From Mobula hypostoma (lineage: Eukaryota): a DNA stretch of 64,000 nucleotides. Shown piece by piece: positions 1 through 64,000 of the stretch. The stretch covers positions 25,172,001-25,236,000 of the forward strand of contig NC_086108.1 of assembly GCF_963921235.1 (NCBI RefSeq). Direction: 5' to 3'. How positions within the stretch are numbered: position 1 is the stretch's first letter; the number at the start of each line of letters is the position of its first letter. Below the pieces are notes generated by a model. The model was not told where the DNA came from. It did not search any database and worked only from the letters and a program-made list of their open reading frames with translations. The translations under genes and the position numbers were made by a program.

Positions 1-680
1 CTGTCCTGGACACACTTAACAAACTCTGCCCCGTCTAAACCCTTGGAACTAATCAGATGCCAATCAATATTAGGGAAGTTAAAGTCACCCATGATAGCAA
101 CCCTGTTATTTTTGCATCTTTCCAAAATCTGCCTCCCAGTCTGCTCCTCTGTATCTCTGCTGCTACCAGGGGCCCTATAGAATACCCCCAGTAGAGTAAC
201 TGCTCCCTTCCTGTTCCTGACTGCCACCCATACTGACTCAAAAGAGGATCCTGCTACATTACCCACCCTTTCTGTAGCTGTAATAGTATCCCTGATCAGT
301 AATGCCACCCCTCTTCCCCTTTTTCCGCCCTTTCTATCCCTTTTAAAGCACTGAAATCCAGGAATATTGAGAATCCATTCCTGCCCTGATGCCAGCTAAG
401 TCTCTGTAATGGCCACTACATCATAATTCCATGTATGTATCCAAGCTCTCAGTTCATCACCTTTGTTCCTGATGCTTCTTGCATTGAGGTACACACATTT
501 CAGCCCTTCTACATTACTGTCTTTACTACTTTATTCTGCTTCTCTTTCCTCAAAGCCTCTCTGTATGTTAGATCTGGCTTTACTCCATGCACTTCTTTCA
601 CTGCTCTATCGCTCTGGGTCCCACCCCCTTGCAAATTAGTTTAAAACCTCGGAACCATGCCAACGAACCTACCTGCAAGG
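1..680 (-). mobile_element. Degraded CR1 LINE fragment (ORF1/ORF2 junction and APE endonuclease region)
   Basis: Minus strand near 60-95 reads MGDFNFPNIDW (APE endonuclease GDFN motif); frameshifted. Confidence 0.8.
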
Positions 681-814
681 ATATTTCTATCCTTACAGGT
701 AGAATATCATGGTAACTCATTTCCTGATCTCATTACAGTCTTTATCCAAACATGGGAAAAAGAGCTGAACTCCAGAGGTGAGGTGAGAGTAACCACCCAA
801 AATAGCATTTGATT

Positions 815-975
815 GAGTTTAGCATAAAGGAACCCTGGCTAAAGTGGAGCCAAATGGAATTAAAAGAAAAGTCTCCAATGGTTGGAATCACACCTAGTAT
901 AAAGGAGGATGGTTGTAGTGATTAGAGGTCAATCATCTTAGCCTCTGGACACCTCTGCAGGCGTCCCTCAGGTCT
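815..975 (+). mobile_element. Old CR1-type RT fragment
   Basis: Degenerate WLESHL..RRMVVVIRGQSS..TSAGVPQ peptide. Confidence 0.6.
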
Positions 976-1515
976 GATGAGTTCCTACAGACTCTTCCAT
1001 AGAAGGGGAACAAGGCATCTGATGAGGTGGTTGTAAGATGGTGTGAGGTCCTTCCATTGTGTATTCAGAGTTTCTGCAGGATACCAGTGAAGGCTCTTAA
1101 GGTTGTCAACATCATTCTGAAAGCTGCTTTTCCACTTTACGGAGTCAGAGGCCAGGGAATCTCAGAAGTAATTGAGAATGTTTAATTTCTTTAAGAAGTC
1201 CTTCAGCACACCCTTAATCTTCTCCTCTTCCCTCCTAAATATCTTTGACAGAGCCCAGAACTTTGCTTGCATCAGAAGATATGTTCCTGCATACAAGCAA
1301 AGTCCTCTGCCCAATATAGCCACCTACTGACTTCTACCACCTTGAAGAACAGGAGCACCATGGTCATAGTCACATTACCATTACAAGGTCCACTCTAAGT
1401 TATTTACTATTCAAATTTGGAAATATTTCACTGGCCCTAAAATCTTGAAACTCCTCGCCAAAGAGCATTGAAGGAGTTTCATTATTAGTGGCTTATCATT
1501 ATTTTCTCAAGTGTA

Positions 1516-2790
1516 ATTGGTAACAAGAGCCAGAGAAGTGATACAGTATAGGGACTCAAGTTATCCGAAGGTGGCTAGAACAGGGACCCAAGTAAGTACT
1601 GGCAGGAAGTGGAGGGCAGAGGAAGCTGTTCAGGAAGCAGAGGCGAGGCTGCATCACAGGAGGCTGGTGGGAGTGGTCACACGAGGCCGAGCTGGGCTAG
1701 GATCCTTTTCAACTCCCCAAATGGACACCAGAGGGAAGGAAAAGCGTCGTCTAGTTCAGGAGGAGATGAAAGCAGTAGTGGAGGAGATGAGAACTTGCAA
1801 GGCGGTGGGAATGAAGCAACAGGGAGCTTGGACAAGATGGGAGAATGCGGTTGAGAGGAAAGTGGCCTAGGCTGATCTTTGGAAAGCCGAACCACACCGC
1901 ATCCAATTTCTCATCCAGGAAGTGTATGATGTGCTTCCAAGCCCATGAAACCTGCACACACAGGGCAAAGCGGAGTCATCTTCGTGCCCACTGTGCTCTA
2001 AGCAAGGAACCCTGGAGCACATCCTCAGCAGCTGCACAAGGGCACTTGGTGAGGGACGGTACCGATTGGGGCATGATCAGGTCCTGAAGACCATCGCTGA
2101 AACCATCAGCGCAGGAATTGAGTGGGTGAAGTGGTCTTGACCCTCCAAGCAGACCATTGCCTTTGTCAGAGCTGGGGAACAGCCAATACCCACCAAAAGT
2201 ATATCTGCAGGCATCCTGACCTCTGTAAGGGCTGGCAGCTGTTGGTGGACCTCGAACAGCAGCTGAAGTCCCCCAACCATATCGCAGCCACCACCCTGCG
2301 GCCAGACATTGTCCCTGTGTCTGAGTCTACTAAGCAAGTGGTGCTGCTGGAGCTGACAGTCCCATGGGAAGATAGCTTGGAAGAGGCCTTTGAAAGGAAG
2401 CTCTCCAAGTACGCAGGACTGGTCAGCAACTGTCAGCAGGCTGGATGGAGAGCGAGGTGTCTCCCAGTGGAGGTTGGTTGTAGGGGATTCGCAGCACGGT
2501 CCTTAGCCAGAGCCTTCAGCATTTTGGGCATCGAGGGAGAGAGGAAGAGGAGAGCCATCTGCAGTACCACTGATGCAGCAGAGATGGCCTCAAGATGGCT
2601 GTAGTTCAAAAGAGGGGAGCCATGGAGTCATAAGTAGCTAGCCATCTGGACACAAGCTGAGGTCTGATCAGCCCCGGCTGGGTCACCTGGAGGAGGTTGT
2701 ATGATGCTGAAAAACCCGAAACACCTAATGAATCCAGGAACATCACTGAAGATGTGTCCAGAGGCATCAGTATATGTTTGTACACAGCAC
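1516..2790 (+). mobile_element. 5'-truncated non-LTR retrotransposon with restriction-like endonuclease (HERO-like, R2 group), decayed
   Basis: CCHC knuckle CPLCSKQGTLEHILSSC (~1985-2035), HDQVL motif, RPDIV...LLELTVPWE...KLSKY RLE motifs (ORF 2122-2604); in-frame stops and frameshifts; interrupts an older LINE 3' UTR. Confidence 0.88.
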
Positions 2791-2952
2791 AGGATGGGTA
2801 TAAAATGCCAGTCTTGCAAGCAATGGACACAATCCTACTAATAACTATGTTAATATAGAACGTAGAACAGTACAGCACAGTACAGTACAGTTAAATTAAT
2901 AACACCTGTGTCAAAAGATGTAATATTTACAATGAGTTCCAAACACTCCTGG

Positions 2953-3269
2953 TGTCATGGTCCTGACTGAACAGCGGCAGGCATCCAAGTTTTGATGCTC
3001 CAGTTCCCAGGAGTATGGTGAGTTGCTGCTGCCCTCTTAAGACTCAGAATGCCAACTATTGCCTGCCACTTTCCTTCATGGAAAGTCTGTACTTAAAGGC
3101 CTTGTGCTGAGCACTCACTGCTCAATTGTTGGAGTTCCATTTCTTGTATTACACTTTGTGATTCCACCTTTGGATTTTATTTGTGTTGTCTTGTTAATTT
3201 TGAGTCTGAGTCAACTCTAGATCTACCTCTGCACTTGGGCTCACCACCATCTGTAGCTCTCTCATTACA
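2953..3269 (+). mobile_element. Solo LTR (317 bp, Gypsy-type)
   Basis: Termini TGTCATG...CATTACA; perfect 5-bp TSD CCTGG at 2948-2952 and 3270-3274; TACTTAAA TATA-like box. Confidence 0.75.
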
Positions 3270-4908
3270 CCTGGTGAGCGTAAAGAAAAAGCCTAGCTCA
3301 GAAACCTGGATCTTCATTCAAACAGCCAATTAATCAGCCAACAGGTAGTTTCAGGAAATGATAGCTTTACTGTAAAATCTTATGGAGCCATACTTTCTCA
3401 ATATGTGTCCTTTTACTGATGAGCAGCTTCATGGTAAAACTATTCCTCGCTTGACAGTACTCTTGCGTGAATGAACCTTTTAAGGATATATCTGAAATTA
3501 CTACTGGTCACAGAGACGTGCACTATTATTAGAGCCATTAATAAGTCTGGCAGCGCTCAGCTCCCATTCGACTCATACTGCCTGCTCTGGGCAGACACCC
3601 TGACACCAAACCTCTTCCAGTTCAATAACGGCAATCTACTAATAATGAAATGATGTCCATTGAAAAAGAACAATTGAGCCCACATTATATTTGACATAGG
3701 TAGCATTAAAATGCGTTTAGTTTTTTATTGTTTGAATCTATTTCATTTGTCTATCCTGACTGGTCTTCCTGTAGTACTTTACAAGACAAAGGCTCTTAAC
3801 TCATCAAGGTTGGTAATGGATTATGCAGTAGCCAGATTCCTATAATAGATTCATTTATATGTGAAATGCACATTGATTTCAAAGGTAAGGATTCTTCATG
3901 AAGGGTCTCCTAGAATCCCGTTTTCGCACTGCCCTATAATTTTACACACCAACTGTTGACAAATCAACTGAGAAACAATCCATTTCAGTTTGGCATTTTA
4001 GTACATTTGCTTTGATTTGAAATGGAAGGAATTTCTCAGGGTCAGGCAGCAGACTGTGTTGATATTGCTCCATCATTCAGAATCAACTCAAAAGCACTGC
4101 ACCTCATCTGCGAAGTTTAAACTGTACACGGTGACATAGGCATGGTAGGATCCTCGGATTTGGAACTAACTCTGCTTATGTAATTATTTGAAAGGCAATT
4201 AATAACATTGTATCTCTAACAAATTTTTGCAGGGAGAATTAGTTTTTTTAATGAAATGTCCTTGTAATGTTGGAATATCTACACTTGCTCCAAAGAGTTG
4301 TATGGTAACCATGGAACCAAAGGACAAGCTAGTGATACCAGCTGTAGAACTTAATCTTCCAGATAAAGGAGCTGAACTATTACCCTTCTCTGCTAGCTAT
4401 TCTCCAAAAGCATCATCTCTGTGCAGCAGCGCCTTGGTCTCCTGAATTGTCTGTCTGCTTTCAATCCCAAAAAATTGCATCGTCCATTTCACCCAAGACA
4501 CACGACTGTAATTTAACATTCTTGGGATCTAAATTCCCAACCTCCCACAGAAACTATCCACTCCTCCAAATCTGCCCTTAGAACGTCTTGCCCGTTATGT
4601 CCTCCATCAGCAACTACACACTCAGCTGTTTAGAGTGTGCATTATGGAATTACCTTTCTCTATAATTCCACATACTTATCTGCCATCTCTCCTTCAATAC
4701 TATTCTTAAATACTGCTTCTCATTCTTTCTGTTTGTGTTGTGTTTATCTTTGTGGTACTGCGCTGTATTTCCCACATTAAGTGCACATGAACATTAATTG
4801 TTATTGTGCGAGGAGACCATTAAAGCTATGTTATAAACGTTGCTATATCTGCTGAATAAATGAGCTGAACTAACACTGATACTGTTGAAACCACTTCCTG
4901 TAAACAAG

Positions 4909-5042
4909 AACAACAGGAATTCTGCAGATGCTGGAAATTCAAGCAACATACATCAAAGTTGCTGGTGAACGCAGCAGGCCAGGCAGCATCTATAGGAAGA
5001 GGTGCAGTCGACGTTTCAGGCCGAGACCCCTCTTCCTATAGA
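4909..5042 (-). mobile_element. Miniature Penelope-like element terminus (pLTR fragment) with short inverted tail
   Basis: Near-identical to 40676-40789 and 56496-56548; 13-bp TSD TCCTGTAAACAAG at 4896-4908 and 5043-5055; terminal CTCTTCCTATAGAT is the reverse complement of internal ATCTATAGGAAGAG. Confidence 0.85.
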
Positions 5043-5299
5043 TCCTGTAAACAAGGATGCATTAACAAATTATTTATAGCCTACTGGAAATAAAGGTGGA
5101 TCCTTGTTTAAAGAAAGTGGTTACAACTTTCACTAATTATAGTTCAGCTCATTTTATCCAACAAATAAGACAACCTTCATGAACACAGTGTATTAGATGC
5201 ACAACATGGGAAAGATGTTCGACTTTACAATGCAGAACCACAGTCAGATAAAATAATGCATTGAGAAAGAATGAGCGTGCAGCATCTCCACCCTGTCAC

Positions 5300-6012
5300 A
5301 CAAGGAAAGGTTCAACAACTTTAAATTTATCATTTTGGAGGACCTGTTCCAGGCTCAGCGCTTTAGTGCACTTACGGAAAAAGCTCAGCAGCACATCTGC
5401 TTCCTCAGGAGTTTGCGAAGATTCAGCCTGGTATGGAAACACCATTGCTATTGAATGGAAAATCCTACAAAAATTTGTGGATATGGCCAGTTCATCATGG
5501 GTAAAGCTCTCCCCACCGTGAGCACATCTACATGAAGCATTGTCGCAGGAAAGCAGCATCCATCAGCAGGGACTCCCACCACCAGGGCCATGCTCTCTTC
5601 TCAATGCTGCCATCAGGAAGAAGATACAGGAGCCTTAGGACTCACACCACCAGGTCCAGGAACAGCTATTATCCCTCAGCCATCAGGCCTTTGAATGGGA
5701 GGATATATATTCACCCAGCTTCACTTGCCAATCATTGAAGTGTTCCCACAACCTCAGGACTTACTTTCAAAAACTCCTCATCTCATGTTTTCAGTATTTG
5801 TTGTTTATTTAGTTACTATCATTATTTCTTCTTTTTGTATTTGCATGTCTTTTGCGTACTGGTTGAACACATAAGTTGGTGTGGTCTTTCATTGATGATG
5901 TTATGGTTAGTATTCTATAGTGGATTTATTGAGTATGTCCACAAGAAAATATACCTCAGGGTTGTATATGCTGACATATATGTTCTTTGATAATAGATTT
6001 ACTTTGAACTTT
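5300..6012 (+). mobile_element. Rex1/Babar LINE 3' fragment
   Basis: KAQQH..FLRSLRRF and HALFSMLPSGRRYRSLRTHTTRSRNSYYPSAIR C-terminal motifs; (ACTTTGA)n-like tail. Confidence 0.8.
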
Positions 6013-6242
6013 GACATCCCTTTTAATTCTCTTACCTCTGAGATTAAATTTATGCCTCTTGTGTTCTGCACTCTTTCCTTTGGAAAAGGGATTTGTGCTT
6101 CCACTCTGTCAATGCCCATTATGATTATGTATAGTCCTCAGTCTTCTACTTTCCAGGGAATAATGTCCTAATATTTGCAACCTCTTCTTATAACTGAAGC
6201 ACACAAATCCAGGCAACATTTTGGTAAATCAAGGCCACTAGA

Positions 6243-6885
6243 CATGCTGTGTTGTCTAGAAGACTTTTCACTACTCATCCAAGCGGCTTCTTCAGTTCTG
6301 ATCCATGGTCGGTAGTTTTCCGGCTTCTAAACTCTGTGAGCTCATTAAAGGTACAGCAATCACATGAGGGTCGTTGAGAGATGTGGAGGTAATAAGAGAG
6401 TTATTAGTCTTATCTTTGCATGAATGCAGGTGTGAACTGCTGTGAGACATTGGGGTAGAGATGTTCAGATCGCATTGTAAGTAGCTGATAGGTGGTGTCA
6501 TACCCTACTCCCTCTGTTCAGGGATGGGGTTTCCAGTTTGACAAAGATGGTTTCCTTAACCCCTCTTTCAAACCACCTGTCCTCCCTATCCAAAATGTGC
6601 ACAATGTTATCATCAGAGGAGTGTCCCTTGTCCTTTAGGTGTAGATATAAAGCCAAGACTTAAACTGAGGTGTTTGCCCTCTTGTGTTGGGCCATCTGTT
6701 TGTGAAGTGGTTGTTTTGTCTCGCTGATAAACAGATCTGTGCAGTTCTCATTGCATTGGATAGCATATGCAATATTACTCTGTTTATGTTTGGGAGTAGG
6801 ATCCTTGGGGTAGATGAGTTTCTGTCTGAGTGTGTTTGTAGGTTTGAAGACCCTGATAACAACTGGTGCAGTATCAAACATGATA
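6243..6885 (-). mobile_element. Penelope-like element 3' fragment (Poseidon-like GIY-YIG endonuclease plus pLTR)
   Basis: ORF 6660-6881 FKPTNTLRQKL..PKDPTP..QSNIAYAIQC..CTDLFISETKQPLHKQMAQHKR is a degenerate GIY-YIG domain; hammerhead-like core at the end. Confidence 0.8.
6258..6299 (-). ncRNA. Degenerate minimal type I hammerhead ribozyme motif of a PLE
   Basis: Minus strand AGAA-CTGAAGA-(helix II)-GAAA-AGTC-TTCT; stem I AGAA/TTCT; ACGT palindrome mutated. Confidence 0.55.
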
Positions 6886-8439
6886 TTGGTTAATCTCTGG
6901 CAATTGAATTGGGACAGATATCAGTCATTATCTTAATAAATGCTAGTCTAAACTGGAAGGATTAAACACATCTGCTCTCTGTTCATATGGTACTTTAATT
7001 GCATGAATCTCAAGGCATGAAACTGCTTAAAGATGTATTCAGACACAAGGTGTGATTCTGCACTATTTGTCTGCAGGTTTGGCATATGTTGGCTGTAACT
7101 TGGGGCTGGTGCATTGAGTCATAAACACAGTTCTCCAACACTCTTCTATTCTAACTCTGCTGGAAGAAGAAACTTTGTGACATTGTAACTCACAATTTAG
7201 CATGGTTCCATATGTACTCAGAGGCTGCTCACGCACTTATTTACAGATTCATGTCAATGTCAAACATGATTCATTCTCTTCTCAGAATAAGCTTCCTGTC
7301 CTCACATTTTTTAGTAGAAGCAAAGAATAACATCAAAATCAAAATTAGAGAATAAAATCAAAGGAGAAAGTAATGGAAAATTGGATCCAGGTATCAGACA
7401 GAGAGAATCACAACTCTTAGATTTTGCTTGTATCAAAATGCATCAGAAAAGGAGCAACTAATTTAACTCAAATCTGTTGGATGTTATTCAAATCCTCTGG
7501 GATTATGCACTCCAGATTATCAGTGAATGGTATTTCATCTCTTCAAGCACTTGTAATTGGAGCTTTAACAAGTGACTTACAAATAATTAGCTGACACCAT
7601 TGAGTTTCATTGTAGAGATGATGGAGTAAGACTGTGGAATATCACTGTACACTCCGATCTCAAATCAGAGCACTTTCACCAATGGATTTGATGAGTGAGG
7701 TGTGCATTTCAGATCTACCTGCACTCTTCTTGAAAATTCTGCATTATAATGTAATAAAAAATACTTGACTAAAGAACTTTGATTAAAGTTTGTGCAGCCA
7801 TGAAGTTAGTACCAAGATAGTTTTGCGGCAACTGATTCCATTGATATTCACTTGTTCCTGTTGCAAAAATTTATAATATTCTGAATAAGTCAATGAAATG
7901 ATAATTACAACAATGTGAAGAGTAATGTCACTTCAGCTCTTCTATTTAGTTTTGAAATTAGCTTCAATTTGATCTTGGACTTCAGCCAGTCTATTACTCG
8001 TGTCTTAGATTTGTTCTCAGAATTACACAACTTGGAGAACGAGACAAACTTGCAATACCTGTTTTCCTGCTAATTCAGACAGAATACTATTTTAATACAA
8101 GTATAAAGCTAATGGATTTAATACTTTAAATAGAATCAAAATGCAATTATGCATTAATTTCATAGAGAAATATGGAAAAACACAACTGAAGTGCATACAT
8201 ACTAACAGTTCCTTGTCTGCATTTTTGAGCATTTTAGCATTCAAGTCATAAATCTAATCAAATCTAATCTAATCTAAATTGTTTAAAGTTATCTAAATTC
8301 ATTTATTAGGTAGTGAGAGAGTGAAATGATTTGTTCATTTTTTTTCCCTTGACCAAGTGCACATCAAACAGCCCCAGAGTCACCTCCGGGGATTCTCATA
8401 CCCCACAGTCACCCCCAGGGATTCTTACAAATCTTACAC

Positions 8440-8860
8440 AAACTTGGAAAGCCCTTGGAGCACCTTGTAGAATTCTGGCCAGCACATTGTAGAAAGGGTG
8501 TGGGAGCAAAGGACAGACTGCAGAAGCGATTTATTGGGAGGTTGCCTCAAATGGAGTGCTGCAGTTATCATTGTCATTTCGGAGGGTGAAGGGTGACCTT
8601 ATAGAGTTTTATAAAATTATAAGGGGTACAGGTAGGATAGATAGGGTAATTTTTCAGGCAGGAGAGTAAATAATATGAAGTCACAGGTTTAAGGGAGAGG
8701 GGAGAAATTAAGGGAGATCTGAGGGGTATACTTTTCACACAGAGGATGGTGGTTATCTGGAACGAGCTACCAGAGGTGGTCATCTAAGAAGAGGCAGATG
8801 TAGGCCTGATGTAAGCATATAGGAAGACTGCAGATAGGTAACATAATTGGCATGTAGGAG
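8440..8860 (+). mobile_element. Old CR1 3' fragment
   Basis: RRVKGDLIEFYKIIRG and FFTQRMVVIWNELPE remnants. Confidence 0.7.
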
Positions 8861-9589
8861 GTGGGGTGACGGGACCCATTTTTATTCTCTAGGTATCCAT
8901 AATCCCATGATGAAAAGCCTGTGAAGAGTCGTCCTACCCTGTCCTGAACTGATTTCTTACATATTTTGCTCACAGGGTTTTCCACTTCTGCTGGGAATGG
9001 AGAAACATCTATCTTATTAAAGTGAAGGTGAAGAGAAAATGTAATCTGCACAAGAACTCTGTGATTCCATTCGCATATTTGCTCCACCCCCACCAACCTT
9101 ATAAGCACCTGAGAAAGCCCTTTGGTAATTATACAAGTTGCACATGGTCTTGTTGCCAAATCCCGTTATATGGTGTCAGTTGCAATCTCAGCATGGTTGG
9201 CCATGTTATTGAAAGAAAGACGTACCTGTATCCACATCACACTCGTGCTCGCAAGGGTCAGTTAGACGACACCCACATAACTCCATTACCCAGGGCCCAC
9301 TGCTGTTCTGCTGGTAGTACAGTAAGACCTGGGCTGGATTCAGCCAATCACTGGCAACAAGTTGACTTCCATAAAGCAGGACAAATCTGCTACCTAGACA
9401 GAAAGAAGAGCCAGATAATGATATTAGCTTGTTATTGCTTTGAGACCGTAAAAGAATCTGCTTAAATAATCAATTATATTCTAGGAAATTATGTGATCAA
9501 AGCAGTAAAAGGAGAAACAGGATTTTGGAATGAAAGTTCAAGTTTATTGTCATGGGCATCTATACCCAGCGACAAACTTTCACAATTGT

Positions 9590-10030
9590 ACAGAGGCAAT
9601 CATTTTGACTGGTGGCAAAACAGCCTGGTGTGGGAACTCCAATACACAGGAAGCAAGAGGCTACAGGGAGTGGTGAACTCAGCTGGTTTTACCATGGCTA
9701 TGGCTGTCCCTACCATCAAGGAGATCAACAAGGGGCAAGGTCTCAGGAAGCTGACATCATCATGGCTGCCATCAGACAGGAGGCATGGTAGCTTGAGGAC
9801 CAACACCACAAGGTTCAATAACAGTTTCTACCACACTGCCATCAGGTTCTTGAAATGACCTGAAAACCCTAATTCTACCTCAAAATATACTTCCCTCAAC
9901 TAATGTTGCTATGTTTACTTTTGTTTATTTGAGGTATAAGTTCTATACACTTTATGTTAATTTAAGTTTACATCTTTATGATGTTTGTGATGTACTGTGG
10001 TCCTCTTGTAAACAGCTAATTTTCAAGGCA
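9590..10030 (+). mobile_element. Rex1/Babar 3' fragment
   Basis: LPSDRRHGSLRTNTTRFNNSFYHTAIRFL. Confidence 0.7.
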
Positions 10031-10464
10031 TTTCTTGTTCATCTCCAAGTGAGCGAAGCCTTGGAATTCCCTATCTTCAAGTCTTGTGGAGACTCAGTCA
10101 CTGACCATATTTCAAGGAAAAGATTATGAGACCTCAAAACTTGTAGGATATTGGTTAACATAAGAAGGCAGCCCTAAAGTTAAAAAAAAACAATAATGAG
10201 GGGTCGAAGGATCTACTTCTGCTTCTGTTTTTATGTTATCTTGCCCAGAGTAGAACTCAGGTAAATGAACCAGTTTGCCTGCAATGTCAGCTTCTATTCA
10301 GCTCAAAGTTGAGATTCCAGCTCCCTCACTGTCCCCAACCTTCAGCCGACCAAAGATGACTAAAAATTGACCAAAGCATCCACTACATCATTCCAAGTCC
10401 GGGTGTATTGTTAATGACCTTTGAAATTTGTGAACACCAGAATTGTAGGTGGAAAACAATACAT

Positions 10465-10795
10465 TTACTAGCGATGCAGCGTACAGCTCCTGTGATCTCA
10501 GTTCAGTTCTGACTGGTGCGGTCTGTGTTGGGGTTAGGTATTTTCCCTGACGACTTGGGCTTCCTCTGGTTGCTCCAGCTTCCCTCACATTCCAAATTCC
10601 TTTCGATTAGTGGGTTAAGTGGCCACTGTACATTGTCCCTTGTGTGAAGGATAGAATCAGGGTGGGCAGTTGGTGCAAAACATAAGGAGAATAAAATGGG
10701 TTAGGAGGGTTTAAGGTTTAAAAAGATGGCATTGGATGCTTTGTTCTGATTCAGTGTGTCAAAGGACATGTTTCTGTTCTATAGCTCTCTGACAC
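10465..10795 (+). mobile_element. Degraded V-SINE (HE1-like)
   Basis: V-domain-like GGGCTTCCTCTGGTTGCTCCAGCTTCCCTCACATTCCAAA...GGCCACTGTACATTGTCCC followed by CR1-like tail. Confidence 0.6.
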
Positions 10796-11446
10796 TTTGC
10801 AGAATGCTAGTCTCAAACCTCTTCATCAAAAGATTCCTCATCCAAAAGCAATTCAAAAATCAAACAAAATGACACTTCTAAATGTATCATTTCATGGATT
10901 TATAACAGTTTAATGGTAAAACTCAAAGAGGGATGGAAAAGAGGGTTGCATCAATCTAATTGACATGAGTGTTTTTTTTCAAACTATTAAAAATGACTAC
11001 AGGCAAACGTTAACCAGCAGAAAAGAGGGAGATAATCTCCTATATACATGGGTACACTTGCTCTAAGTGATCACTGGGAAGGATAAATTCAGACTGGTGT
11101 TAGAGAGACTATTACTATTTGAGTATTATTTAAAGCTAAAGGCAGCTTGCACGGGGTTTGCAAACTGGCATGATCACCTGTACAGATGGGGTCAGGCTCC
11201 TCTCTGTTATCACTGGAGACGACTTCAGGGTCAAGGTTAGAGAGATATGCACATTGCAGAAACTGCTAATGGTGAGGCTGCAGAAGGTCATTCGTGAGTG
11301 GGTGTTACACATGTGTGCAATATTTAGCATCATAAATCCTTTGGTCATGAAGAAAGATTTAAGCAGCTAGGGCTTCTCTCTTTGGAGTGAAAGAGGATGA
11401 GAGATGTTAGAGAAATACACTGGTTTATGAGAGATATAGATAGAGT

Positions 11447-12009
11447 CGGGTTGCTTAAGGTTGTTATAGCCGGGGGTGGGGTGATAGCGGGGGTGGTATT
11501 GGGGACAAGCTCCCACTAGATATTAAATGTTCCTAATGGCGTGCATCTCAAATGGCTTCTGACAACCAAGTCCAGCTCCTGGCCTTCACGTGACAGGAGA
11601 AGGGGCAATGATGGGTTACTGGTGCCTTAAAACCAGTCGCTTCAGGCAGATGGGGGCTCATTAAATGTGGTTGGCTGCTCATCTAGGAGAAGGAAAACTT
11701 CGCTGCCTTGCGCTGTACCCACTCATGAGGTAGGCTTCAGGAGTAAACCCCGAGGCAAAAATCCGGAGCTGGAGTCCCTAAGGCAGTCCCACTTTGAGTT
11801 CAATGTTAACCAGCAATGCCTGTGATGCACCTGGTACCAATTTGTATCAGTCTCTACCGTTCTTTTGGGTTCATCAGCTGTGTGGAGAGGGGAAAAGCTC
11901 ACGACATGGGCAACAGCTAGCTCTCTATTTTGTACTGCCAGGCTTGCTTATCCAGACAGCTAGGATGCAATATCCATGGTCAACTCTGACCGGTAGAGAC
12001 CCTCAAATT
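11447..12009 (+). mobile_element. Non-coding RTE-5'UTR-like element inserted into a CR1 3' fragment (host ~11360-12280)
   Basis: Host CR1 sequence GATAGAGT|GGACAGTCA rejoins across the insert; CTAGGAGAAGGAAAACT motif resembles RTE 5' UTRs (family assignment from memory). Confidence 0.5.
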
Positions 12010-13269
12010 GTGGACAGTCAACACCATTTTCCCAGGGGTGTAAAGGTTCCAGTCGCCTCTGTAGAGAGCAGTAGGTATCTTGAACGCACAGCTGGGGATG
12101 CTGGTGGAGGCTGATACAAATGGGCACTTACAGGCATTTAAGAGACTGTTAAATATTCACATGGATATAAGAAAAAAATTGAGAATTCTGGGCTGTGTAG
12201 GAAGGAGGGGTTAAGTTGATTGCAGAGTAGGCTATTGTAGGTCTGTACAACACTGACGTCCGAGCATGCTGATGTCTTACTGCTTCGGGTAAGATGACGA
12301 TGTGCTTGGGTGTAGCAGCCAGCCAGGTCCAATTAAGGGTGTATTTGTTCATCCTGTACATCGCTTTTACAGTTGCAAATCATGTCTGGATGCCAAGAAT
12401 AGCAATTACTGCAGGCCTATCCCATTAGCATATCACTCGATAGCTATTGAGCTGAACTTATTGTCTACTGTTGTGTTGTCCCTGGATTTGTTGCGTACCG
12501 TTGTTCTGTAATGGTGTGCAGTCCAACATGGGTGCGAGAGATTGTCTTGGACATTTTTGTGGCAATCGCAGGACTCTGCTAGACACTGGTAATGTAGGAT
12601 ACTGCAAGTCCGGTTCACTGGTTCATTGGGGAGACCGATGGCATGGGAGCTGAGTTGTCTTAGTTGTTGCACAGAAAAGGGCTTCATGCCTCAGAGTTAC
12701 TTGTTGTGGTTGCCAGCGAAGGAGACGCTGGAGCTCTATGGGTTCTGCTATATTTCATATTGAGTTGCAGGCTGGCCCATCCCGTCGGTGCTTGGTGATG
12801 CTGTCTGGTCCTCGCTCAGTGCTGCTCTCCAGTGTTTGCTCAGTGGAAGAACAAGCTTGACCAGGACAACTCAGGGATTTGCGCTGTATATTTTTTTTCT
12901 ATTTCTGACTGCATGCTTTTTTTGAAACTGTAACCATATTTACTACTTGTGCTACATGCTGTGTGCTGTTGGTAATGTGTTTTGCACTTGGCCCCAGAGA
13001 AACACTGTTACGTTTGGCTGTATTCATGTGTGTTTGAATGATAATTGAACTTGGAACTTGAATTTGAACTGTGGGCCACAGAACGGTACAGCACAGAAAG
13101 TTCTTGGTTGCATTTTATCCTAACAGATTCAGATTGAACTCAGAAGCCATCACAAAGATTGTTTACTTGCACCTACTTCACATCACTCATCTTTGCCTGC
13201 ACTTCATGCCATCTGCCACAGAATTTCTAACCTCAAACATATTTTATTCACTAACACAATACTAAATTA

Positions 13270-13640
13270 ACAACACATACAAAATGCTGGAGGAACTCAG
13301 CAGATCAGCCAGCGTCTATGGAAATGAATAAACAGTCTATATTTCAGGTCAAAACCCTTCCTCAGGACTGGAAAAGAAGGTGGAAGATGCCAGAATAAGA
13401 AGGTGTGGGAGGAGGGGAAGAAGGAGAGGCTAGAGGATGATAGGTGAAGCTGGATGGGTGGGGGAGGTGGAGGGGGGAAGGGGGAAGAGGTAAGAAGCTA
13501 AGAGATGATAATTTGAAAAGGCAAAATGCTGAAGAACAAAGAGCCTGATAGGAGAGAAGAGTGGACATGGGAGAAAGGGAAGGAGGATGGGACCCAAGGG
13601 AAAGTGACAGGTAGGTGAGGAGAAGAGGTAAATTATCCAT
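13270..13640 (-). mobile_element. Older Penelope-like pLTR/3' fragment
   Basis: Homologous to 56496-56760; minus strand CAGTC-CTGAGGA-AGG..CCT-GAAATATA-GACTG hammerhead variant at ~13333-13370. Confidence 0.7.
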
Positions 13641-14669
13641 CTTATTGCTTGACTGAGGAAAACTTAGTCAGCCCAAAATTTTTACTTCACTAAACTTCAG
13701 GTCAAAATGTCACTGAGCTGCAGTTGCTGTTGAGGCTCAGACTTAGTTGATTTTTAGGCTTGTAGGAAAGTCTTATGGACAGAGAGAGGAGTTAGGGGTC
13801 AGATTAAGATATAGGGACAGGGATGTGGGGGAGTTAGAGATCAGGCCAAAGTCTAGGCCTCCGTTCGGTATTCCAAGGCCAGCGACATAGACTTGTGACA
13901 AAAGACATCGGTGGTTAGGATGTTGAGCTTTCAGACCAACGAGGACAAGGACTGGCATCCGATGTACCATCCCATCCCTCACCAGGACGGTCATCGGCAG
14001 GTTCCAGGATCAGACTTCTGTATGGGCAGCAGGAACGACGGTCAGTGACCCCCACTAAATATGCGACTTTCTGAAGACCAGAGTTTGAGGCATAATGTTC
14101 GAGGACCTGGCCATCGGAGAGTCTGAAATCTAGGACCTGGAGTTCGGGTCCTCATTCATTGTCATCAGTGAGTCCTGGGTTGATACCGAAGATCAAAACT
14201 TGAAGGTCGATCAGAAGCCCAGAGGCTGAAGAAACAATGTCTGCAAGTCCACGAGGCCAGAGAAGGTGACCTGTTCTTGGGGTGGAAGACTATCTATGTG
14301 TGTACTGCGTGTAGGAATAGGCCTTGTTTTGCTGTTGTTTTGTTGCTGTTGTTCTGTCGTTGTTGCTACTGAACATTGTGGGCACCAGAACACGAGGCAA
14401 CACTTGCATGCTGCCCTCAGCACATCTTTAGGTCATGTTGGTTGTTAACACAAATTTTAAACTTTGATGCACATTTAATAAATAAATGAATCTGAGTCTC
14501 AGTTCCCAGCATGCTTTTGTACACTGACCTACAATGGCTTCCAGTCCTCACCTGCTTCATAGTTATAACACTCAATTTTAAGGCTTGTGCCTGCTGTATG
14601 AGACATCTGTGACTTTTCTGGATGAGGAGGGGATTTAAATTGACATGAAAATATTAAACACTCACTTTC

Positions 14670-15285
14670 AACGGTGTACTCGTGCAAAAATTGTGGAATG
14701 CAGTTGAAGCAAGTGATTATGAAGGCAAGTACAACACTGGCCTTTATTGTAAGAAGATTGGAGTGATATGGTATAGAAGTATTTTCTCTGAAATTGAGAA
14801 GTATTTTGCTCAGTCCATATCCGGTGCACTGCATAGAATTTTGGTCTCATTTGAAGAAGGATATGATTGTCTAAGGTGTGGTGCAGAGAGAGTTTGGTAA
14901 ATTGTTTTGAGGAAGGATGTCTTATGATGAACAAATCTTTACTCTCTCTCTCTTTGGTGAGGAGCTATTGAACTGAAATCTTTAAGGAACCTTTTAGGTT
15001 GGAATTTGAGAGGATGTTTCCCTTGGTGAGTGAGCATAATACCTAGGGTCTTTGTCTCTGTATGAAAGGTAACTACATATAACTGAGATTCAAAGGATTT
15101 TCATTTCTCTGAAGTTCTATTAATTTTCAGCAGTCTCAACCCCAGAGGGCTGGGAATACTTTCATTATGTATATTTGAAGCTGAGTTATATGTATTGTTA
15201 GACCACTGACAAATCAAAGATTTTTGGACTCAGACAAGAAATTGAGTCATAACATTATTCAGCCATGACCTTAATAGTGACAGAG
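14670..15285 (+). mobile_element. Old CR1 3' fragment
   Basis: Degenerate copy of the CR1 ORF2 C-terminal region (compare 17300-17900). Confidence 0.55.
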
Positions 15286-15841
15286 AAAGGACAAAATGTG
15301 ACAGAGGAGGGTAAGACAGAAGAGCCATTCACCCATTGAGTCTACTCTGCCATTCCATCTCCCCATAACCTTACTCATCAAGAATCTGCAGACAGGTCAT
15401 TCGACCCATTGGGCCCATGTTAGCTATTAGGTGTACTCATCTCATTTACAAGGTTGTAGCCTTCTTTTGCCAGGGCTTTTCAGGAGCTCAGCTAAATACT
15501 TCCTTAATGTTCCACGAGTACTGATCTACACTTTCCCCTCAGGCGGTACATTCCATATTTCACCTATAAAAATATTCTATCTCAATTTCCCTTCTCTCAC
15601 CTTAAACCTACACCCTCTGCTGTAGTAAAGTATTTCTCATCACTCATTCAATCAAATCTCTTCTCGGCTCTCTGGTTCAAGGAAAACAAATACAACCCAT
15701 CTACTCTCCCTTCATATCTGAAACACTTCAACCTAGGCAAAATCCCATGAAATCTCCTTTTCACTCTGCATGGTACCATCATCTCCTGCTGACGATGTGG
15801 TGACCTGCTCTGCACACATCACTCCAGCTGCGGCCAAACTA

Positions 15842-17983
15842 ATATGCAATGGCAGGCATTTAAAGGTTGCATGGATGAACTACAACAATTGTTCATCCCA
15901 GTTTGGCAAAAGAATAAATCAAGGAAGGTAGTGCACCCGTGGCTGACAAGAGAAATTAGGGATAGTATCAATTCCAAAGAAGTAGCATACAAATTAGCCA
16001 GAGAAAGTGGCTCACCTGAGGACTGGGAGAAATTCAGAGTTCAGCAGAGGAGGACAAAGGGCTTAATTAGGAAGGGGAAAAAAGATTATAAGAGAAAACT
16101 GGCAGAGAACATAAAAACGGACTGTAAAAGCTTTTATAGATATGTAAAAAGGAAAAGACTGATAAAGACAAATGTAGGTCCCCTGCAAACAGAAACAGGT
16201 GAATTGATTATGGGGAGCAAGGACATGGCAGACCAATTGAATAATTACTTTGGTTCTGTCTTCACTAAGGAGGACATAAATAATCTTCCAGAAATAGTAA
16301 GGGACAGAGGGTCCAGTGAGATGGAGGAACTGAGCGAAATACATGTTAGTAGGGAAGTGGTGTTAGGTAAATTGAAGGGATTGAAGGCAGATAAATCCCC
16401 AGGGCCAGATGGTCTGCATCCCAGAGTGCTTAAGGAAGTGGCCCAAGAAATAGTGGATGCATTAGTGATAATTTTTCAAAACTTGTTAGATTCTGGACTA
16501 GTTCCTGGGGATTGGAGGGTGGCTAATGTAACCCCACTTTTTAAAAAAGGAGGGAGAGAGAAACCGGGGAATTATAGGCCGGTTAGCCTAACGTCGGTGG
16601 TGGGGAAACTGCTGGAGTCAGTTATCAAGGATGTGATAACAGCACATTTGGAAAGCGGTGAAATGATCGGACAAAGTCAGCATGGATTTGTGAAAGGAAA
16701 ATCATGTCTGACGAATCTCATAGAATTTTTTGAGGATGTAACTAGTAGAGTGGATAGGGGAGAACCAGTGGATGTGGTATATTTGGATTTTCAAAAGGCT
16801 TTTGACAAGGTCCCACATAGGAGATTAGTGTGCAAACTTAAAGCACACGGTATTGGGGGTAAGGTATTGGTGTGGGTGTAGAATTGGTTAGCAGACAGGA
16901 AGCAAAGAGTGGGAATAAACGGGAGCTTTTCAGAATGGCAGGCGGTGACTAGTGGGGTACCGCAAGGCTCAGTGCTGGGACCCCAGTTGTTTACAATATA
17001 TATTAATGACTTGGATGAGGGAATTAAATGCAGCATCTCCAAGTTTGCGGATGACACAAAGCTGGGTGGCAGTGTTAGCAGTGAGGAGGATGCTAAGAGG
17101 ATGCAGGGTGACTTGGATAGGTTGGGTGAGTGGGCAAACTCATGGCAGATGCAATTTAATGTGGATAAATGTGAAGTTATCCACTTTGGTGGCAAAAATA
17201 GGAAAACAGATTATTATCTGAATGGTGGCCGATTAGGAAAAGGGGAGGTGCAACGAGACCTGGGTGTCATTATACACCAGTCATTGAAAGTGGGCATGCA
17301 GGTACAGCAGGCGGTGAAAAAGGCGAATGGTATGCTGGCATTTATAGCGAGAGGATTCGAGTACAGGAGCAGGGAGGTACTACTGCAGTTGTACAAGGCC
17401 TTGGTGAGACCACACCTGGAGTATTGTGTGCAGTTTTGGTCCCCTAATCTGAGGAAAGACATCTTTGCCATAGAGGGAGTACAAAGAAGGTTCACCAGAT
17501 TGATTCCTGGGATGGCAGGTCTTTCATATGAAGAAAGACTGGATGAACTGGGCTTGTACTCGTTGGAATTTAGAAGATTGAGGGGGGATCTGATTGAAAC
17601 GTATAAGATCCTAAAGGGATTGGACAGGCTAGATGCGGGAAGATTATTCCCGATGTTGGGGAGGTCCAGAACGAGGGGTCACAGTTTGAGGATAGAGGGG
17701 AAGCCTTTTAGGACCAAGATTAGGAAAAACTTCTTCACACAGAGAGTGGTGAATCTGTGGAATTCTCTGCCACAGCAAACTGTTGAGGCCAGTTCATTGG
17801 CTATGTTTAAGAGGGAGTTAGATATGGCCCTTGTGGCTACAGGGGTCAGGGGGTATGGAGGGAAGGCTGGGTTCTGAGTTGGATGATCAGCCATGATCAT
17901 AATAAATGGCGGTGCAGGCTCGAAGGGCCGAATGGCCTACTCCTGCACCTATTTTCTATGTTTCTATGTTTCTATGTTTCTAT
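15842..17983 (+). mobile_element. Young 5'-truncated CR1 LINE, copy A (RT domain)
   Basis: ORFs 15844-16881 and 16909-17877 separated by one [27 protein letters not shown] and FADD RT motifs; (TTTCTATG)n tail; sits inside an older minus-strand CR1 (~15380-15841 and 17984-18020). Confidence 0.97.
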
Positions 17984-18744
17984 AAAGTTGTATCCTAACC
18001 TCCCTACTCTTGTATTCAATTAACGCAAGAGAAAATAAAGGAAAATACTTCATCACCAACATCATGCAGTCCTATGTATTAAGAGTCCATGCCCATTTGC
18101 CAGAAGGATTGGATGTTTCTATTGTGTAAGTTGCCTGGTGCTGATCTCCCTTTTAAAGGAACTTAAGCGATGGTTTCCGAACATGGGGAGATGTTTAGTG
18201 TTACTTGTTGCTGTTCTGCACGATTGACCGAAGTTGCCGGAAGAGAAGGGGAAGAGAGGCATCCAGCAGTTGATTTTATCTCCACCAGCATTTCTCCTAG
18301 TTGGACTTCAGTGACAATCACTGCAGTCTGTCCTTTACTTGAATGATGTTCACACTTCACTCAGTAAATCCTGAATAAAGTCTGGCGGAACTCTAACCAC
18401 AGCATAGGCCAAAACCTACACTGCATCTATCTGTGAAGGGGAATACGGTGTCGATCCATATGTGCCTAGCTCCTTCTGTGCATCTGCTGGAGACACACAT
18501 TTCTGCCATTACTACAATGTTGCTCTCATCGTCAACCCCACTTTCAAATAAAAAGGCAATACAAATATGCATTCTGAAGTAAATTTATGGATTAGTTAAA
18601 GTTCATACAGATATGAACTAATTTCGAATGACAAAGGTGAGTCTCAGAGTGATCTCATTAATCTCTTTCCCCTCTGATTTGTCTGAAAACTGTTCTCTCT
18701 CCCATGCCCTTTCCATTTCCTCCAATCCTCTTCAACCCACTTGT

Positions 18745-19405
18745 ACTGCAGGTTATTGACGATAACAAATAAATCACCTGGTCCAGATGAACTACCTACC
18801 ACCCGAGGGTTCTGAAAGAGGTAGATGAAGAGATTGTGGAGGCATTAGTAATGATATTTCAAGAACCACTAGAATCTGCAATGATTCTGGAGGACTGGAA
18901 GATTGCAAATACTGTTCCACTGCTTACGAAGGGGGGGTGGGTGGCAGGGAACAAAAGACAGGAAATTATAGGCCAGGTAGCCTGACTGGTAAGATGTTAG
19001 AGTCCATTATTATGGATGTGGTTCTGGGGTACTTGGAGTCACATGATAAAATAGGTTGAAATCAGCATGGTTTTCTGAAGGGGAAATTTTGCCTGACAAA
19101 GTTGTTGGAATTCTTTGAGGAAATACCAGGCGGGATAGACAAACGAGAGTCAGTAGATGTTATTTACTTGGATTTTTGGAAGGCCTTTGACAAGGTGCTG
19201 CACATGAGGCTGCTTAGCAAGATTTGATGGTATTGGATTTGCTGATATGTGCGTGCAAAAAATGTTTGGACAGGTATGTCAATAAGAAAAGGTTTTGAGG
19301 AATAGGGATCAAATGCAGACAAATGGGATGAGCTTAGGTTGGCAGATTGTTTGGCGTGGGTGAGTTAGGACAAAGGGCCTGCTTCTGTGATTTATAACTC
19401 TGATA
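18745..19405 (+). mobile_element. Old, internally deleted CR1 RT fragment plus tail
   Basis: KSPGPDELP.RVLKEV, NYRP and LDFWKAFDKVLH remnants. Confidence 0.75.
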
Positions 19406-20239
19406 CCAAAGTCAAATTTCATGCACTCAGAAGAGAGAAGTGTGCACACAAACAGCACCTGAGGTCATGTCCATAGTGAGATATTCACAGCCCCTCACTT
19501 CACCAAAAGTAAAGAATCAGAGAATCTGAATGCATACCTCAGCCATGCCCAGCCACAATTATTGATGCCACAGCCCAGTCTCAGCACAGGCAGTGGCTAT
19601 ATTGTAGGAGGAGATGTTAGTTCTTGGCACTGCTGAGTCCTCTGCTGATGCATCCTGTCATTATGCCTTGGCTGCACCCAGCAGGCAGCGTGATATTGTA
19701 CAGCAGGACAGCAATCTCCAGTCCAAGAAGAATGCCAGATAACCGCAAACAACTAGTGCCTAGAAACTGGAATTCCTACATCATGAGTGCCCCCCCACCA
19801 CACACCCCTGTGAATTACAGATTGATCCGGGACACAGAGATAGCAGCACGGGCCCTGGATTTGATTTGAATCTCAGTGGACTGAGATCAGTGAAGCGAGA
19901 ATCACAGGTATTCATCCATCATCCCTTCCGTCTGGATCTGAAGAATGTAGATTGCTGTGGACAGGGCAGAGCCTTTATTTGCCACTTCATTCCTGAACCA
20001 TAGGCAAGTTGTTCTTAAAGCTTTTGCATTCACCTCTGGTTACCCCATCAGGGGAATGATATGGAGGCTTTTAAGAATGTGCAGAAGTGTTTAACCAAGA
20101 TTCTGCCTGGATAGAGAGTATGTTCTAAAAGGAGAAGATGTACAAACTAGGGTTGTTCTCCACAGTGATGGAGGCTGAGGGGAGACCTGATGGAAGTTTA
20201 TAGAATTATGAGAGGCAAAGTCAGAGCAGACTTTAATCA

Positions 20240-21284
20240 ATAAGTGTCATGACCTTGGCTTCAATACCACCTTGTGCAACTGGATCCTCGATTTCCTCAC
20301 TTGCAGACCCCAGTCAGTTCAGATTAATAACAACATCTCCTCCACGATCTCCATCAGCAAAAGGTACACCACAGGGCTGTGTACTTAGCCCCCAGCTCTA
20401 CTGGCTTTATACTTATACATGTGAACCTAAGGACAGCTCCAGTGCCATATTTAAGTTTGCTGATGATGTCACTGTCATTGGCTGAATCAAAAGTGGTATC
20501 AAATCGGTACATAGGAGGGAGACTGAAAATCTGTTCGAATGGTGCACAACAACAACCTTTCACTCAACGTCAGCAAAACCAAAGACTACAGGAGGAAGAA
20601 ACCAGAGGTCGATTAGACAGTCCCCATTAGGAGATCAGAGGTAGAAAGGGTCAATAACTTTGAATTCTTTGCTGTTAAAATTTCCAAAGATTTGTTCTGG
20701 GACTAGTGTGCAATTGCCATTGCAAAGATGGCACAGCAGTGCCTTTTTTCTTACAAGTTTGTGCCACGTCATCTGAAACTTTGACAAAATTCTATAGATG
20801 CACAGAGGAGAGTATCCGACTGGTTGTAAAATGGCCTGGTATGGAAACACCAACGTCCACGAATGGAAAAGCCTCCAAAAATTGATGGATGCAGCCCAGT
20901 CCATCACAGGCAAAGCCCTCCCAACCATTCAGCACATCTATAAGAAGCTTGGTCCCAAGAAAGCAACACGCATCATCAAGGACCCCACCGTACAGGCCGT
21001 GCTCTCTTCTCAGTGCAGCCATTGGGAAGGAGGTACAGAAGCCTTAGGTCCCACAGCACCAGGTTCAGGAATAATTATTACTCTTCAATGTTATACTCCT
21101 GAACCGGCGTGGATATCTTCACTCACCTCAACACTGGTGAGTGAAGATAACCACATTAATACAGACTACCTTTCAAAGATTCTGCAGCTCGTATCCTCAG
21201 TTTTATATATTTATTGTATTTGCACAATTTGTCTTCTTCTGCACATCGGTTGTTTATCAGTCTTTGTGTGGCTTTTCATTGATT
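20240..21284 (+). mobile_element. Rex1/Babar LINE (RT to 3' UTR), split by CR1 copy B; its 3' UTR resumes at 24326-24440
   Basis: [13 protein letters not shown] and IFKFADD motifs, WYGNT, Rex-type 3' UTR continuing after the CR1 insertion. Confidence 0.82.
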
Positions 21285-24200
21285 ACATAGAAACATAGAA
21301 ACATAGAAAATAAGTGCAGGAGTAGGCCATTCGGCCCTTTGAGCCTGCACCGCCATTTATTATGATCATGGCTGATCATCCAACTCAGAACCCAGCCTTC
21401 CCTCCATACCCCCTGACCCCTGTAGCCACAAGGGCCATATCTAACTCCCTCTTAAACATAGCCAATGAACTGGCCTCAACAGTTCGCTGTGGCAGAGAAT
21501 TCCACAGATTCACCACTCTCTGTGTGAAGAAGTTTTTCCTAATCTTGGTCCTAAAAGGCTTCCCCTCTATCCTCAAACTGTGACCCCTCGTTCTGGACCT
21601 CCCCAACATCGGGAATAATCTTCCCGCATCTAGCCTGTCCAATCCCTTTAGGATCTTATACGTTTCAATCAGATCCCCCCTCAATCTTCTAAATTCCAAC
21701 GAGTACAAGCCCAGTTCATCCAGTCTTTCTTCATATGAAAGACCTGCCATCCCAGGAATCAATCTGGTGAACCTTCTTTGTACTCCCTCTATGGCAAAGA
21801 TGTCTTTCCTCAGATTAGGGGACCAAAACTGCACACAATACTCCAGGTGTGGTCTCACCAAGGCCTTGTACAACTGCAGTAGTACCTCCCTGCTACTGTA
21901 CTCGAATCCTCTCGCTATAAATGCCAGCATACCATTCGCCTTTTTCACTGCCTGCTGTACCTGCATGCCCACTTTCAATGACTGGTGTATAATGACACCC
22001 AGGTCTCGTTGCACCTCCCCTTTTCCTAATCGGCCACCATTCAGATAATAATCTGTTTTCCTATTTTTGCCACCAAAGTGGATAACTTCACATTTATCCA
22101 CATTAAATTGCATCTGCCATGAGTTTGCCCACTCACCCAACCTATCCAAGTCACCCTGCATCCTCTTAGCATCCTCCTCACTGCTAACACTGCCACCCAG
22201 CTTCGTGTCATCCGCAAACTTGGAGATGCTGCATTTAATTCCCTCATCCAAGTCATTAATATATATTGTAAACAACTGGGGTCCCAGCACTGAGCCTTGC
22301 GGTACCCCACTAGTCACCGCCTGCCATTCTGAAAAGGTCCCATTTATTCCCACTCTTTGCTTCCTGTCTGCTAACCAATCTCCACCCACACCAATATCTT
22401 ACCCCCAATACCGTGTGCTTTAAGTTTGCACACTAATCTCCTGTGTGGGACCTTGTCAAAAGCCTTTTGAAAATCCAAATATACCACATCCACTGGTTCT
22501 CCCCTATCCACTCTACTAGTTACATCCTCAAAAAATTCTATGAGATTCGTCAGACATGATTTTCCTTTCACAAATCCATGCTGACTTTGTCCGATCATTT
22601 CACCGCTTTCCAAATGTGCTGTTATCACATCCTTGATAACTGACTCCAGCAGTTTCCCCACCACCAACGTTAGGCTAACCGGCCTATAATTCCCCGGTTT
22701 CTCTCTCCCTCCTTTTTTAAAAAGTGGGGTTACATTAGCCACCCTCCAATCCTCAGGAACTAGTCCAGAATCTAACGAGTTTTGAAAAATTATCACTAAT
22801 GCATCCACTATTTCTTGGGCTACCTCCTTAAGCACTCTAGGATGCAGACCATCTGGCCCTGGGGATTTATCTGCCTTCAATCCCTTCAATTTACCTAACA
22901 CCACTTCCCTACTAACATGTATTTCACTCAGTTCCTCCATCTCACTGGACCCTCTGTCCCTTACTATTTCTGGAAGATTATTTATGTCCTCCTTAGTGAA
23001 GACAGAACCAAAGTAATTATTCAATTGGTCTGCCATGTCCTTGCTCCCCATAATCAATTCACCTGATTCTGTCTGCAGGGGACCTACATTTGTCTTTACC
23101 AGTCTTTTCCTTTTTACATATCTATAAAAGCTTTTACAGTCCGTTTTTATGTTCTCTGCCAGTTTTCTCTTATAATCTTTTTTCCCCTTCCTAATTAAGC
23201 CCTTTGTCCTCCTCTGCTGAACTCTGAATTTCTCCCAGTCCTCAGGTGAGCCACTTTCTCTGGCTAATTTGTATGCTACTTCTTTGGAATTAATACTATC
23301 CCTAATTTCTCTTGTCAGCCACGGGTGCACTACCTTCCTTGATTTATTCTTTTGCCAAACTGGGATGAACAATTGTTGTAGTTCATCCACGCAACCTTTA
23401 AATGCTTGCCATTGCATATCCACCGTCAATCCTTTAAGTGTCATTTGCCAGTCTATCTTAGCTAATTCACGTCTCATTCCTTCAAAGTTATCCCTCTTTA
23501 AGTTCGGAACCTTTGTTTCTGAATTAACTATGTCACTCTCCATGTTAATGAAGAATTCCACCATATTATGGTCACTCTTACCCAAGCGGCCTCTCACGAC
23601 AAGATCGCTAATTAACCCTTCCTCATTGCTCAAAACCCAGTCCAGAATAGCCTGCTCTCTAGTTGGTTCCTCGACATGTTGTTTCAAAAAACCATCCCGC
23701 ATACATTCCAAGAAATCCTCTTCCTCAGCACCTTTACCAATTTGGTTCACCCAGTCTACATGTAGATTGAAGTCACCCATTATAACTGCTGTTCCTTTAT
23801 TGCACACATTTCTAATTTCCTGTTTAATACCATCTCCGACCTCACTACTACTGTTAGGTGGCCTGTACACAACTCCCACCAGCGTCTTCTGCCCCTTAGT
23901 GTTACGCAGCTCTACCCATATTGATTCCACATCTTCCCGGCTTATGTCCTTCCTTTCTATTGCGTTAATCTCTTCTTTAACCAGCAACACCACCCCACCT
24001 CCCCTTCCTTCATGTCTATCCCTCCTGAATATTGAATATCCCTGAACGTTGAGCTCCCATCCCTGGTCACCCTGGAGCCATGTCTCTGTGATCCCAACTA
24101 TATCATAATCATTAATAACAATCTGCACTTTCAATTCATCCACCTTATTACGAATGCTCCTTGCATTGACACATAAAGCCTTCAGGCGCTCTTTTACAAC

Positions 24201-24327
24201 TCTCTTAGCCCTTGTACAATTATGTTGAAAAGTGGCCCTTTTTAATGCTTGCCCTGGATTTGTCGGCCTGCCACTTTTACTTTTCTCCTTAGTACTTTTT
24301 GCTTCTACCCTCACTTTACACCCCTCT
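21285..24327 (-). mobile_element. Young CR1 LINE, copy B (nearly complete ORF2: APE endonuclease plus RT)
   Basis: ORFs 22371-24452 and 21385-22389 with a frameshift at ~22385; NARSI, GITETW, GDFN, SDH and FADD motifs; (CATAGAAA)n tail at 21285-21310. Confidence 0.97.
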
Positions 24328-25039
24328 GTTGTATTTCTTTGTTCTATTGTGAATGTCTGCAAGAAAATGAATCTCAGCATAGTATATGGTGACATATACA
24401 TACATTTATAAATAAATCTATTTTCAACTTCAAACTTGAAAGTTAGTGTCATTTTCCTAGATTGGAAGTGTCTAATACTAGAAGCCTTGCATTTAAAATG
24501 AGAAGGGGTAAATTGAAGGAGATGAGTGGGACAATTCTTCTCTTACTCAATGTGATGAATTCCTGGAATATACTGCCAGGGCTGGAGGTTTGATATAGAC
24601 AGTGAAAAGGCTCTTAGATAGGCACTTAAAATGCAGAAAATGGTGAGATATTGCCCATGTGCCAGCCAAAGTGTTTGATCGGAATTAATTGAATTAGTTT
24701 GGGCCAAAGGGCCTGTTCGTGTGCTGTATTATTCTCTGTTCTATGAAAGTGACTATTAAAATTCTTAGAATAGACTAACATCTCTCCTTTCAACCAGTCA
24801 CAGTACAGAAACAGGCCCTTCAGCGCAGAGTCCATCAACCACCCATTTGCACTAACCCTACATATATCTCCACACCTTCTCATAAACTGCATCCTCCCCA
24901 TCCCTGATTCTATCACTCACACACTGGGGGGGGGGCAATTATCTCATTAAACAGCTCCATCATTGGGATGCAAGAGGAAACCAGAGCTCCTGGTGTAAAT
25001 CTGTGTAGTCATAGAGACAGAGTCCAACTAGTTCATACA

Positions 25040-25345
25040 AAACCATTTAAACTGCCCTACTCACATTGACCTGCACCGGGATCATAGCCACAAAAATCCC
25101 AACCATCCATGTACCTATCCAAACTTGTTTTAAATGTTGAAATCAAGCTCACATACACCACTTTCGCTGGCAGTTTGTTCCACACTCTCTCAACCCTCTG
25201 AGAGAAGTTGTTTCCCTTCATGTTCCCCTTAAACTTTTCACCTTTCACCCTTAATCCATGACCTCTAGTTGTCATCCCACCCAGCCTCAGTGGGAAAAAA
25301 GCCTGCTTGCATTTACCGTACCTATACCCCTCACAGATTTGTGCA
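25040..25345 (-). mobile_element. CR1 3' fragment
   Basis: TRGHGLRVKGEKFKGNMKGNNFSQRVERVWNKLP. Confidence 0.8.
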
Positions 25346-25600
25346 AAATGTGCAGACTTCAATTAGATAACACTGGAGATGAGGTTTGAATTTGGGTCAA
25401 AGAGGAGGCTCCACCAGCTGCTGCTTCATGTTGGTAAAGCATATGCAGTACCTGACTTGGTGACACCATTAGATGCACAGCCAGTATTAAGAACAGTTCA
25501 CCGGGCACAGAGGCAGTTCCCTGACAGGCACAATTTTACTCAGCAGCTATCCCTGGAATGATTTACCCTGGGCAAACATCACTGCTGCTTGTGCCCTGCA

Positions 25601-25607
25601 TATAAAA
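25601..25607 (+). promoter_or_regulatory. Candidate TATA box in non-repeat DNA
   Basis: GCATATAAAAGC, followed by ATG at 25671 and G|GTAAGG donor at 25704/25705. Confidence 0.35.
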
Positions 25608-25670
25608 GCTGTGCACAGATGAATCCAGTTTCATAGCTTCTATCTCTAGTGCAGCAAAAATGTCAACAGC

Positions 25671-26151
25671 ATGACAGCCGTGTTCCCCAGCAATCAACAC
25701 TTTGGTAAGGCAAAGTAGAAAAATGTAGGTGTCAGCTTTGTCTCAGTGGTAGTGTTCACACCTCTGAATCAATGGTCACAGGCTCCTGACAACTCACTCT
25801 ACAACATATGTTGTCACTACCAGGTTGCTGAAATTGTACAGGCATGAGAATTCTTTGGCATTGTACTATGTTTCTCTACGTTGTGCGGGTGAACTTCACT
25901 TTTTTTGGTGAATAAATAATACATATGTTAAACTTCATAGTTTGCACTGTCCACATAATTATGCTTGGCATTTCCATAATTCTATGTACTAGAACTGAGG
26001 TGGGCAGATGTTGTCTGCAAGATATTAATGCACTGGCTCTTACAGGATGTTTAACACAAGAATACTCACAGTTGACATCTGTCCTTGTGAAATTCAAATT
26101 CTTAATGTCCCCCGGTGGAATATTCCATCTGGTTAGGAAACTCCGTGGGGT
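25671..26151 (+). CDS. Candidate two first coding exons (25671-25704 joined to 26046-~26151) of an unidentified gene or pseudogene
   Basis: Donor G|GTAAGG and acceptor CTCTTACAG| are phase-compatible and give MTAVFPSNQHFGCLTQEYSQLTSVLVKFKFLMSPGGIFHL; weak resemblance to MARVEL-domain protein N-termini; downstream exons not established. Confidence 0.25.
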
Positions 26152-26399
26152 GTTGTGGGGCAGTGCTCTATTCACAGCAGCTCCTTTTCACAGGAGTGCG
26201 CATATCCCCAAAGATCAGTAGTGAGGAGATTTGGACCTCCATGGCCCATCTGACAACAGCACCAACTTGCAATGGGTGGCAGATGTTTGGGACAGTTGGC
26301 TAGGACACAAGTACAAGAGCATTGTTTCCAGCAGTTGGGGTACTGATGTTGAGCTGTATCCCAAGGCATTGCCATCTGCTATGCCAGATCACAGTGCCT

Positions 26400-27015
26400 C
26401 AGTCTCACCTCCCTAATGGTTGCAAGCAATGAGGAACTTTTGCATGCTTCTGAGGATCCTCACCCTTTGTTTTTACAGATGCACCATAGGAAGCATTGCA
26501 TCTGGATGCAACACGATATATTGTATGGCACCCGCTCTGTCCAAGACCACAAGAAATTGCAGAGTTGTGAATGCAGCCCAGTTCATCCTGCAAGCCAACC
26601 TCCCCTCCGCTGATTCTGTCTATGCTTCCTGCCGCCTTGGGAAACAGTCAAGATAATGAAGAGCCCCTCCCACCCTGGTTATTTTCCTTTTACCCTGTCC
26701 CATCAGGCTGAAGATATAAAAACCCGAGAACATCAAACACCAGACTTGAAGGCAGTCTCTATCCTACGGTTACCTGACACTTCAATGAAACTTTCCTGCA
26801 TTAAAATTGAACTCTTGAACTCCTAAGCAACTGCATTATGGTCCTTCTACCTCATTTGTCTACCAGTACTACACCACCCTGTATCCGCAGCATTATATAC
26901 TCCACATTCTCTTTTCTTATTCCTGCCTCAATGTAATTTTGTCTGGAATGATCTCTTTGAATGGCAGACAAAGTAAAATCTTTTCACCGCCTCTCCGTAC
27001 ATATGACAATAATAA
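26400..27015 (+). mobile_element. Rex1/Babar 3' fragment
   Basis: FYRCTIGSIASGC, LQRVVNAAQFI-like and PSG.RY remnants; ACAATAATAA tail. Confidence 0.7.
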
Positions 27016-27017
27016 TA

Positions 27018-27292
27018 GCCATTGCAGTGTAGTGGTTGGCGTGATGCTAATACAGCTCCAGTTGTCAAAGTTCAGAGTTCAAATCCAGCACCAAATGTAA
27101 GAAGTTTGTACATTATTCCTGTGAGCACATGGGTTTCCTCCAGGTACTCTGGTTTCCACCTACATTCCATAGATGTACTGGTTAGTAGGTTAATTTGTCA
27201 TTGTGAATTGTTCTGTGCTAAGGCTAGGGTTGCTGGGCAATGCAGTTTGCTGGGCAAGAAGGGCCTGTTCTGCATTGTATAAATAAATAATA
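27018..27292 (+). mobile_element. V-SINE (tRNA head, V domain, CR1-like tail)
   Basis: A-box-like GTGTAGTGG, B-box-like GAGTTCAAATCC, GGGTTTCCTCCAGGTACTCTGGTTTCC V domain, (AAAT)n tail. Confidence 0.75.
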
Positions 27293-28229
27293 CACCGATA
27301 AACAAAAACAAATAAATGATAAATCAATAACAATAGAGTGCAGACTTGATACAACTGGATGGAGCTTCCACTGATGAATGTATATCCTGTATAAGAACAT
27401 CACCGCACTGTGGGAGTGTCATTTCCTGCTGCCATTAAGATGCCCACCTCTTCTTAGCAGTTAAAGTTGTTGGCTGCTCTGAGATTTTAGGGAAAGATGT
27501 TCCGCCTGGAAATGCATGCCCTTGTGCATACTCATCTGAGTCATTTGCATCAGCAAAAGGGCATAATTTCACCATTCATAGAGCTGCCGCATCTGGTTGT
27601 CCAACTGTCTGTCTTGCATCACAGAGATAAGAACCTCACTATTGACTGTCCTGCCCTCACATCACTAAATTTAAGCTTAGAAAGGAAGACTTCAATCCTC
27701 TTCCACTTCATTGTGAGTTTTTCTCATCAGATGAATGTGTGATCTCCTGTGAACTTTCAATGGCAAGACAAATGAACGCAAAGACAGCGATGATCAGTAA
27801 AAGTACAGGAACACAGCCTCAGATCTGGCTACGCACCTCACTCCATTCCAGTCCCCTAGTGGTGTCCACAGCCCCCTGGGTCTAGCTGCTCACAGGACTC
27901 CACTTCCAGCCCTTGCCTTGGCCACACATCTGCCTCCATTTCCAGCAATTGTTTTTAGCTGCACAGCTAGATGTTCCCAGTTCTGGCTCCACATCTAGGT
28001 CTATTGCTGGAAATCAGCTGTGGGCACACATCTGGCCCCATTCCCTATCACCAGCTCCCATGTACAACTGACCACATTCATGATCCCTCCTCCTGGCTGC
28101 TGCTGCTCCACCCATGTTTGTGTCCCCTTTAGATTAGGCACAAAACCTGTGGCTACTGGTCAGTGGTAATCCCTGTTCTCCTACATACTTGAAATATAGG
28201 AATATACTCTCCTATGAGACTTGGAGCAT

Positions 28230-29500
28230 TTGCATCACGCATATCACAAAGATACCGCCAATTTTACCTCCACAATAAGATAAGATAAGAACAGATAAGC
28301 AAGATAACCCAACCAACATCCCTAGCATTGTGGCCATAATTGCCACATTGACTGCATGCCCAACACCAGACTCCTGCAAAAGACATGCTATTCTGAGCTT
28401 TGAGATGGGAAGAGACCAGCAGGTGGTATGACAAGAATACACATAGATTAAGATGTTAGCTGTCCTGTGCTGGCACCAGTGGGATCGGCAGTTGGTCTGT
28501 CACCTGTCTTCAGGAGAGAGAGAGATAAGGAAAACAATGGAGCAACATTTGGAGATGTTAATGAAGGGACGGGAGAGAGTAACGGAAGGAGAGCTGTCAA
28601 GATCGGCTCCCCCTTTGAACCCTGAACTGTTTGAAGTGATGGACAGGCGATACCCCAGCAGGGGGATAAAAAGGGACAGGTTCACTAAGGCAACACACAC
28701 ACGACACCCCGAGGTAACGAGACCCTGGAAGCGGTGCGTCTCTCACAAGTCGGTGGGAAGGTTTTGGACGGCTGGTCGTGGGACAAGCCATAGACGCACA
28801 GGGTGGAAAGGCACGATCGGCGGGAACCTGGTGTGTGTCCACCCTTGCCTGGGTGCCGGGTTCACCGCAGAGAAACTATCGTATCTGGAAACGGAGGGGT
28901 CATGGTTGGTGACCTCAGATGACATCACAAAGGGCTCGTACGAAAGCTGACTGCGAAGGTGTGTGTGTGTGTTTGAATATTCATTCGTTTTGCTCTCTCT
29001 CTCCTTCCACCCACTGTCTGCAAACTGAACTGAACTAAATTGAACTGAACTTTGCATCACTTTGAAACTGGTCATTTACCCCTAGACAACGATAGAGCTT
29101 GATTGATCCTGTTATTTTAATTCTGTGTACATGTGTGTTTATCATTGCTGAACTGTTGCATTTATTATCCTTTTGATTAGAGTACTGTGTTGCTTGTTTC
29201 TTTAATAAAACTTTCTTAGTTCTAGTCATCCAGACTCCAACTGAGTGATCCATTTCTGCTGGTTTGGCAACCCAGTTGCGGGGTACGTAACAGTGGACAG
29301 AGGATATGTTTCAAGGATGTCTTCAAAGCCCCTTTGAAAGAATGCTACATCCTCAATGGCTTCTGGGAATCCCTGGCCCATGACTCCTCATTGTGGAATT
29401 TTAAACGTATTCAGCATGTGAAGTCCATGCTTTGGGAGCACAGAAATCCGATGTAAATAGTGCAAGCTATTTTATTGCCTCACAACCAACCTGCCTGTAG
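28230..29500 (+). mobile_element. Old RTE (BovB-like) LINE C-terminal fragment interrupted by a solo LTR
   Basis: Removing the LTR and one TSD restores GKRPAGGQRICFKDVFKAPLKECYI, matching the RTE GKR..GGQ.KR.KD.LK motif. Confidence 0.7.
28427..29292 (+). mobile_element. Solo LTR (866 bp)
   Basis: T(A)TGAC...GTAACA termini, 4-bp TSD GTGG at 28423-28426 and 29293-29296, GGATAAAAAG TATA-like box, AATAAA at ~29204, CpG-rich. Confidence 0.85.
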
Positions 29501-29712
29501 GGTGTCCTGTGCCACAGATTTGGAGAGTCTAACTTCCCCTATCAGCCTTGTTAGTCACTTCAAAACCCATAAAACTAGAGTGGTAAAATTATGAAAAATG
29601 TAGACGGGGAGCCTGGGAAATACTATCCCGGGGAGAAGTGTCAAACACCAGGGCACATCCTTTTAAGGTGGGGGGAGGAGTTTAAAGATGACGTAAGGAG
29701 CAAGTCTTATTT

Positions 29713-29954
29713 GTGTTAGGCATGTGGCCAAGTGGTTAAGGCATTTGTCTAGTTATCTCAAGGTCGCTGGTTCGAGCCTCAGCTGTGGCAGCGTGTTTGT
29801 GCCCTTGAGCAAGGCACTTAAACACACATTGCACTAGCCTGTGCGAGGAGTGGCGCCCCACACAGACTTCCAATCTGCGCATTGTAAGGCATGAAAATGC
29901 CGAAGCAGGCTCTCATGGTCTGAGTTGACGTTCCCTCCCTCGACGTTCCCCTCC
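29713..29954 (+). mobile_element. tRNA-derived SINE inserted in a CR1 3' fragment (~29600-30190)
   Basis: A box TGGCCAAGTGG, B box GGTTCGAGCC, CCTTGAGCAAGGCACTTAA central domain; 7-bp TSD CTTATTT at 29706-29712 and 29955-29961. Confidence 0.85.
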
Positions 29955-31457
29955 CTTATTTTTATAAGCAGTATGTGGTTGGTGCATGAAATAGGTTATC
30001 AAGAGCAGTAATGGAAGCATGCAGTTTGGTAGAATTTAAAAGGCTTTTAGTTGGACACATAAATATGAAAAGAGCGGAGGGATATGGGAGATAAACCAGA
30101 GGAGCACATTTGGTACAAATTGGCATCAAGGTAGGCACAACATTATGGGCTGAATGCTCTGCCAGTGCTGTATTGTTCTACATTCTGTGCTTAAAATTGC
30201 AATTGGAATGAGCAGCATGACTTAATTTGTTAAATCATCTGCAAGGGAAATATTCTTTATTGTAGTCAAGTAGTCACTCCAAGTATTTCGATATTCTTTG
30301 GACTGGAAAGTCTAAAAAAATGGATTTGTGCAGGAGGAATGATCTCCCTTTCAATCATGCTGTTTCTCCTCCCTGTTCAATATATTGACTTGAAATTGCT
30401 TGCATGTGTGTGTACATATATGTGTGAGTGGCATACATGTAGGAAAGAGTGGGTACATGTTACAGCATCAGTGCTGAAGGTGTAACTATGATAGGGCAGC
30501 ATTCGTCAACAGGTTTTGTCAGGTTAGAACACTAGCAAGCACATGAACAACGTCCTGAAATTTCTTCCAGCTTTGCTCTCCGCAGATTCCTTGATGGTTG
30601 ACACTGATTTGATGGGAAGGGGTGTCTGCTTCTGTGCTATATGGCAATGATCTTCCATAGGGATTGGTAGACTGGCGTCCTTGATAAACTGCATGTCCTT
30701 ACATCTTTGGACAGGGACCATCAGGATGTGGAGGTCAGTATCTACGAATGTGGGTCTTCCGAGTCCCACAGCAGAAGATCCACTCCTGCCAGCTCACTTC
30801 ATACAAGCAGAATCTTTGCTCTGGCATTCTTCAGTGGGCAAGTGCCTTTCAAAAGCAGGCACCAAGATCAGATTCACAAGTCCACTACCGCTGTTTTACC
30901 AGCAAACCATAACTATACGATCTCTGAGAAAATACTATTCAATATCTGAAAATGCAGATGCAAGAGAGTGATTAGAAACCAAGTGTCAGTGGCACTAGGA
31001 GAAATAATTGTAGTGTCCCTGGACTGGACCCGTTTAACACATCTACTTAAGGGCAGAGAATTTTTTCAGCTGTTGCCTTTTGTATGATATCATAACAGTC
31101 TACACTCTCTTGTGTGTAATTGATTCCTTGTCAGGAGCACCTTCTGGTTGTGCCAGATAATACACGCATTTCAATCAACATTATGAAAACAGAGCACCTG
31201 ACATCAAAGCTTATCATATTATCTTGTGATGTCCCTGTTACAGGAATTGCTAACCTTTGAAACTACTGGATTGGTTATTGAAGACCGCAGAAGAATATAC
31301 AAATATTACAATATGGAAACAGAGCAGCCAATCTTGCAATGATTGATTGTTTATCCTACAAATTAGTAATTTCTTTAATTCTTTAGTGCTATGTGCAGAG
31401 TAGGCCCTTTCAAGCCACAGTGCCCCAGCAACCCCATAACCCTGATTAACCTTAATC

Positions 31458-31536
31458 CAGGGGTTCCCAACCTGGGGTACAAGACCTCTTCATTAATGGT
31501 AGTGTCCATGGCATAAAAAAGGGACTTGGAACCCTG
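31458..31536. mobile_element. hAT-type MITE (~80 bp) within a minus-strand V-SINE remnant
   Basis: TIRs CAGGGGTTCCCAA / TTGGAACCCTG; homologous to 43903-43977. Confidence 0.7.
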
Positions 31537-32129
31537 CCCCACCTAATAAAGGGACAATTTACAATGACCAATTAACTTACCCAGTATGTTTACATATTAC
31601 ATAAGTCAAATATATAAATTATATTATATATAATGTTATATTATAATATATAATATATAAATTATGTATTATAAACAATTAGATCCATGTTCAGTAGTTA
31701 CCCTTTTATCAACAATTACTCTTAAATACAAATCTTTTTCAGATATTTTCCGTCTGTTTGATAAATATCATCATGATTAGTGGTTAGGGAAAGAGCAAAG
31801 AAAGCGAAAGTTGCTTGAAGTAATGGATAATAAATATGCTATCATCAATGTTTATTTATCATTTATGGATTTGCATCCTCCTTATTAAGTAATGCAACTA
31901 GGCCTAATAAAGAAGGTCATAAATGATGAAGCTAGATGAAGGGATAACAGGAAATCATATTACATCATATGTTTTCTTAAACCAGTTAAACTTTTCAAAC
32001 CACTGTTCCTTGTGTCAACTCTCTATCATGCTGCCTTTCTTTTCTTTCTTAGTTTTGTGGCTATCTGGAGAAGAAGAATTTCAGAGTTGAGTACTTCGAT
32101 AATAAATTACCCTTTGAACCTTTGAATAG

Positions 32130-32370
32130 CATTCCAGAGCTCAGAGTTCAATTCCAGTGCCATTCTGTAAGGAGTCTCTGTACATCCTCCCCATGGAACG
32201 TTGGAATGTTTGGTCATTATAAATTGTCCCATGATTAGGGTAGAGTTAAATGGGTTTGATAGGGTCCCACTGGGGCAGCACAGCTCGAAGGGCCAGAAGA
32301 GCCTACTCCGCTCTGTATCACTAAAATAAAATTTTAAAATAATAAAATAAAATAAAAAAAGAAGAAACAA
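32130..32370 (+). mobile_element. Partial V-SINE with (AAAAT)n tail
   Basis: GAGTTCAATTCC B box, GGTCATTATAAATTGTCCC, CTCGAAGGGCCAGAAG CR1-like tail. Confidence 0.65.
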
Positions 32371-33185
32371 AGCAATAAAAATAGATCTTTGATAAGCGAG
32401 CTGTCGTGTATTCCTTTAGAGAAATGCACGCACTGGATTAGTTATAAAAACCATTGCAATAAATTCATCCAATTTCAATATGTTAAATGCTTTGGAGTCA
32501 TGTTATGTAAACACTTAGAAACAGTCATTCACGGGAAAGAGCCAATATATGCACACAGTTGGAGATGTCTTACCTTGTTCAATGCCAGACAAATGTGTGA
32601 AAAAAGGAACATTTTACCGCAATTTGAACAGTATGACAAAGATTTTGAATGTGTTTAAATGTAAGTCAGGTATATTTATCCTGATGGATGGTTTAATTGA
32701 AGTTCTACTATTTTGATCCTTTTAATAAGAAAGGGGGCAATTTTAAATTTAAATGGATATCTGTTTTGAGGAAACATTGGCTGCTGGTTCTAGGATTGCT
32801 ATTGTGGAGGGTTTTTGTTAGCCTGAACTGTTAGGGTCTCACAGAAAATCAGATTCAAAAAATTTTGCTGCTGGATGCCTGTTCAACTTTGAGAGATACT
32901 TCTGCACAGTCATGCACTTAGCTTTATGAAGAAGACAAGAATATAACCAAATTTAAAACCATCCTATCCCAATTTGGACCCGGTTTGACAATTAAGACCA
33001 TTGTAAATGTCTACATAATTAGACGTCAACTGCTGCCAGATAAGCAGATTTTCCAGACTACTGAATGTTATTCATATTCCCTCAATAGATTTTCTATTTA
33101 CTTTTAGTTAATGAATGATAATTAACCAGTGAAACACTTAATGGGAGCAATAGGAAGTAGGATATGTTCAAAGGCAGTGTGGGAA

Positions 33186-33411
33186 TGTGGTAAACCATAT
33201 ATATGTTGTAACTGGGTTACCTGTCTGGACACGCCCCCCTGCTGACTGCCCCGTGGCTCCTCCCACAGAGTCCTGTATAAAGGTGTTTGCCTTGCCCCTC
33301 CCCCTCAGTTCGGGGGCAGACACTCACCATGGAGGTCGTATTGTACAGAGAATAAAAGCCTTTCGGTATTTTACCTAACCTCAGTCTCTTGGAGTTATTG
33401 AAGGTGCTTCA
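33186..33411 (+). repeat. 5' LTR (226 bp)
   Basis: TGTGGTAAACC...GGTGCTTCA; TATAAA at ~33276, AATAAA at 33351. Confidence 0.95.
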
Positions 33412-33437
33412 ATTTTATTCGCTGTACATTTTAAAGC

Positions 33438-34240
33438 ATGGAACACACATTGAGACCCGACAAATTAGACCTCGATCCGCAAACACCTGAAGCTGGAAAC
33501 GCTTTCAAACTCTGGCTGGCCTGCTTCGAAGCATACCTAGATGAGATTAAAGTGACCGACCCCGTAGTGATGTGTAGAGTTCTACTCTCCAGGGTCAGTC
33601 CACGGGTTTATTCGCTGATCAGAGACCAGCCGAGCTACGATGGCGCGATGAGCGCACTCAAAGGACAATACCTGCGGCCGATAAACAGCGTCTATGCTCG
33701 GCACCGCTTAGCGACATGGCAACAACGGTCCGGGGAATCAAGTGCTGAGTTCGTCCGAGCCCTACAGACACTCGTGCGGGCCTGCAATTGCCAGGAGCTG
33801 ACGGCGGCGCAGCATGCAGAACTCCTAGTGAGAGACGCCTTCGTCACGGGGACCAGGTCAGTGAATGTGCGCCAGTGGCTGTTGGAAAAAGCCAATCTTA
33901 CCTTAAGTTCGGTGATCAAGCTGGCCGACATGCTAGAGGCCGCTCTGCATAACTCTGAGGCTCTCCAGGCATGCGATCCCCCGATGGCCTCGTGGGCGCC
34001 GCAGACCCTGCAACCCGCCAGCGAATTGACCTCAGCTGTCGCTAGTCGCAAGTCCCTGTAACCCACCAGTGAATCAACCTCGGCTGCCGCCAGTCACAAA
34101 TCCGCGAAGTGCTACTTCTGGGGACTGGAGAAGCAGCCCTGGAAAATGCTGCCCGGCCCGAGAGGCTGCCTGCTCCAGCTGCGGAAAGAAGGACCTCTTC
34201 GCAAAGGTCTGTAGGTCCAGGCTGCGAGCGGGATCGTGCA
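33438..34240 (+). pseudogene. gag: gag (frameshifted near 34060)
   Basis: ORF 33438-34061 with QQRSGESSAEFVRALQTLVRACNC and VRDAFVTG; continues in another frame with the degenerate knuckle CPAREAACSSCGKKDLFAKVC. Confidence 0.88.
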
Positions 34241-34499
34241 GCGCCACGTGTGAAGCATGGGGGTCGCCATCTTGCCTGCCGCCATCTTCCCTGCACGCCG
34301 CCACCACGTGCGAGACAGGGGGGCTGCCATCTTTCCTGCACGCTGCCACCACGTGCGAGACATGGGGGCGGCCATCTTGGTCGGTGCCACCTCCCACTGC
34401 CTACGACAGACGGGTGCTCACGGGGTACCCCACCACATCGGACCAAGACAGCGACCTAACCCTCGCTTCCGTGACCCTCGACCAAAGCGCTCCCCACCA

Positions 34500-37409
34500 G
34501 CTTGCAAGGTCAATGATGGACATCCTGGTGGAGGGGTGCAGGACAAGCTGCCTGTTTGACACAGGCAGCATGGAGAGTTTTATCCACCCGGCCACGGTGT
34601 AGCATTGTGGACTCATGATACGTCCGGTGAGTCAGAGGGTCACCATGGCTTCCGGGTCGCATACAACAGACATCTGGGGGGTTGTGTAGCGAAACTAGTG
34701 GTGCAGGACACAGAATATCAAGACTTTACGTTACTGGTCTTGCCTCAACTGTGTACCCCTGTGCTGTTGGGGCTAGACTTCCAGAGCCACCTGAAAAGCA
34801 TGACAATGAAGTATGATGGACCCCTCCCACCAATTACTGCCGTAAATCCCCAGTTTTGTAGGGATACGTCACATACCCCGCGACTGACCAAACACACACA
34901 CTGACCCGCATATCCCACCCAACACCATGCCAACAGCCACACTACCGACACCACTTGCGGCCTCTCCACCCTCAGGATCCCTCCCCCACCGCTGTTCGCC
35001 AACCTGACCCCCGACTGTAAACCTGTGGCAACTAGAAGCAGGAGGTACAGCGCGGGGGACAGAGCTTTCATAAAGTAGGAGGTGCAGCGGCTGCTCAGGG
35101 AGGTGGTCATTGAGGCAAGCACAAGTCCTTGGAGGGCGCAGGTGGTGGTTGTTCGGAATGGAGAGAAGAATAGGATGGTCGTGGACTATAGCCAGACCAT
35201 CAATAGGTTCACGCAGCTCGACACGTACCCTCTACCCCGCATCGTGGATATGGTCAATCAGATAGCACAGTACAAGGTGTACTCGACCATCGACCTAAAA
35301 TCTGCTTACCATCAGTTCCCCATCCACCAGGAGGACAGCCCTTACACTGCCTTCGAAGCGGACGGCAGGCTTTATCAATTCCTGCATGTCTCCTTCGGTG
35401 TCACGAATGGTGTATCTGTCTTCCAGAGGGCAATGGACCGGTTGGTGGACCAGTGCCAACTGAAGGCCACGTTCCCATATCTGGATAACATCACCATCTG
35501 CAGTCACGACCGGCAGGATCACAACAACAACCTCCAAAAATTTCTCCAAGCGGCCAAAGCTTTCAGTCTCACCTATAACAAGGACAAGTGTGTGTTCAGA
35601 ACCACCCGACTTGCTATCCTTGGGTGTGTCATGGAGAATGGAGTCATTGGCCCTGACCCCGACCGTATGCGCCTCCTGTTGGAACTCCTTCCCAACACGC
35701 TCAGAGCCCTCAAAAGGTGCCTGGGCTTCTTTTCATATTATGCCCAATGGGTCTCTAACTACGCAGACAAGGCCCGCCCCCTGGTCGTCCACCACATTCC
35801 CCCTCTCAGCCGAGGCCCACGCGGCCTTCAACCGCAATTAAAAGGGGACATTGCCAAAGCAGCAATGCATGCGGTGGATGAAGCCATTCCCTTCCAAGTA
35901 GAGAGTGACGCCTCCGACTTCGTGCTGGCTGCTACCCTCAACCAGGCGGGAAGACCGGTGGCGTTCTTCTCCCGTACTCTTCCTGAACTTCGGTACTCCG
36001 CAGTGGAGAAAGAGGCCCAGGCCATAGTGGAAGCTATTAGGCACTGGAGGCACTATCTCACCGGCAAAAGGTTCACCCTGCTAACTGACCAGCACTCAGT
36101 CGCATTCATGTTTAATAACCAACAGCAGGGTAAAATCAAAAACCATTAAAATTCTGAGGTGGAGAATCGAACTCTCCACCTACAACTATGACATCATGTA
36201 CAGGCCTGGAAAGCTCAACAAGTCCTCTGATGGCTTATCCCGGGGAACATGCGCCAGCGAGCAGATCAATCGGCTATATGCCCTACATGTAGATCTTTGC
36301 CACCCGGGGGTCACCCGGCTTTTCCACTTTGTGAAAGCCCAGAACCTGCCTTACTCCCTTGAGGAGATCAGGATGATGACCAGGGACTGCCAAGTCTGCG
36401 CAAAGTGCAAACCGCACTTCTACCAACTCAAAAAGGCACAACTCAGCGAGGCCACCCACCCCTTTGAGCGACTGAGTGTTGACATTAAGGGCCCCCTTCC
36501 GTCCACCGACCACAATGTGTACTTTCTTAATGTTATCAACGAGTACTCGCGGTTCCCCTTCGCCATCCCCTGCCCCGACACCACTACCACGTCAGTTATA
36601 AAAGCCCTGCGCAAGCTCTTCACTCTGTTCGGATACCCATGCTATATCCACAATGACAGAGGGTCCTCGTTTATGAGTGATGAGCTGCACCAATATCTAC
36701 TGGCTAGGGGAATTGCAACCAGTAGGACCACGAACTATAATCCCTGGGGGAATGGACAGGTGGAGAAGGAGAATACCACGGTGTGGAAAGCCACACTCTT
36801 AGCCCTCAGGTCAAAGGGACTGTCAGTCTCTCGCTGGTAGGAGGTCCTTCCCGAGGCACTCCACTCCATCCGCTCCCTGTTATGCACAGCCATCAATGCC
36901 ACCCCTCATGAGCGGCTCTTTTCTTTTCCCAGAAAGTCAACCACTGGGACCACCCTACCAACTTGGCTGATGTCCCCGGGGCCAGTGCTGCTCTGGAAAC
37001 ATGCGAGGAGCAATAAATACTCCCCGATGGTCGAGAAGGTTCACTTCATGCAAACCCCCAGTATGCCTACGTGGTTTTACCTGATGGGCGGGAGGACACG
37101 GTCTTCATCCACGACCTGGCGCCCGCAGGAGAACCGGGCCCCTACCCTGAACACTTCGTGGTGACTATTGACCCCGTACCCACCAATGTATGTACCCACG
37201 AGACACCGTGCACTCCAAGCCCTACACAGACACCACACGACACTCCCATACCAGGTGCGACACACACGCAGGAGGGATTAACAATGCCTAACGTGCTGGC
37301 ACCTCAAGTCAGACTGGAGCCAGCACAACCGCTGTCACCGATACAATCACCACTGGTGCTATGTAGATCACAGCGACGGACTCGACTGCCTGATAGACTT
37401 GACCTGTAA
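34500..37409 (+). pseudogene. pol: pol: protease, RT, RNase H, integrase (multiple stops and frameshifts)
   Basis: LFDTGS protease; SPW, DY..IN, IDLKSAYHQ and YLDN RT motifs; ESDASD and EKEAQA RNase H; H-H-C-C plus VDIKGP / HNDRG / VEKEN DDE integrase; no chromodomain seen. Confidence 0.93.
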
Positions 37410-37477
37410 ATATACTTGTTGTAAATATTGTCAGTCACTTCACCCCGCTGAACTCTTTTTGAAAAAGGAAGGGTGAA

Positions 37478-37705
37478 TGTGGTAAACCATATATATGTTG
37501 TAACTGGGTTAACTATCAGGACACACCCCTCTGCTGACTGCCCCTGTGGCTCCTCCCACAGATACCTGTATAAATGTGTTTCGCCTTGGCCCTCCCCCTC
37601 AGTCCAGGAGCAGACACTCACCATGGAGGTCGTATTGTACAGTGAATAAAAGCCTTTCGGTATTTTACCTAACCTCAGTCTTTTGGAGTTATTGAAGGTG
37701 CTTCA
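37478..37705 (+). repeat. 3' LTR (228 bp)
   Basis: Direct repeat of 33186-33411 with roughly 16 differences counted by eye. Confidence 0.95.
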
Positions 37706-37710
37706 GGGAA

Positions 37711-38760
37711 ACAGGGCCCTAGTGTTTTCAAAGGCAGTGTGGGAAACAGGGTCCCAGAGTGTTCAAAGGCAGTGTGGGAAACAGGGCCCCACAGTGTTCA
37801 AAGGCAGTGTGGGAAACAGGGCCTCAGAGTGTTCAAAGGCAGTGTGGGAAACAGGGCCTCAGAGTGTTCAAAGGCAGTGTGGGAAACAGGGTCCCAGAGT
37901 GTTCAAAGGCAGTGTGGGAAACAGGGCCCCACAGTGTTCAAAGGCAGTGTGGGAAACAGGGCCTCAGAGTGTTCAAAGGCAGTGTGGGAAACAGGGCCCC
38001 ACAGTGTTCAAAGGCAGTGTGGGAAACAGGGCCTCAGAGTGTTCAAAGGCAGTGTGGGAAACAGGGCCTCAGAGTGTTCAAAGGCAGTGTGGGAAACAGG
38101 GTCCCAGAGTGTTCAAAGGCAGTGTGGGAAACAGGGTCCCAGAGTGTTCAAAGGCAGTGTGGGAAACAGGGCCCCAGAGTGTTCAAAGGCAGTGTGGGAA
38201 ACAGGGCTGCAGAGCATTGAAAGGTAATGTGAGAAGCAGGACCCCAGTGAACTGAAAGGCAGTTTGAGAAACAGGGCCGCAGAATGTTCAAAACTAATTT
38301 GGGAAACAGGGCCTCAGAATGTTCAAAGGCAGTGTGGGAAACAGGGCCTCAGAGTGTTCAAAGGCAGTGTGGGAAACAGGGCCCCAGAGTGTTCAAAGGC
38401 TGTGTGGGAAACAGGGCTGCAGAGCATTGAAAGGTAATGTGAGAAGTAGGACCTCAGTGAACTGAAAGGCAGTTTGAGAAACAGGGCCGCAGAATATTCA
38501 AAACTAATTTGGGAAACAGGGCCCCAGAGTGTTCAAAGGCTGTGTGGGAAACAGGGCCTCAGAGTGTTCAAAGGCTGTGTGGGAAACAGGGCTGCAGAGC
38601 ATTGAAAGGTAATGTGAGAAGTAGGACCCCAGTGAACTGAAAGGCAGTTTGAGAAACAGGGCCGCAGAATATTCAAAACTAATTTGGGAAACAGGGCCTC
38701 AGAATGTTCAAAGGCAGTTTTGGAAATAGGGCCCTAAAGTGTTCAAAGGTAGTGTGCAAA
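37711..38760. repeat. 35-bp minisatellite, ~30 units (GTGTTCAAAGGCAGTGTGGGAAACAGGGCCTCAGA)
   Basis: Direct 35-nt periodicity; the first unit begins at 33165-33185, on the other side of the Gypsy insertion. Confidence 0.97.
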
Positions 38761-39754
38761 AGAGGATACCAAAATCTGTAAAGAGAATGTGGAAAACTAC
38801 ATTTAGTGAGCAAAATGCCGAACTATTTGAATTTCCAAATATGATATACCAGATATTGGAGTGTTACTGTATTATTTCTTAATTGAATAACAGCTCCAGT
38901 CTCTAATTCCACTTCCTATTGAATTGTTCTGCAGTTACAGATTATAGAGTTCAAAATTCAGCAGGAAAATAATTTAAAGGATCTCTTTGACTTGCATGTA
39001 CATGTTTGAGCGTTAATTGAATTAGTGCTGCTATCAGTCATAGAGACAAAACCAAGAATCAAAACAGCCAAGAATGAATCTTTTATGGCTGAGAACTAGT
39101 TAATATCAAATACTAGAAGTAAATATGACTGAAATTTCTTCTGCTGGATGAATACATGCTATTTTAGCATAATCCTACACAAGTAGGACTCATCAAGGAC
39201 GATAAATATCAGGAAATTAACAAAGTAAGGAAGCTTCGAGGAAGCTCTTGGTCTGAGACCGTTTGTGTGAAATCTAAGTAAAGCCCCTAAACTTCTGGGA
39301 AGTCTGATTAAACAAGAAATGCCTGCACAGCAAATCAATGAGTATCTTTGTTGAACAGACAAATGGACGTTCCAGCTAATTGGAAATTGCAGCTGGTTTA
39401 ATTGGAATTAACAGCCAATATCTGAGCAATATATGCTAGTGAGATTGGAAAACAACAGACAAGGTGAGAGGAAATCAGAAAGAGGTAGAACCATGTCACT
39501 ACCAAACTGGCCATCCCAGAGGTGCTGTGTAAATGGAACTTGTTGTTACTTAATGAAAGAATGTTAGTTTATGTAAAGGAATATTTTTGAAACATTGAGA
39601 TGTGAGCCTGTAGTGTGTTTAAATAGTAACTAGACAAAAGCTGTTACAGAGGATAACACAGGTGGGAATATTGAGGAAATGGAAAAGGAGAAAGGAGAAG
39701 TACAGAAAAATACAGCAGGTCAGAAATAAACATATTAAAGTAGTCCCGTTTTTT

Positions 39755-40105
39755 GGGTGGCAGCATGGAGATATGTCTCTACCAAAGGAGGTGTAAAGTG
39801 CTCCTTCCCTCTGCCAGCCTGCAGGTCACCCTTGGACAAGTGTAGCACCTGCTTAGTCCCTGATCAGGGTCACGTGAAGCTTTAGGAGCAGGTGGTGGAT
39901 GGTGATAAGAGCAGCTGGTGCATATCACATCTCCTGGTTATGCGGCCACTGATGCCAGGCAGAAAATCTATGAAGAGTGTTGATAATGGGTGGGGTCAAA
40001 CGTCTTGTAAAAACATTGACCAGAAGTGCAATGGCAAACCACTTCTGTAGAAAAAATTGCCATGGTCATGGAAAGATGATGAGTCAGCACATGGTGATGA
40101 TGAGT
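39755..40105 (+). mobile_element. Non-autonomous retroposon with (GAT)n tail (RTE-related)
   Basis: Dispersed repeat with 59425-59770; GCAATGGCAAACCAC motif and GATGATGA end. Confidence 0.65.
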
Positions 40106-40675
40106 CCCATTTTATTTCACCAACTGGTATCCTCAAAGTACCAATAACTTGTTCTTTTCGCCAGATGCCGACTCACTTGAGAAATATTCACTGCAATTTT
40201 TACTTTCATTTTGTTTTTAGTAATGTTCTTTATTATTTCTTTTCTGTGATCCAACAGGTGCTTAACGAGTCAAGCCTGCATGACAAACGAAAGTCCAGAC
40301 AAAATGCACATTAAAATTTGAGCTGTCTGAATCATGAACTCATCTGCAGCTGCATATTGAAAGACCTATCCTCAATGATTAATTCCATGACCCTGAAGAT
40401 CTTCAGTTAACAAACATACATCAGTCTCAGATTTCAGATTACCAAATGATCAAGCATCAGCATTGATATACAGAAAAGTCCATTCAAAAACTCTCTTCTT
40501 GTCAAAAATATTTCCTAATACCACCAAAAAACCTGGCTCTGGTTTTTGAGCTGTTCTCCTTACTCCCAAAACAGTGGAGATAGTCTTCTTCTCTCTAGTT
40601 CATCAATTATCTGACTTTGATAAAATTTTTGATCAAATCAGCTTTAAAAATTCTAAATCCCAGGGAATATATCCA

Positions 40676-40865
40676 AACAACAGGAATTCTGCAGATGCTG
40701 GAAATTCAAGCAACACACATCAAAGTTGCTGGTGAACGCAGCAGGCCAGGCAGCATCTATAGGAAGAGGCGCAGTCGACGTTTCAGGCCTCTCGGCCTGA
40801 AACGTCGACTGCGCCTCTTCCTATAGATGCTGCCTGGCCTGCTGCGTTCACCAGCAACTTTGATG
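40676..40865. mobile_element. Palindromic miniature Penelope-like insertion
   Basis: Perfect 72-bp inverted arms 40718-40789 and 40794-40865 with a TCTC loop; 13-bp direct repeat GAATATATCCAAA at 40665-40677 and 40865-40877. Confidence 0.92.
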
Positions 40866-43800
40866 AATATATCCAAAGTTTGTTTAATGTCTACTTGCAA
40901 TGTAACTCTTGGAGTACTGGTTTCCATCTAGTAAATCTATCCCACACTTCCTTCAAGGCAAATAGATCCTGCCGAAGGTGAGAAGAGTAATACTGTTCAC
41001 AGCACTCCAGGTGCACTTGCACAGTATTCCCTCTAGCCCTTGAATTGCTATCCTACAGATATAGCGGCCACCATTCCAGAAGCCTTTTTGATTATCTTCT
41101 TTGATATTTTGATGACTGATGTACAGAAACCCAAAAGTCACTCTGTATCTCTACTGGTTTTAGATTTCTATCCCAAAGAAAGCAATCTTTTCTATCCTTT
41201 TGATGTCTGATTTTTTGAGGTCATTGCTACAAATGTTAATCAATGTTATAGTAAATTTGCTATACTAGGTCAGTAACTTAACTGCTCTGCCGTCCAATTA
41301 ATTATTAATTTCCTTTTGGAGAATGTCCTCAGCTGAGCTCTATGTTGAGATTTTGCAATTTACTGTTCATTTGAAATGTTGACAAAGCATATTCTTTAAA
41401 GTCATAATGACAATTAGTGGGATGGGTGCTTCCCATCCACTGGAGTCCATGCTTTGTGATCAGCCTCTTCCAAAGGGAACAGCAAATAAGTTAACTGCAA
41501 GAACATCCATGCTGAACAACCCTCTGAGAGATTTCTGCTGCTTCAGCCTTTAAGTGATTACAGCTGAGTGCGAGAGCCAATTTCTAATTGTTGTTTTGAT
41601 TTATCCCAGTGGAGAACATCTTTGTCTGGCAACTTATTATGAAGGCTTTAACAAGTAGTGGCAGATTTCTTTGCAAATAAATTATTTGATATTATATGGA
41701 TAATTGAAAACAAAGTGTTACTGGAAAGGAAAATGAAAGTAATTTCAACACTGCTTCCATTTACAAAAAATAATGCTATCCAGCCTTTGTTCTGTAAAAT
41801 CATGTGTGTTCTAGTATCAGGTTGTGATGTATGTAGTAGTAAAACTTTTCTGATAAGTTCATGCCTTTCCCCTTCCTCGATAAAAACTGTACTACAGAAT
41901 CACTATAAGTTGCTTTTTTGCAGCCAAAGGCAAACCAGGAGGAGATCAGTCTCAGCTTTGAACTGGAGAATTGTTGTTTGTAACCCAGTGTGGCATTAAT
42001 GAAGAGAGCAAGCTTGGAGATGTCCAAACAATTTTAAGTTTCAGGAGTCAATGATGTGTTTCTTGCAAGTCCCAGACATCACTCAGATGCTTCATTTCAC
42101 CAGCATGGTCCCTTGCATTATAACATCCAGACATAAACAAATTAGAAAGAACAAGAGGACATGTATTCACATTATTTCTGTTTAGCAGTAAGTTGTTAGG
42201 CAGTCCTTCAGCTACAGAGCAAAGGCTCTGGAATATATAGCCAGCTAGTATGTTCCGTATTGACTGCAGGACATCACAAGAGTTGGACTGGTACCTGACT
42301 GGAGGGGTAGATGGAGACTGCATCTTGCAGAAATTAAGTACCTTTACGGTTTCATCTGTGTGATCTCACAGGGCAATCTCAGTCACATGAGGAATTCAGA
42401 GAGGTATTTTCTGGTATGTTTTCTTTTCCTGTTAGTTCTGGGTTCTATGCTACTCCTAGGAATTACATTGCTGCGGGTGATGTAGGATCGCAAGGAGCAG
42501 TGCAACGAAAGGAAGATTCTCATGTGCAGGAAGCAGCACAGAAAGAACGACGTCTACTTTATTGCTAGTCTTTCTTTGCTGATTACGGAAAAGGTGCATG
42601 TTGAAAATTGCTTTTTCAAAGTCAAATCATGGTCTTGGTGAAATACGTTCTGTAAAACTAATAACTTATTCCATACTATTTTTCAGATTTAAGGACTCTC
42701 ATTTAACATAGAATACCTTGAAAGCTGTAAAACCCCAATTTTGAATTATTTGCTAATGAGAATTAGTGTTTGGATAGATTCTATCAGACAGTGACTATAG
42801 AACAAATTTCTGTCTCTTCATTAAAGAAGCAGAAATTTGCTACTATTTGTGTAGAATTTGTTGTCAATAACTTTCTAATGGATTTGCAACACATAATAAA
42901 TGCAGGGGATAGATAAAGATTCTATTTCACTCTCTGTTTGATAAATTAATTACTTTATTTACTGTGGTTGTGAAATAGCTTTTGCTAATAATCCAAGTGC
43001 AAACAGACACTTGGTTTCTGTTTCTAAATAGACATTTTTGCAGCTCCAAGTAATGTTATTACTTTAAAATAAACATATCCACTCCTCATTCCTTCAACAA
43101 TATTTTTCTAATTGATAAATATTGCTAAGATAACCTTTTCACCAATAATAGATCTGCCTCACTCATCATCCACTAAAGTAGTGCACCAACAATTGATCTG
43201 ATCTACTTACCGTCAGCAATAAGATGCTCAGGAACATGAAGAATAACTTTAACAGACAAAGGACAGGTCACATGGGAGCCATAAACCAACCCAATTACAC
43301 AACCTACCACACTTATCAGTGTAAGGGTGGTTTTGTTGATGGGGCTGCGGGGAGAACCTGTAAACCAACAGACAAAGAAAAAAACATGTTAGTTCTTGAT
43401 ATAAAGAAAACTTTCATTATTTTCTAATACGAGAAAAACAAGGAATATATTTTTCTCTGGCGCACTAATGGTGGCAAGCAATGGAAATTTTCCATACATG
43501 AGTATGTGAAAGAATGTGACAGTGAAATTCATACATAAAGCTCTGAATCAATCTGTTTTCTTATCTACAGTCTTTACTAGTTTGCAGGAACTTACCACTA
43601 AGAACAACACTTTGGAAAAGCTACTAAAAGCTCTTTCAGGTGCTTTCTTGTGACCTTCCTGGGAGCTGATCATCTCACCTCCTCCCCAGACTGAAATAGG
43701 ATGATCAAGTAACCAGCTGGTAAATTGAATTGTGTTCTCAAATTTTCCACTGAATCCAAGTATTCAATTATTGTCCAATGGAAGTAAAACATATCCAACT

Positions 43801-43902
43801 TGAGGTGGAAGAATAGAAGTGCTGACAGTCTGTGGACAGGGCCTGTGCTGAGTTAAAGCTCTTTTCAGATGGCCATGGATGGGATTTTAAGTTGCATTAA
43901 AA

Positions 43903-43977
43903 CAGGGGTTCCTTACTTGGGGTCCACCAATCCCTTGATAGTATTGTTTCATGGCATAAAAAAGTTGGGAAACCCTG
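43903..43977. mobile_element. hAT-type MITE
   Basis: CAGGGGTTCC / GGAAACCCTG TIRs; degenerate 8-bp TSD CATTAAAA / CGTTACAA. Confidence 0.7.
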
Positions 43978-44889
43978 CGTTACAAAGCTTAAGACAAATG
44001 TGTGGAAGTCATAGAGCTATTAGAAATAAGCTGGTGAGATGATACTCGAGTTAATAAAACAAATGGAGGAGTGAAAGAGGACAGTAAGAGAGGAGGAGAG
44101 TAATATAACTAAAGTAATACATTGCCGACAGATCAGAAGGACATTGGATTTTAGTAAGTACATTTCTGTTAGTCCCATGCTCATTATTATACTACTAATT
44201 ATTTGTTTGCAAGGAACATAGAGAGAAAAGCTTAGCATGAAAACATGGAGGAAATAATGTATTGCAGCACAATTACTCATATTAAAAGAGCCATCAGGAC
44301 TGTCACAGTGACTGCTGAGTGAGCCTCCAGATGGCTATGGATCAAGAGGTGTGACCTGTGGACCAAAGCTGCTGGGACATAAGCCAGGGCTGGGTCGCTT
44401 GGTTGACTGTGTCTAATGTTGAAAGACCTGAAATACCTAGTGTCCGCAGGTTGCCTCACTGATGATGTGTCCCAGCACATCCTAGGATGTAACTCAGCAT
44501 CATTATTAGTTTATTATTGTCACATGTACCAAGATACAGTTAAAACTTCCGTAAGTGCTCTATCCAGTCAGATCATGTCATACATAAATACACTGAGGCA
44601 GATAAATGAAAAAGATATTGCAGATAGGGTATTACACTTACAAAGAGAGTGCAGTGCAAGAAGATAAATACATTGGGGTAGAGATTGCAAAATGAAGAGT
44701 TCATCCTTATCAGAAGTTCAAGATTCTGAGGACAAGGCTGTCCTTGAGTCTGATGGTATACAGTATGGTCTCAAATTTTGTATCTTCTGCCCAAAGGGAG
44801 AGTCAGGAAGATAAAATAGCCAGTGTGGGAGTATCCTTGATTACGTTCACTGCTTTTGCACTGCAGCGTAAGTAATAGAGGGAGATTAT

Positions 44890-45545
44890 TTCAAGTTCCT
44901 GGGTGTCAATACCTCTGAGGATCTAACCTGGTCCAAAACATATCAATGCAACAATAGAGAAGGCAAAACAGTGGCTATATTCCACTAGGAGTCTGCAGAA
45001 ATTTCGTTTATAACCCAAAACACTGGGAAACCTCTACAGATGTACCATGGAGAGCATTCACTGGCTGCATCACCGTCTGATTTGGGTGGAGGGGTGGGGG
45101 TGGTTACTGCACAGGATCGTGAGATGCTACAGTTGTAAAATTAGTCATCTCCATCATGGGTACTGCCCTCCATAGTATCCGAGACATCTTCAAGGAGTGG
45201 TGCCTCAGAAAGCTGTCTCCATCATTAAGGACATGCCGCCTTTTCATTGTAGCTGTCAGGAAGGTGGTACAGAAGCCTGAAGGTACACACTCACTGATTC
45301 AAAAACACCTTCTTCCCCTCTGCCAGCCGATTTTGAAATGGGCATTGAACCCATGAACACTACCTCACTACTTTTTTTATTTCTGTTTTTGCACTACTTA
45401 TTTTAATTTAACAATTTGAAATTCATATATATACGTACTGTAATTTAGTTTTTTTCTATTTTTATCATGAATTGCACTGAACTGCTATCACAAAGTTAGC
45501 CAATTTCACAACATATGCCAGATAAACCTGATTCTGATTCTGAGT
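44890..45545 (+). mobile_element. Rex1/Babar 3' fragment
   Basis: FKFLGVN.SEDLTWS and YRCTMESI remnants; (TCTGAT)n tail. Confidence 0.75.
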
Positions 45546-45904
45546 CATTAGAGAGGAGGTAAGTTTACTTGACTTTTGTTCACAACAGCTTTTGTTCACA
45601 ATGATGAAATTTCCTGCAGGCTTCAGCACAGCACCTGCGATACCAGGCTGAGGTGCACTCACATGGGATGCTTTCAGTGGTGCATCTGTAGAAGTTGTCA
45701 AAAGTCACTGGGGAGCACACCAAATACCCTTGGCCTTCTGAAAATAGTATTCTTTTTTGGTATGGCATTCTCATGGCTGGATCAGGATAAACTAGTGGTG
45801 AAATTTACACCTAGCAACCATCTCAACCTCAGCATGCATCTCAATAAAGACGCAAGTGAGTGTCCTTGTAACAGAAAATGAGTAGGCAGCATTACACAAT
45901 GCAA

Positions 45905-47073
45905 AACCCATCAAAAGTTTCCACACAGAAGATTAGTTACAAAGGTTCAATCATTAGGTATTAATATTGAAGTAGTAAAATGGATTCAACAGTGGCTGGA
46001 TGGGAGACGCCAGAGATTAGTGGTGGATAACTGTATGTCAGGTTGGAGGTCAGTGACCAGTGGTGTGCCTCAGGGATCTGTACTGGGTCCAATGTTGTTT
46101 GTCAAATACATTAATGATCCAGATGATGGGGTGTTAAATTGGACTAGTAAGTATGCAGATGATACAAAGATAGGTGGTGTTGTGGATAATGAAGTAGGTT
46201 TTCAAAGCTTGCAGAAAGATTTAGGCCAGTTAGAAGAGTGGGCTGAAAGATGGCAGATGGAGTTTAATGCTGATAAGTGTGAGGTGCTATATTTTGGTAG
46301 GACTAATCAAAATAGGACATATGTGGTAAATGGTTGGGCATTGAAGAATGCTGTAGAACAGAGTGATCTAGAAATAATGGTGCATAGTTCCCTGAAGGTG
46401 GAATCTCATGTGGATAGGGTGGTGAAGAAAGCTTTTGGTATGCTGGCCTTTATAAATCAGAGCATTGAGTATAGGAGTTGGGATGTAATGTTAAAATTGT
46501 ACAAGGCATTGGTGAGGCCAAATTTGGAGTATTGTGTATAGTTCTGGTCACTGAATTATAGGAAAGATGTCAACAAAATAGAGAGAGTACAGAGTTGATT
46601 TACTAGAATGTTACCAGGGTTTCAGCACCTAAGTTACAGAGAAAGGTTGAACAAGTTAGGTCTTTATTCTTTGGCGCGTAGAAGGTTGAGGGGGGATTTG
46701 ATGGAGGTATTTAAAATTATGAGGGTGATAGATAGAGTTGACGTGGATAGGCTTTTTCCATTGAGAGTAGAGGAGATTCAAACAAGAGGACATGAGTTGA
46801 GAGTTAAAGGGCAAAAGTTTAGGGGTGACACAAGGGGGAACTTCTTTACTCAGAGAGTGGGAGCTGTGTGGAACGAGCTTCCAGTAGAAGTGGTAGAGGC
46901 AGGTTCGATTTTGTCATTTAAAAAAAAATTGGATAGGTATATGGACAGGAAAGGAATGGAGGGTTATGGGCTGAGTGCAGGTAGATGGAACTAGGTGAGA
47001 GTAAGCGTTCGGCATGGACTAGAAGGGTCAAGATGGCTTGTTTCCGTGCTGTAATTGTTATATGGTTATATGG
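45905..47073 (+). mobile_element. 5'-truncated CR1 of a second family (RT C-terminus)
   Basis: ORFs 46020-46541 and 46608-46994; [10 protein letters not shown] and YADD; (TTATATGG)n tail. Confidence 0.93.
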
Positions 47074-48279
47074 GTGTAAAATGGAGTCATTGTAACAAAT
47101 ACAGAATGCACCAGAATTTGCAACACATCACTATAATGACAGGTATTCTGTAAAGCTAGTTAAGGACACTCAAAATCAGAATGAACATCATATATTTTAT
47201 ACTCCAGAAAATGATCAATTAGTTTGGAGCATTCTTGTTTTGACTTTGGGATTAGAATGTATGTTAGTCATTTAGCTAATTTAAGTTAATGCAATTCACA
47301 CTCGCCTCATAATATATAAAGTACCAGAAATTAAGAACATTACAGCAAGATGTAACCAAGGAAATCAAATGATAACCTCTCCAAAAAAAAAAGAAGATAT
47401 CACAAGCATGCCTGACTTTTAAAATGTGGGATTTGGTAGGAAGCTGGAATTTTACCAATGAGTCACGGAGGTGTGAAAATTCATATTCAGAGCACATGTG
47501 ATCATCTTGCAATAAACTGCGAAGCATCTCACAGTGAGAGCATCCCAGAATATGCTTGATACTCAGATGAGTAACATTAAACACGTTAATGTTTAGTTAG
47601 GCAAACATTACATTTTCAATCAGCTCCAATCAGCTATTAATCTGTTTGCTTAATGTCAAAGTGCCAATAAGACATTCTGACGCATCATTTAGATTAACAA
47701 CTGGCATTAATACTTCTTCACATACTAGAGCTGCTGCCTTTTGCTACTCCAGCTAGGAGACACAATTCTGGATTTGTACAACTACATCCAAGAGAGAATC
47801 GTCACCTGAAATTGGATTGACCTTGCATATTGCTCCGCAACTATTACATCAAATACTCCTGGAGGAGTAGTATAGAAAACCATACAATAACGAACTTTAA
47901 TAGTAAAGTGATGCTATTATCGAGTTAGAGTCTTGGTTTCCTGAAAAAAAAACAAGTTACATAAAGTGTTTAATAACTTAACAGTGATTGTAGTTTAAGC
48001 AGATGCCCTCAGCTGTAAGACCTCATCAAGTGTACAAGGCTATTGGCAGCGAATTCTTTTTATTATGCATCTGATGAGCGATGTTCATAATCTCACAATA
48101 CCCATTAAATTCTTTTCTCCTCACCCTCTTATCAAAAGAAAAATATTGAAGAGAATGTCTAGTGGGATTGGCATAGCCCTTGATTACCTGTTATTGTGAA
48201 TGCTGATTTGGTAGTGATAGCCAAAATCTTTCAGCATGACACCCACACATTGACAGCCAGGAACAAATGCAAAGGCATC

Positions 48280-48385
48280 CAGTGTAGTGCTGATGCAGGC
48301 CTTGGACCCAAAGTATCGACAGTTGCTTTCCTCCCACAGATGCTGTTTGACCCACCAAGTTCCTGCAGCAGATTGTTTGTTGCAA
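48280..48385 (+). mobile_element. Very old Penelope pLTR remnant
   Basis: CTGATGCAGG...ACAGATGCTG.TTGACC..AGTTCCTGCAGCA resembles the pLTR at 13270-13370 in opposite orientation. Confidence 0.45.
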
Positions 48386-49139
48386 AGCATTGAGGCTTCC
48401 TGCCAATAGTGGCAATCTGCTGCTGAGGTGTTAGCTGCTCAAAATTTTAGCCGACTGGAAGCTCAAAAACTCACTTTCATGAGTCTCAAATGGTTGTGGC
48501 AGCAGCTGCTTATCATATCTCGCATTCTTAGCTAACTGTTGTGCATTGAGAGCACAGATCTTTGAAAGTTAGCTTGCATTGCAATGGTTCCTCTTTCTAT
48601 TCTAATTAGATGTAAGTGATTGCTGTACTGACTACAACAAGGACACAAATTGACTAAGGAGTGGGGAAGAATGATTTTTCCTGAAGGAAAAATGTGCCAA
48701 ATAGATTTTGAGTTTAGTTTTAAACCCAAACAGCACTATCAACCTTATTGTACTGCCATAAGTTTGCATCATTTAGTGTAGACATTCAGAACACAGTGTT
48801 TTAGTCAGAAAAGACAAGGACTGGGAGAATTTCTCAAAACTAGGCTGAATGCAATCGGTAGGGATGTTATAAGGTGCAGGAAATTCAAAATTTTACATTC
48901 ATATTGAGATCTTCAGTGGATGGGGAATTGACTTTAAGGAGCATATTCAATATTCAGGCATAAAACAATTTGGGAAATTGCTGAAGTAGATTCTTTCCAA
49001 AGAGGACAAATCTAATCTGGCTGATTACTCCGCAATTGCCCATTGTCAAGTATAAAAAATTCATGGGAGGTGATATCAGTGATATCAAATAGCATGCATT
49101 CACCATTTGGTAGGCACAACACTGGAACAATTAGTGCTA

Positions 49140-50780
49140 TTCCCTTGCAGTTTATGAAGGTCAATGTGCCAAAAGCTTTCTTTACAACCCTATCTACCTG
49201 TGACGTCATTTTCAAGAAATGATGGATCTGTATTCCCAGATCTGTCTATTTTACCATGCTGTTCAGTGCTCTACTGCTCACCGTGTAAATCCTGCTCTGG
49301 TTGGTCCTCCCAAAGTTCAACACCTCATGCTTGTCTGCATTAAGTTCCATCTGCTATTTTGCAGCACATTTTTTCCAGCTGGTCCAGATTCTGCTGCAAA
49401 CCATGATAGCCTTCTTCACTGTCCACTACACCCTCAATCTTGGTGTCAGTCATAAATTTGCTGATCCAGTTTACCACATTATCATCCGGCTCATTGATAT
49501 AGATAACAAATGACAACTGACCAGCCCAAATCCCTGTGAAAAACCACTAGTCACAGGCCTCCAGTTAGAGGGGCAACATCTACAGCCACTCTCTGGCTTC
49601 TTGCACAAAGCCAATATCTAATCCAATATGCATCTTGAATGCCAAGTGACTGAATCTTTTTGACCAACCTCCCATGCTGGACCTTAACAAAGACCTTGCT
49701 AAAGTCCATGTAGACAACATCCACTACCATGCCTCCAACAACTGTCCTGGTAACTTGAATGAAAAACTCTATAAGATGGGTCAGACATAACCTACTACGC
49801 ACGAAGGAATTCTAAATCAGTACCTGTTTATCCAAATACGAATATATCTGATCCTTTAGAATAGCTTCCACTAACTTTTCTCTACTAATCCTTCACTGGC
49901 CTATACTTCCCTGGCTTATTCTTAGAGATTTCCTAAAACAATGTAATGACATTAGCTATCTTCCAAACCTCTGCACCTCACCCACGGCTAAGGATGTTTT
50001 AACTATTTCTGCTAGGTTCCCTAGAATTTCTGCATTAGCCTCCTATAGGGTTCGGGAGAGCATATTGTCCTGAGGAATTATCTACCCTAATTTACCTCAA
50101 GACAGCAAACACCTCCTCCTCTGTAATCTGTATCAGGGCCATGACCTTACTGCTCCATTACCTCACATCTGTAGGTTTGGAAGATAGCTAATGTTGTTAC
50201 ATTGTTTAAGGAAGTCTCCCAAATACATACAAATGGCAAAACAATCCATTTAAGGTTTCCCTCATCTTTTTCCTCTCCATTCGTAAATTACCACTCTGAT
50301 CTTCCAGAGGACCAGTGTTGTTCCTTGCTTTCTTTTTGCTCTTAATGTATCTGTAGATACCCTCTGGGTTCTTCCTCACCTTGTTTACTAGAGCAAGCTC
50401 ATGTCTTCTTTTAGCCCTCCTGATTTCTTTCCTAAGTGTTCTCCAGCATTCCTTTTAATCCATAAGTACCTCATTTGTTCGTACTGCCTATACCTGCAAT
50501 GCACTTCCTTTTTCTTAACCAGGGCCTCAATATCTCTCAAAAAACAAGGTTCCTCAATACTGCTATCCTTGCTTTTTATTCTGATAGGAACATACAAGCA
50601 CTATACTCTCAAAATGTCACTTATGAAGGCCTCCCACTTACCAAGTACACCTTTGCCAGAAAACAACCTGTCCCAGTCCATGACTGCCTGATCTTTCCTG
50701 ATACCATCAAAAGTGGTCTTTCTCCATTTTAGGATCTCAAACTGAGGTCTAGACCTATCCTTTTCCATTATTACCTTGTA
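49140..50780 (-). mobile_element. Old CR1 ORF2 (RT region); its endonuclease N-terminus lies at 55468-55990
   Basis: CLTHLIEFF..VDVVYMDFSKVFVKV; SQVDRVVKKAFG; KVIMEKDRSRP. Confidence 0.82.
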
Positions 50781-51096
50781 ATGAATGGGTTTGATTCGAA
50801 GAAGGAGTCTGAGTGGGAGTGCCGAGAAAGACATTTTTGAAATTTTCATTATTTTTTTTCTCCAACGGCGTTCTGAGAGGCGGGACTGCGCAGGCGTGTG
50901 ACGTCGGGCTGTGCAGCGCAGCAGATTTAAAAGGAACAAAGCCTCATAGAGCGGGCAGCGTAGTTTGCGGGCTGCGGAGTGAGCCGGGAGCAGAGTGAAG
51001 ACTTAAGGGCTTCGGCTCAACGGGCTTAGGCGGAAGCGGGTGAGGCGAGGAAGGTTTGACATTCATTTTCTGTTGTTATTTGAGGAGAGGGGCATT

Positions 51097-52033
51097 ATAA
51101 GTGTGAGGGCAGTTTGCTGTTCTCGGTGTCGGATGTGGGAGGCCCTGGAGTCTCCAAGCCTCCCGGACGTCTGCATCTGCGCCAAGTGCATTGAGATGCA
51201 GCTCCTAAGGGACCGTGTTACGGAACTGGAGCTGCAGCTCGATGACCTTCGTCTGGTCAGGGAGAGTGAGGAGGTGATAGAGAGGAGTTGCAGGCAGGTG
51301 GTCACGCCGGGGCCACGGGAGGCAGACAAGTGGGTCACGGTTAGGAGGCGGAAGGGGAAAAGTCAAGTGATAAGGAGTACCCCGGTGGCTGTGCCCCTTA
51401 ACAACAGGTACTCCTGTTTGAGTACTGTTGGGGGGGGACAGCTTACCCGGGGGAAGCGACAGTGGCCGTGCCTCCGGCACAGAGTCTGGCCCTGTAGCTC
51501 AGAAGGGTAGGGCAAGGAAGAGGAGGGCAGTTGTGATAGGGGACTCGATAGTAAGGGGGTCAGATAGGCGATTCTGTGGACGCAGTCCAGAGACCCGGAT
51601 GGTAGTTTGCCTCCCTGGCGCCAGGGTCCGGGATATTTCTGATCGTGTCCAAGATATCCTGAAGTGGGAGGGTGAGGAGCCAGAGGTCGTGGTACATATA
51701 GGTACCAATGACATAGGTAGGAAAAGGGATGAGGTCCTGAAAGGGGAATATAGGGAACTAGGAAGGGAGTTGAGAAAAAGGACCGCAAAGGTAGTAATCT
51801 CGGGATTACTGCCTGTGCCACGCGACAGTGAGAGTAGGAATGCGATGAGGTGGAGGATAAATGTGTGGCTGAGGGATTGGAGCAGGGGGCAGGGATTCAA
51901 GTTTTTGGATCATTGGGACCTCTTTTGGCGCAGGCGTGACCTGTACAAAAAGGACGGGTTACACTTGAATCCGAGGGGGACCAATATCCTGGCAGGGAGA
52001 TTAGCGGGGGCTACTGAGGTGACTTTAAACTAG
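51097..52033 (+). pseudogene. CR1 ORF1: zinc finger/coiled coil plus SGNH esterase
   Basis: CSRCRMWE...CAKC, heptad LLRDRVTELELQLDDL, then GDSIVRG / HIGTNDI / DGLHLN; frameshift in the G-run at 51430-51437; start codon apparently ATA. Confidence 0.9.
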
Positions 52034-52099
52034 AATGGTTGGGGGGTGGGAATCAAATTAAAGAGGCTAGGCGTGAGGAGGTTAGTTCACAACAGAGGG

Positions 52100-55058
52100 A
52101 TGGGAACCAGTGCAGAGAGACAGAGGGGTGTAAAGTGAGGGTAGAAGCAAAAAGTACTAAGGAGAAAAGTAAAAGTGGCGGGCCGACAAATCCAGGGCAG
52201 CATTAAAAAGGGCCACTTTTCAACATAATTGTATAAGGGCTAAGAGAGTTGTAAAAGAGTGCCTGAAGGCTTTATGTGTCAATGCAAGGAGCATTCGTAA
52301 TAAGGTGGATGAATTGAAAGTGCAGATTGTTATTAATGATTATGATATAGTTGGGATCACAGAGACATGGCTCCAGGGTGACCAGGGATGGGAGCTCAAC
52401 GTTCAGGGATAGTCAATATTCAGGAGGGATAGACATGAAGGAAGGGGAGGTGGGGTGGCGTTGCTGGTTAAAGAAGAGATTAACGCAATAGAAAGGAAGG
52501 ACATATAAGCCGGGAAGATGTGGAATCGATATGGGTAGAGCTGCGTAACACTAAGGGGCAGAAGACGCTGGTGGGAGTTGTGTACAGGCCACCTAACAGT
52601 AGTAGTGAGGTCGGAGATGGTACTAAACAGGAAATTAGAAATGTGTGCAATAAAGGAACAGCAGTTATAATGGGTGACTTCAATCTACATGTAGATTGGG
52701 TGAACCAAATTGGTAAAGGTGCTGAGGAAGAGGATTTCTTGGAATGTATGCGGGATAGTTTTTTGAACCAACATGTTGAGGAACCAACTAGACAGCAGGC
52801 TATTCTGGACTGGGTTTTGAGCAATGAGGAAGGGTTAATTAGCGATCTTGTCGTGAGAGGCCCCTTGGGTAAGAGTGACCATGATATGGTGGAATTCTTC
52901 ATTAAGATGGAGAGTGACATAGTTAATTCAGAAACAAAGGTTCTGAACTTAAAGAGGGGTAACTTTAAAGGTATGAGACGTGAATTAGCTAAGATAGACT
53001 GGCAAATGACACTTAAAGGATTGACGGTGGATATGCAATGGCAAGCATTTAAAGGCTGCATGGATGAACTACAACAATTGTTCATCCCAGTTTGGCAAAA
53101 GAATAAATCAAGGAAGGTAGTGCACCCGTGGCTGACAAGAGAAATTAGGGATAGTATCAATTCCAAAGAAGAAGCATACAAATTAGCCAGAGAAAGTGGC
53201 TCACCTGAGGACTGGGAGAAATTCAGAGTTCAGCACAGGAGGACAAAGGGCTTAATTAGGAAGGGGAAAAAAGATTATGAGAGAAAACTGGCAGGGAACA
53301 TAAAAACGGACTGTAAAAGCTTTTATAGATATGTAAAAAGGAAAAGACTGGTAAGGACAAATGTAGGTCCCCTGCAGACAGAAACAGGTGAATTGATTAT
53401 GGGGAGCAAGGACATGGCAGACCAATTGAATAATTACTTTGGTTCTGTCTTCACTAAGGAGGACATAAATAATCTTCCAGAAATAGTAGGGGACAGAGGG
53501 TCCAGTGAGATGGAGGAACTGAGCGAAATACATGTTAGTAGGGAAGTGGTGTTAGGTAAATTGAACGGATTGAAGGCAGATAAATCCCCAGGGCCCTAGA
53601 GTGCTTAAGGAAGTAGCCCAAGAAATAGTGGATGCATTAGTGATAATTTTTCAAAACTCGTTAGATTCTGGACTAGTTCCTGAGGATTGGAGGGTGGCTA
53701 ATGTAACTCCACTTTTTAAAAAAGGAGGGAGAGAGAAACCGGGGAATTATAGACCGGTTAGCCTAACGTCGGTGGTGGGGAAACTGCTGGAGTCAGTTAT
53801 CAAGGATGTGATAACAGCACATTTGGAAAGCGGTGAAATGATCGGACAAAGTCAGCATGGATTTGTGAAAGGAAAATCATGTCTGACAAATCTCAGAGAA
53901 TTTTTTGAGGATGTAACTAGTAGAGTGGATAGGGCAGAACCAGTGGATGTGGTATATTTGGGTTTTCAAAAGGCTTTTGACAAGGTCCCACACAGGAGAT
54001 TAGTGTGCAAACTTAAAGCACACGGTATTGGGGGTAAGGTATTGGTGTGGGTGGAGAATTGGTTAGCAGACAGGAAGCAAAGAGTGGGAATAAACGGGAG
54101 CTTTTCAGAATGGCAGGCGGTGACTAGTGGGGTACCGCAAGGCTCAGTGCTGGGACCCCAGTTGTTTACAATATATATTAATGACTTGGATGAGGGAATT
54201 AAATTCAGCATCTCCAAGTTTGCGGATGACACGAAGCTGGGTGGCAGTGTTAGCTGTGAGGAGGATGCTAAGAGGATGCAGGGTGACTTGGATAGGTTGG
54301 GTGAGTGGGCAAATTCATAGCAGATGCAATTTAATGTGGATAAATGTGGAGTTATCCACTTTGGTGGCAAAAATAGGAAAACAGATTATTATCTGAATGG
54401 TGGCCGATTAGGAAAAGGGGAGGTGCAACGAGACCTGGGTGTCATTATACACCAGTCATTGAAAGTGGGCATGCAGGTACAGCAGGCGGTGAAAAAGGCG
54501 AATGGTATGCTGGCATTTATAGCGAGAGGATTCGAGTACAGGAGCAGGGAGGTACTACTGCAGTTGTACAAGGCCTTGGTGAAACCACACCTGGAGTATT
54601 GTGTGCAGTTTTGGTCCCCTAATCTGAGGAAAGACATCCTTGCCATAGAGGGAGTACAAAGAAGGTTCACCAGATTGATTCCTGGGATGGCAGGACTTTC
54701 ATATGAAGAAAGACTGGATGAACTGGGCTTGTACTCATTGGAATTTAGAAGATTGAGGGGGGATCTGATTGAAACGTATAAGATCCTAAAGGGATTGGAC
54801 AGGCTAGATGCAGGAAGATTGTTCCCGATGTTGGGGAAGTCCAGAACGAGGGGTCACAGTTTGAGGATAGAGGGGAAGCCTTTTAGGACCGAGATTAGGA
54901 AAAACTTCTTCACACAGAGAGTGGTGAATCTGTGGAATTCTCTGCCACAGGAAACAGTTGAGGCCAGTTCATTGGCTATATTTAAGAGGGAGTTAGATAT
55001 GGCCCTTGTGGCTACGGGGGTCAGGGGGTATGGAGGGAAGGCTGGGGCGAGGTTCTGA
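52100..55058 (+). pseudogene. CR1 ORF2 (APE endonuclease plus RT), disrupted
   Basis: TAG at ~52410, indel at ~52505, 14-nt deletion at ~53596 relative to copies A/B, TAG at 54318-54320. Confidence 0.93.
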
Positions 55059-55156
55059 GTTGGATGATCAGCCATGATCATAATAAATGGCGGTGCAGGC
55101 TCGAAGGGCCAAATGGCCTACTCCTGCACCTATTTTCTATGTTTCTATGTTTCTAT

Positions 55157-55465
55157 GAAAGACCGCACCAACATGGGCATTCAACCAATGTGCAAAAAAC
55201 AATAAACTGTGTAAATACAAAAATAAGTAAATAAGCCACAAATATTGAGAATATGAGATGAAGAGTCCTTGAAAATGGGTCCATAGGTTGATAAAACATT
55301 TCAAAGATAGGATAAATGAAATTGAGTGATGTTATCCCCTTTGGTTCAAGAACCTGATGGTTGAGAGGTAATAACTGTTCCTGCACTTAGTGGTGTGAGC
55401 CCTGAGGCTCCTGTACCTTTATCCTGATGGCAGCAGTGAGAAGAGAGCATGGCTTGGGTGAATAT
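55157..55465 (-). mobile_element. Rex1/Babar 3' fragment
   Basis: HPSHALFSLLPSG on the minus strand; homologous to 5580-5890. Confidence 0.75.
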
Positions 55466-55467
55466 GT

Positions 55468-55990
55468 CTCAGTTTTATCCATAAGGCCTCTCTCGCTGAG
55501 CTCTCCAGTCTATTCTGAGTGAGCACTGCCATGGCTTTCTCCCTGACTAGTAATGCCACCACTCCCCCCCATAATCCTTCGCACTCTCTCGCGTCTAAAA
55601 CACCGAACACTGGAGGTTTGAGCTTCCAGTTCTGCCCCTCCTGCAACTAAGTGTCCGGAATGGCTACGATGATTCAACACTTCCAAGTGCTGATGCATGC
55701 CCTAAGCTCAACTGCCTTTCCAACAAGACTTCTTGCACTGAAATATATGCAGCTCAGAACATTAGTCCCACCATGTTCAACTTCTTGATTCCTGATTTTG
55801 TGTATAGACATAACATGTTTCTCCAGAACCACTCCACTATCTGTCCTGGTGCTCTGGTTTCTGGCTACACTCTGGCACTCTAGTTTAAACCAGACTATGC
55901 ACCCACCTACCACCCCACCCTGTGCAGCACTAGCAAACCCTTCCAGTTGGGATATTAGTCTGCATCCAGCTCAGGTGCAAACCATCCCTT
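55468..55990 (-). mobile_element. Old CR1 ORF2 N-terminus (APE endonuclease)
   Basis: SCIYFSARSLVGKAVELRACISTW and GGVVALLVRE...EALWIKLR. Confidence 0.75.
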
Positions 55991-56523
55991 CTGTACAACA
56001 CTTTTCATCTGAGGAGGTGCGTGGAATTAATGGAGAAGTGTGTCAATGTAAGAACAAGTTAAACCAAGCAAAGAGGGGGATGGACTACTGGAACCTCTCT
56101 TTGAGGAAAGAGCAGTGGCCCCACAGGCTGTCTTGTGATGGATATGTCAAGGCACAGGCCATCATTCCCTCTAGGTTTTTTTTTACAGCTGTATGGACCA
56201 ACCATTGCTCTGGGCCGAGAATTTTTACACGGCCCGAAAACTGCACAACGCTTTGAATTTTTATTGTAATATGCATACCATGAACATTTGGAATGAAAAT
56301 TGAAAAATCACATACTTTTAATTTTACTTATTAATTAAAGGATATAATGAAATACAATACAGCAAAGAAAATCTTTCACATTTCATAAACTTTTTCTCAT
56401 GTCTTTATTACAAATCCATTGTCTAAAAACTGTCCAGATTAATATTAGCATCCAGATGAAAGAATTATCTTAATCCTCATTAGATGATCAAAATGGCCAG
56501 GCAGCATCTGTAGGAAGAGGTAC

Positions 56524-56559
56524 AGTCGACGTTTCAGGCTGAGACCCTTCGTCAGGACT
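56524..56559 (-). ncRNA. Minimal type I hammerhead ribozyme motif
   Basis: AGTC-CTGACGA-AGG(GTCTCAG)CCT-GAAA-CGTC-GACT: intact core, GUC triplet, stem III reduced to the palindrome ACGT. Confidence 0.8.
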
Positions 56560-56853
56560 AACTGAAGGAAGAGTGAGTAAGGGATTTGAAAGTTGGAGGG
56601 GGAGGGGGAGATCCAAAATGATAGGAGAAGACAGGAGGGGGAGGGATAGAGCCGAGAGCTGGACAGGTGATAGGCAAAAGGGGATACGAGAGGATCATGG
56701 GACAGGAGGTCCGGGAAGAAAGACAAGGGGGGGGGTGACCCAGAGGATGGGCAAGAGGTATATTCAGAGGGACAGAGGGAGAAAAAGGAGAGTGAGAGAA
56801 AGAATGTGTGCATAAAAATGAGTAACAGATGGGGTACGAGGGGGAGGTGGGGC

Positions 56854-57315
56854 CTAGCGGAAGTTAGAGAAGTCAATGTTCATGCCATCAGGTTGGAGGC
56901 TACCCAGACGGAATATAAGGTGTTGTTCCTCCAACCTGAGTGTGGCTTCATCTTTACAGTAGAGGAGGCCGTGGATAGACATGTCAGAATGGGAATGGGA
57001 TGTGGAATTAAAATGTGTGGCCACTGGGAGATCCTGCTTTCTCTGGTGGACAGAGCGTAGATATTCAGCAAAGCGGTCTCCCAGTCTGCGTCGGGTCTCG
57101 CCAATATATAAAAGGCCACATTGGGAGCACCGGACGCAATATATCACCCCAGTCGACTCACAGGTGAAGTGATGCCTCACCTGGAAGGACTGTTTGGGGC
57201 CCTGAATGGTGGTAAGGGAGGAAGTGTAAGGGCATGTGTAGCACTTGTTCTGCTTACACGGATAAGTACCAGGAGGGAGATCAGTGGGGAGAGATGCGGG
57301 GGGACGAATGGACAA
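56854..57315 (-). pseudogene. GIY-YIG endonuclease domain of the Penelope-like element
   Basis: VIY...YIGET...RF.E and terminal E...I..L.SLQPDGMN motifs. Confidence 0.9.
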
Positions 57316-59424
57316 GGGAGTTGTGTAGGGAGCGATCCCTGCGGAATGCAGAAGCGGGAGGAGGGAAAGATGTGCTTACTGGTGGGATCCCGTTGGAGGT
57401 GGCGGAAGTTACGGAGAATAATATGTTGGACCCGGAGGCTGGTGGGGTGGTAGGTGAGGACCAGGGGAACCCTATTCCTAGTGGGGTGGTGGGAGGATGG
57501 AGTGAGAGCAGATGTACGTGAAATGGGGGAGATGTGTTTAAGAGCAGAGTTGACAGTGGAGGATGGGAAGCCCCTTTCTTTAAAAAAGGAAGACATCTCC
57601 CTCGTCCTAGAATGAAAAGCCTCATCCTGAGAGCAGATGCGGCGGAGACGGAGGAATTGCGAGAAGGGAATGGCGTTTTTGCAAGAGACAGGGTGAGAAG
57701 AGGAATAACTAAGACTGAATCCATGCTTGCAGTCAACACCAGAAGCTTGAAATGTTCCAATGATACCAACAAAAATTGACAGTACTTCAAATACTTTGTT
57801 TCTGAGCACATAGTTCCACATATCATTGAGCATCTTAATTGAACCAGTCTTAACTTTCTCAAAAATAACGAGTTTGAAACCACAGTATTGCTGCTATATT
57901 TTTGAGGTGAATCTTTCATTGTAATTCTTAATAGTAGCTGAGTATTTTTTTTAATCAGTCGTACAAGGTTCTCTTTTCCAAATTCAAAATTGGTTGCGTT
58001 TGCAACAGTAACAGGGTCTAAAGCTTGTTGTTCTCTTCGATGATTATCAGGAAATCTATTACTGAAGTGATTACACACACGTTGAATGAGTCAAATAATA
58101 GGTACTGCATTGACGTCAGAACTTATAGATGCAAGCAGATCTTTCAGTTTGTCACTCCAAAAAATGGTATCGCCAAGATAGTGACCATAATCTGTTAGTT
58201 TTTGTTTTTGCGTTCTGCAGTGCTTCAATTGTATTCAAACAGCTTTTCCGAACGAATTTACAAACAGATGTAGATCTTCTAAAACATCACCAAGGACAGT
58301 TAATGCTACTTGATTATGTGGATTGGTCAAAATCTTCAGGCAGTAATTGCTGATTAGATCATTACATTCATTAAGAATGAACTACTGACTTCCATTCTAT
58401 GTTTATTGTTACAATTTGTAACAGAGTTGTGAGTAGAAACAGTAACAATGTGAGTATGTTGATGGTCTAAAATTTTTCAAAGTAAAGGTTACGGTATGTC
58501 TATTATTTAGAAATTTTACATATTATATTAATTAACACATTAATTACAGGGTATTTCATAATTATATTGACATAAATTTCAAAATTATATTAGAATTGTT
58601 TCAAAACTATATTAGCATTACATAAAAGAAAATTCAAGCTGGACAGCAACAAAGACTGTGCGTGGGAGCATTTTAGTTACTGCACAGCTGCGCACCACTG
58701 CAGCTTTGAGGAAACAGAGGATCAGATGAAAATGCCGAGTGTGAACTGGTTGGAATAGGAAAACAGAAGCTGTTGAAGTTGAGGATAATGACATAAGATG
58801 GAAGTGTAAATAAATCGATAAAGAAGACAAATAAGGCAAGGAAGGAAAGTCAGCTGAAATGTTGAAAGTATTGTTGTAATTGAATTCATGCCAGAGGAAA
58901 TGTTATCATGTGAGAGGTACGATGAAAAAGATTGGACTTCAGAGTTTATTGAGAAGCATAAATTAGAGGAGGATAGGTGAGCCTAAACTCAGAAAGAGAA
59001 CTTGATGAATAAAGATTTTGAAATTTCCTAAGGATCAAGAGAAAGGATGGCAGTGGATATAGATCAGTGGCTGAAGAAGAAGATGTGTATTGATTTTAAA
59101 TGAGAAGCGAGAGGACTGGTACAAAGTGAGATACTAAATGGAGAAGATGTGGTAGGAATATTGTAACAGACCAAGCAACTGTTGGGCAATTAGGGTCAGG
59201 CTACCAAAATAGTCTGGGAATAAATAATGGTGGAAGGTACAACCAGACTAGGAGGAGGAGCAAGACAGGACTGGCTATCATTTATCAGTCAGGTTTTCAT
59301 CCAATAGCAAGAATGGTGCAATTTCCATAACAATTCATGGGGTTGGCTTTTATTCACAAACACGTGGGTAGATCAGTCCACTTGAAACAAGGATAAATAT
59401 TCAAACAGACTATTATGAAGCATT

Positions 59425-59770
59425 GTGTGGCGGGGTGAAAATAGGTCTCTATCAAAGAAGTTGTAAGGCATTCCTTCCCTCTGCTAGCCTGCAGGTCACC
59501 CTTGGGCAAGGTGTAGCACGTGAAGCCATGGAAGCAGGTGGTGGGTGGTCCCAACAGTGGCTAGTGCATATCACAAGTCCTGGTTATGTACTGATGCAAG
59601 GCAGACAATCTCTGCACAGTATTGATAATGGCTGGAGTCACCCATCTTGTAAAAACACTGCCCTGAAGAAGGCAATGGCAAACCAATACTTTAGAAAATT
59701 TGCCAGGAACAATCATGGTCATAGACCATGACTGCCCACATCATACGACATGGCACCTAATGATGATGAA
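59425..59770 (+). mobile_element. Second copy of the (GAT)n-tailed retroposon
   Basis: Homologous to 39755-40105. Confidence 0.65.
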
Positions 59771-60870
59771 CACAAAGCAACACTGTTCCTAATAGTCCAG
59801 GTACCATTTACAACCCAGCTTCTCTTCATCTCTCTTACTGGGCATTTTTGTGAATCCCATTTTGGAAATTCAACATATGGTCTTCTTGGCAACCAGAGGT
59901 CACTGTTTTGCTTTTCCTATAAGATAGAGGCTGGGAATACTTTAAATTTTCTGTGACATTTAATGTAATTAATACCCAGTCACTGACATCCATGAAAGTG
60001 ATACATTATCTAGCTTTACTTCAGAAAGTTTCCACAGTGGGTTTTTGAAAGCAGACTCACATCTGCACTCATTCACTGTACAGCTGAGGGTAGTGCTTGA
60101 ACAAGGCATTTAGTATGATTACAAACCTCAATAAAATGTGACTGAATATCAGCCTGGTTGTCAGATGCTGTTCGTTTTCAGGCTGAACAAATTTCAAAAG
60201 ATAGAGACATTGACATATTCTGGGTTGTTCTCATTTCTTTACTTCAAACAATAATACTTCCTTCAAAACTGTCAGACATAAGCAATTTACTTCCTTCCCT
60301 AAGCACAGCGCAGCACCAATAATCCACCACTGGACACATCTGCAATTCGAAGTTATATGAGAACCACAAATAAAATCCATTATGGGCATATCAATTTGAA
60401 AATAATTACCATTCTGTTATTTATATTTATAATTTTCTGAGTTAATATTAAAGCTGAAAGGGAGTCATTCCTAATACTACGATCCAAAACACATTATCAG
60501 TAGAAACATTACAATTCCATTTTTTCAGCAAGCGTTCAAGATTATTGATTTTGTCATAAAACTACTTTAAGGCCCATTTCTCCACATTCATTTTATTGCT
60601 GTCATGTTGACTAGCTCCATAATATTAGCCGTAGACTAGAGATCCAGTTTGCCAGCAGCTGAAGTGCAATAAATATGCCACATCCGATCACTCAAAGCAT
60701 AACAAGCTCAAACAAATTCGTTTGTACAAGAATTAATACAACTAAAAGTAATGCTACGGATTAAGTAGAACAGGGTTTATTATTGTTTACAACTTATTTA
60801 TCCTGGAAGTTTTCCTGGAAATTCAAAAAGCTCCTATAAAAAGTTTACGTGATAATAAGTCTCCACATAA

Positions 60871-63800
60871 AGCATCCATCATCAGAGATCCCCATCACCT
60901 AAGTTATCCTTCATCAAAGATCACCACAGCCCAGACCATCCATTAACGGAGATCCCCACCACCCAGGCCTTTCATCATCAGAGATCCCCACCGCCCAGAC
61001 CATCCATCATCAGAGATCCTCACCATCCAGGCCTTTCATCATCAGAGATCCCTACCGCCCAGGCCACCCATCATCAGAGATCCCCACCACCCAGGCCTTT
61101 CATCATCAGAGATCCCCACTGCCCAGGCCATCCATCATCAGAGATCCCCACCGCCCAGGCCACCCATCATCAGAGCTCCCCACCACCCAGGCCTTTCATC
61201 ATCAGAGATCCACACCGCCCAGTCCTTTCATCATCAGAGATCCCCACCGCCCAGGCCACCCATCATCAGAGATCCCCACCGTCCAGGCCTTTCATCATCA
61301 GAGATCCCCACCGCCCAGGCCACCCATCAGCAGAGATCCCCACCACCCAGGCCTTTCATCATCAGAGATCCTCACCACCCAGGCCTTTCATCATCAGAGA
61401 TCCCTACCGCCCAGGCCACCTATCATCAGAGATCCCCACCGCCCAGACCATCCATCATCAGAGATCCCCACCGCCCAGGCCTTTCATCATCAGAGATCCC
61501 CACCGCCCAGGCCATCCATCATCAGAGATCCCCACCGCCCAGACCATCCATCATCAGAGATCCTCACCACCCAGGCCTTTCATCATCAGAGATCCCTACC
61601 GCCCAGGCCACCCATCATCAGAGATCCCCACCACCCAGGCCTTTCATCATCAGAGATCCCCACCGCCCAGGCCATCCATCATCAGAGATCCCCACCGCCC
61701 AGACCATCCATCATCAGAGATCCTCACCACCCAGGCCTTTCATCATCAGAGATCCCCACCGCCCAGGCCACCCATCATCAGAGATCCCCACCGCCCAGGC
61801 CTTTCATCATCAGAGATCCCCACCACCCAGGCCTTTCATCATCAGAGATCCTCACCACCCAGGCCTTTCATCATCAGAGATCCCCACCGCCCAGGCCATC
61901 CATCATCAGAGATCCCCACCGCCCAGACCATCCATCATCAGAGATCCTCACCACCCAGGCCACCCATCATCAGAGATCCCCACCACCCAGGCCTTTCATC
62001 ATCAGAGATCCCCACCGCCCAGTCCTTTCATCATCAGAGATCCCCACCGCCCAGGCCACCCATCATCAGAGATCCCCACCGCCCAGGCCTTTCATCATCA
62101 GAGATCCCCACCGCCCAGGCCACCCATCAGCAGAGATCCCCACCACCCAGGTCTTTCATCATCAGAGATCCTCACCACCCAGGCCTTTCATCATCAGAGA
62201 TCCCTACCGCCCAGACCACCTATCATCAGAGATCCCCACCGCACAGACCATCCATCATCAGAGATCCCCACCGCCCAGACCACCCATCATCAGAGATCCC
62301 CACTACCCAGGCCATCCATCATCAGAGATCCCCACCACCCAGGCCACCCATCATCAGAGATCCTCACCACCCAAGCCACCCATCATCAGAGATCCCCACC
62401 GCCCAGGCCATCCATCATCAGAGATCCCTACCGCCCAGGCCACCCATCATCAGAGATCCCCACTACCCAGGCCTTTCATCATCAGAGATCCCCACCGCCC
62501 AGGCCATCCATCATCAGAGATCCTCACCACCCAGGCCTTTCATCATCAGAGATCCCCACCGCCCAGGCCACCCATCATCAGAGATCCCCACCGCCCAGGC
62601 CTTTCATCATCAGAGATCCCCACCGCCCAGACCATCCATCATCAGAGATCCTCACCACCCAGGCCTTTCATCATCAGAGATCCCCACCGCCCAGGCCACC
62701 CATCATCAGAGATCCCCACCGCCCAGGCCTTTCATCATCAGAGATCCCCACCACCCAGGCCTTTCATCATCAGAGATCCTCACCACCCAGGCCTTTCATC
62801 ATCAGAGATCCCCACCGCCCAGGCCATCCATCATCAGAGATCCCCACCGCCCAGACCATCCATCATCAGAGATCCTCACCACCCAGGCCACCCATTATCA
62901 GAGATCCCCACCACCCAGGCCTTTCATCATCAGAGATCCCCACCGCCCAGTCCTTTCATCATCAGAGATCCCCACCACCCAGGCCACCCATCATCAGAGA
63001 TCCCCACCGCCCAGGCCTTTCATCATCAGAGATCCCCACCACCCAGGCCACCCATCATCAGAGATCCTCACCACCCAAGCCACCCATCATCAGAGATCCC
63101 CACCGCCCAGGCCATCCATCATCAGAGATCCCCATCGCCCAGGCCACCCATCATCAGAGATCCCCACGTCCAGGCCACCCATCATCAGAGATCCCCACCA
63201 CCCAGGCCTTTCATCATCAGAGATCACAACCGCCCAGTCCTTTCATCATCAGAGATCGCCACCGCCCAGGCCACCCATCATCAGAGATCCCCACCGCCCA
63301 GGCCACCCATCATCAGAGATCCCCACCGCCCAGGCCATGCATCATCATAGATCCCCACTACCCAGGCCATCCATCATCAGAGATCCTCACCAGCCAGGCC
63401 ATCCATCATCAGAGATCCTCACCTCCCAGGCCATGCATCATCATAGATCCCCACCACCCAGGCCAACCATCATCAGAGATCCTCACCACCCAGGCCACCC
63501 ATCATCAGAGATCCCCACAACCCAGGCCACCCATCATCAGAGATCCCCACAACCCAAGCCACCCATCATCAGAGATCCTCACCACCCAGGCCACCCATCA
63601 TCAGAGATCCTCACCACCCAGGCCATGCATCATCAGAAATCCCCACCGCCCAGGCCATCCATCATCAGAGATCCCCCCCACCCAGGCCATCTATCATCAG
63701 AGATCCCCACTGCCAGACCATCCATCATCAGAGATCCTCACCGCCCAGACCATCCATCATCAGAGATCCCCACCGCCCAGGCCACTCATCATCAGAGATC

Positions 63801-63944
63801 CCCACCGCCCAGGCCACCCATCATCAGAGATCCCCACCGCCCAGGCCTTTCATCATCAGAGATCCCCACCACCCAGGCCATCCATCATCAGAGATCCCCA
63901 CCCCCCAGGCCATCCATCATCAGAGATCTCCACCACCCAGGCCA
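60871..63944. repeat. 32-bp minisatellite, ~96 units (CATCATCAGAGATCCCCACCGCCCAGGCCATC), derived from Rex1/Babar coding sequence
   Basis: 32-nt periodicity; runs seamlessly into Rex sequence HALFSLLPSGRRY at 63945-64000. Confidence 0.97.
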
Positions 63945-64000
63945 TGCTCTGTTCTCACTGCTGCCATCAGGGAGAAGGTACTAGAGTCTCAGGGGTCGCA

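What the first reader, a model, noticed from the sequence alone, without database searches (positions are those of the whole stretch)
33342..33428. Gypsy element without a tRNA PBS: post-LTR sequence is complementary to its own LTR poly(A) signal region (candidate self-priming)
Seen: the 5' LTR ends ...TTCA (33411) and is followed by A and then TTTTATTCGCTGTACA (33413-33428), not the TGG expected for tRNA-CCA priming. This 16-mer is the reverse complement of TGTACAGAGAATAAAA in the LTR (33342-33357, one mismatch). The 3' LTR version, TGTACAGTGAATAAAA, turns that mismatch into a G-U pair, so the ancestral base was plausibly C. Known: Tf1/sushi chromoviruses self-prime by folding the transcript's LTR end onto the PBS and cleaving to expose a 3'-OH. 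Inference: the geometry fits, since a 3'-OH after AATAAAA would sit 1 nt from the LTR edge. But the pairing partner is the poly(A) signal, about 35 nt inside the transcript predicted from the TATA box, and no chromodomain is visible. The duplex could both prime reverse transcription and mask the 5' poly(A) signal, which may be a distinct priming strategy. I cannot tell whether it has already been described.
Basis: partly seen in the sequence, partly recalled or inferred. Interest (0 to 1): 0.85.

Follow-up and report, generated by a model that had tools for sequence, protein, structure and literature searches.

The report
Self-priming retrotransposon clade in animals
A decayed jumping gene in a cartilaginous-fish genome belongs to a widespread animal group of Gypsy-type retrotransposons that most likely start copying themselves with a piece of their own RNA, usually the piece carrying the poly(A) signal, instead of a borrowed host tRNA.

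Summary
The 16 nt at 33413-33428, one base after the 5' LTR, are the reverse complement of LTR bases 33342-33357, which include AATAAA, with one mismatch.

The complementarity is a family trait. Of 30 genomic copies, 14 pair 16/16, 11 pair 15/16 and 5 pair 14/16. A sister family in the same genome has a different 15-nt pair with three compensatory double changes.

It extends to distant relatives (RT 44-59% identical) in metagenome contigs. A 12-19 nt complement of the element's own LTR sits at the same place in 26 of 48 testable loci, or 32 of 48 with decayed and edge cases. I counted 22 distinct sequence pairs. Own-family pairing runs 12-19 nt, against a cross-family median of 4 and maximum of 9. 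RNAalifold finds 15 pairs, 13 of them with compensatory changes.

There is no TGG-type PBS, and the leader often has no room for another primer site. No chromodomain was found.

Best reading: Tf1-like self-primed reverse transcription in a chromodomain-less, probably Mag-like, metazoan Ty3/gypsy clade. The primer's 3' end falls at a conserved UAAA|RCC junction that is a canonical poly(A) hexamer in 13 of 22 families.

The transcription start, the poly(A) site and the cleavage itself were not observed. I found no description of this in the searchable literature.

The parts
33181..33185 (.). Target-site duplication GGGAA, left copy
   Evidence: the same 5 bp flank both LTRs (right copy 37706-37710).
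33186..33411 (+). 5' LTR (226 nt, TG...CA)
   Evidence: direct repeat with 37478-37705, about 93% identical.
33276..33281 (+). TATAAA, candidate TATA box
   Evidence: TGTATAAAGG is kept unchanged in 24 of 30 family copies. Function is predicted only.
33305..33311 (+). Initiator-like TCAGTTC; predicted transcription start at A33307
   Evidence: 31 nt after the TATA box. CTCAGTCC or CTCAGTTC is kept in 25 of 30 copies. Not measured.
33342..33357 (+). Segment S: candidate self-primer, TGTACAGAGAATAAAA, containing AATAAA (33351-56)
   Evidence: complementary to 33413-33428. 22 of 30 copies have the perfectly matching form.
33358..33412 (+). 55-nt loop (rest of R, U5 and 1 nt). It starts with the conserved GCC and would be the template of minus-strand strong-stop DNA.
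   Evidence: the loop is 36-79 nt in 22 families, and RCC follows S in 18 of 22.
33413..33428 (+). Primer-binding site, complementary to S and not to a tRNA end
33438..34061 (+). gag start (ATG 33438) and first gag frame; only 9 nt lie between the PBS and the ATG
   Evidence: The gag N-terminus is conserved in the full-length relatives aligned.
34560..34904 (+). Protease region (by position; no Pfam hit in this decayed copy)
   Evidence: Relatives carry aspartic-protease Pfam families here.
35079..36149 (+). Reverse transcriptase and RNase H
   Evidence: RVT_1 9.2e-25, RT_RNaseH 8.8e-22.
36085..37164 (+). Integrase (rve core), broken by a stop at 36838-40 and by frame changes
   Evidence: rve 2.7e-15.
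37461..37477 (+). Polypurine tract GAAAAAGGAAGGGTGAA
   Evidence: The same tract sits before the 3' LTR in 8 of 8 sister copies.
37478..37705 (+). 3' LTR; its copy of S lies at 37636-37651
37706..37710 (.). Target-site duplication GGGAA, right copy; also the first bases of a 35-bp satellite array

Best explanation
The window holds a dead copy (several frame breaks and stops) of a 4.5-kb Ty3/gypsy LTR retrotransposon. It belongs to a chromodomain-less clade found across animals, probably the Mag lineage. The clade does not use a tRNA primer. A 12-19 nt segment S inside the LTR, in the transcribed R region, folds back onto the complementary primer-binding site. That site starts one base after the 5' LTR, and the fold closes a 36-79 nt loop made of the rest of R and U5. 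By analogy with Tf1, the element's RNase H would nick the RNA at the 3' end of S, at a conserved UAAA|RCC junction. The new 3'-OH would then prime minus-strand strong-stop DNA across the loop. That DNA would transfer to the 3' end of the RNA through the short stretch between the poly(A) hexamer and the poly(A) site. What is shown: the complementarity, its exact position, its conservation within families, and its covariation between families. What is inferred: the cleavage, the priming, the start of the RNA, and any masking of the 5' poly(A) signal.
For: (1) Position. The PBS starts 1 nt after an LTR end that is fixed by 5-bp target duplications (6 of 8 sister copies; 7 metagenome loci).
(2) No other primer site. 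There is no TGG, and the leader from LTR to gag ATG is 27 nt in the window. In some relatives the PBS abuts or overlaps the ATG (to_ATG 0-2 in L068, L072, L074 and L079).
(3) Within the family. Of 30 copies, 14 pair 16/16, 11 pair 15/16 and 5 pair 14/16.
(4) Sister family in the same genome (at least 1998 candidate loci). LTR TTACTGCTAATAAAA pairs with PBS TTTTATTAGCAGTAA, with three double changes relative to the window's family. This form is present in 11 aligned copies, with scattered single changes.
(5) Distant relatives. A perfect hairpin of at least 12 nt occurs in 27 of 48 loci in the 1300 nt upstream of RT, against 3 of 61 in 1300 nt of RT coding sequence. 26 of 48 lie exactly 1250-1500 nt upstream of RT, just before the gag ATG.
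(6) Covariation over 22 distinct S/PBS pairs. Own-family pairing runs 12-19 nt (median 15); cross-family pairing has median 4 and maximum 9 over 462 combinations. RNAalifold predicts the helix de novo with 13 of 15 compensatory pairs. 95.9% of cells are paired against 66.9% when shuffled, with 0 of 500 shuffles as high, and slid partners give 31-48%.
(7) Folding. The helix is in the minimum-energy fold in 6 of 6 RNAs tested, with z-scores of -2.8 to -6.7 for five of them.
Against: No RNA data were obtained. The transcription start, the poly(A) site, the cleavage and the strong-stop cDNA are all unobserved.
The window copy's own fold is not exceptional (z -1.24; 22 of 200 shuffles fold as well).
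16 of 48 testable relatives show no hairpin or only a doubtful one. They may be decayed, truncated or truly different.
The 22 families were chosen because they have the hairpin. The covariation therefore shows that the pairing is maintained where it is present, not that it is universal.
In L128/L130 the complement starts about 9 nt after the apparent LTR end.
G+T richness downstream of S does not exceed that upstream (0.58 against 0.62), so this gives no independent support for S being the working poly(A) signal.
Confidence: 0.8

Rival explanations
1. The S-PBS helix is only a regulatory structure. It might hide the promoter-proximal poly(A) signal, or gate translation and packaging. Reverse transcription would be primed by something else.
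For: S ends in a canonical AATAAA or ATTAAA in 13 of 22 families. The helix ends 0-10 nt from the gag ATG in many families. Poly(A)-signal hairpins that regulate 5' versus 3' use are known in retroviruses (recalled, not checked here).
Against: The helix starts at the canonical PBS position, 1 nt after the LTR, in nearly all families. No TGG or other conserved site is left in leaders of 13-45 nt. 3 of 22 families keep the pairing without any poly(A)-like hexamer at the end of S, and two more have a canonical hexamer in the loop instead. So the pairing is the constant feature, not the hexamer.
Confidence: 0.1
2. The primer is the copy of S near the 3' end of the RNA, or on a second RNA. It would pair with the 5' PBS by cyclisation or in trans. 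This would apply, for instance, if transcription starts downstream of S and AATAAA doubles as a TATA-like box.
For: A second initiator-like CCTCAGTCT lies 32 nt after AATAAA (33379-33387). If S lies in R it is present at both RNA ends. Most invertebrate LTRs show no clear TATA box upstream of S.
Against: The fish families keep a canonical TATAAA with an initiator 31 nt downstream, both upstream of S. With S only in U3, the strong-stop DNA would have no continuous template after the first jump (my reasoning). R would be only a few nucleotides long.
Confidence: 0.06
3. A host tRNA, tRNA fragment or other cellular RNA is the primer, and the match to the LTR is incidental.
For: Only that tRNA halves prime some elements (plant copia lineages), and that the host's tRNA set was not compared with the 16-mer here.
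Against: There are 22 different PBS sequences, each matching its own LTR, including two in one genome. The only shared part is TTTA. No tRNA gene lies in the window. The sequence is A/T-rich and unlike a tRNA.
Confidence: 0.02
4. The match arose by chance, or is a neutral leftover of an inverted duplication.
For: None beyond the single-copy view.
Against: 0 of 100 shuffles; 27 of 48 against 3 of 61; 0 of 500 shuffles.
Confidence: 0.01

Closest known systems
Tf1/Tf2 of Schizosaccharomyces pombe and Tj1 of S. japonicus (self-primed Ty3/gypsy elements)
   Same: The PBS is complementary to the element's own LTR-derived RNA rather than to a tRNA. In Tf1, RNA structures pair the two regions and RNase H cuts to make the primer (passages read in PMC7175516, and PMC4600332). 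A stem next to the primer helix is also seen here. For Tf1 I know of a U5-IR-like stem only from a paper title in reference lists.
   Different: [quoted passage not shown] Here the paired stretch is 12-19 nt and, in the fish families, is predicted to lie at +36 to +51. Its 3' end coincides with a poly(A)-type hexamer in most families. The hosts are animals, there is no chromodomain, and no experiment exists.
Vertebrate Tf1/sushi group (Butler et al. 2001), Tcn1 of fungi and non-seed plants, and TAR/Houba copia of plants: predicted self-primers
   Same: Self-priming is inferred from LTR-PBS complementarity (PMC6317226 passages; PMC6934838 passage).
   Different: Those Ty3/gypsy lineages are chromoviruses, and TAR is a copia lineage. 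The present clade has no chromodomain in any of the 120 listed relatives, and its nearest non-fish relatives are in cnidarians, insects and nematodes. Butler et al. 2001 was not held, so I could not check whether it mentions such elements.
Mag lineage of Ty3/gypsy (C-clade/SURL, Jule of Xiphophorus)
   Same: Small size (about 4-4.8 kb), short LTRs (about 100-300 nt), TGT...ACA ends and a wide metazoan spread including vertebrates. PMC3601003 gives a Mag C mean LTR length of 174 nt and termini TGTNATRT...AYANAACA. PMC6238403 gives the distribution. That Jule is about 4.8 kb with about 200-bp LTRs is recalled.
   Different: Membership was not tested with named reference sequences. None of the papers I could read says how Mag-lineage elements prime. 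Volff et al. 2001 was not held.
Poly(A)-signal hairpins in retroviral R regions (e.g. HIV-1; recalled, not checked here)
   Same: AAUAAA in R is sequestered in a helix near the 5' end of the genomic RNA.
   Different: In retroviruses the partner strand is not the PBS and the hairpin is not the primer.

Membership tests
Ty3/gypsy (Metaviridae) LTR retrotransposon | LTRs with TG...CA ends, a short target duplication, a PPT before the 3' LTR, and the gene order gag-PR-RT-RNase H-IN | tested here: met
   226/228-nt LTRs, 5-bp GGGAA duplication, PPT at 37461-77, and RVT_1, RT_RNaseH and rve in that order.
Self-primed LTR retrotransposons (Tf1-type mechanism) | No tRNA-complementary PBS; the sequence next to the 5' LTR is complementary to the element's own LTR | tested here: met
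   window family; sister family; relatives.
Self-primed LTR retrotransposons (Tf1-type mechanism) | The complementarity is kept by compensatory change among relatives | tested here: met
   13 of 15 pairs have double changes, and 0 of 500 shuffles are as high.
Self-primed LTR retrotransposons (Tf1-type mechanism) | The complementary stretch is the first bases of the mRNA | tested here: inconclusive
   In the fish families the TATA box and initiator predict a start 35 nt upstream of S. In some relatives an initiator-like motif falls at or near the first base of S (L068, L135). No RNA ends were obtained.
Self-primed LTR retrotransposons (Tf1-type mechanism) | RNase H-dependent cleavage of the RNA creates the primer 3'-OH | not testable with these tools
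   Needs biochemistry or cDNA-end mapping.
Tf1/sushi group (chromoviruses) | Chromodomain at the C-terminus of integrase | tested here: not met
   no Pfam hit in the C-terminal ORFs. PF00385 is absent in all 120 listed relatives.
Tf1/sushi group (chromoviruses) | RT/IN phylogeny places the element with Tf1, sushi and related elements | not tested
   No named reference sequences could be obtained. The nearest named hits are uncharacterised fish, cnidarian, insect and nematode proteins.
Mag lineage (C-clade/SURL/Jule) | RT-RH-IN phylogeny with Mag, SURL and Jule references | not tested
   Only indirect agreement in size, LTR length and termini.

The most novel reading that the evidence does not exclude
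In this clade the self-primer is not the 5' end of the RNA. It is an internal stretch of R whose 3' end is the poly(A) hexamer itself, cut at a conserved UAAA|RCC junction. One helix would then do three jobs. It would prime reverse transcription. It would hide the promoter-proximal poly(A) signal while leaving the 3' copy free, because that copy has no PBS downstream. It would sit on the gag start codon, coupling translation to priming. The working R for the first strand transfer would be only the short spacer, with its hairpin, between the poly(A) hexamer and the poly(A) site. That would be a self-priming design distinct from Tf1, and it would be widespread in animals.
Probability: 0.35. Interest if true: 0.75.

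Novelty: new variant of a known kind. Interest (0 to 1): 0.62.

Why it matters
Self-primed reverse transcription has been shown by experiment only in fission-yeast elements. Beyond that it has been inferred mainly for chromoviruses and some plant copia lineages. Here the same signature, with strong covariation, marks a chromodomain-less Ty3/gypsy clade found from cnidarians and insects to cartilaginous fish. In this genome the clade has thousands of copies (more than 2,600 and about 2,000 candidate loci for two LTR types).

Three consequences follow.
- These elements would not depend on host tRNAs. They would therefore not be targets of the small RNAs from tRNA 3' ends that act on tRNA-primed elements (abstract of PMC7472051, search listing).
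- Annotation tools that look for tRNA-type PBSs will under-call or mis-score them.
- The coincidence of the primer end with the poly(A) hexamer offers a testable solution to how a short LTR ignores its 5' poly(A) signal.

Tried and rejected
- RNA evidence: the look-up of sequencing runs listed no holder on record as RNA. The four runs laid were Logan contigs that behave like DNA. LTR depth was 10-50 times the internal depth, and loose ends sat at the LTR edges. They gave no start, end or poly(A) site. They did confirm the LTR edges.
- Transcript-like contigs: no metagenome contig ended in a poly(A) or poly(T) run. Contigs that end near S are assembly overlaps.
- G+T richness after S as a sign of a downstream polyadenylation element: no difference from upstream (0.58 against 0.62).
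- Minus-strand control of the hairpin scan (29 of 48): uninformative, because hairpins are strand-symmetric. The coding-region control was used instead.
- tRNA genes in the window: none.
- Other copies in the window: none.
- Earlier notes of this scan near the window or by sequence: nothing.
- Papers not held: Lin & Levin 1997, Volff 2001, Butler 2001, Lin & Levin 1998, Levin 1996, Esnault & Levin 2015.
- Literature: six full-text searches found no paper linking self-priming to the Mag, SURL or Jule lineage, or to a poly(A)-signal primer.
- Clade placement by a tree with named references: not done, because no reference sequences were available.

Full report
**Observation.** The 5' LTR ends ...GCTTCA at 33411. 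One A follows, then TTTTATTCGCTGTACA (33413-33428). There is no TGG. Its reverse complement occurs once in each LTR with one mismatch (33342-33357 and 37636-37651). In 100 shuffles of the window, matches with up to 3 mismatches averaged 0.46, and none of the 100 shuffles reached the 5 observed. The mismatch is A33349 opposite G33421. The 3' LTR has T there, which gives G-U.

**The element.** The LTRs are 33186-33411 and 37478-37705, about 93% identical. They are flanked by a 5-bp duplication GGGAA. A polypurine tract lies at 37461-77. Between the LTRs lie gag (ATG at 33438, only 9 nt after the PBS), a protease region, RT/RNase H and integrase, in Ty3/gypsy order. At least four frame changes and two in-frame stops break the reading frames, so the copy is dead. 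No chromodomain is detectable. The window holds no tRNA gene and no second copy of the element.

**The family in its genome.** The assembly is 3.48 Gb. A search with the LTR-PBS stretch gave more than 2,600 candidate loci, of which 40 were scored. In 30 aligned copies, the LTR segment (S) is TGTACAGCGAATAAAA in 22 and the PBS is TTTTATTCGCTGTACA in 19. Pairing is 16/16 in 14 copies, 15/16 in 11 and 14/16 in 5. Most departures are at the CpG. The window copy is therefore a decayed member of a family whose usual form pairs perfectly. The TATAAA box is kept unchanged in 24 of 30 copies. The initiator-like CTCAGTC/T, 31 nt downstream of it, is kept in 25 of 30.

**A sister family in the same genome.** Protein searches with fish relatives led to further copies. 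One of them, L049, represents a family with at least 1,998 candidate loci. Its LTR reads TTACTGCTAATAAAA and its PBS reads TTTTATTAGCAGTAA. That is a 15-nt helix in which three positions differ from the window's family on both strands. Eleven aligned copies carry this form, with scattered single changes. Target duplications of 5 bp in 6 of 8 sister copies fix the LTR ends.

**Distant relatives.**
- The RT's best named hits are uncharacterised proteins of rays and sharks (73-86% identity). Next come cnidarian, insect and nematode proteins at about 55-58%. None of the 120 listed hits has a chromodomain.
- A scan of metagenome contigs with a protein alignment gave 80 loci with RT 44-59% identical.
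- Starting from LTR pairs, 15 of 24 loci have a 13-19 nt exact complement of their own LTR beginning 0-2 nt after the 5' LTR. The other nine were mostly assembly overlaps or misplaced repeat ends.
- Starting from the gag ATG, 15 of 17 loci with an open gag have a complement of at least 11 nt in the 45 nt before the ATG.
- A blind hairpin scan (perfect, at least 12 nt, loop 25-110 nt) hit 27 of 48 loci in the 1300 nt upstream of RT, against 3 of 61 in RT coding sequence.
- 26 of the 48 hits lie 1250-1500 nt upstream of RT. Two more sit near a contig start. Four more have 1-2 mismatches. That makes 32 of 48. The remaining 16 show nothing or only doubtful matches.

**Covariation.** I counted 22 distinct S/PBS pairs: 20 metagenome families and 2 fish families.
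- A family's S pairs with its own PBS over 12-19 nt (median 15). It pairs with another family's PBS over a median of 4 and at most 9 nt, across 462 combinations.
- RNAalifold, run on a MAFFT alignment of the 22 stretches, predicts exactly this helix: 15 pairs, 13 of them with compensatory double changes.
- Pair counting gives 95.9% of cells paired, against 66.9% in shuffles. None of 500 shuffles reaches any of the five measures. Partners slid by 1-3 columns give 31-48%.
- Caveat: these 22 families were picked because they have a hairpin. The numbers therefore show maintenance by compensation, not universality.

**Conserved anatomy.**
- One base, almost always A, separates the LTR's final CA from the PBS.
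- In one search, S ends in AAA in 20 of 22 families (positions 1-3). By my reading of the listed S sequences, 19 of these end in TAAA or TAAAA.
- A canonical AATAAA or ATTAAA ends at the 3' end of S, or one base before it, in 13 of 22 families.
- Other endings are GTTAAA, TTTAAA and GATAAA.
- Three families (L102, L105, L128/130) have no such motif. L065 and L066 have a canonical hexamer in the loop.
- The next three bases are RCC in 18 of 22 families, often opening a small hairpin.
- Loops are 36-79 nt.
- The minimum-energy folds contain the helix in 6 of 6 RNAs. The z-scores are -1.2 for the mismatched window copy and -2.8 to -6.7 for the others.

**What could not be settled.** No RNA run was on record. 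The four runs I laid behave like DNA. No contig carries a poly(A) end. G+T content after S is unremarkable. Three things therefore rest on motifs alone: the start of the RNA, the poly(A) site, and whether S's hexamer is the working signal. In the fish families the TATA box and initiator put S at +36 to +51. In some relatives an initiator-like motif coincides with the first base of S, which would be the Tf1 arrangement.

**Mechanism.** The most economical reading is Tf1-type self-priming, in these steps:
1. S pairs with the PBS.
2. The element's RNase H nicks after UAAA.
3. RT extends across the loop.
4. The strong-stop DNA jumps to the 3' end of the RNA, using the stretch between the hexamer and the poly(A) site.

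The pairing, its place and its covariation are shown. The nick, the priming and the jump are inferred from the published Tf1 mechanism (passages in PMC7175516, and PMC4600332). Masking of the 5' poly(A) signal and gating of the gag start are plausible extras without evidence.

**Comparison with what is known.** Self-priming has been demonstrated for Tf1. It has been inferred for Tf2, Tj1, fungal relatives, the vertebrate sushi group, Tcn1 and plant TAR copia. All the Ty3/gypsy cases named there are chromoviruses. The present clade lacks the chromodomain. Its size, LTR length and LTR termini resemble the Mag lineage, but I did not test this with reference sequences. Six full-text searches found nothing on self-priming in Mag, SURL or Jule elements, or on a primer ending in the poly(A) signal. 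The key older papers were not held, so prior description cannot be excluded. Earlier notes of this scan report self-priming signatures in diatom copia elements and in a Plasmodiophora gypsy family. The trick therefore seems to recur more often than the literature suggests, and that tempers the novelty.

**Verdict.** I class it as a new variant of a known kind: a widespread, chromodomain-less animal clade whose self-primer ends at a conserved UAAA|RCC junction, usually the poly(A) hexamer.

Noticed in passing
window 37706-38865 and 33165-33185: The element sits in a 35-bp satellite (at least 29 units to the right). The left flank holds only about 21 nt of one unit, and the duplicated GGGAA is part of the unit. 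Either the insertion hit the first unit, or the array grew afterwards.
   Followed up: no
window 33358-33360; loci L065-L135 just after S: The three bases after S are RCC in 18 of 22 families. In about 12 families they open a small local hairpin (for example ACCTAT..ATAGGT in L066 and GCCTA..TAGGC in L079), with G-C to A-U covariation at the first pair. In the fish families GCC instead pairs with the end of U5. This may be a recognition stem for the cut.
   Followed up: partly
L068, L072, L074, L079; window 33428-33438: The PBS helix ends 0-2 nt from the gag ATG, or overlaps it, in several families (9 nt in the window). The helix could also gate translation.
   Followed up: no
window 33379-33387: A second initiator-like CCTCAGTCT lies 32 nt after AATAAA, mirroring the TATAAA-to-CTCAGTT spacing upstream. 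It is the basis of the low-probability rival in which transcription starts downstream of S.
   Followed up: partly
L050 and L051 5' LTRs (alignment): Some sister copies carry one or two extra tandem copies of a U3 motif of about 24 nt (CTGCTGACTGCCCCTGTGGCTCCT-like), an enhancer-like repeat that varies in number.
   Followed up: no
L054:2134-2362: In four public runs the LTR depth is 10-50 times the depth of the adjoining gag, and many contigs diverge exactly at the LTR edges. This suggests many solo LTRs.
   Followed up: no
P0012, P0091: Full-length relatives are filed in public databases as proteins of bacterial MAGs ('Rhizobiales bacterium', 'bacterium', 'transposase InsO family'). They are almost certainly eukaryotic retrotransposon contigs binned by mistake.
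   Followed up: no
L102, L105, L128/L130: Three families keep the S-PBS pairing without a poly(A)-like hexamer at the end of S. In L128/L130 the complement starts about 9 nt after the apparent LTR end. L065 and L066 have a canonical hexamer in the loop instead.
   Followed up: partly

Follow-up and report, generated by a model that had tools for sequence, protein, structure and literature searches.

A very short head-to-head palindrome from the terminus of a Penelope-like element in a ray-like cartilaginous fish

Among insertions of Penelope-like elements (PLEs), passages of PMC3846280 describe as typical a structure in which an inverted, 5′-truncated copy and a one-sided tail are enclosed in one TSD, and they also mention 5′ ends bearing palindromes of 18 and 38 bp. 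The same inverted-pLTR layout is given as a general scheme in passages of PMC8557442, in which the making of tandem and inverted PLE insertions is still called undefined. According to parts of PMC11167929, a Poseidon protein, predicted to act as a dimer, cuts and extends both strands in vitro without requiring ribozyme cleavage, and two reverse transcription (RT) starts, one of them in an AC-rich stem-loop, bound the tail. Hammerhead motifs on opposite strands, 100–700 bp apart, are described in a section of PMC4209133.

The locus analysed here lies in a stretch of 64,000 nucleotides (the window) and is a very short example of this already described Penelope-like product. It consists of an inverted, 5′-truncated copy joined at its 5′ end, with a one-sided tail and a TSD that is single in the empty allele. 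An earlier note on this DNA, made from the letters alone, had assigned it to the known inverted partial-pLTR type of PLEs, and its layout is indeed as in the passages of PMC3846280 and PMC8557442.

Anatomy of the insertion and its parent element

The insert comprises 187 bp plus a true 13-bp duplication, present as direct repeats at 40665–40677 and 40865–40877. Element positions (e) are counted from 40676. The left arm corresponds to the 3′ end of the element as cDNA (e1–114) and the right arm to e118–43 in the opposite orientation, so that 114 nt with a 42-nt tail are joined head-to-head to 76 inverted, tail-less nt; the arms overlap by 72 nt and the insertion has no poly(A). The first base of the right TSD copy is common to the right arm, and the final 2 nt of the left TSD copy could equally be assigned to the element as its opening 2 nt.

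The insert is asymmetric, with 42 nt of element ahead of the palindrome (e1–42, 40676–40717, minus strand) that form its extreme 3′ end and occur in the left arm only; the sister copy at 4909 starts alike. The copies of the family begin mostly at e−1/e0 or at e34/e36, 35–37 nt apart (best 23 of 890 loose-end rows), which marks these 42 nt as the tail. The palindrome itself is made up of the left arm (e43–114, 40718–40789, minus strand, the cDNA being on the plus strand), a templated 4-nt spacer (e118–115, 40790–40793, plus strand) that is found in the right arm only and has no microhomology on either side, and the right arm (e114–43, 40794–40865, plus strand). Complementarity between the arms is 72/72 around the loop TCTC, as the earlier note had it; read on the minus strand the loop is GAGA, and the next element base is C, not G. 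The 64-kb window has no other perfect inverted repeat with arms longer than 14 bp and a loop of at most 10 nt, the runner-up having arms of 14 bp. The RNA fold of the palindrome stretch has z = −23.8, none of 200 shuffles being equally good.

The palindrome is the 3′ end of a PLE, probably one of Neptune type. The proposal of a Penelope-like terminus is upheld by matches of the left arm to a second copy at 4909–5022 (112/114 identical) and to the element end at 56495–56544 (92–93% over 45–50 nt). This element end belongs to a 5′-truncated copy of the parent family on the minus strand (56495–57727), which has a minimal hammerhead motif (56555–56528) and a GIY-YIG frame (56854–57375) with a CX4CX2C linker. 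No TSD of 7 nt or more was found around 56495–57727, and an old copy near 13260 has no convincing TSD, just one 7-nt word.

A Pfam search at E 0.001 gave no match for the GIY-YIG frame of the linked copy, which reaches E 0.0013 and 19.5 bits and is thus below the curated cut-off of 22.6. The CCHH motif is present in this frame, with one histidine changed to tyrosine. Relatives at 76–93% identity (11 matches, from stingray and devil-ray records) have RT motifs upstream, and the nearest proteins are those of Mobula and Hypanus. Judged by the GIY-YIG domain, with its cysteines between GIY and YIG (CCHH), and by the RT motifs of the relatives, the parent family is an endonuclease-bearing PLE. The CX4CX2C linker is found in the window's frame and in three of four aligned relatives; passages of PMC8557442 define the Neptune linker as CX2-5CxxC ahead of the GIY-YIG motif, and by this motif, which Nematis and Naiad share, the clade would be Neptune.

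Our own hammerhead pattern has seven matches in the window, two of them in the palindrome's parent family, and Rfam at gathering score returned no matches. The motif at 56555–56528 is on the minus strand, which is the sense strand of the element. Compared with it, and following the scheme in a section of PMC4209133, the palindrome would hold the 3′ half of the motif alone (40790–40811, plus strand), consisting of loop II, the 3′ strand of helix II, the GAAA box, the GTC triplet (40804–40806) and the 3′ strand of helix I. The cleavage site, assigned by motif after the same source, places the cut at e101. The CTGACGA core, stated earlier to be excluded from the palindrome, is present at 56555–56528 and missing here, so no ribozyme can form from the palindrome alone. 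A metagenome scan with a 20-nt motif gave 27 loci, which were taken as chance matches rather than element copies as 0/27 extend as such (longest match 33 nt, 88%).

A young insertion with empty alleles in related organisms

Contigs from 4 of 24 listed sequencing runs aligned to 40261–41310. No RNA run was listed as carrying the sequence, which is no measure of expression. The contigs from run X1, possibly the sample from which the window derives, cover 40261–40695 and 40841–41310 with 0 differences, and the X1 junction contigs have a depth of about 12, single-copy, like the flanks. For organisms B and C (runs X5 and X9), one contig each joins 40664 directly to 40865, with 200 bp absent and one copy of the 13-mer remaining. 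The site is empty in two of three other organisms, organism D (X10) having no listed cover there. The empty site in two related organisms, together with both outer junctions in contigs, establishes a young, real insertion. The empty alleles, for which the earlier note had proposed a search, show that its 13-bp TSD is genuine and that both target strands were cut. Its suggestion of integration by a switch of template, or by the joining of ends at a staggered nick, is upheld as well.

The flanks diverge by 2.0% for organism B and by 7.1% for organism C. The insertion is younger than the split from B, and even one as old as that split would show an expected 1.4 mismatches between its arms, with P(0) ~0.24, so perfect arms call for nothing out of the ordinary. 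The description of the product as unmutated is right as to the arms, and at such an age no more than expected.

No contig among those listed spans the centre (40789–40794), and assembly trouble with such structures is noted in passages of PMC8557442. It is nonetheless very unlikely that the centre is misassembled, for instance as a collapsed longer inverted insertion or a long-read hairpin artefact: X1 contigs of depth 12 contain both outer junctions, in opposite orientation and with 0 differences; two other organisms bear out the TSD and the empty site; and, besides the sister insertion, joints of the inversion type number at least 14. The assembly has therefore not invented the opposed orientation of the two arms, and the check for an assembly artefact proposed earlier is answered for the outer junctions.

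Origin of the two arms and the place of the turn

The best explanation, which we place just on the probable side, is that both target nicks primed reverse transcription and that the two cDNAs were then joined. In one retrotransposition event of a Neptune-type element, both ends of a 13-nt staggered cut would prime RT. The plus-strand end would start at the start of the tail (e1–3) and run to e114, whilst the minus-strand end would start internally, in an AC-rich loop just inside the tail (e43–44), and run to e118. The templates would be RNA not cleaved by the ribozyme, and both cDNAs would stop early, 4 nt apart, in loop II. Their ends would be joined without homology, by end-joining or by a polymerase jump from one to the other, and fill-in would then complete both palindrome and TSD. 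How the ends were joined, in what sequence the steps ran and whether the template was one RNA or two are inferences of ours.

In support of two primed cDNAs, each arm carries element bases that the other lacks: e115–118 occur in the right arm alone, past the point where the left arm stops, and the 42-nt tail occurs in the left arm alone. Microhomology at the centre is 0 nt, and extending either arm across it fails at the first base. Both strands were cut, as the 13-bp duplication seen against the empty alleles indicates, the layout is that called typical in the passages of PMC3846280 and PMC8557442, and the two family start sites resemble the two RT starts in parts of PMC11167929. The outer end of the right arm falls in a loop of the template RNA that is predicted to be single-stranded (pairing probability 0.0–0.2 at e40–49), and a sister insertion of the same plan occurs at 4896–5055.

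Several observations count against this reading. Ends no more than 4 nt apart have a probability of ~3–9% if uniform over 100–300 nt, so a shared stop must be assumed, whereas fold-back explains the tiny loop directly. The second start at e43–44 is 7–9 nt off the common tail-less start and that of the sister is e80; the sister's inverted piece is nested, which is compatible with fold-back; the central joint is in no listed contig; and the in vitro work was on a Poseidon element, not Neptune. Primer-template pairing is weak at e43 (score 4.0) and better at e32 (5.0), and it was rejected as a guide to the second start because e43 is not the best site.

A simple snap-back, in which one strand folds back and copies itself, had been suggested in the earlier note and does not hold. 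The arms are not nested in each other and, with bases private to each arm (e115–118 in the right, the tail in the left) and no microhomology, neither strand is a simple self-copy without further steps. A self-priming 3′ hairpin is not predicted for cDNAs ending at e118, e121 or e124, and a cDNA ending at e114 is predicted to pair its end with e69–72, a fold from which the observed joint does not result.

A snap-back can be rescued by a hybrid scheme in which both nicks are primed. The tail-less cDNA (e43 to e118) would gain an untemplated G that closes a C-GAGA-G mini-hairpin and would be extended along itself; the product would then pair with a short cDNA that bears the tail and was made at the other nick. 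This sequence of steps is unlikely, although it would account for the 4-nt loop and the perfect arms without coincidence. The minus-strand loop GAGA is of the GNRA type, and loops of this type form stable DNA mini-hairpins. At e95 both arms also have the same variant, in which they depart from the sister copy, but a common variant fits any single source. Further difficulties are that the element has C after GAGA and an untemplated base is required for priming, that a paired 3′ end is not predicted for a cDNA ending at e118, and that the hairpin must unwind to anneal with the second cDNA.

The sister insertion, of the same subfamily, has a 13-bp TSD (4896–4908 and 5043–5055), an arm of e1–121 (4909–5029) and an inverted piece of e94–80 (5029–5043), with a joint overlap of 1 nt. 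With e121 joined to e94, its inverted piece lies wholly inside the stretch covered by the first arm, a geometry that fold-back could have produced. This lends something to a further alternative, that a tail-bearing cDNA folded back beyond e118, or that a longer head-to-head insertion was formed, and that the centre was then deleted. Long palindromes suffer central deletions, and offsets of 0–14 nt are seen in 7 of the 14 listed inversion-type joints described below. Such a history is distinctly unlikely here, however, as it requires a second event in a young insertion, the centre is without microhomology, a spacer of 4 nt would leave the instability in place, and no longer allele appears among the listed contig pieces.

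Inversion-type joints make up 14 of the best 15 of 225 joints; 40675/40708, on opposite strands, is of another type and was omitted from the count. In these 14, left ends lie at e30–94 and right starts at e74–94 or at least e118; none has both ends in helix II, and in five one arm reaches e118 or beyond. The letters between the ends are not known in 10 of the 14. The turn fixed at the ribozyme stem that the earlier note had envisaged finds no support in these joints, which turn at many places. That none of the 28 listed ends lies at e95–117 was not counted as evidence, since subfamily divergence may shift the true turns.

Some listed joints recur in 2–6 contigs and in more than one organism, which, along with the hairpin shape and the TSD, is what a non-autonomous fold-back element (MITE-like or SINE-like) moving as a 187-bp hairpin would show. 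We give this little credence: terminal inverted repeats of a fold-back DNA transposon abut the TSD on both sides, and here 42 unpaired nt follow the left TSD, so that the ends are not inverted repeats and the tail is one-sided. In addition, the palindrome's centre (40789 to 40790) is absent from the best 15 of 225 joints, and the centre of the sister insertion differs.

Relative to the hammerhead motif, the arm ends e114 and e118 lie 13 and 17 nt beyond the e101 cleavage site, and both are in loop II and not in the paired helix II stem, in either pairing register. The turn was thus correctly placed in the region of helix II and loop II, but not, as had been claimed, exactly in helix II. In the monomer, helix II itself has a low predicted pair probability (0.3). 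A cut template would end the cDNA at e101, and arms reaching e114 and e118 show that cleavage did not set these ends. A ribozyme-cleaved template as their source is therefore extremely improbable, even though the centre lies inside the ribozyme motif, and for this copy it is largely refuted, given a site assigned by motif. Consistent with this, 0/28 listed joint ends fall at e99–103, where subfamily divergence may hide some, and parts of PMC11167929 report cleavage to be dispensable, with no RNA reads ending at the cut site.

Conceivably, the uncleaved hammerhead region itself halts the element's own reverse transcriptase, such that cDNAs tend to end at e118–125, in loop II and the 5′ strand of helix II; thousands of miniature head-to-head copies in this genome would then be the trace left in vivo by a dimer that primes on both strands of the target. 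This proposal is tentative and, in our estimate, rather doubtful. The longer arms of the window's two inverted insertions end at e118 and e120–121, and by our own reading an arm reaches e118–125 in 5 of the 14 listed joints and in 8 of the 12 listed extra-letter rows (of 226), the latter continuing the element to e119–125. Against it, the reference ends at e118 and junction contigs are short, both of which pool and favour such rows; rows were picked by support; one of two ends would lie in helix II by chance in 9–24% of cases; and repeated AGG words in the terminus could bring ends to the same spot by plain microhomology. If true, the stop would represent a cleavage-independent role, or cost, for the Penelope ribozyme motif, and the ways in which inverted pLTRs arise could be counted within a single genome.

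Comparison with described systems

Clean and minimal as it is, this locus has a geometry that discriminates between the models, as it needs either two priming events or a later deletion. The insertion is most likely an inert relic and there is no sign of function. One copy settles nothing, but the very high copy number of the family and the empty alleles in close relatives ease genome-wide testing. We found no paper in which junctions of inverted copies are mapped against the hammerhead, most subscription papers, including reviews of 2005–2006, being beyond reach; passages of PMC12910113 and 10.64898/2026.07.22.740005 hold nothing on junctions. The comparisons that follow are with the nearest systems, starting with one outside the PLEs.

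Twin-primed, 5′-inverted L1 insertions were reportedly described by Ostertag and Kazazian in 2001. In L1 twin priming the inverted part derives from the RNA segment immediately upstream, with no long overlap, and a poly(A) tail is present. The cDNAs there are adjacent and essentially non-overlapping, whereas here they overlap by 72 nt, which produces the palindrome, and poly(A) is lacking. What the present insertion shares with twin-primed L1, as set out in part of 10.1101/2024.12.14.628481, is the proposed priming of both cut ends on RNA, the joining of the cDNAs and a TSD that is kept.

The predicted motif at 56555–56528 resembles the minimal pLTR hammerheads in a section of PMC4209133 in its conserved boxes, short helix I, palindromic minimal helix III suited to a dimer, and location in a terminal repeat. 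It is the palindrome that departs from them, by keeping the 3′ half alone where the linked copy has the full predicted motif.

Closer still is PAc, the Poseidon element of Anolis carolinensis (PMC11167929, in part), with which this family shares two starts that bound the tail, one of them in an AC-rich stem-loop, and an AT-rich target, as well as the cutting and, as proposed here, the extension of both strands and no requirement for cleavage. It differs in clade and in a second start 7–9 nt off the family's tail-less start, and head-to-head joined products are not described in the main text of PMC11167929.

The closest counterpart is Pen2a_Av of Adineta vaga, for which passages of PMC3846280 describe 5′-end joining, a one-sided tail, the whole unit within one TSD and an empty allele, all of which are found here. 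The tail of 42 nt compares with 30–40 nt in the known inverted-pLTR insertions. In contrast to the Pen2a_Av type, the present insertion retains 114 + 76 nt of terminal repeat and nothing else, neither an ORF nor a direct pLTR; its host is a ray-like cartilaginous fish, and its clade, as judged by the linker, would be Neptune and not Penelope/Poseidon.

Further copies of the Penelope-like family

The window holds a second Penelope-like insertion with an inverted piece, at 4896-5055, which is bounded by a 13-bp target-site duplication (TSD). With element positions (e) counted from the extreme 3' end, it consists of an arm covering e1-121 followed by a 15-nt inverted piece covering e94-80, with overlaps of 1 nt at the joint and 1 nt at the right end.

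The Neptune-type copy at 56495-57727 is 5'-truncated, and its 3' end begins at e69, well internal to both common start sites of the family (the tail start at e-1/e0 and the tail-less start at e34/e36). A TSD was sought around this copy and was not found; its endonuclease frame is intact except for one histidine. Protein matches to this copy include four ray gene models (P0004, P0005, P0008 and P0011) that bear host-gene names yet contain the coding sequence of the Penelope-like element, as either exonised pieces or annotation errors. A diverged, old fragment of the same family lies at 13259-13658; its hammerhead motif, at 13365-13340, has decayed, and the fragment is apparently tail-less.

Other joints of the family in sequencing-run contigs

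Among the best-supported 15 of the 225 joints, one (40675/40708) connects the two start sites, tail and tail-less, on opposite strands and occurs in four contigs in each of two organisms (A and B). It represents neighbouring copies set tail to tail, with both start sites in use, an arrangement unlike that of the main palindrome at 40665-40877. Another of these 15 joints, from 40760 to 40823, is a spacer-less turn at e85 that adjoins the element's own 6-bp palindrome. Present in all four organisms aligned (6, 5, 1 and 1 contigs), it is a candidate site of recurrent fold-back that lies outside the ribozyme.

Other repeats in the window

A decayed, Gypsy-like LTR retrotransposon occupies 33170-37705, its LTRs (33170-33411 versus 37464-37705) sharing 91.8% identity, and is directly followed by a tandem array with a period of ~35 bp that extends to 38797. 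A second array, with a 32-bp unit repeated at least ~91 times, spans 60745-64000; reading frames within it stay open for 815 and 1037 codons, and it is probably a satellite that lacks stop codons in these frames. Inverted repeats of 46 bp (91% identity) flank 202 nt in a MITE-like arrangement at 49925-50218, and at 21114-21149 a perfect inverted repeat has 14-bp arms around a loop of 8 nt.

Two LINE copies (15842-17977 and 21285-23419), which we take to be CR1/L2-like from their motifs, are inverted relative to each other, 3.3 kb apart and 98.8% identical over 2.1 kb. Upstream of a third copy (52120-55456), a frame of 203 codons at 51422-52033 carries a GDS motif, which presumably resembles the esterase domain found in the ORF1 proteins of some LINEs.
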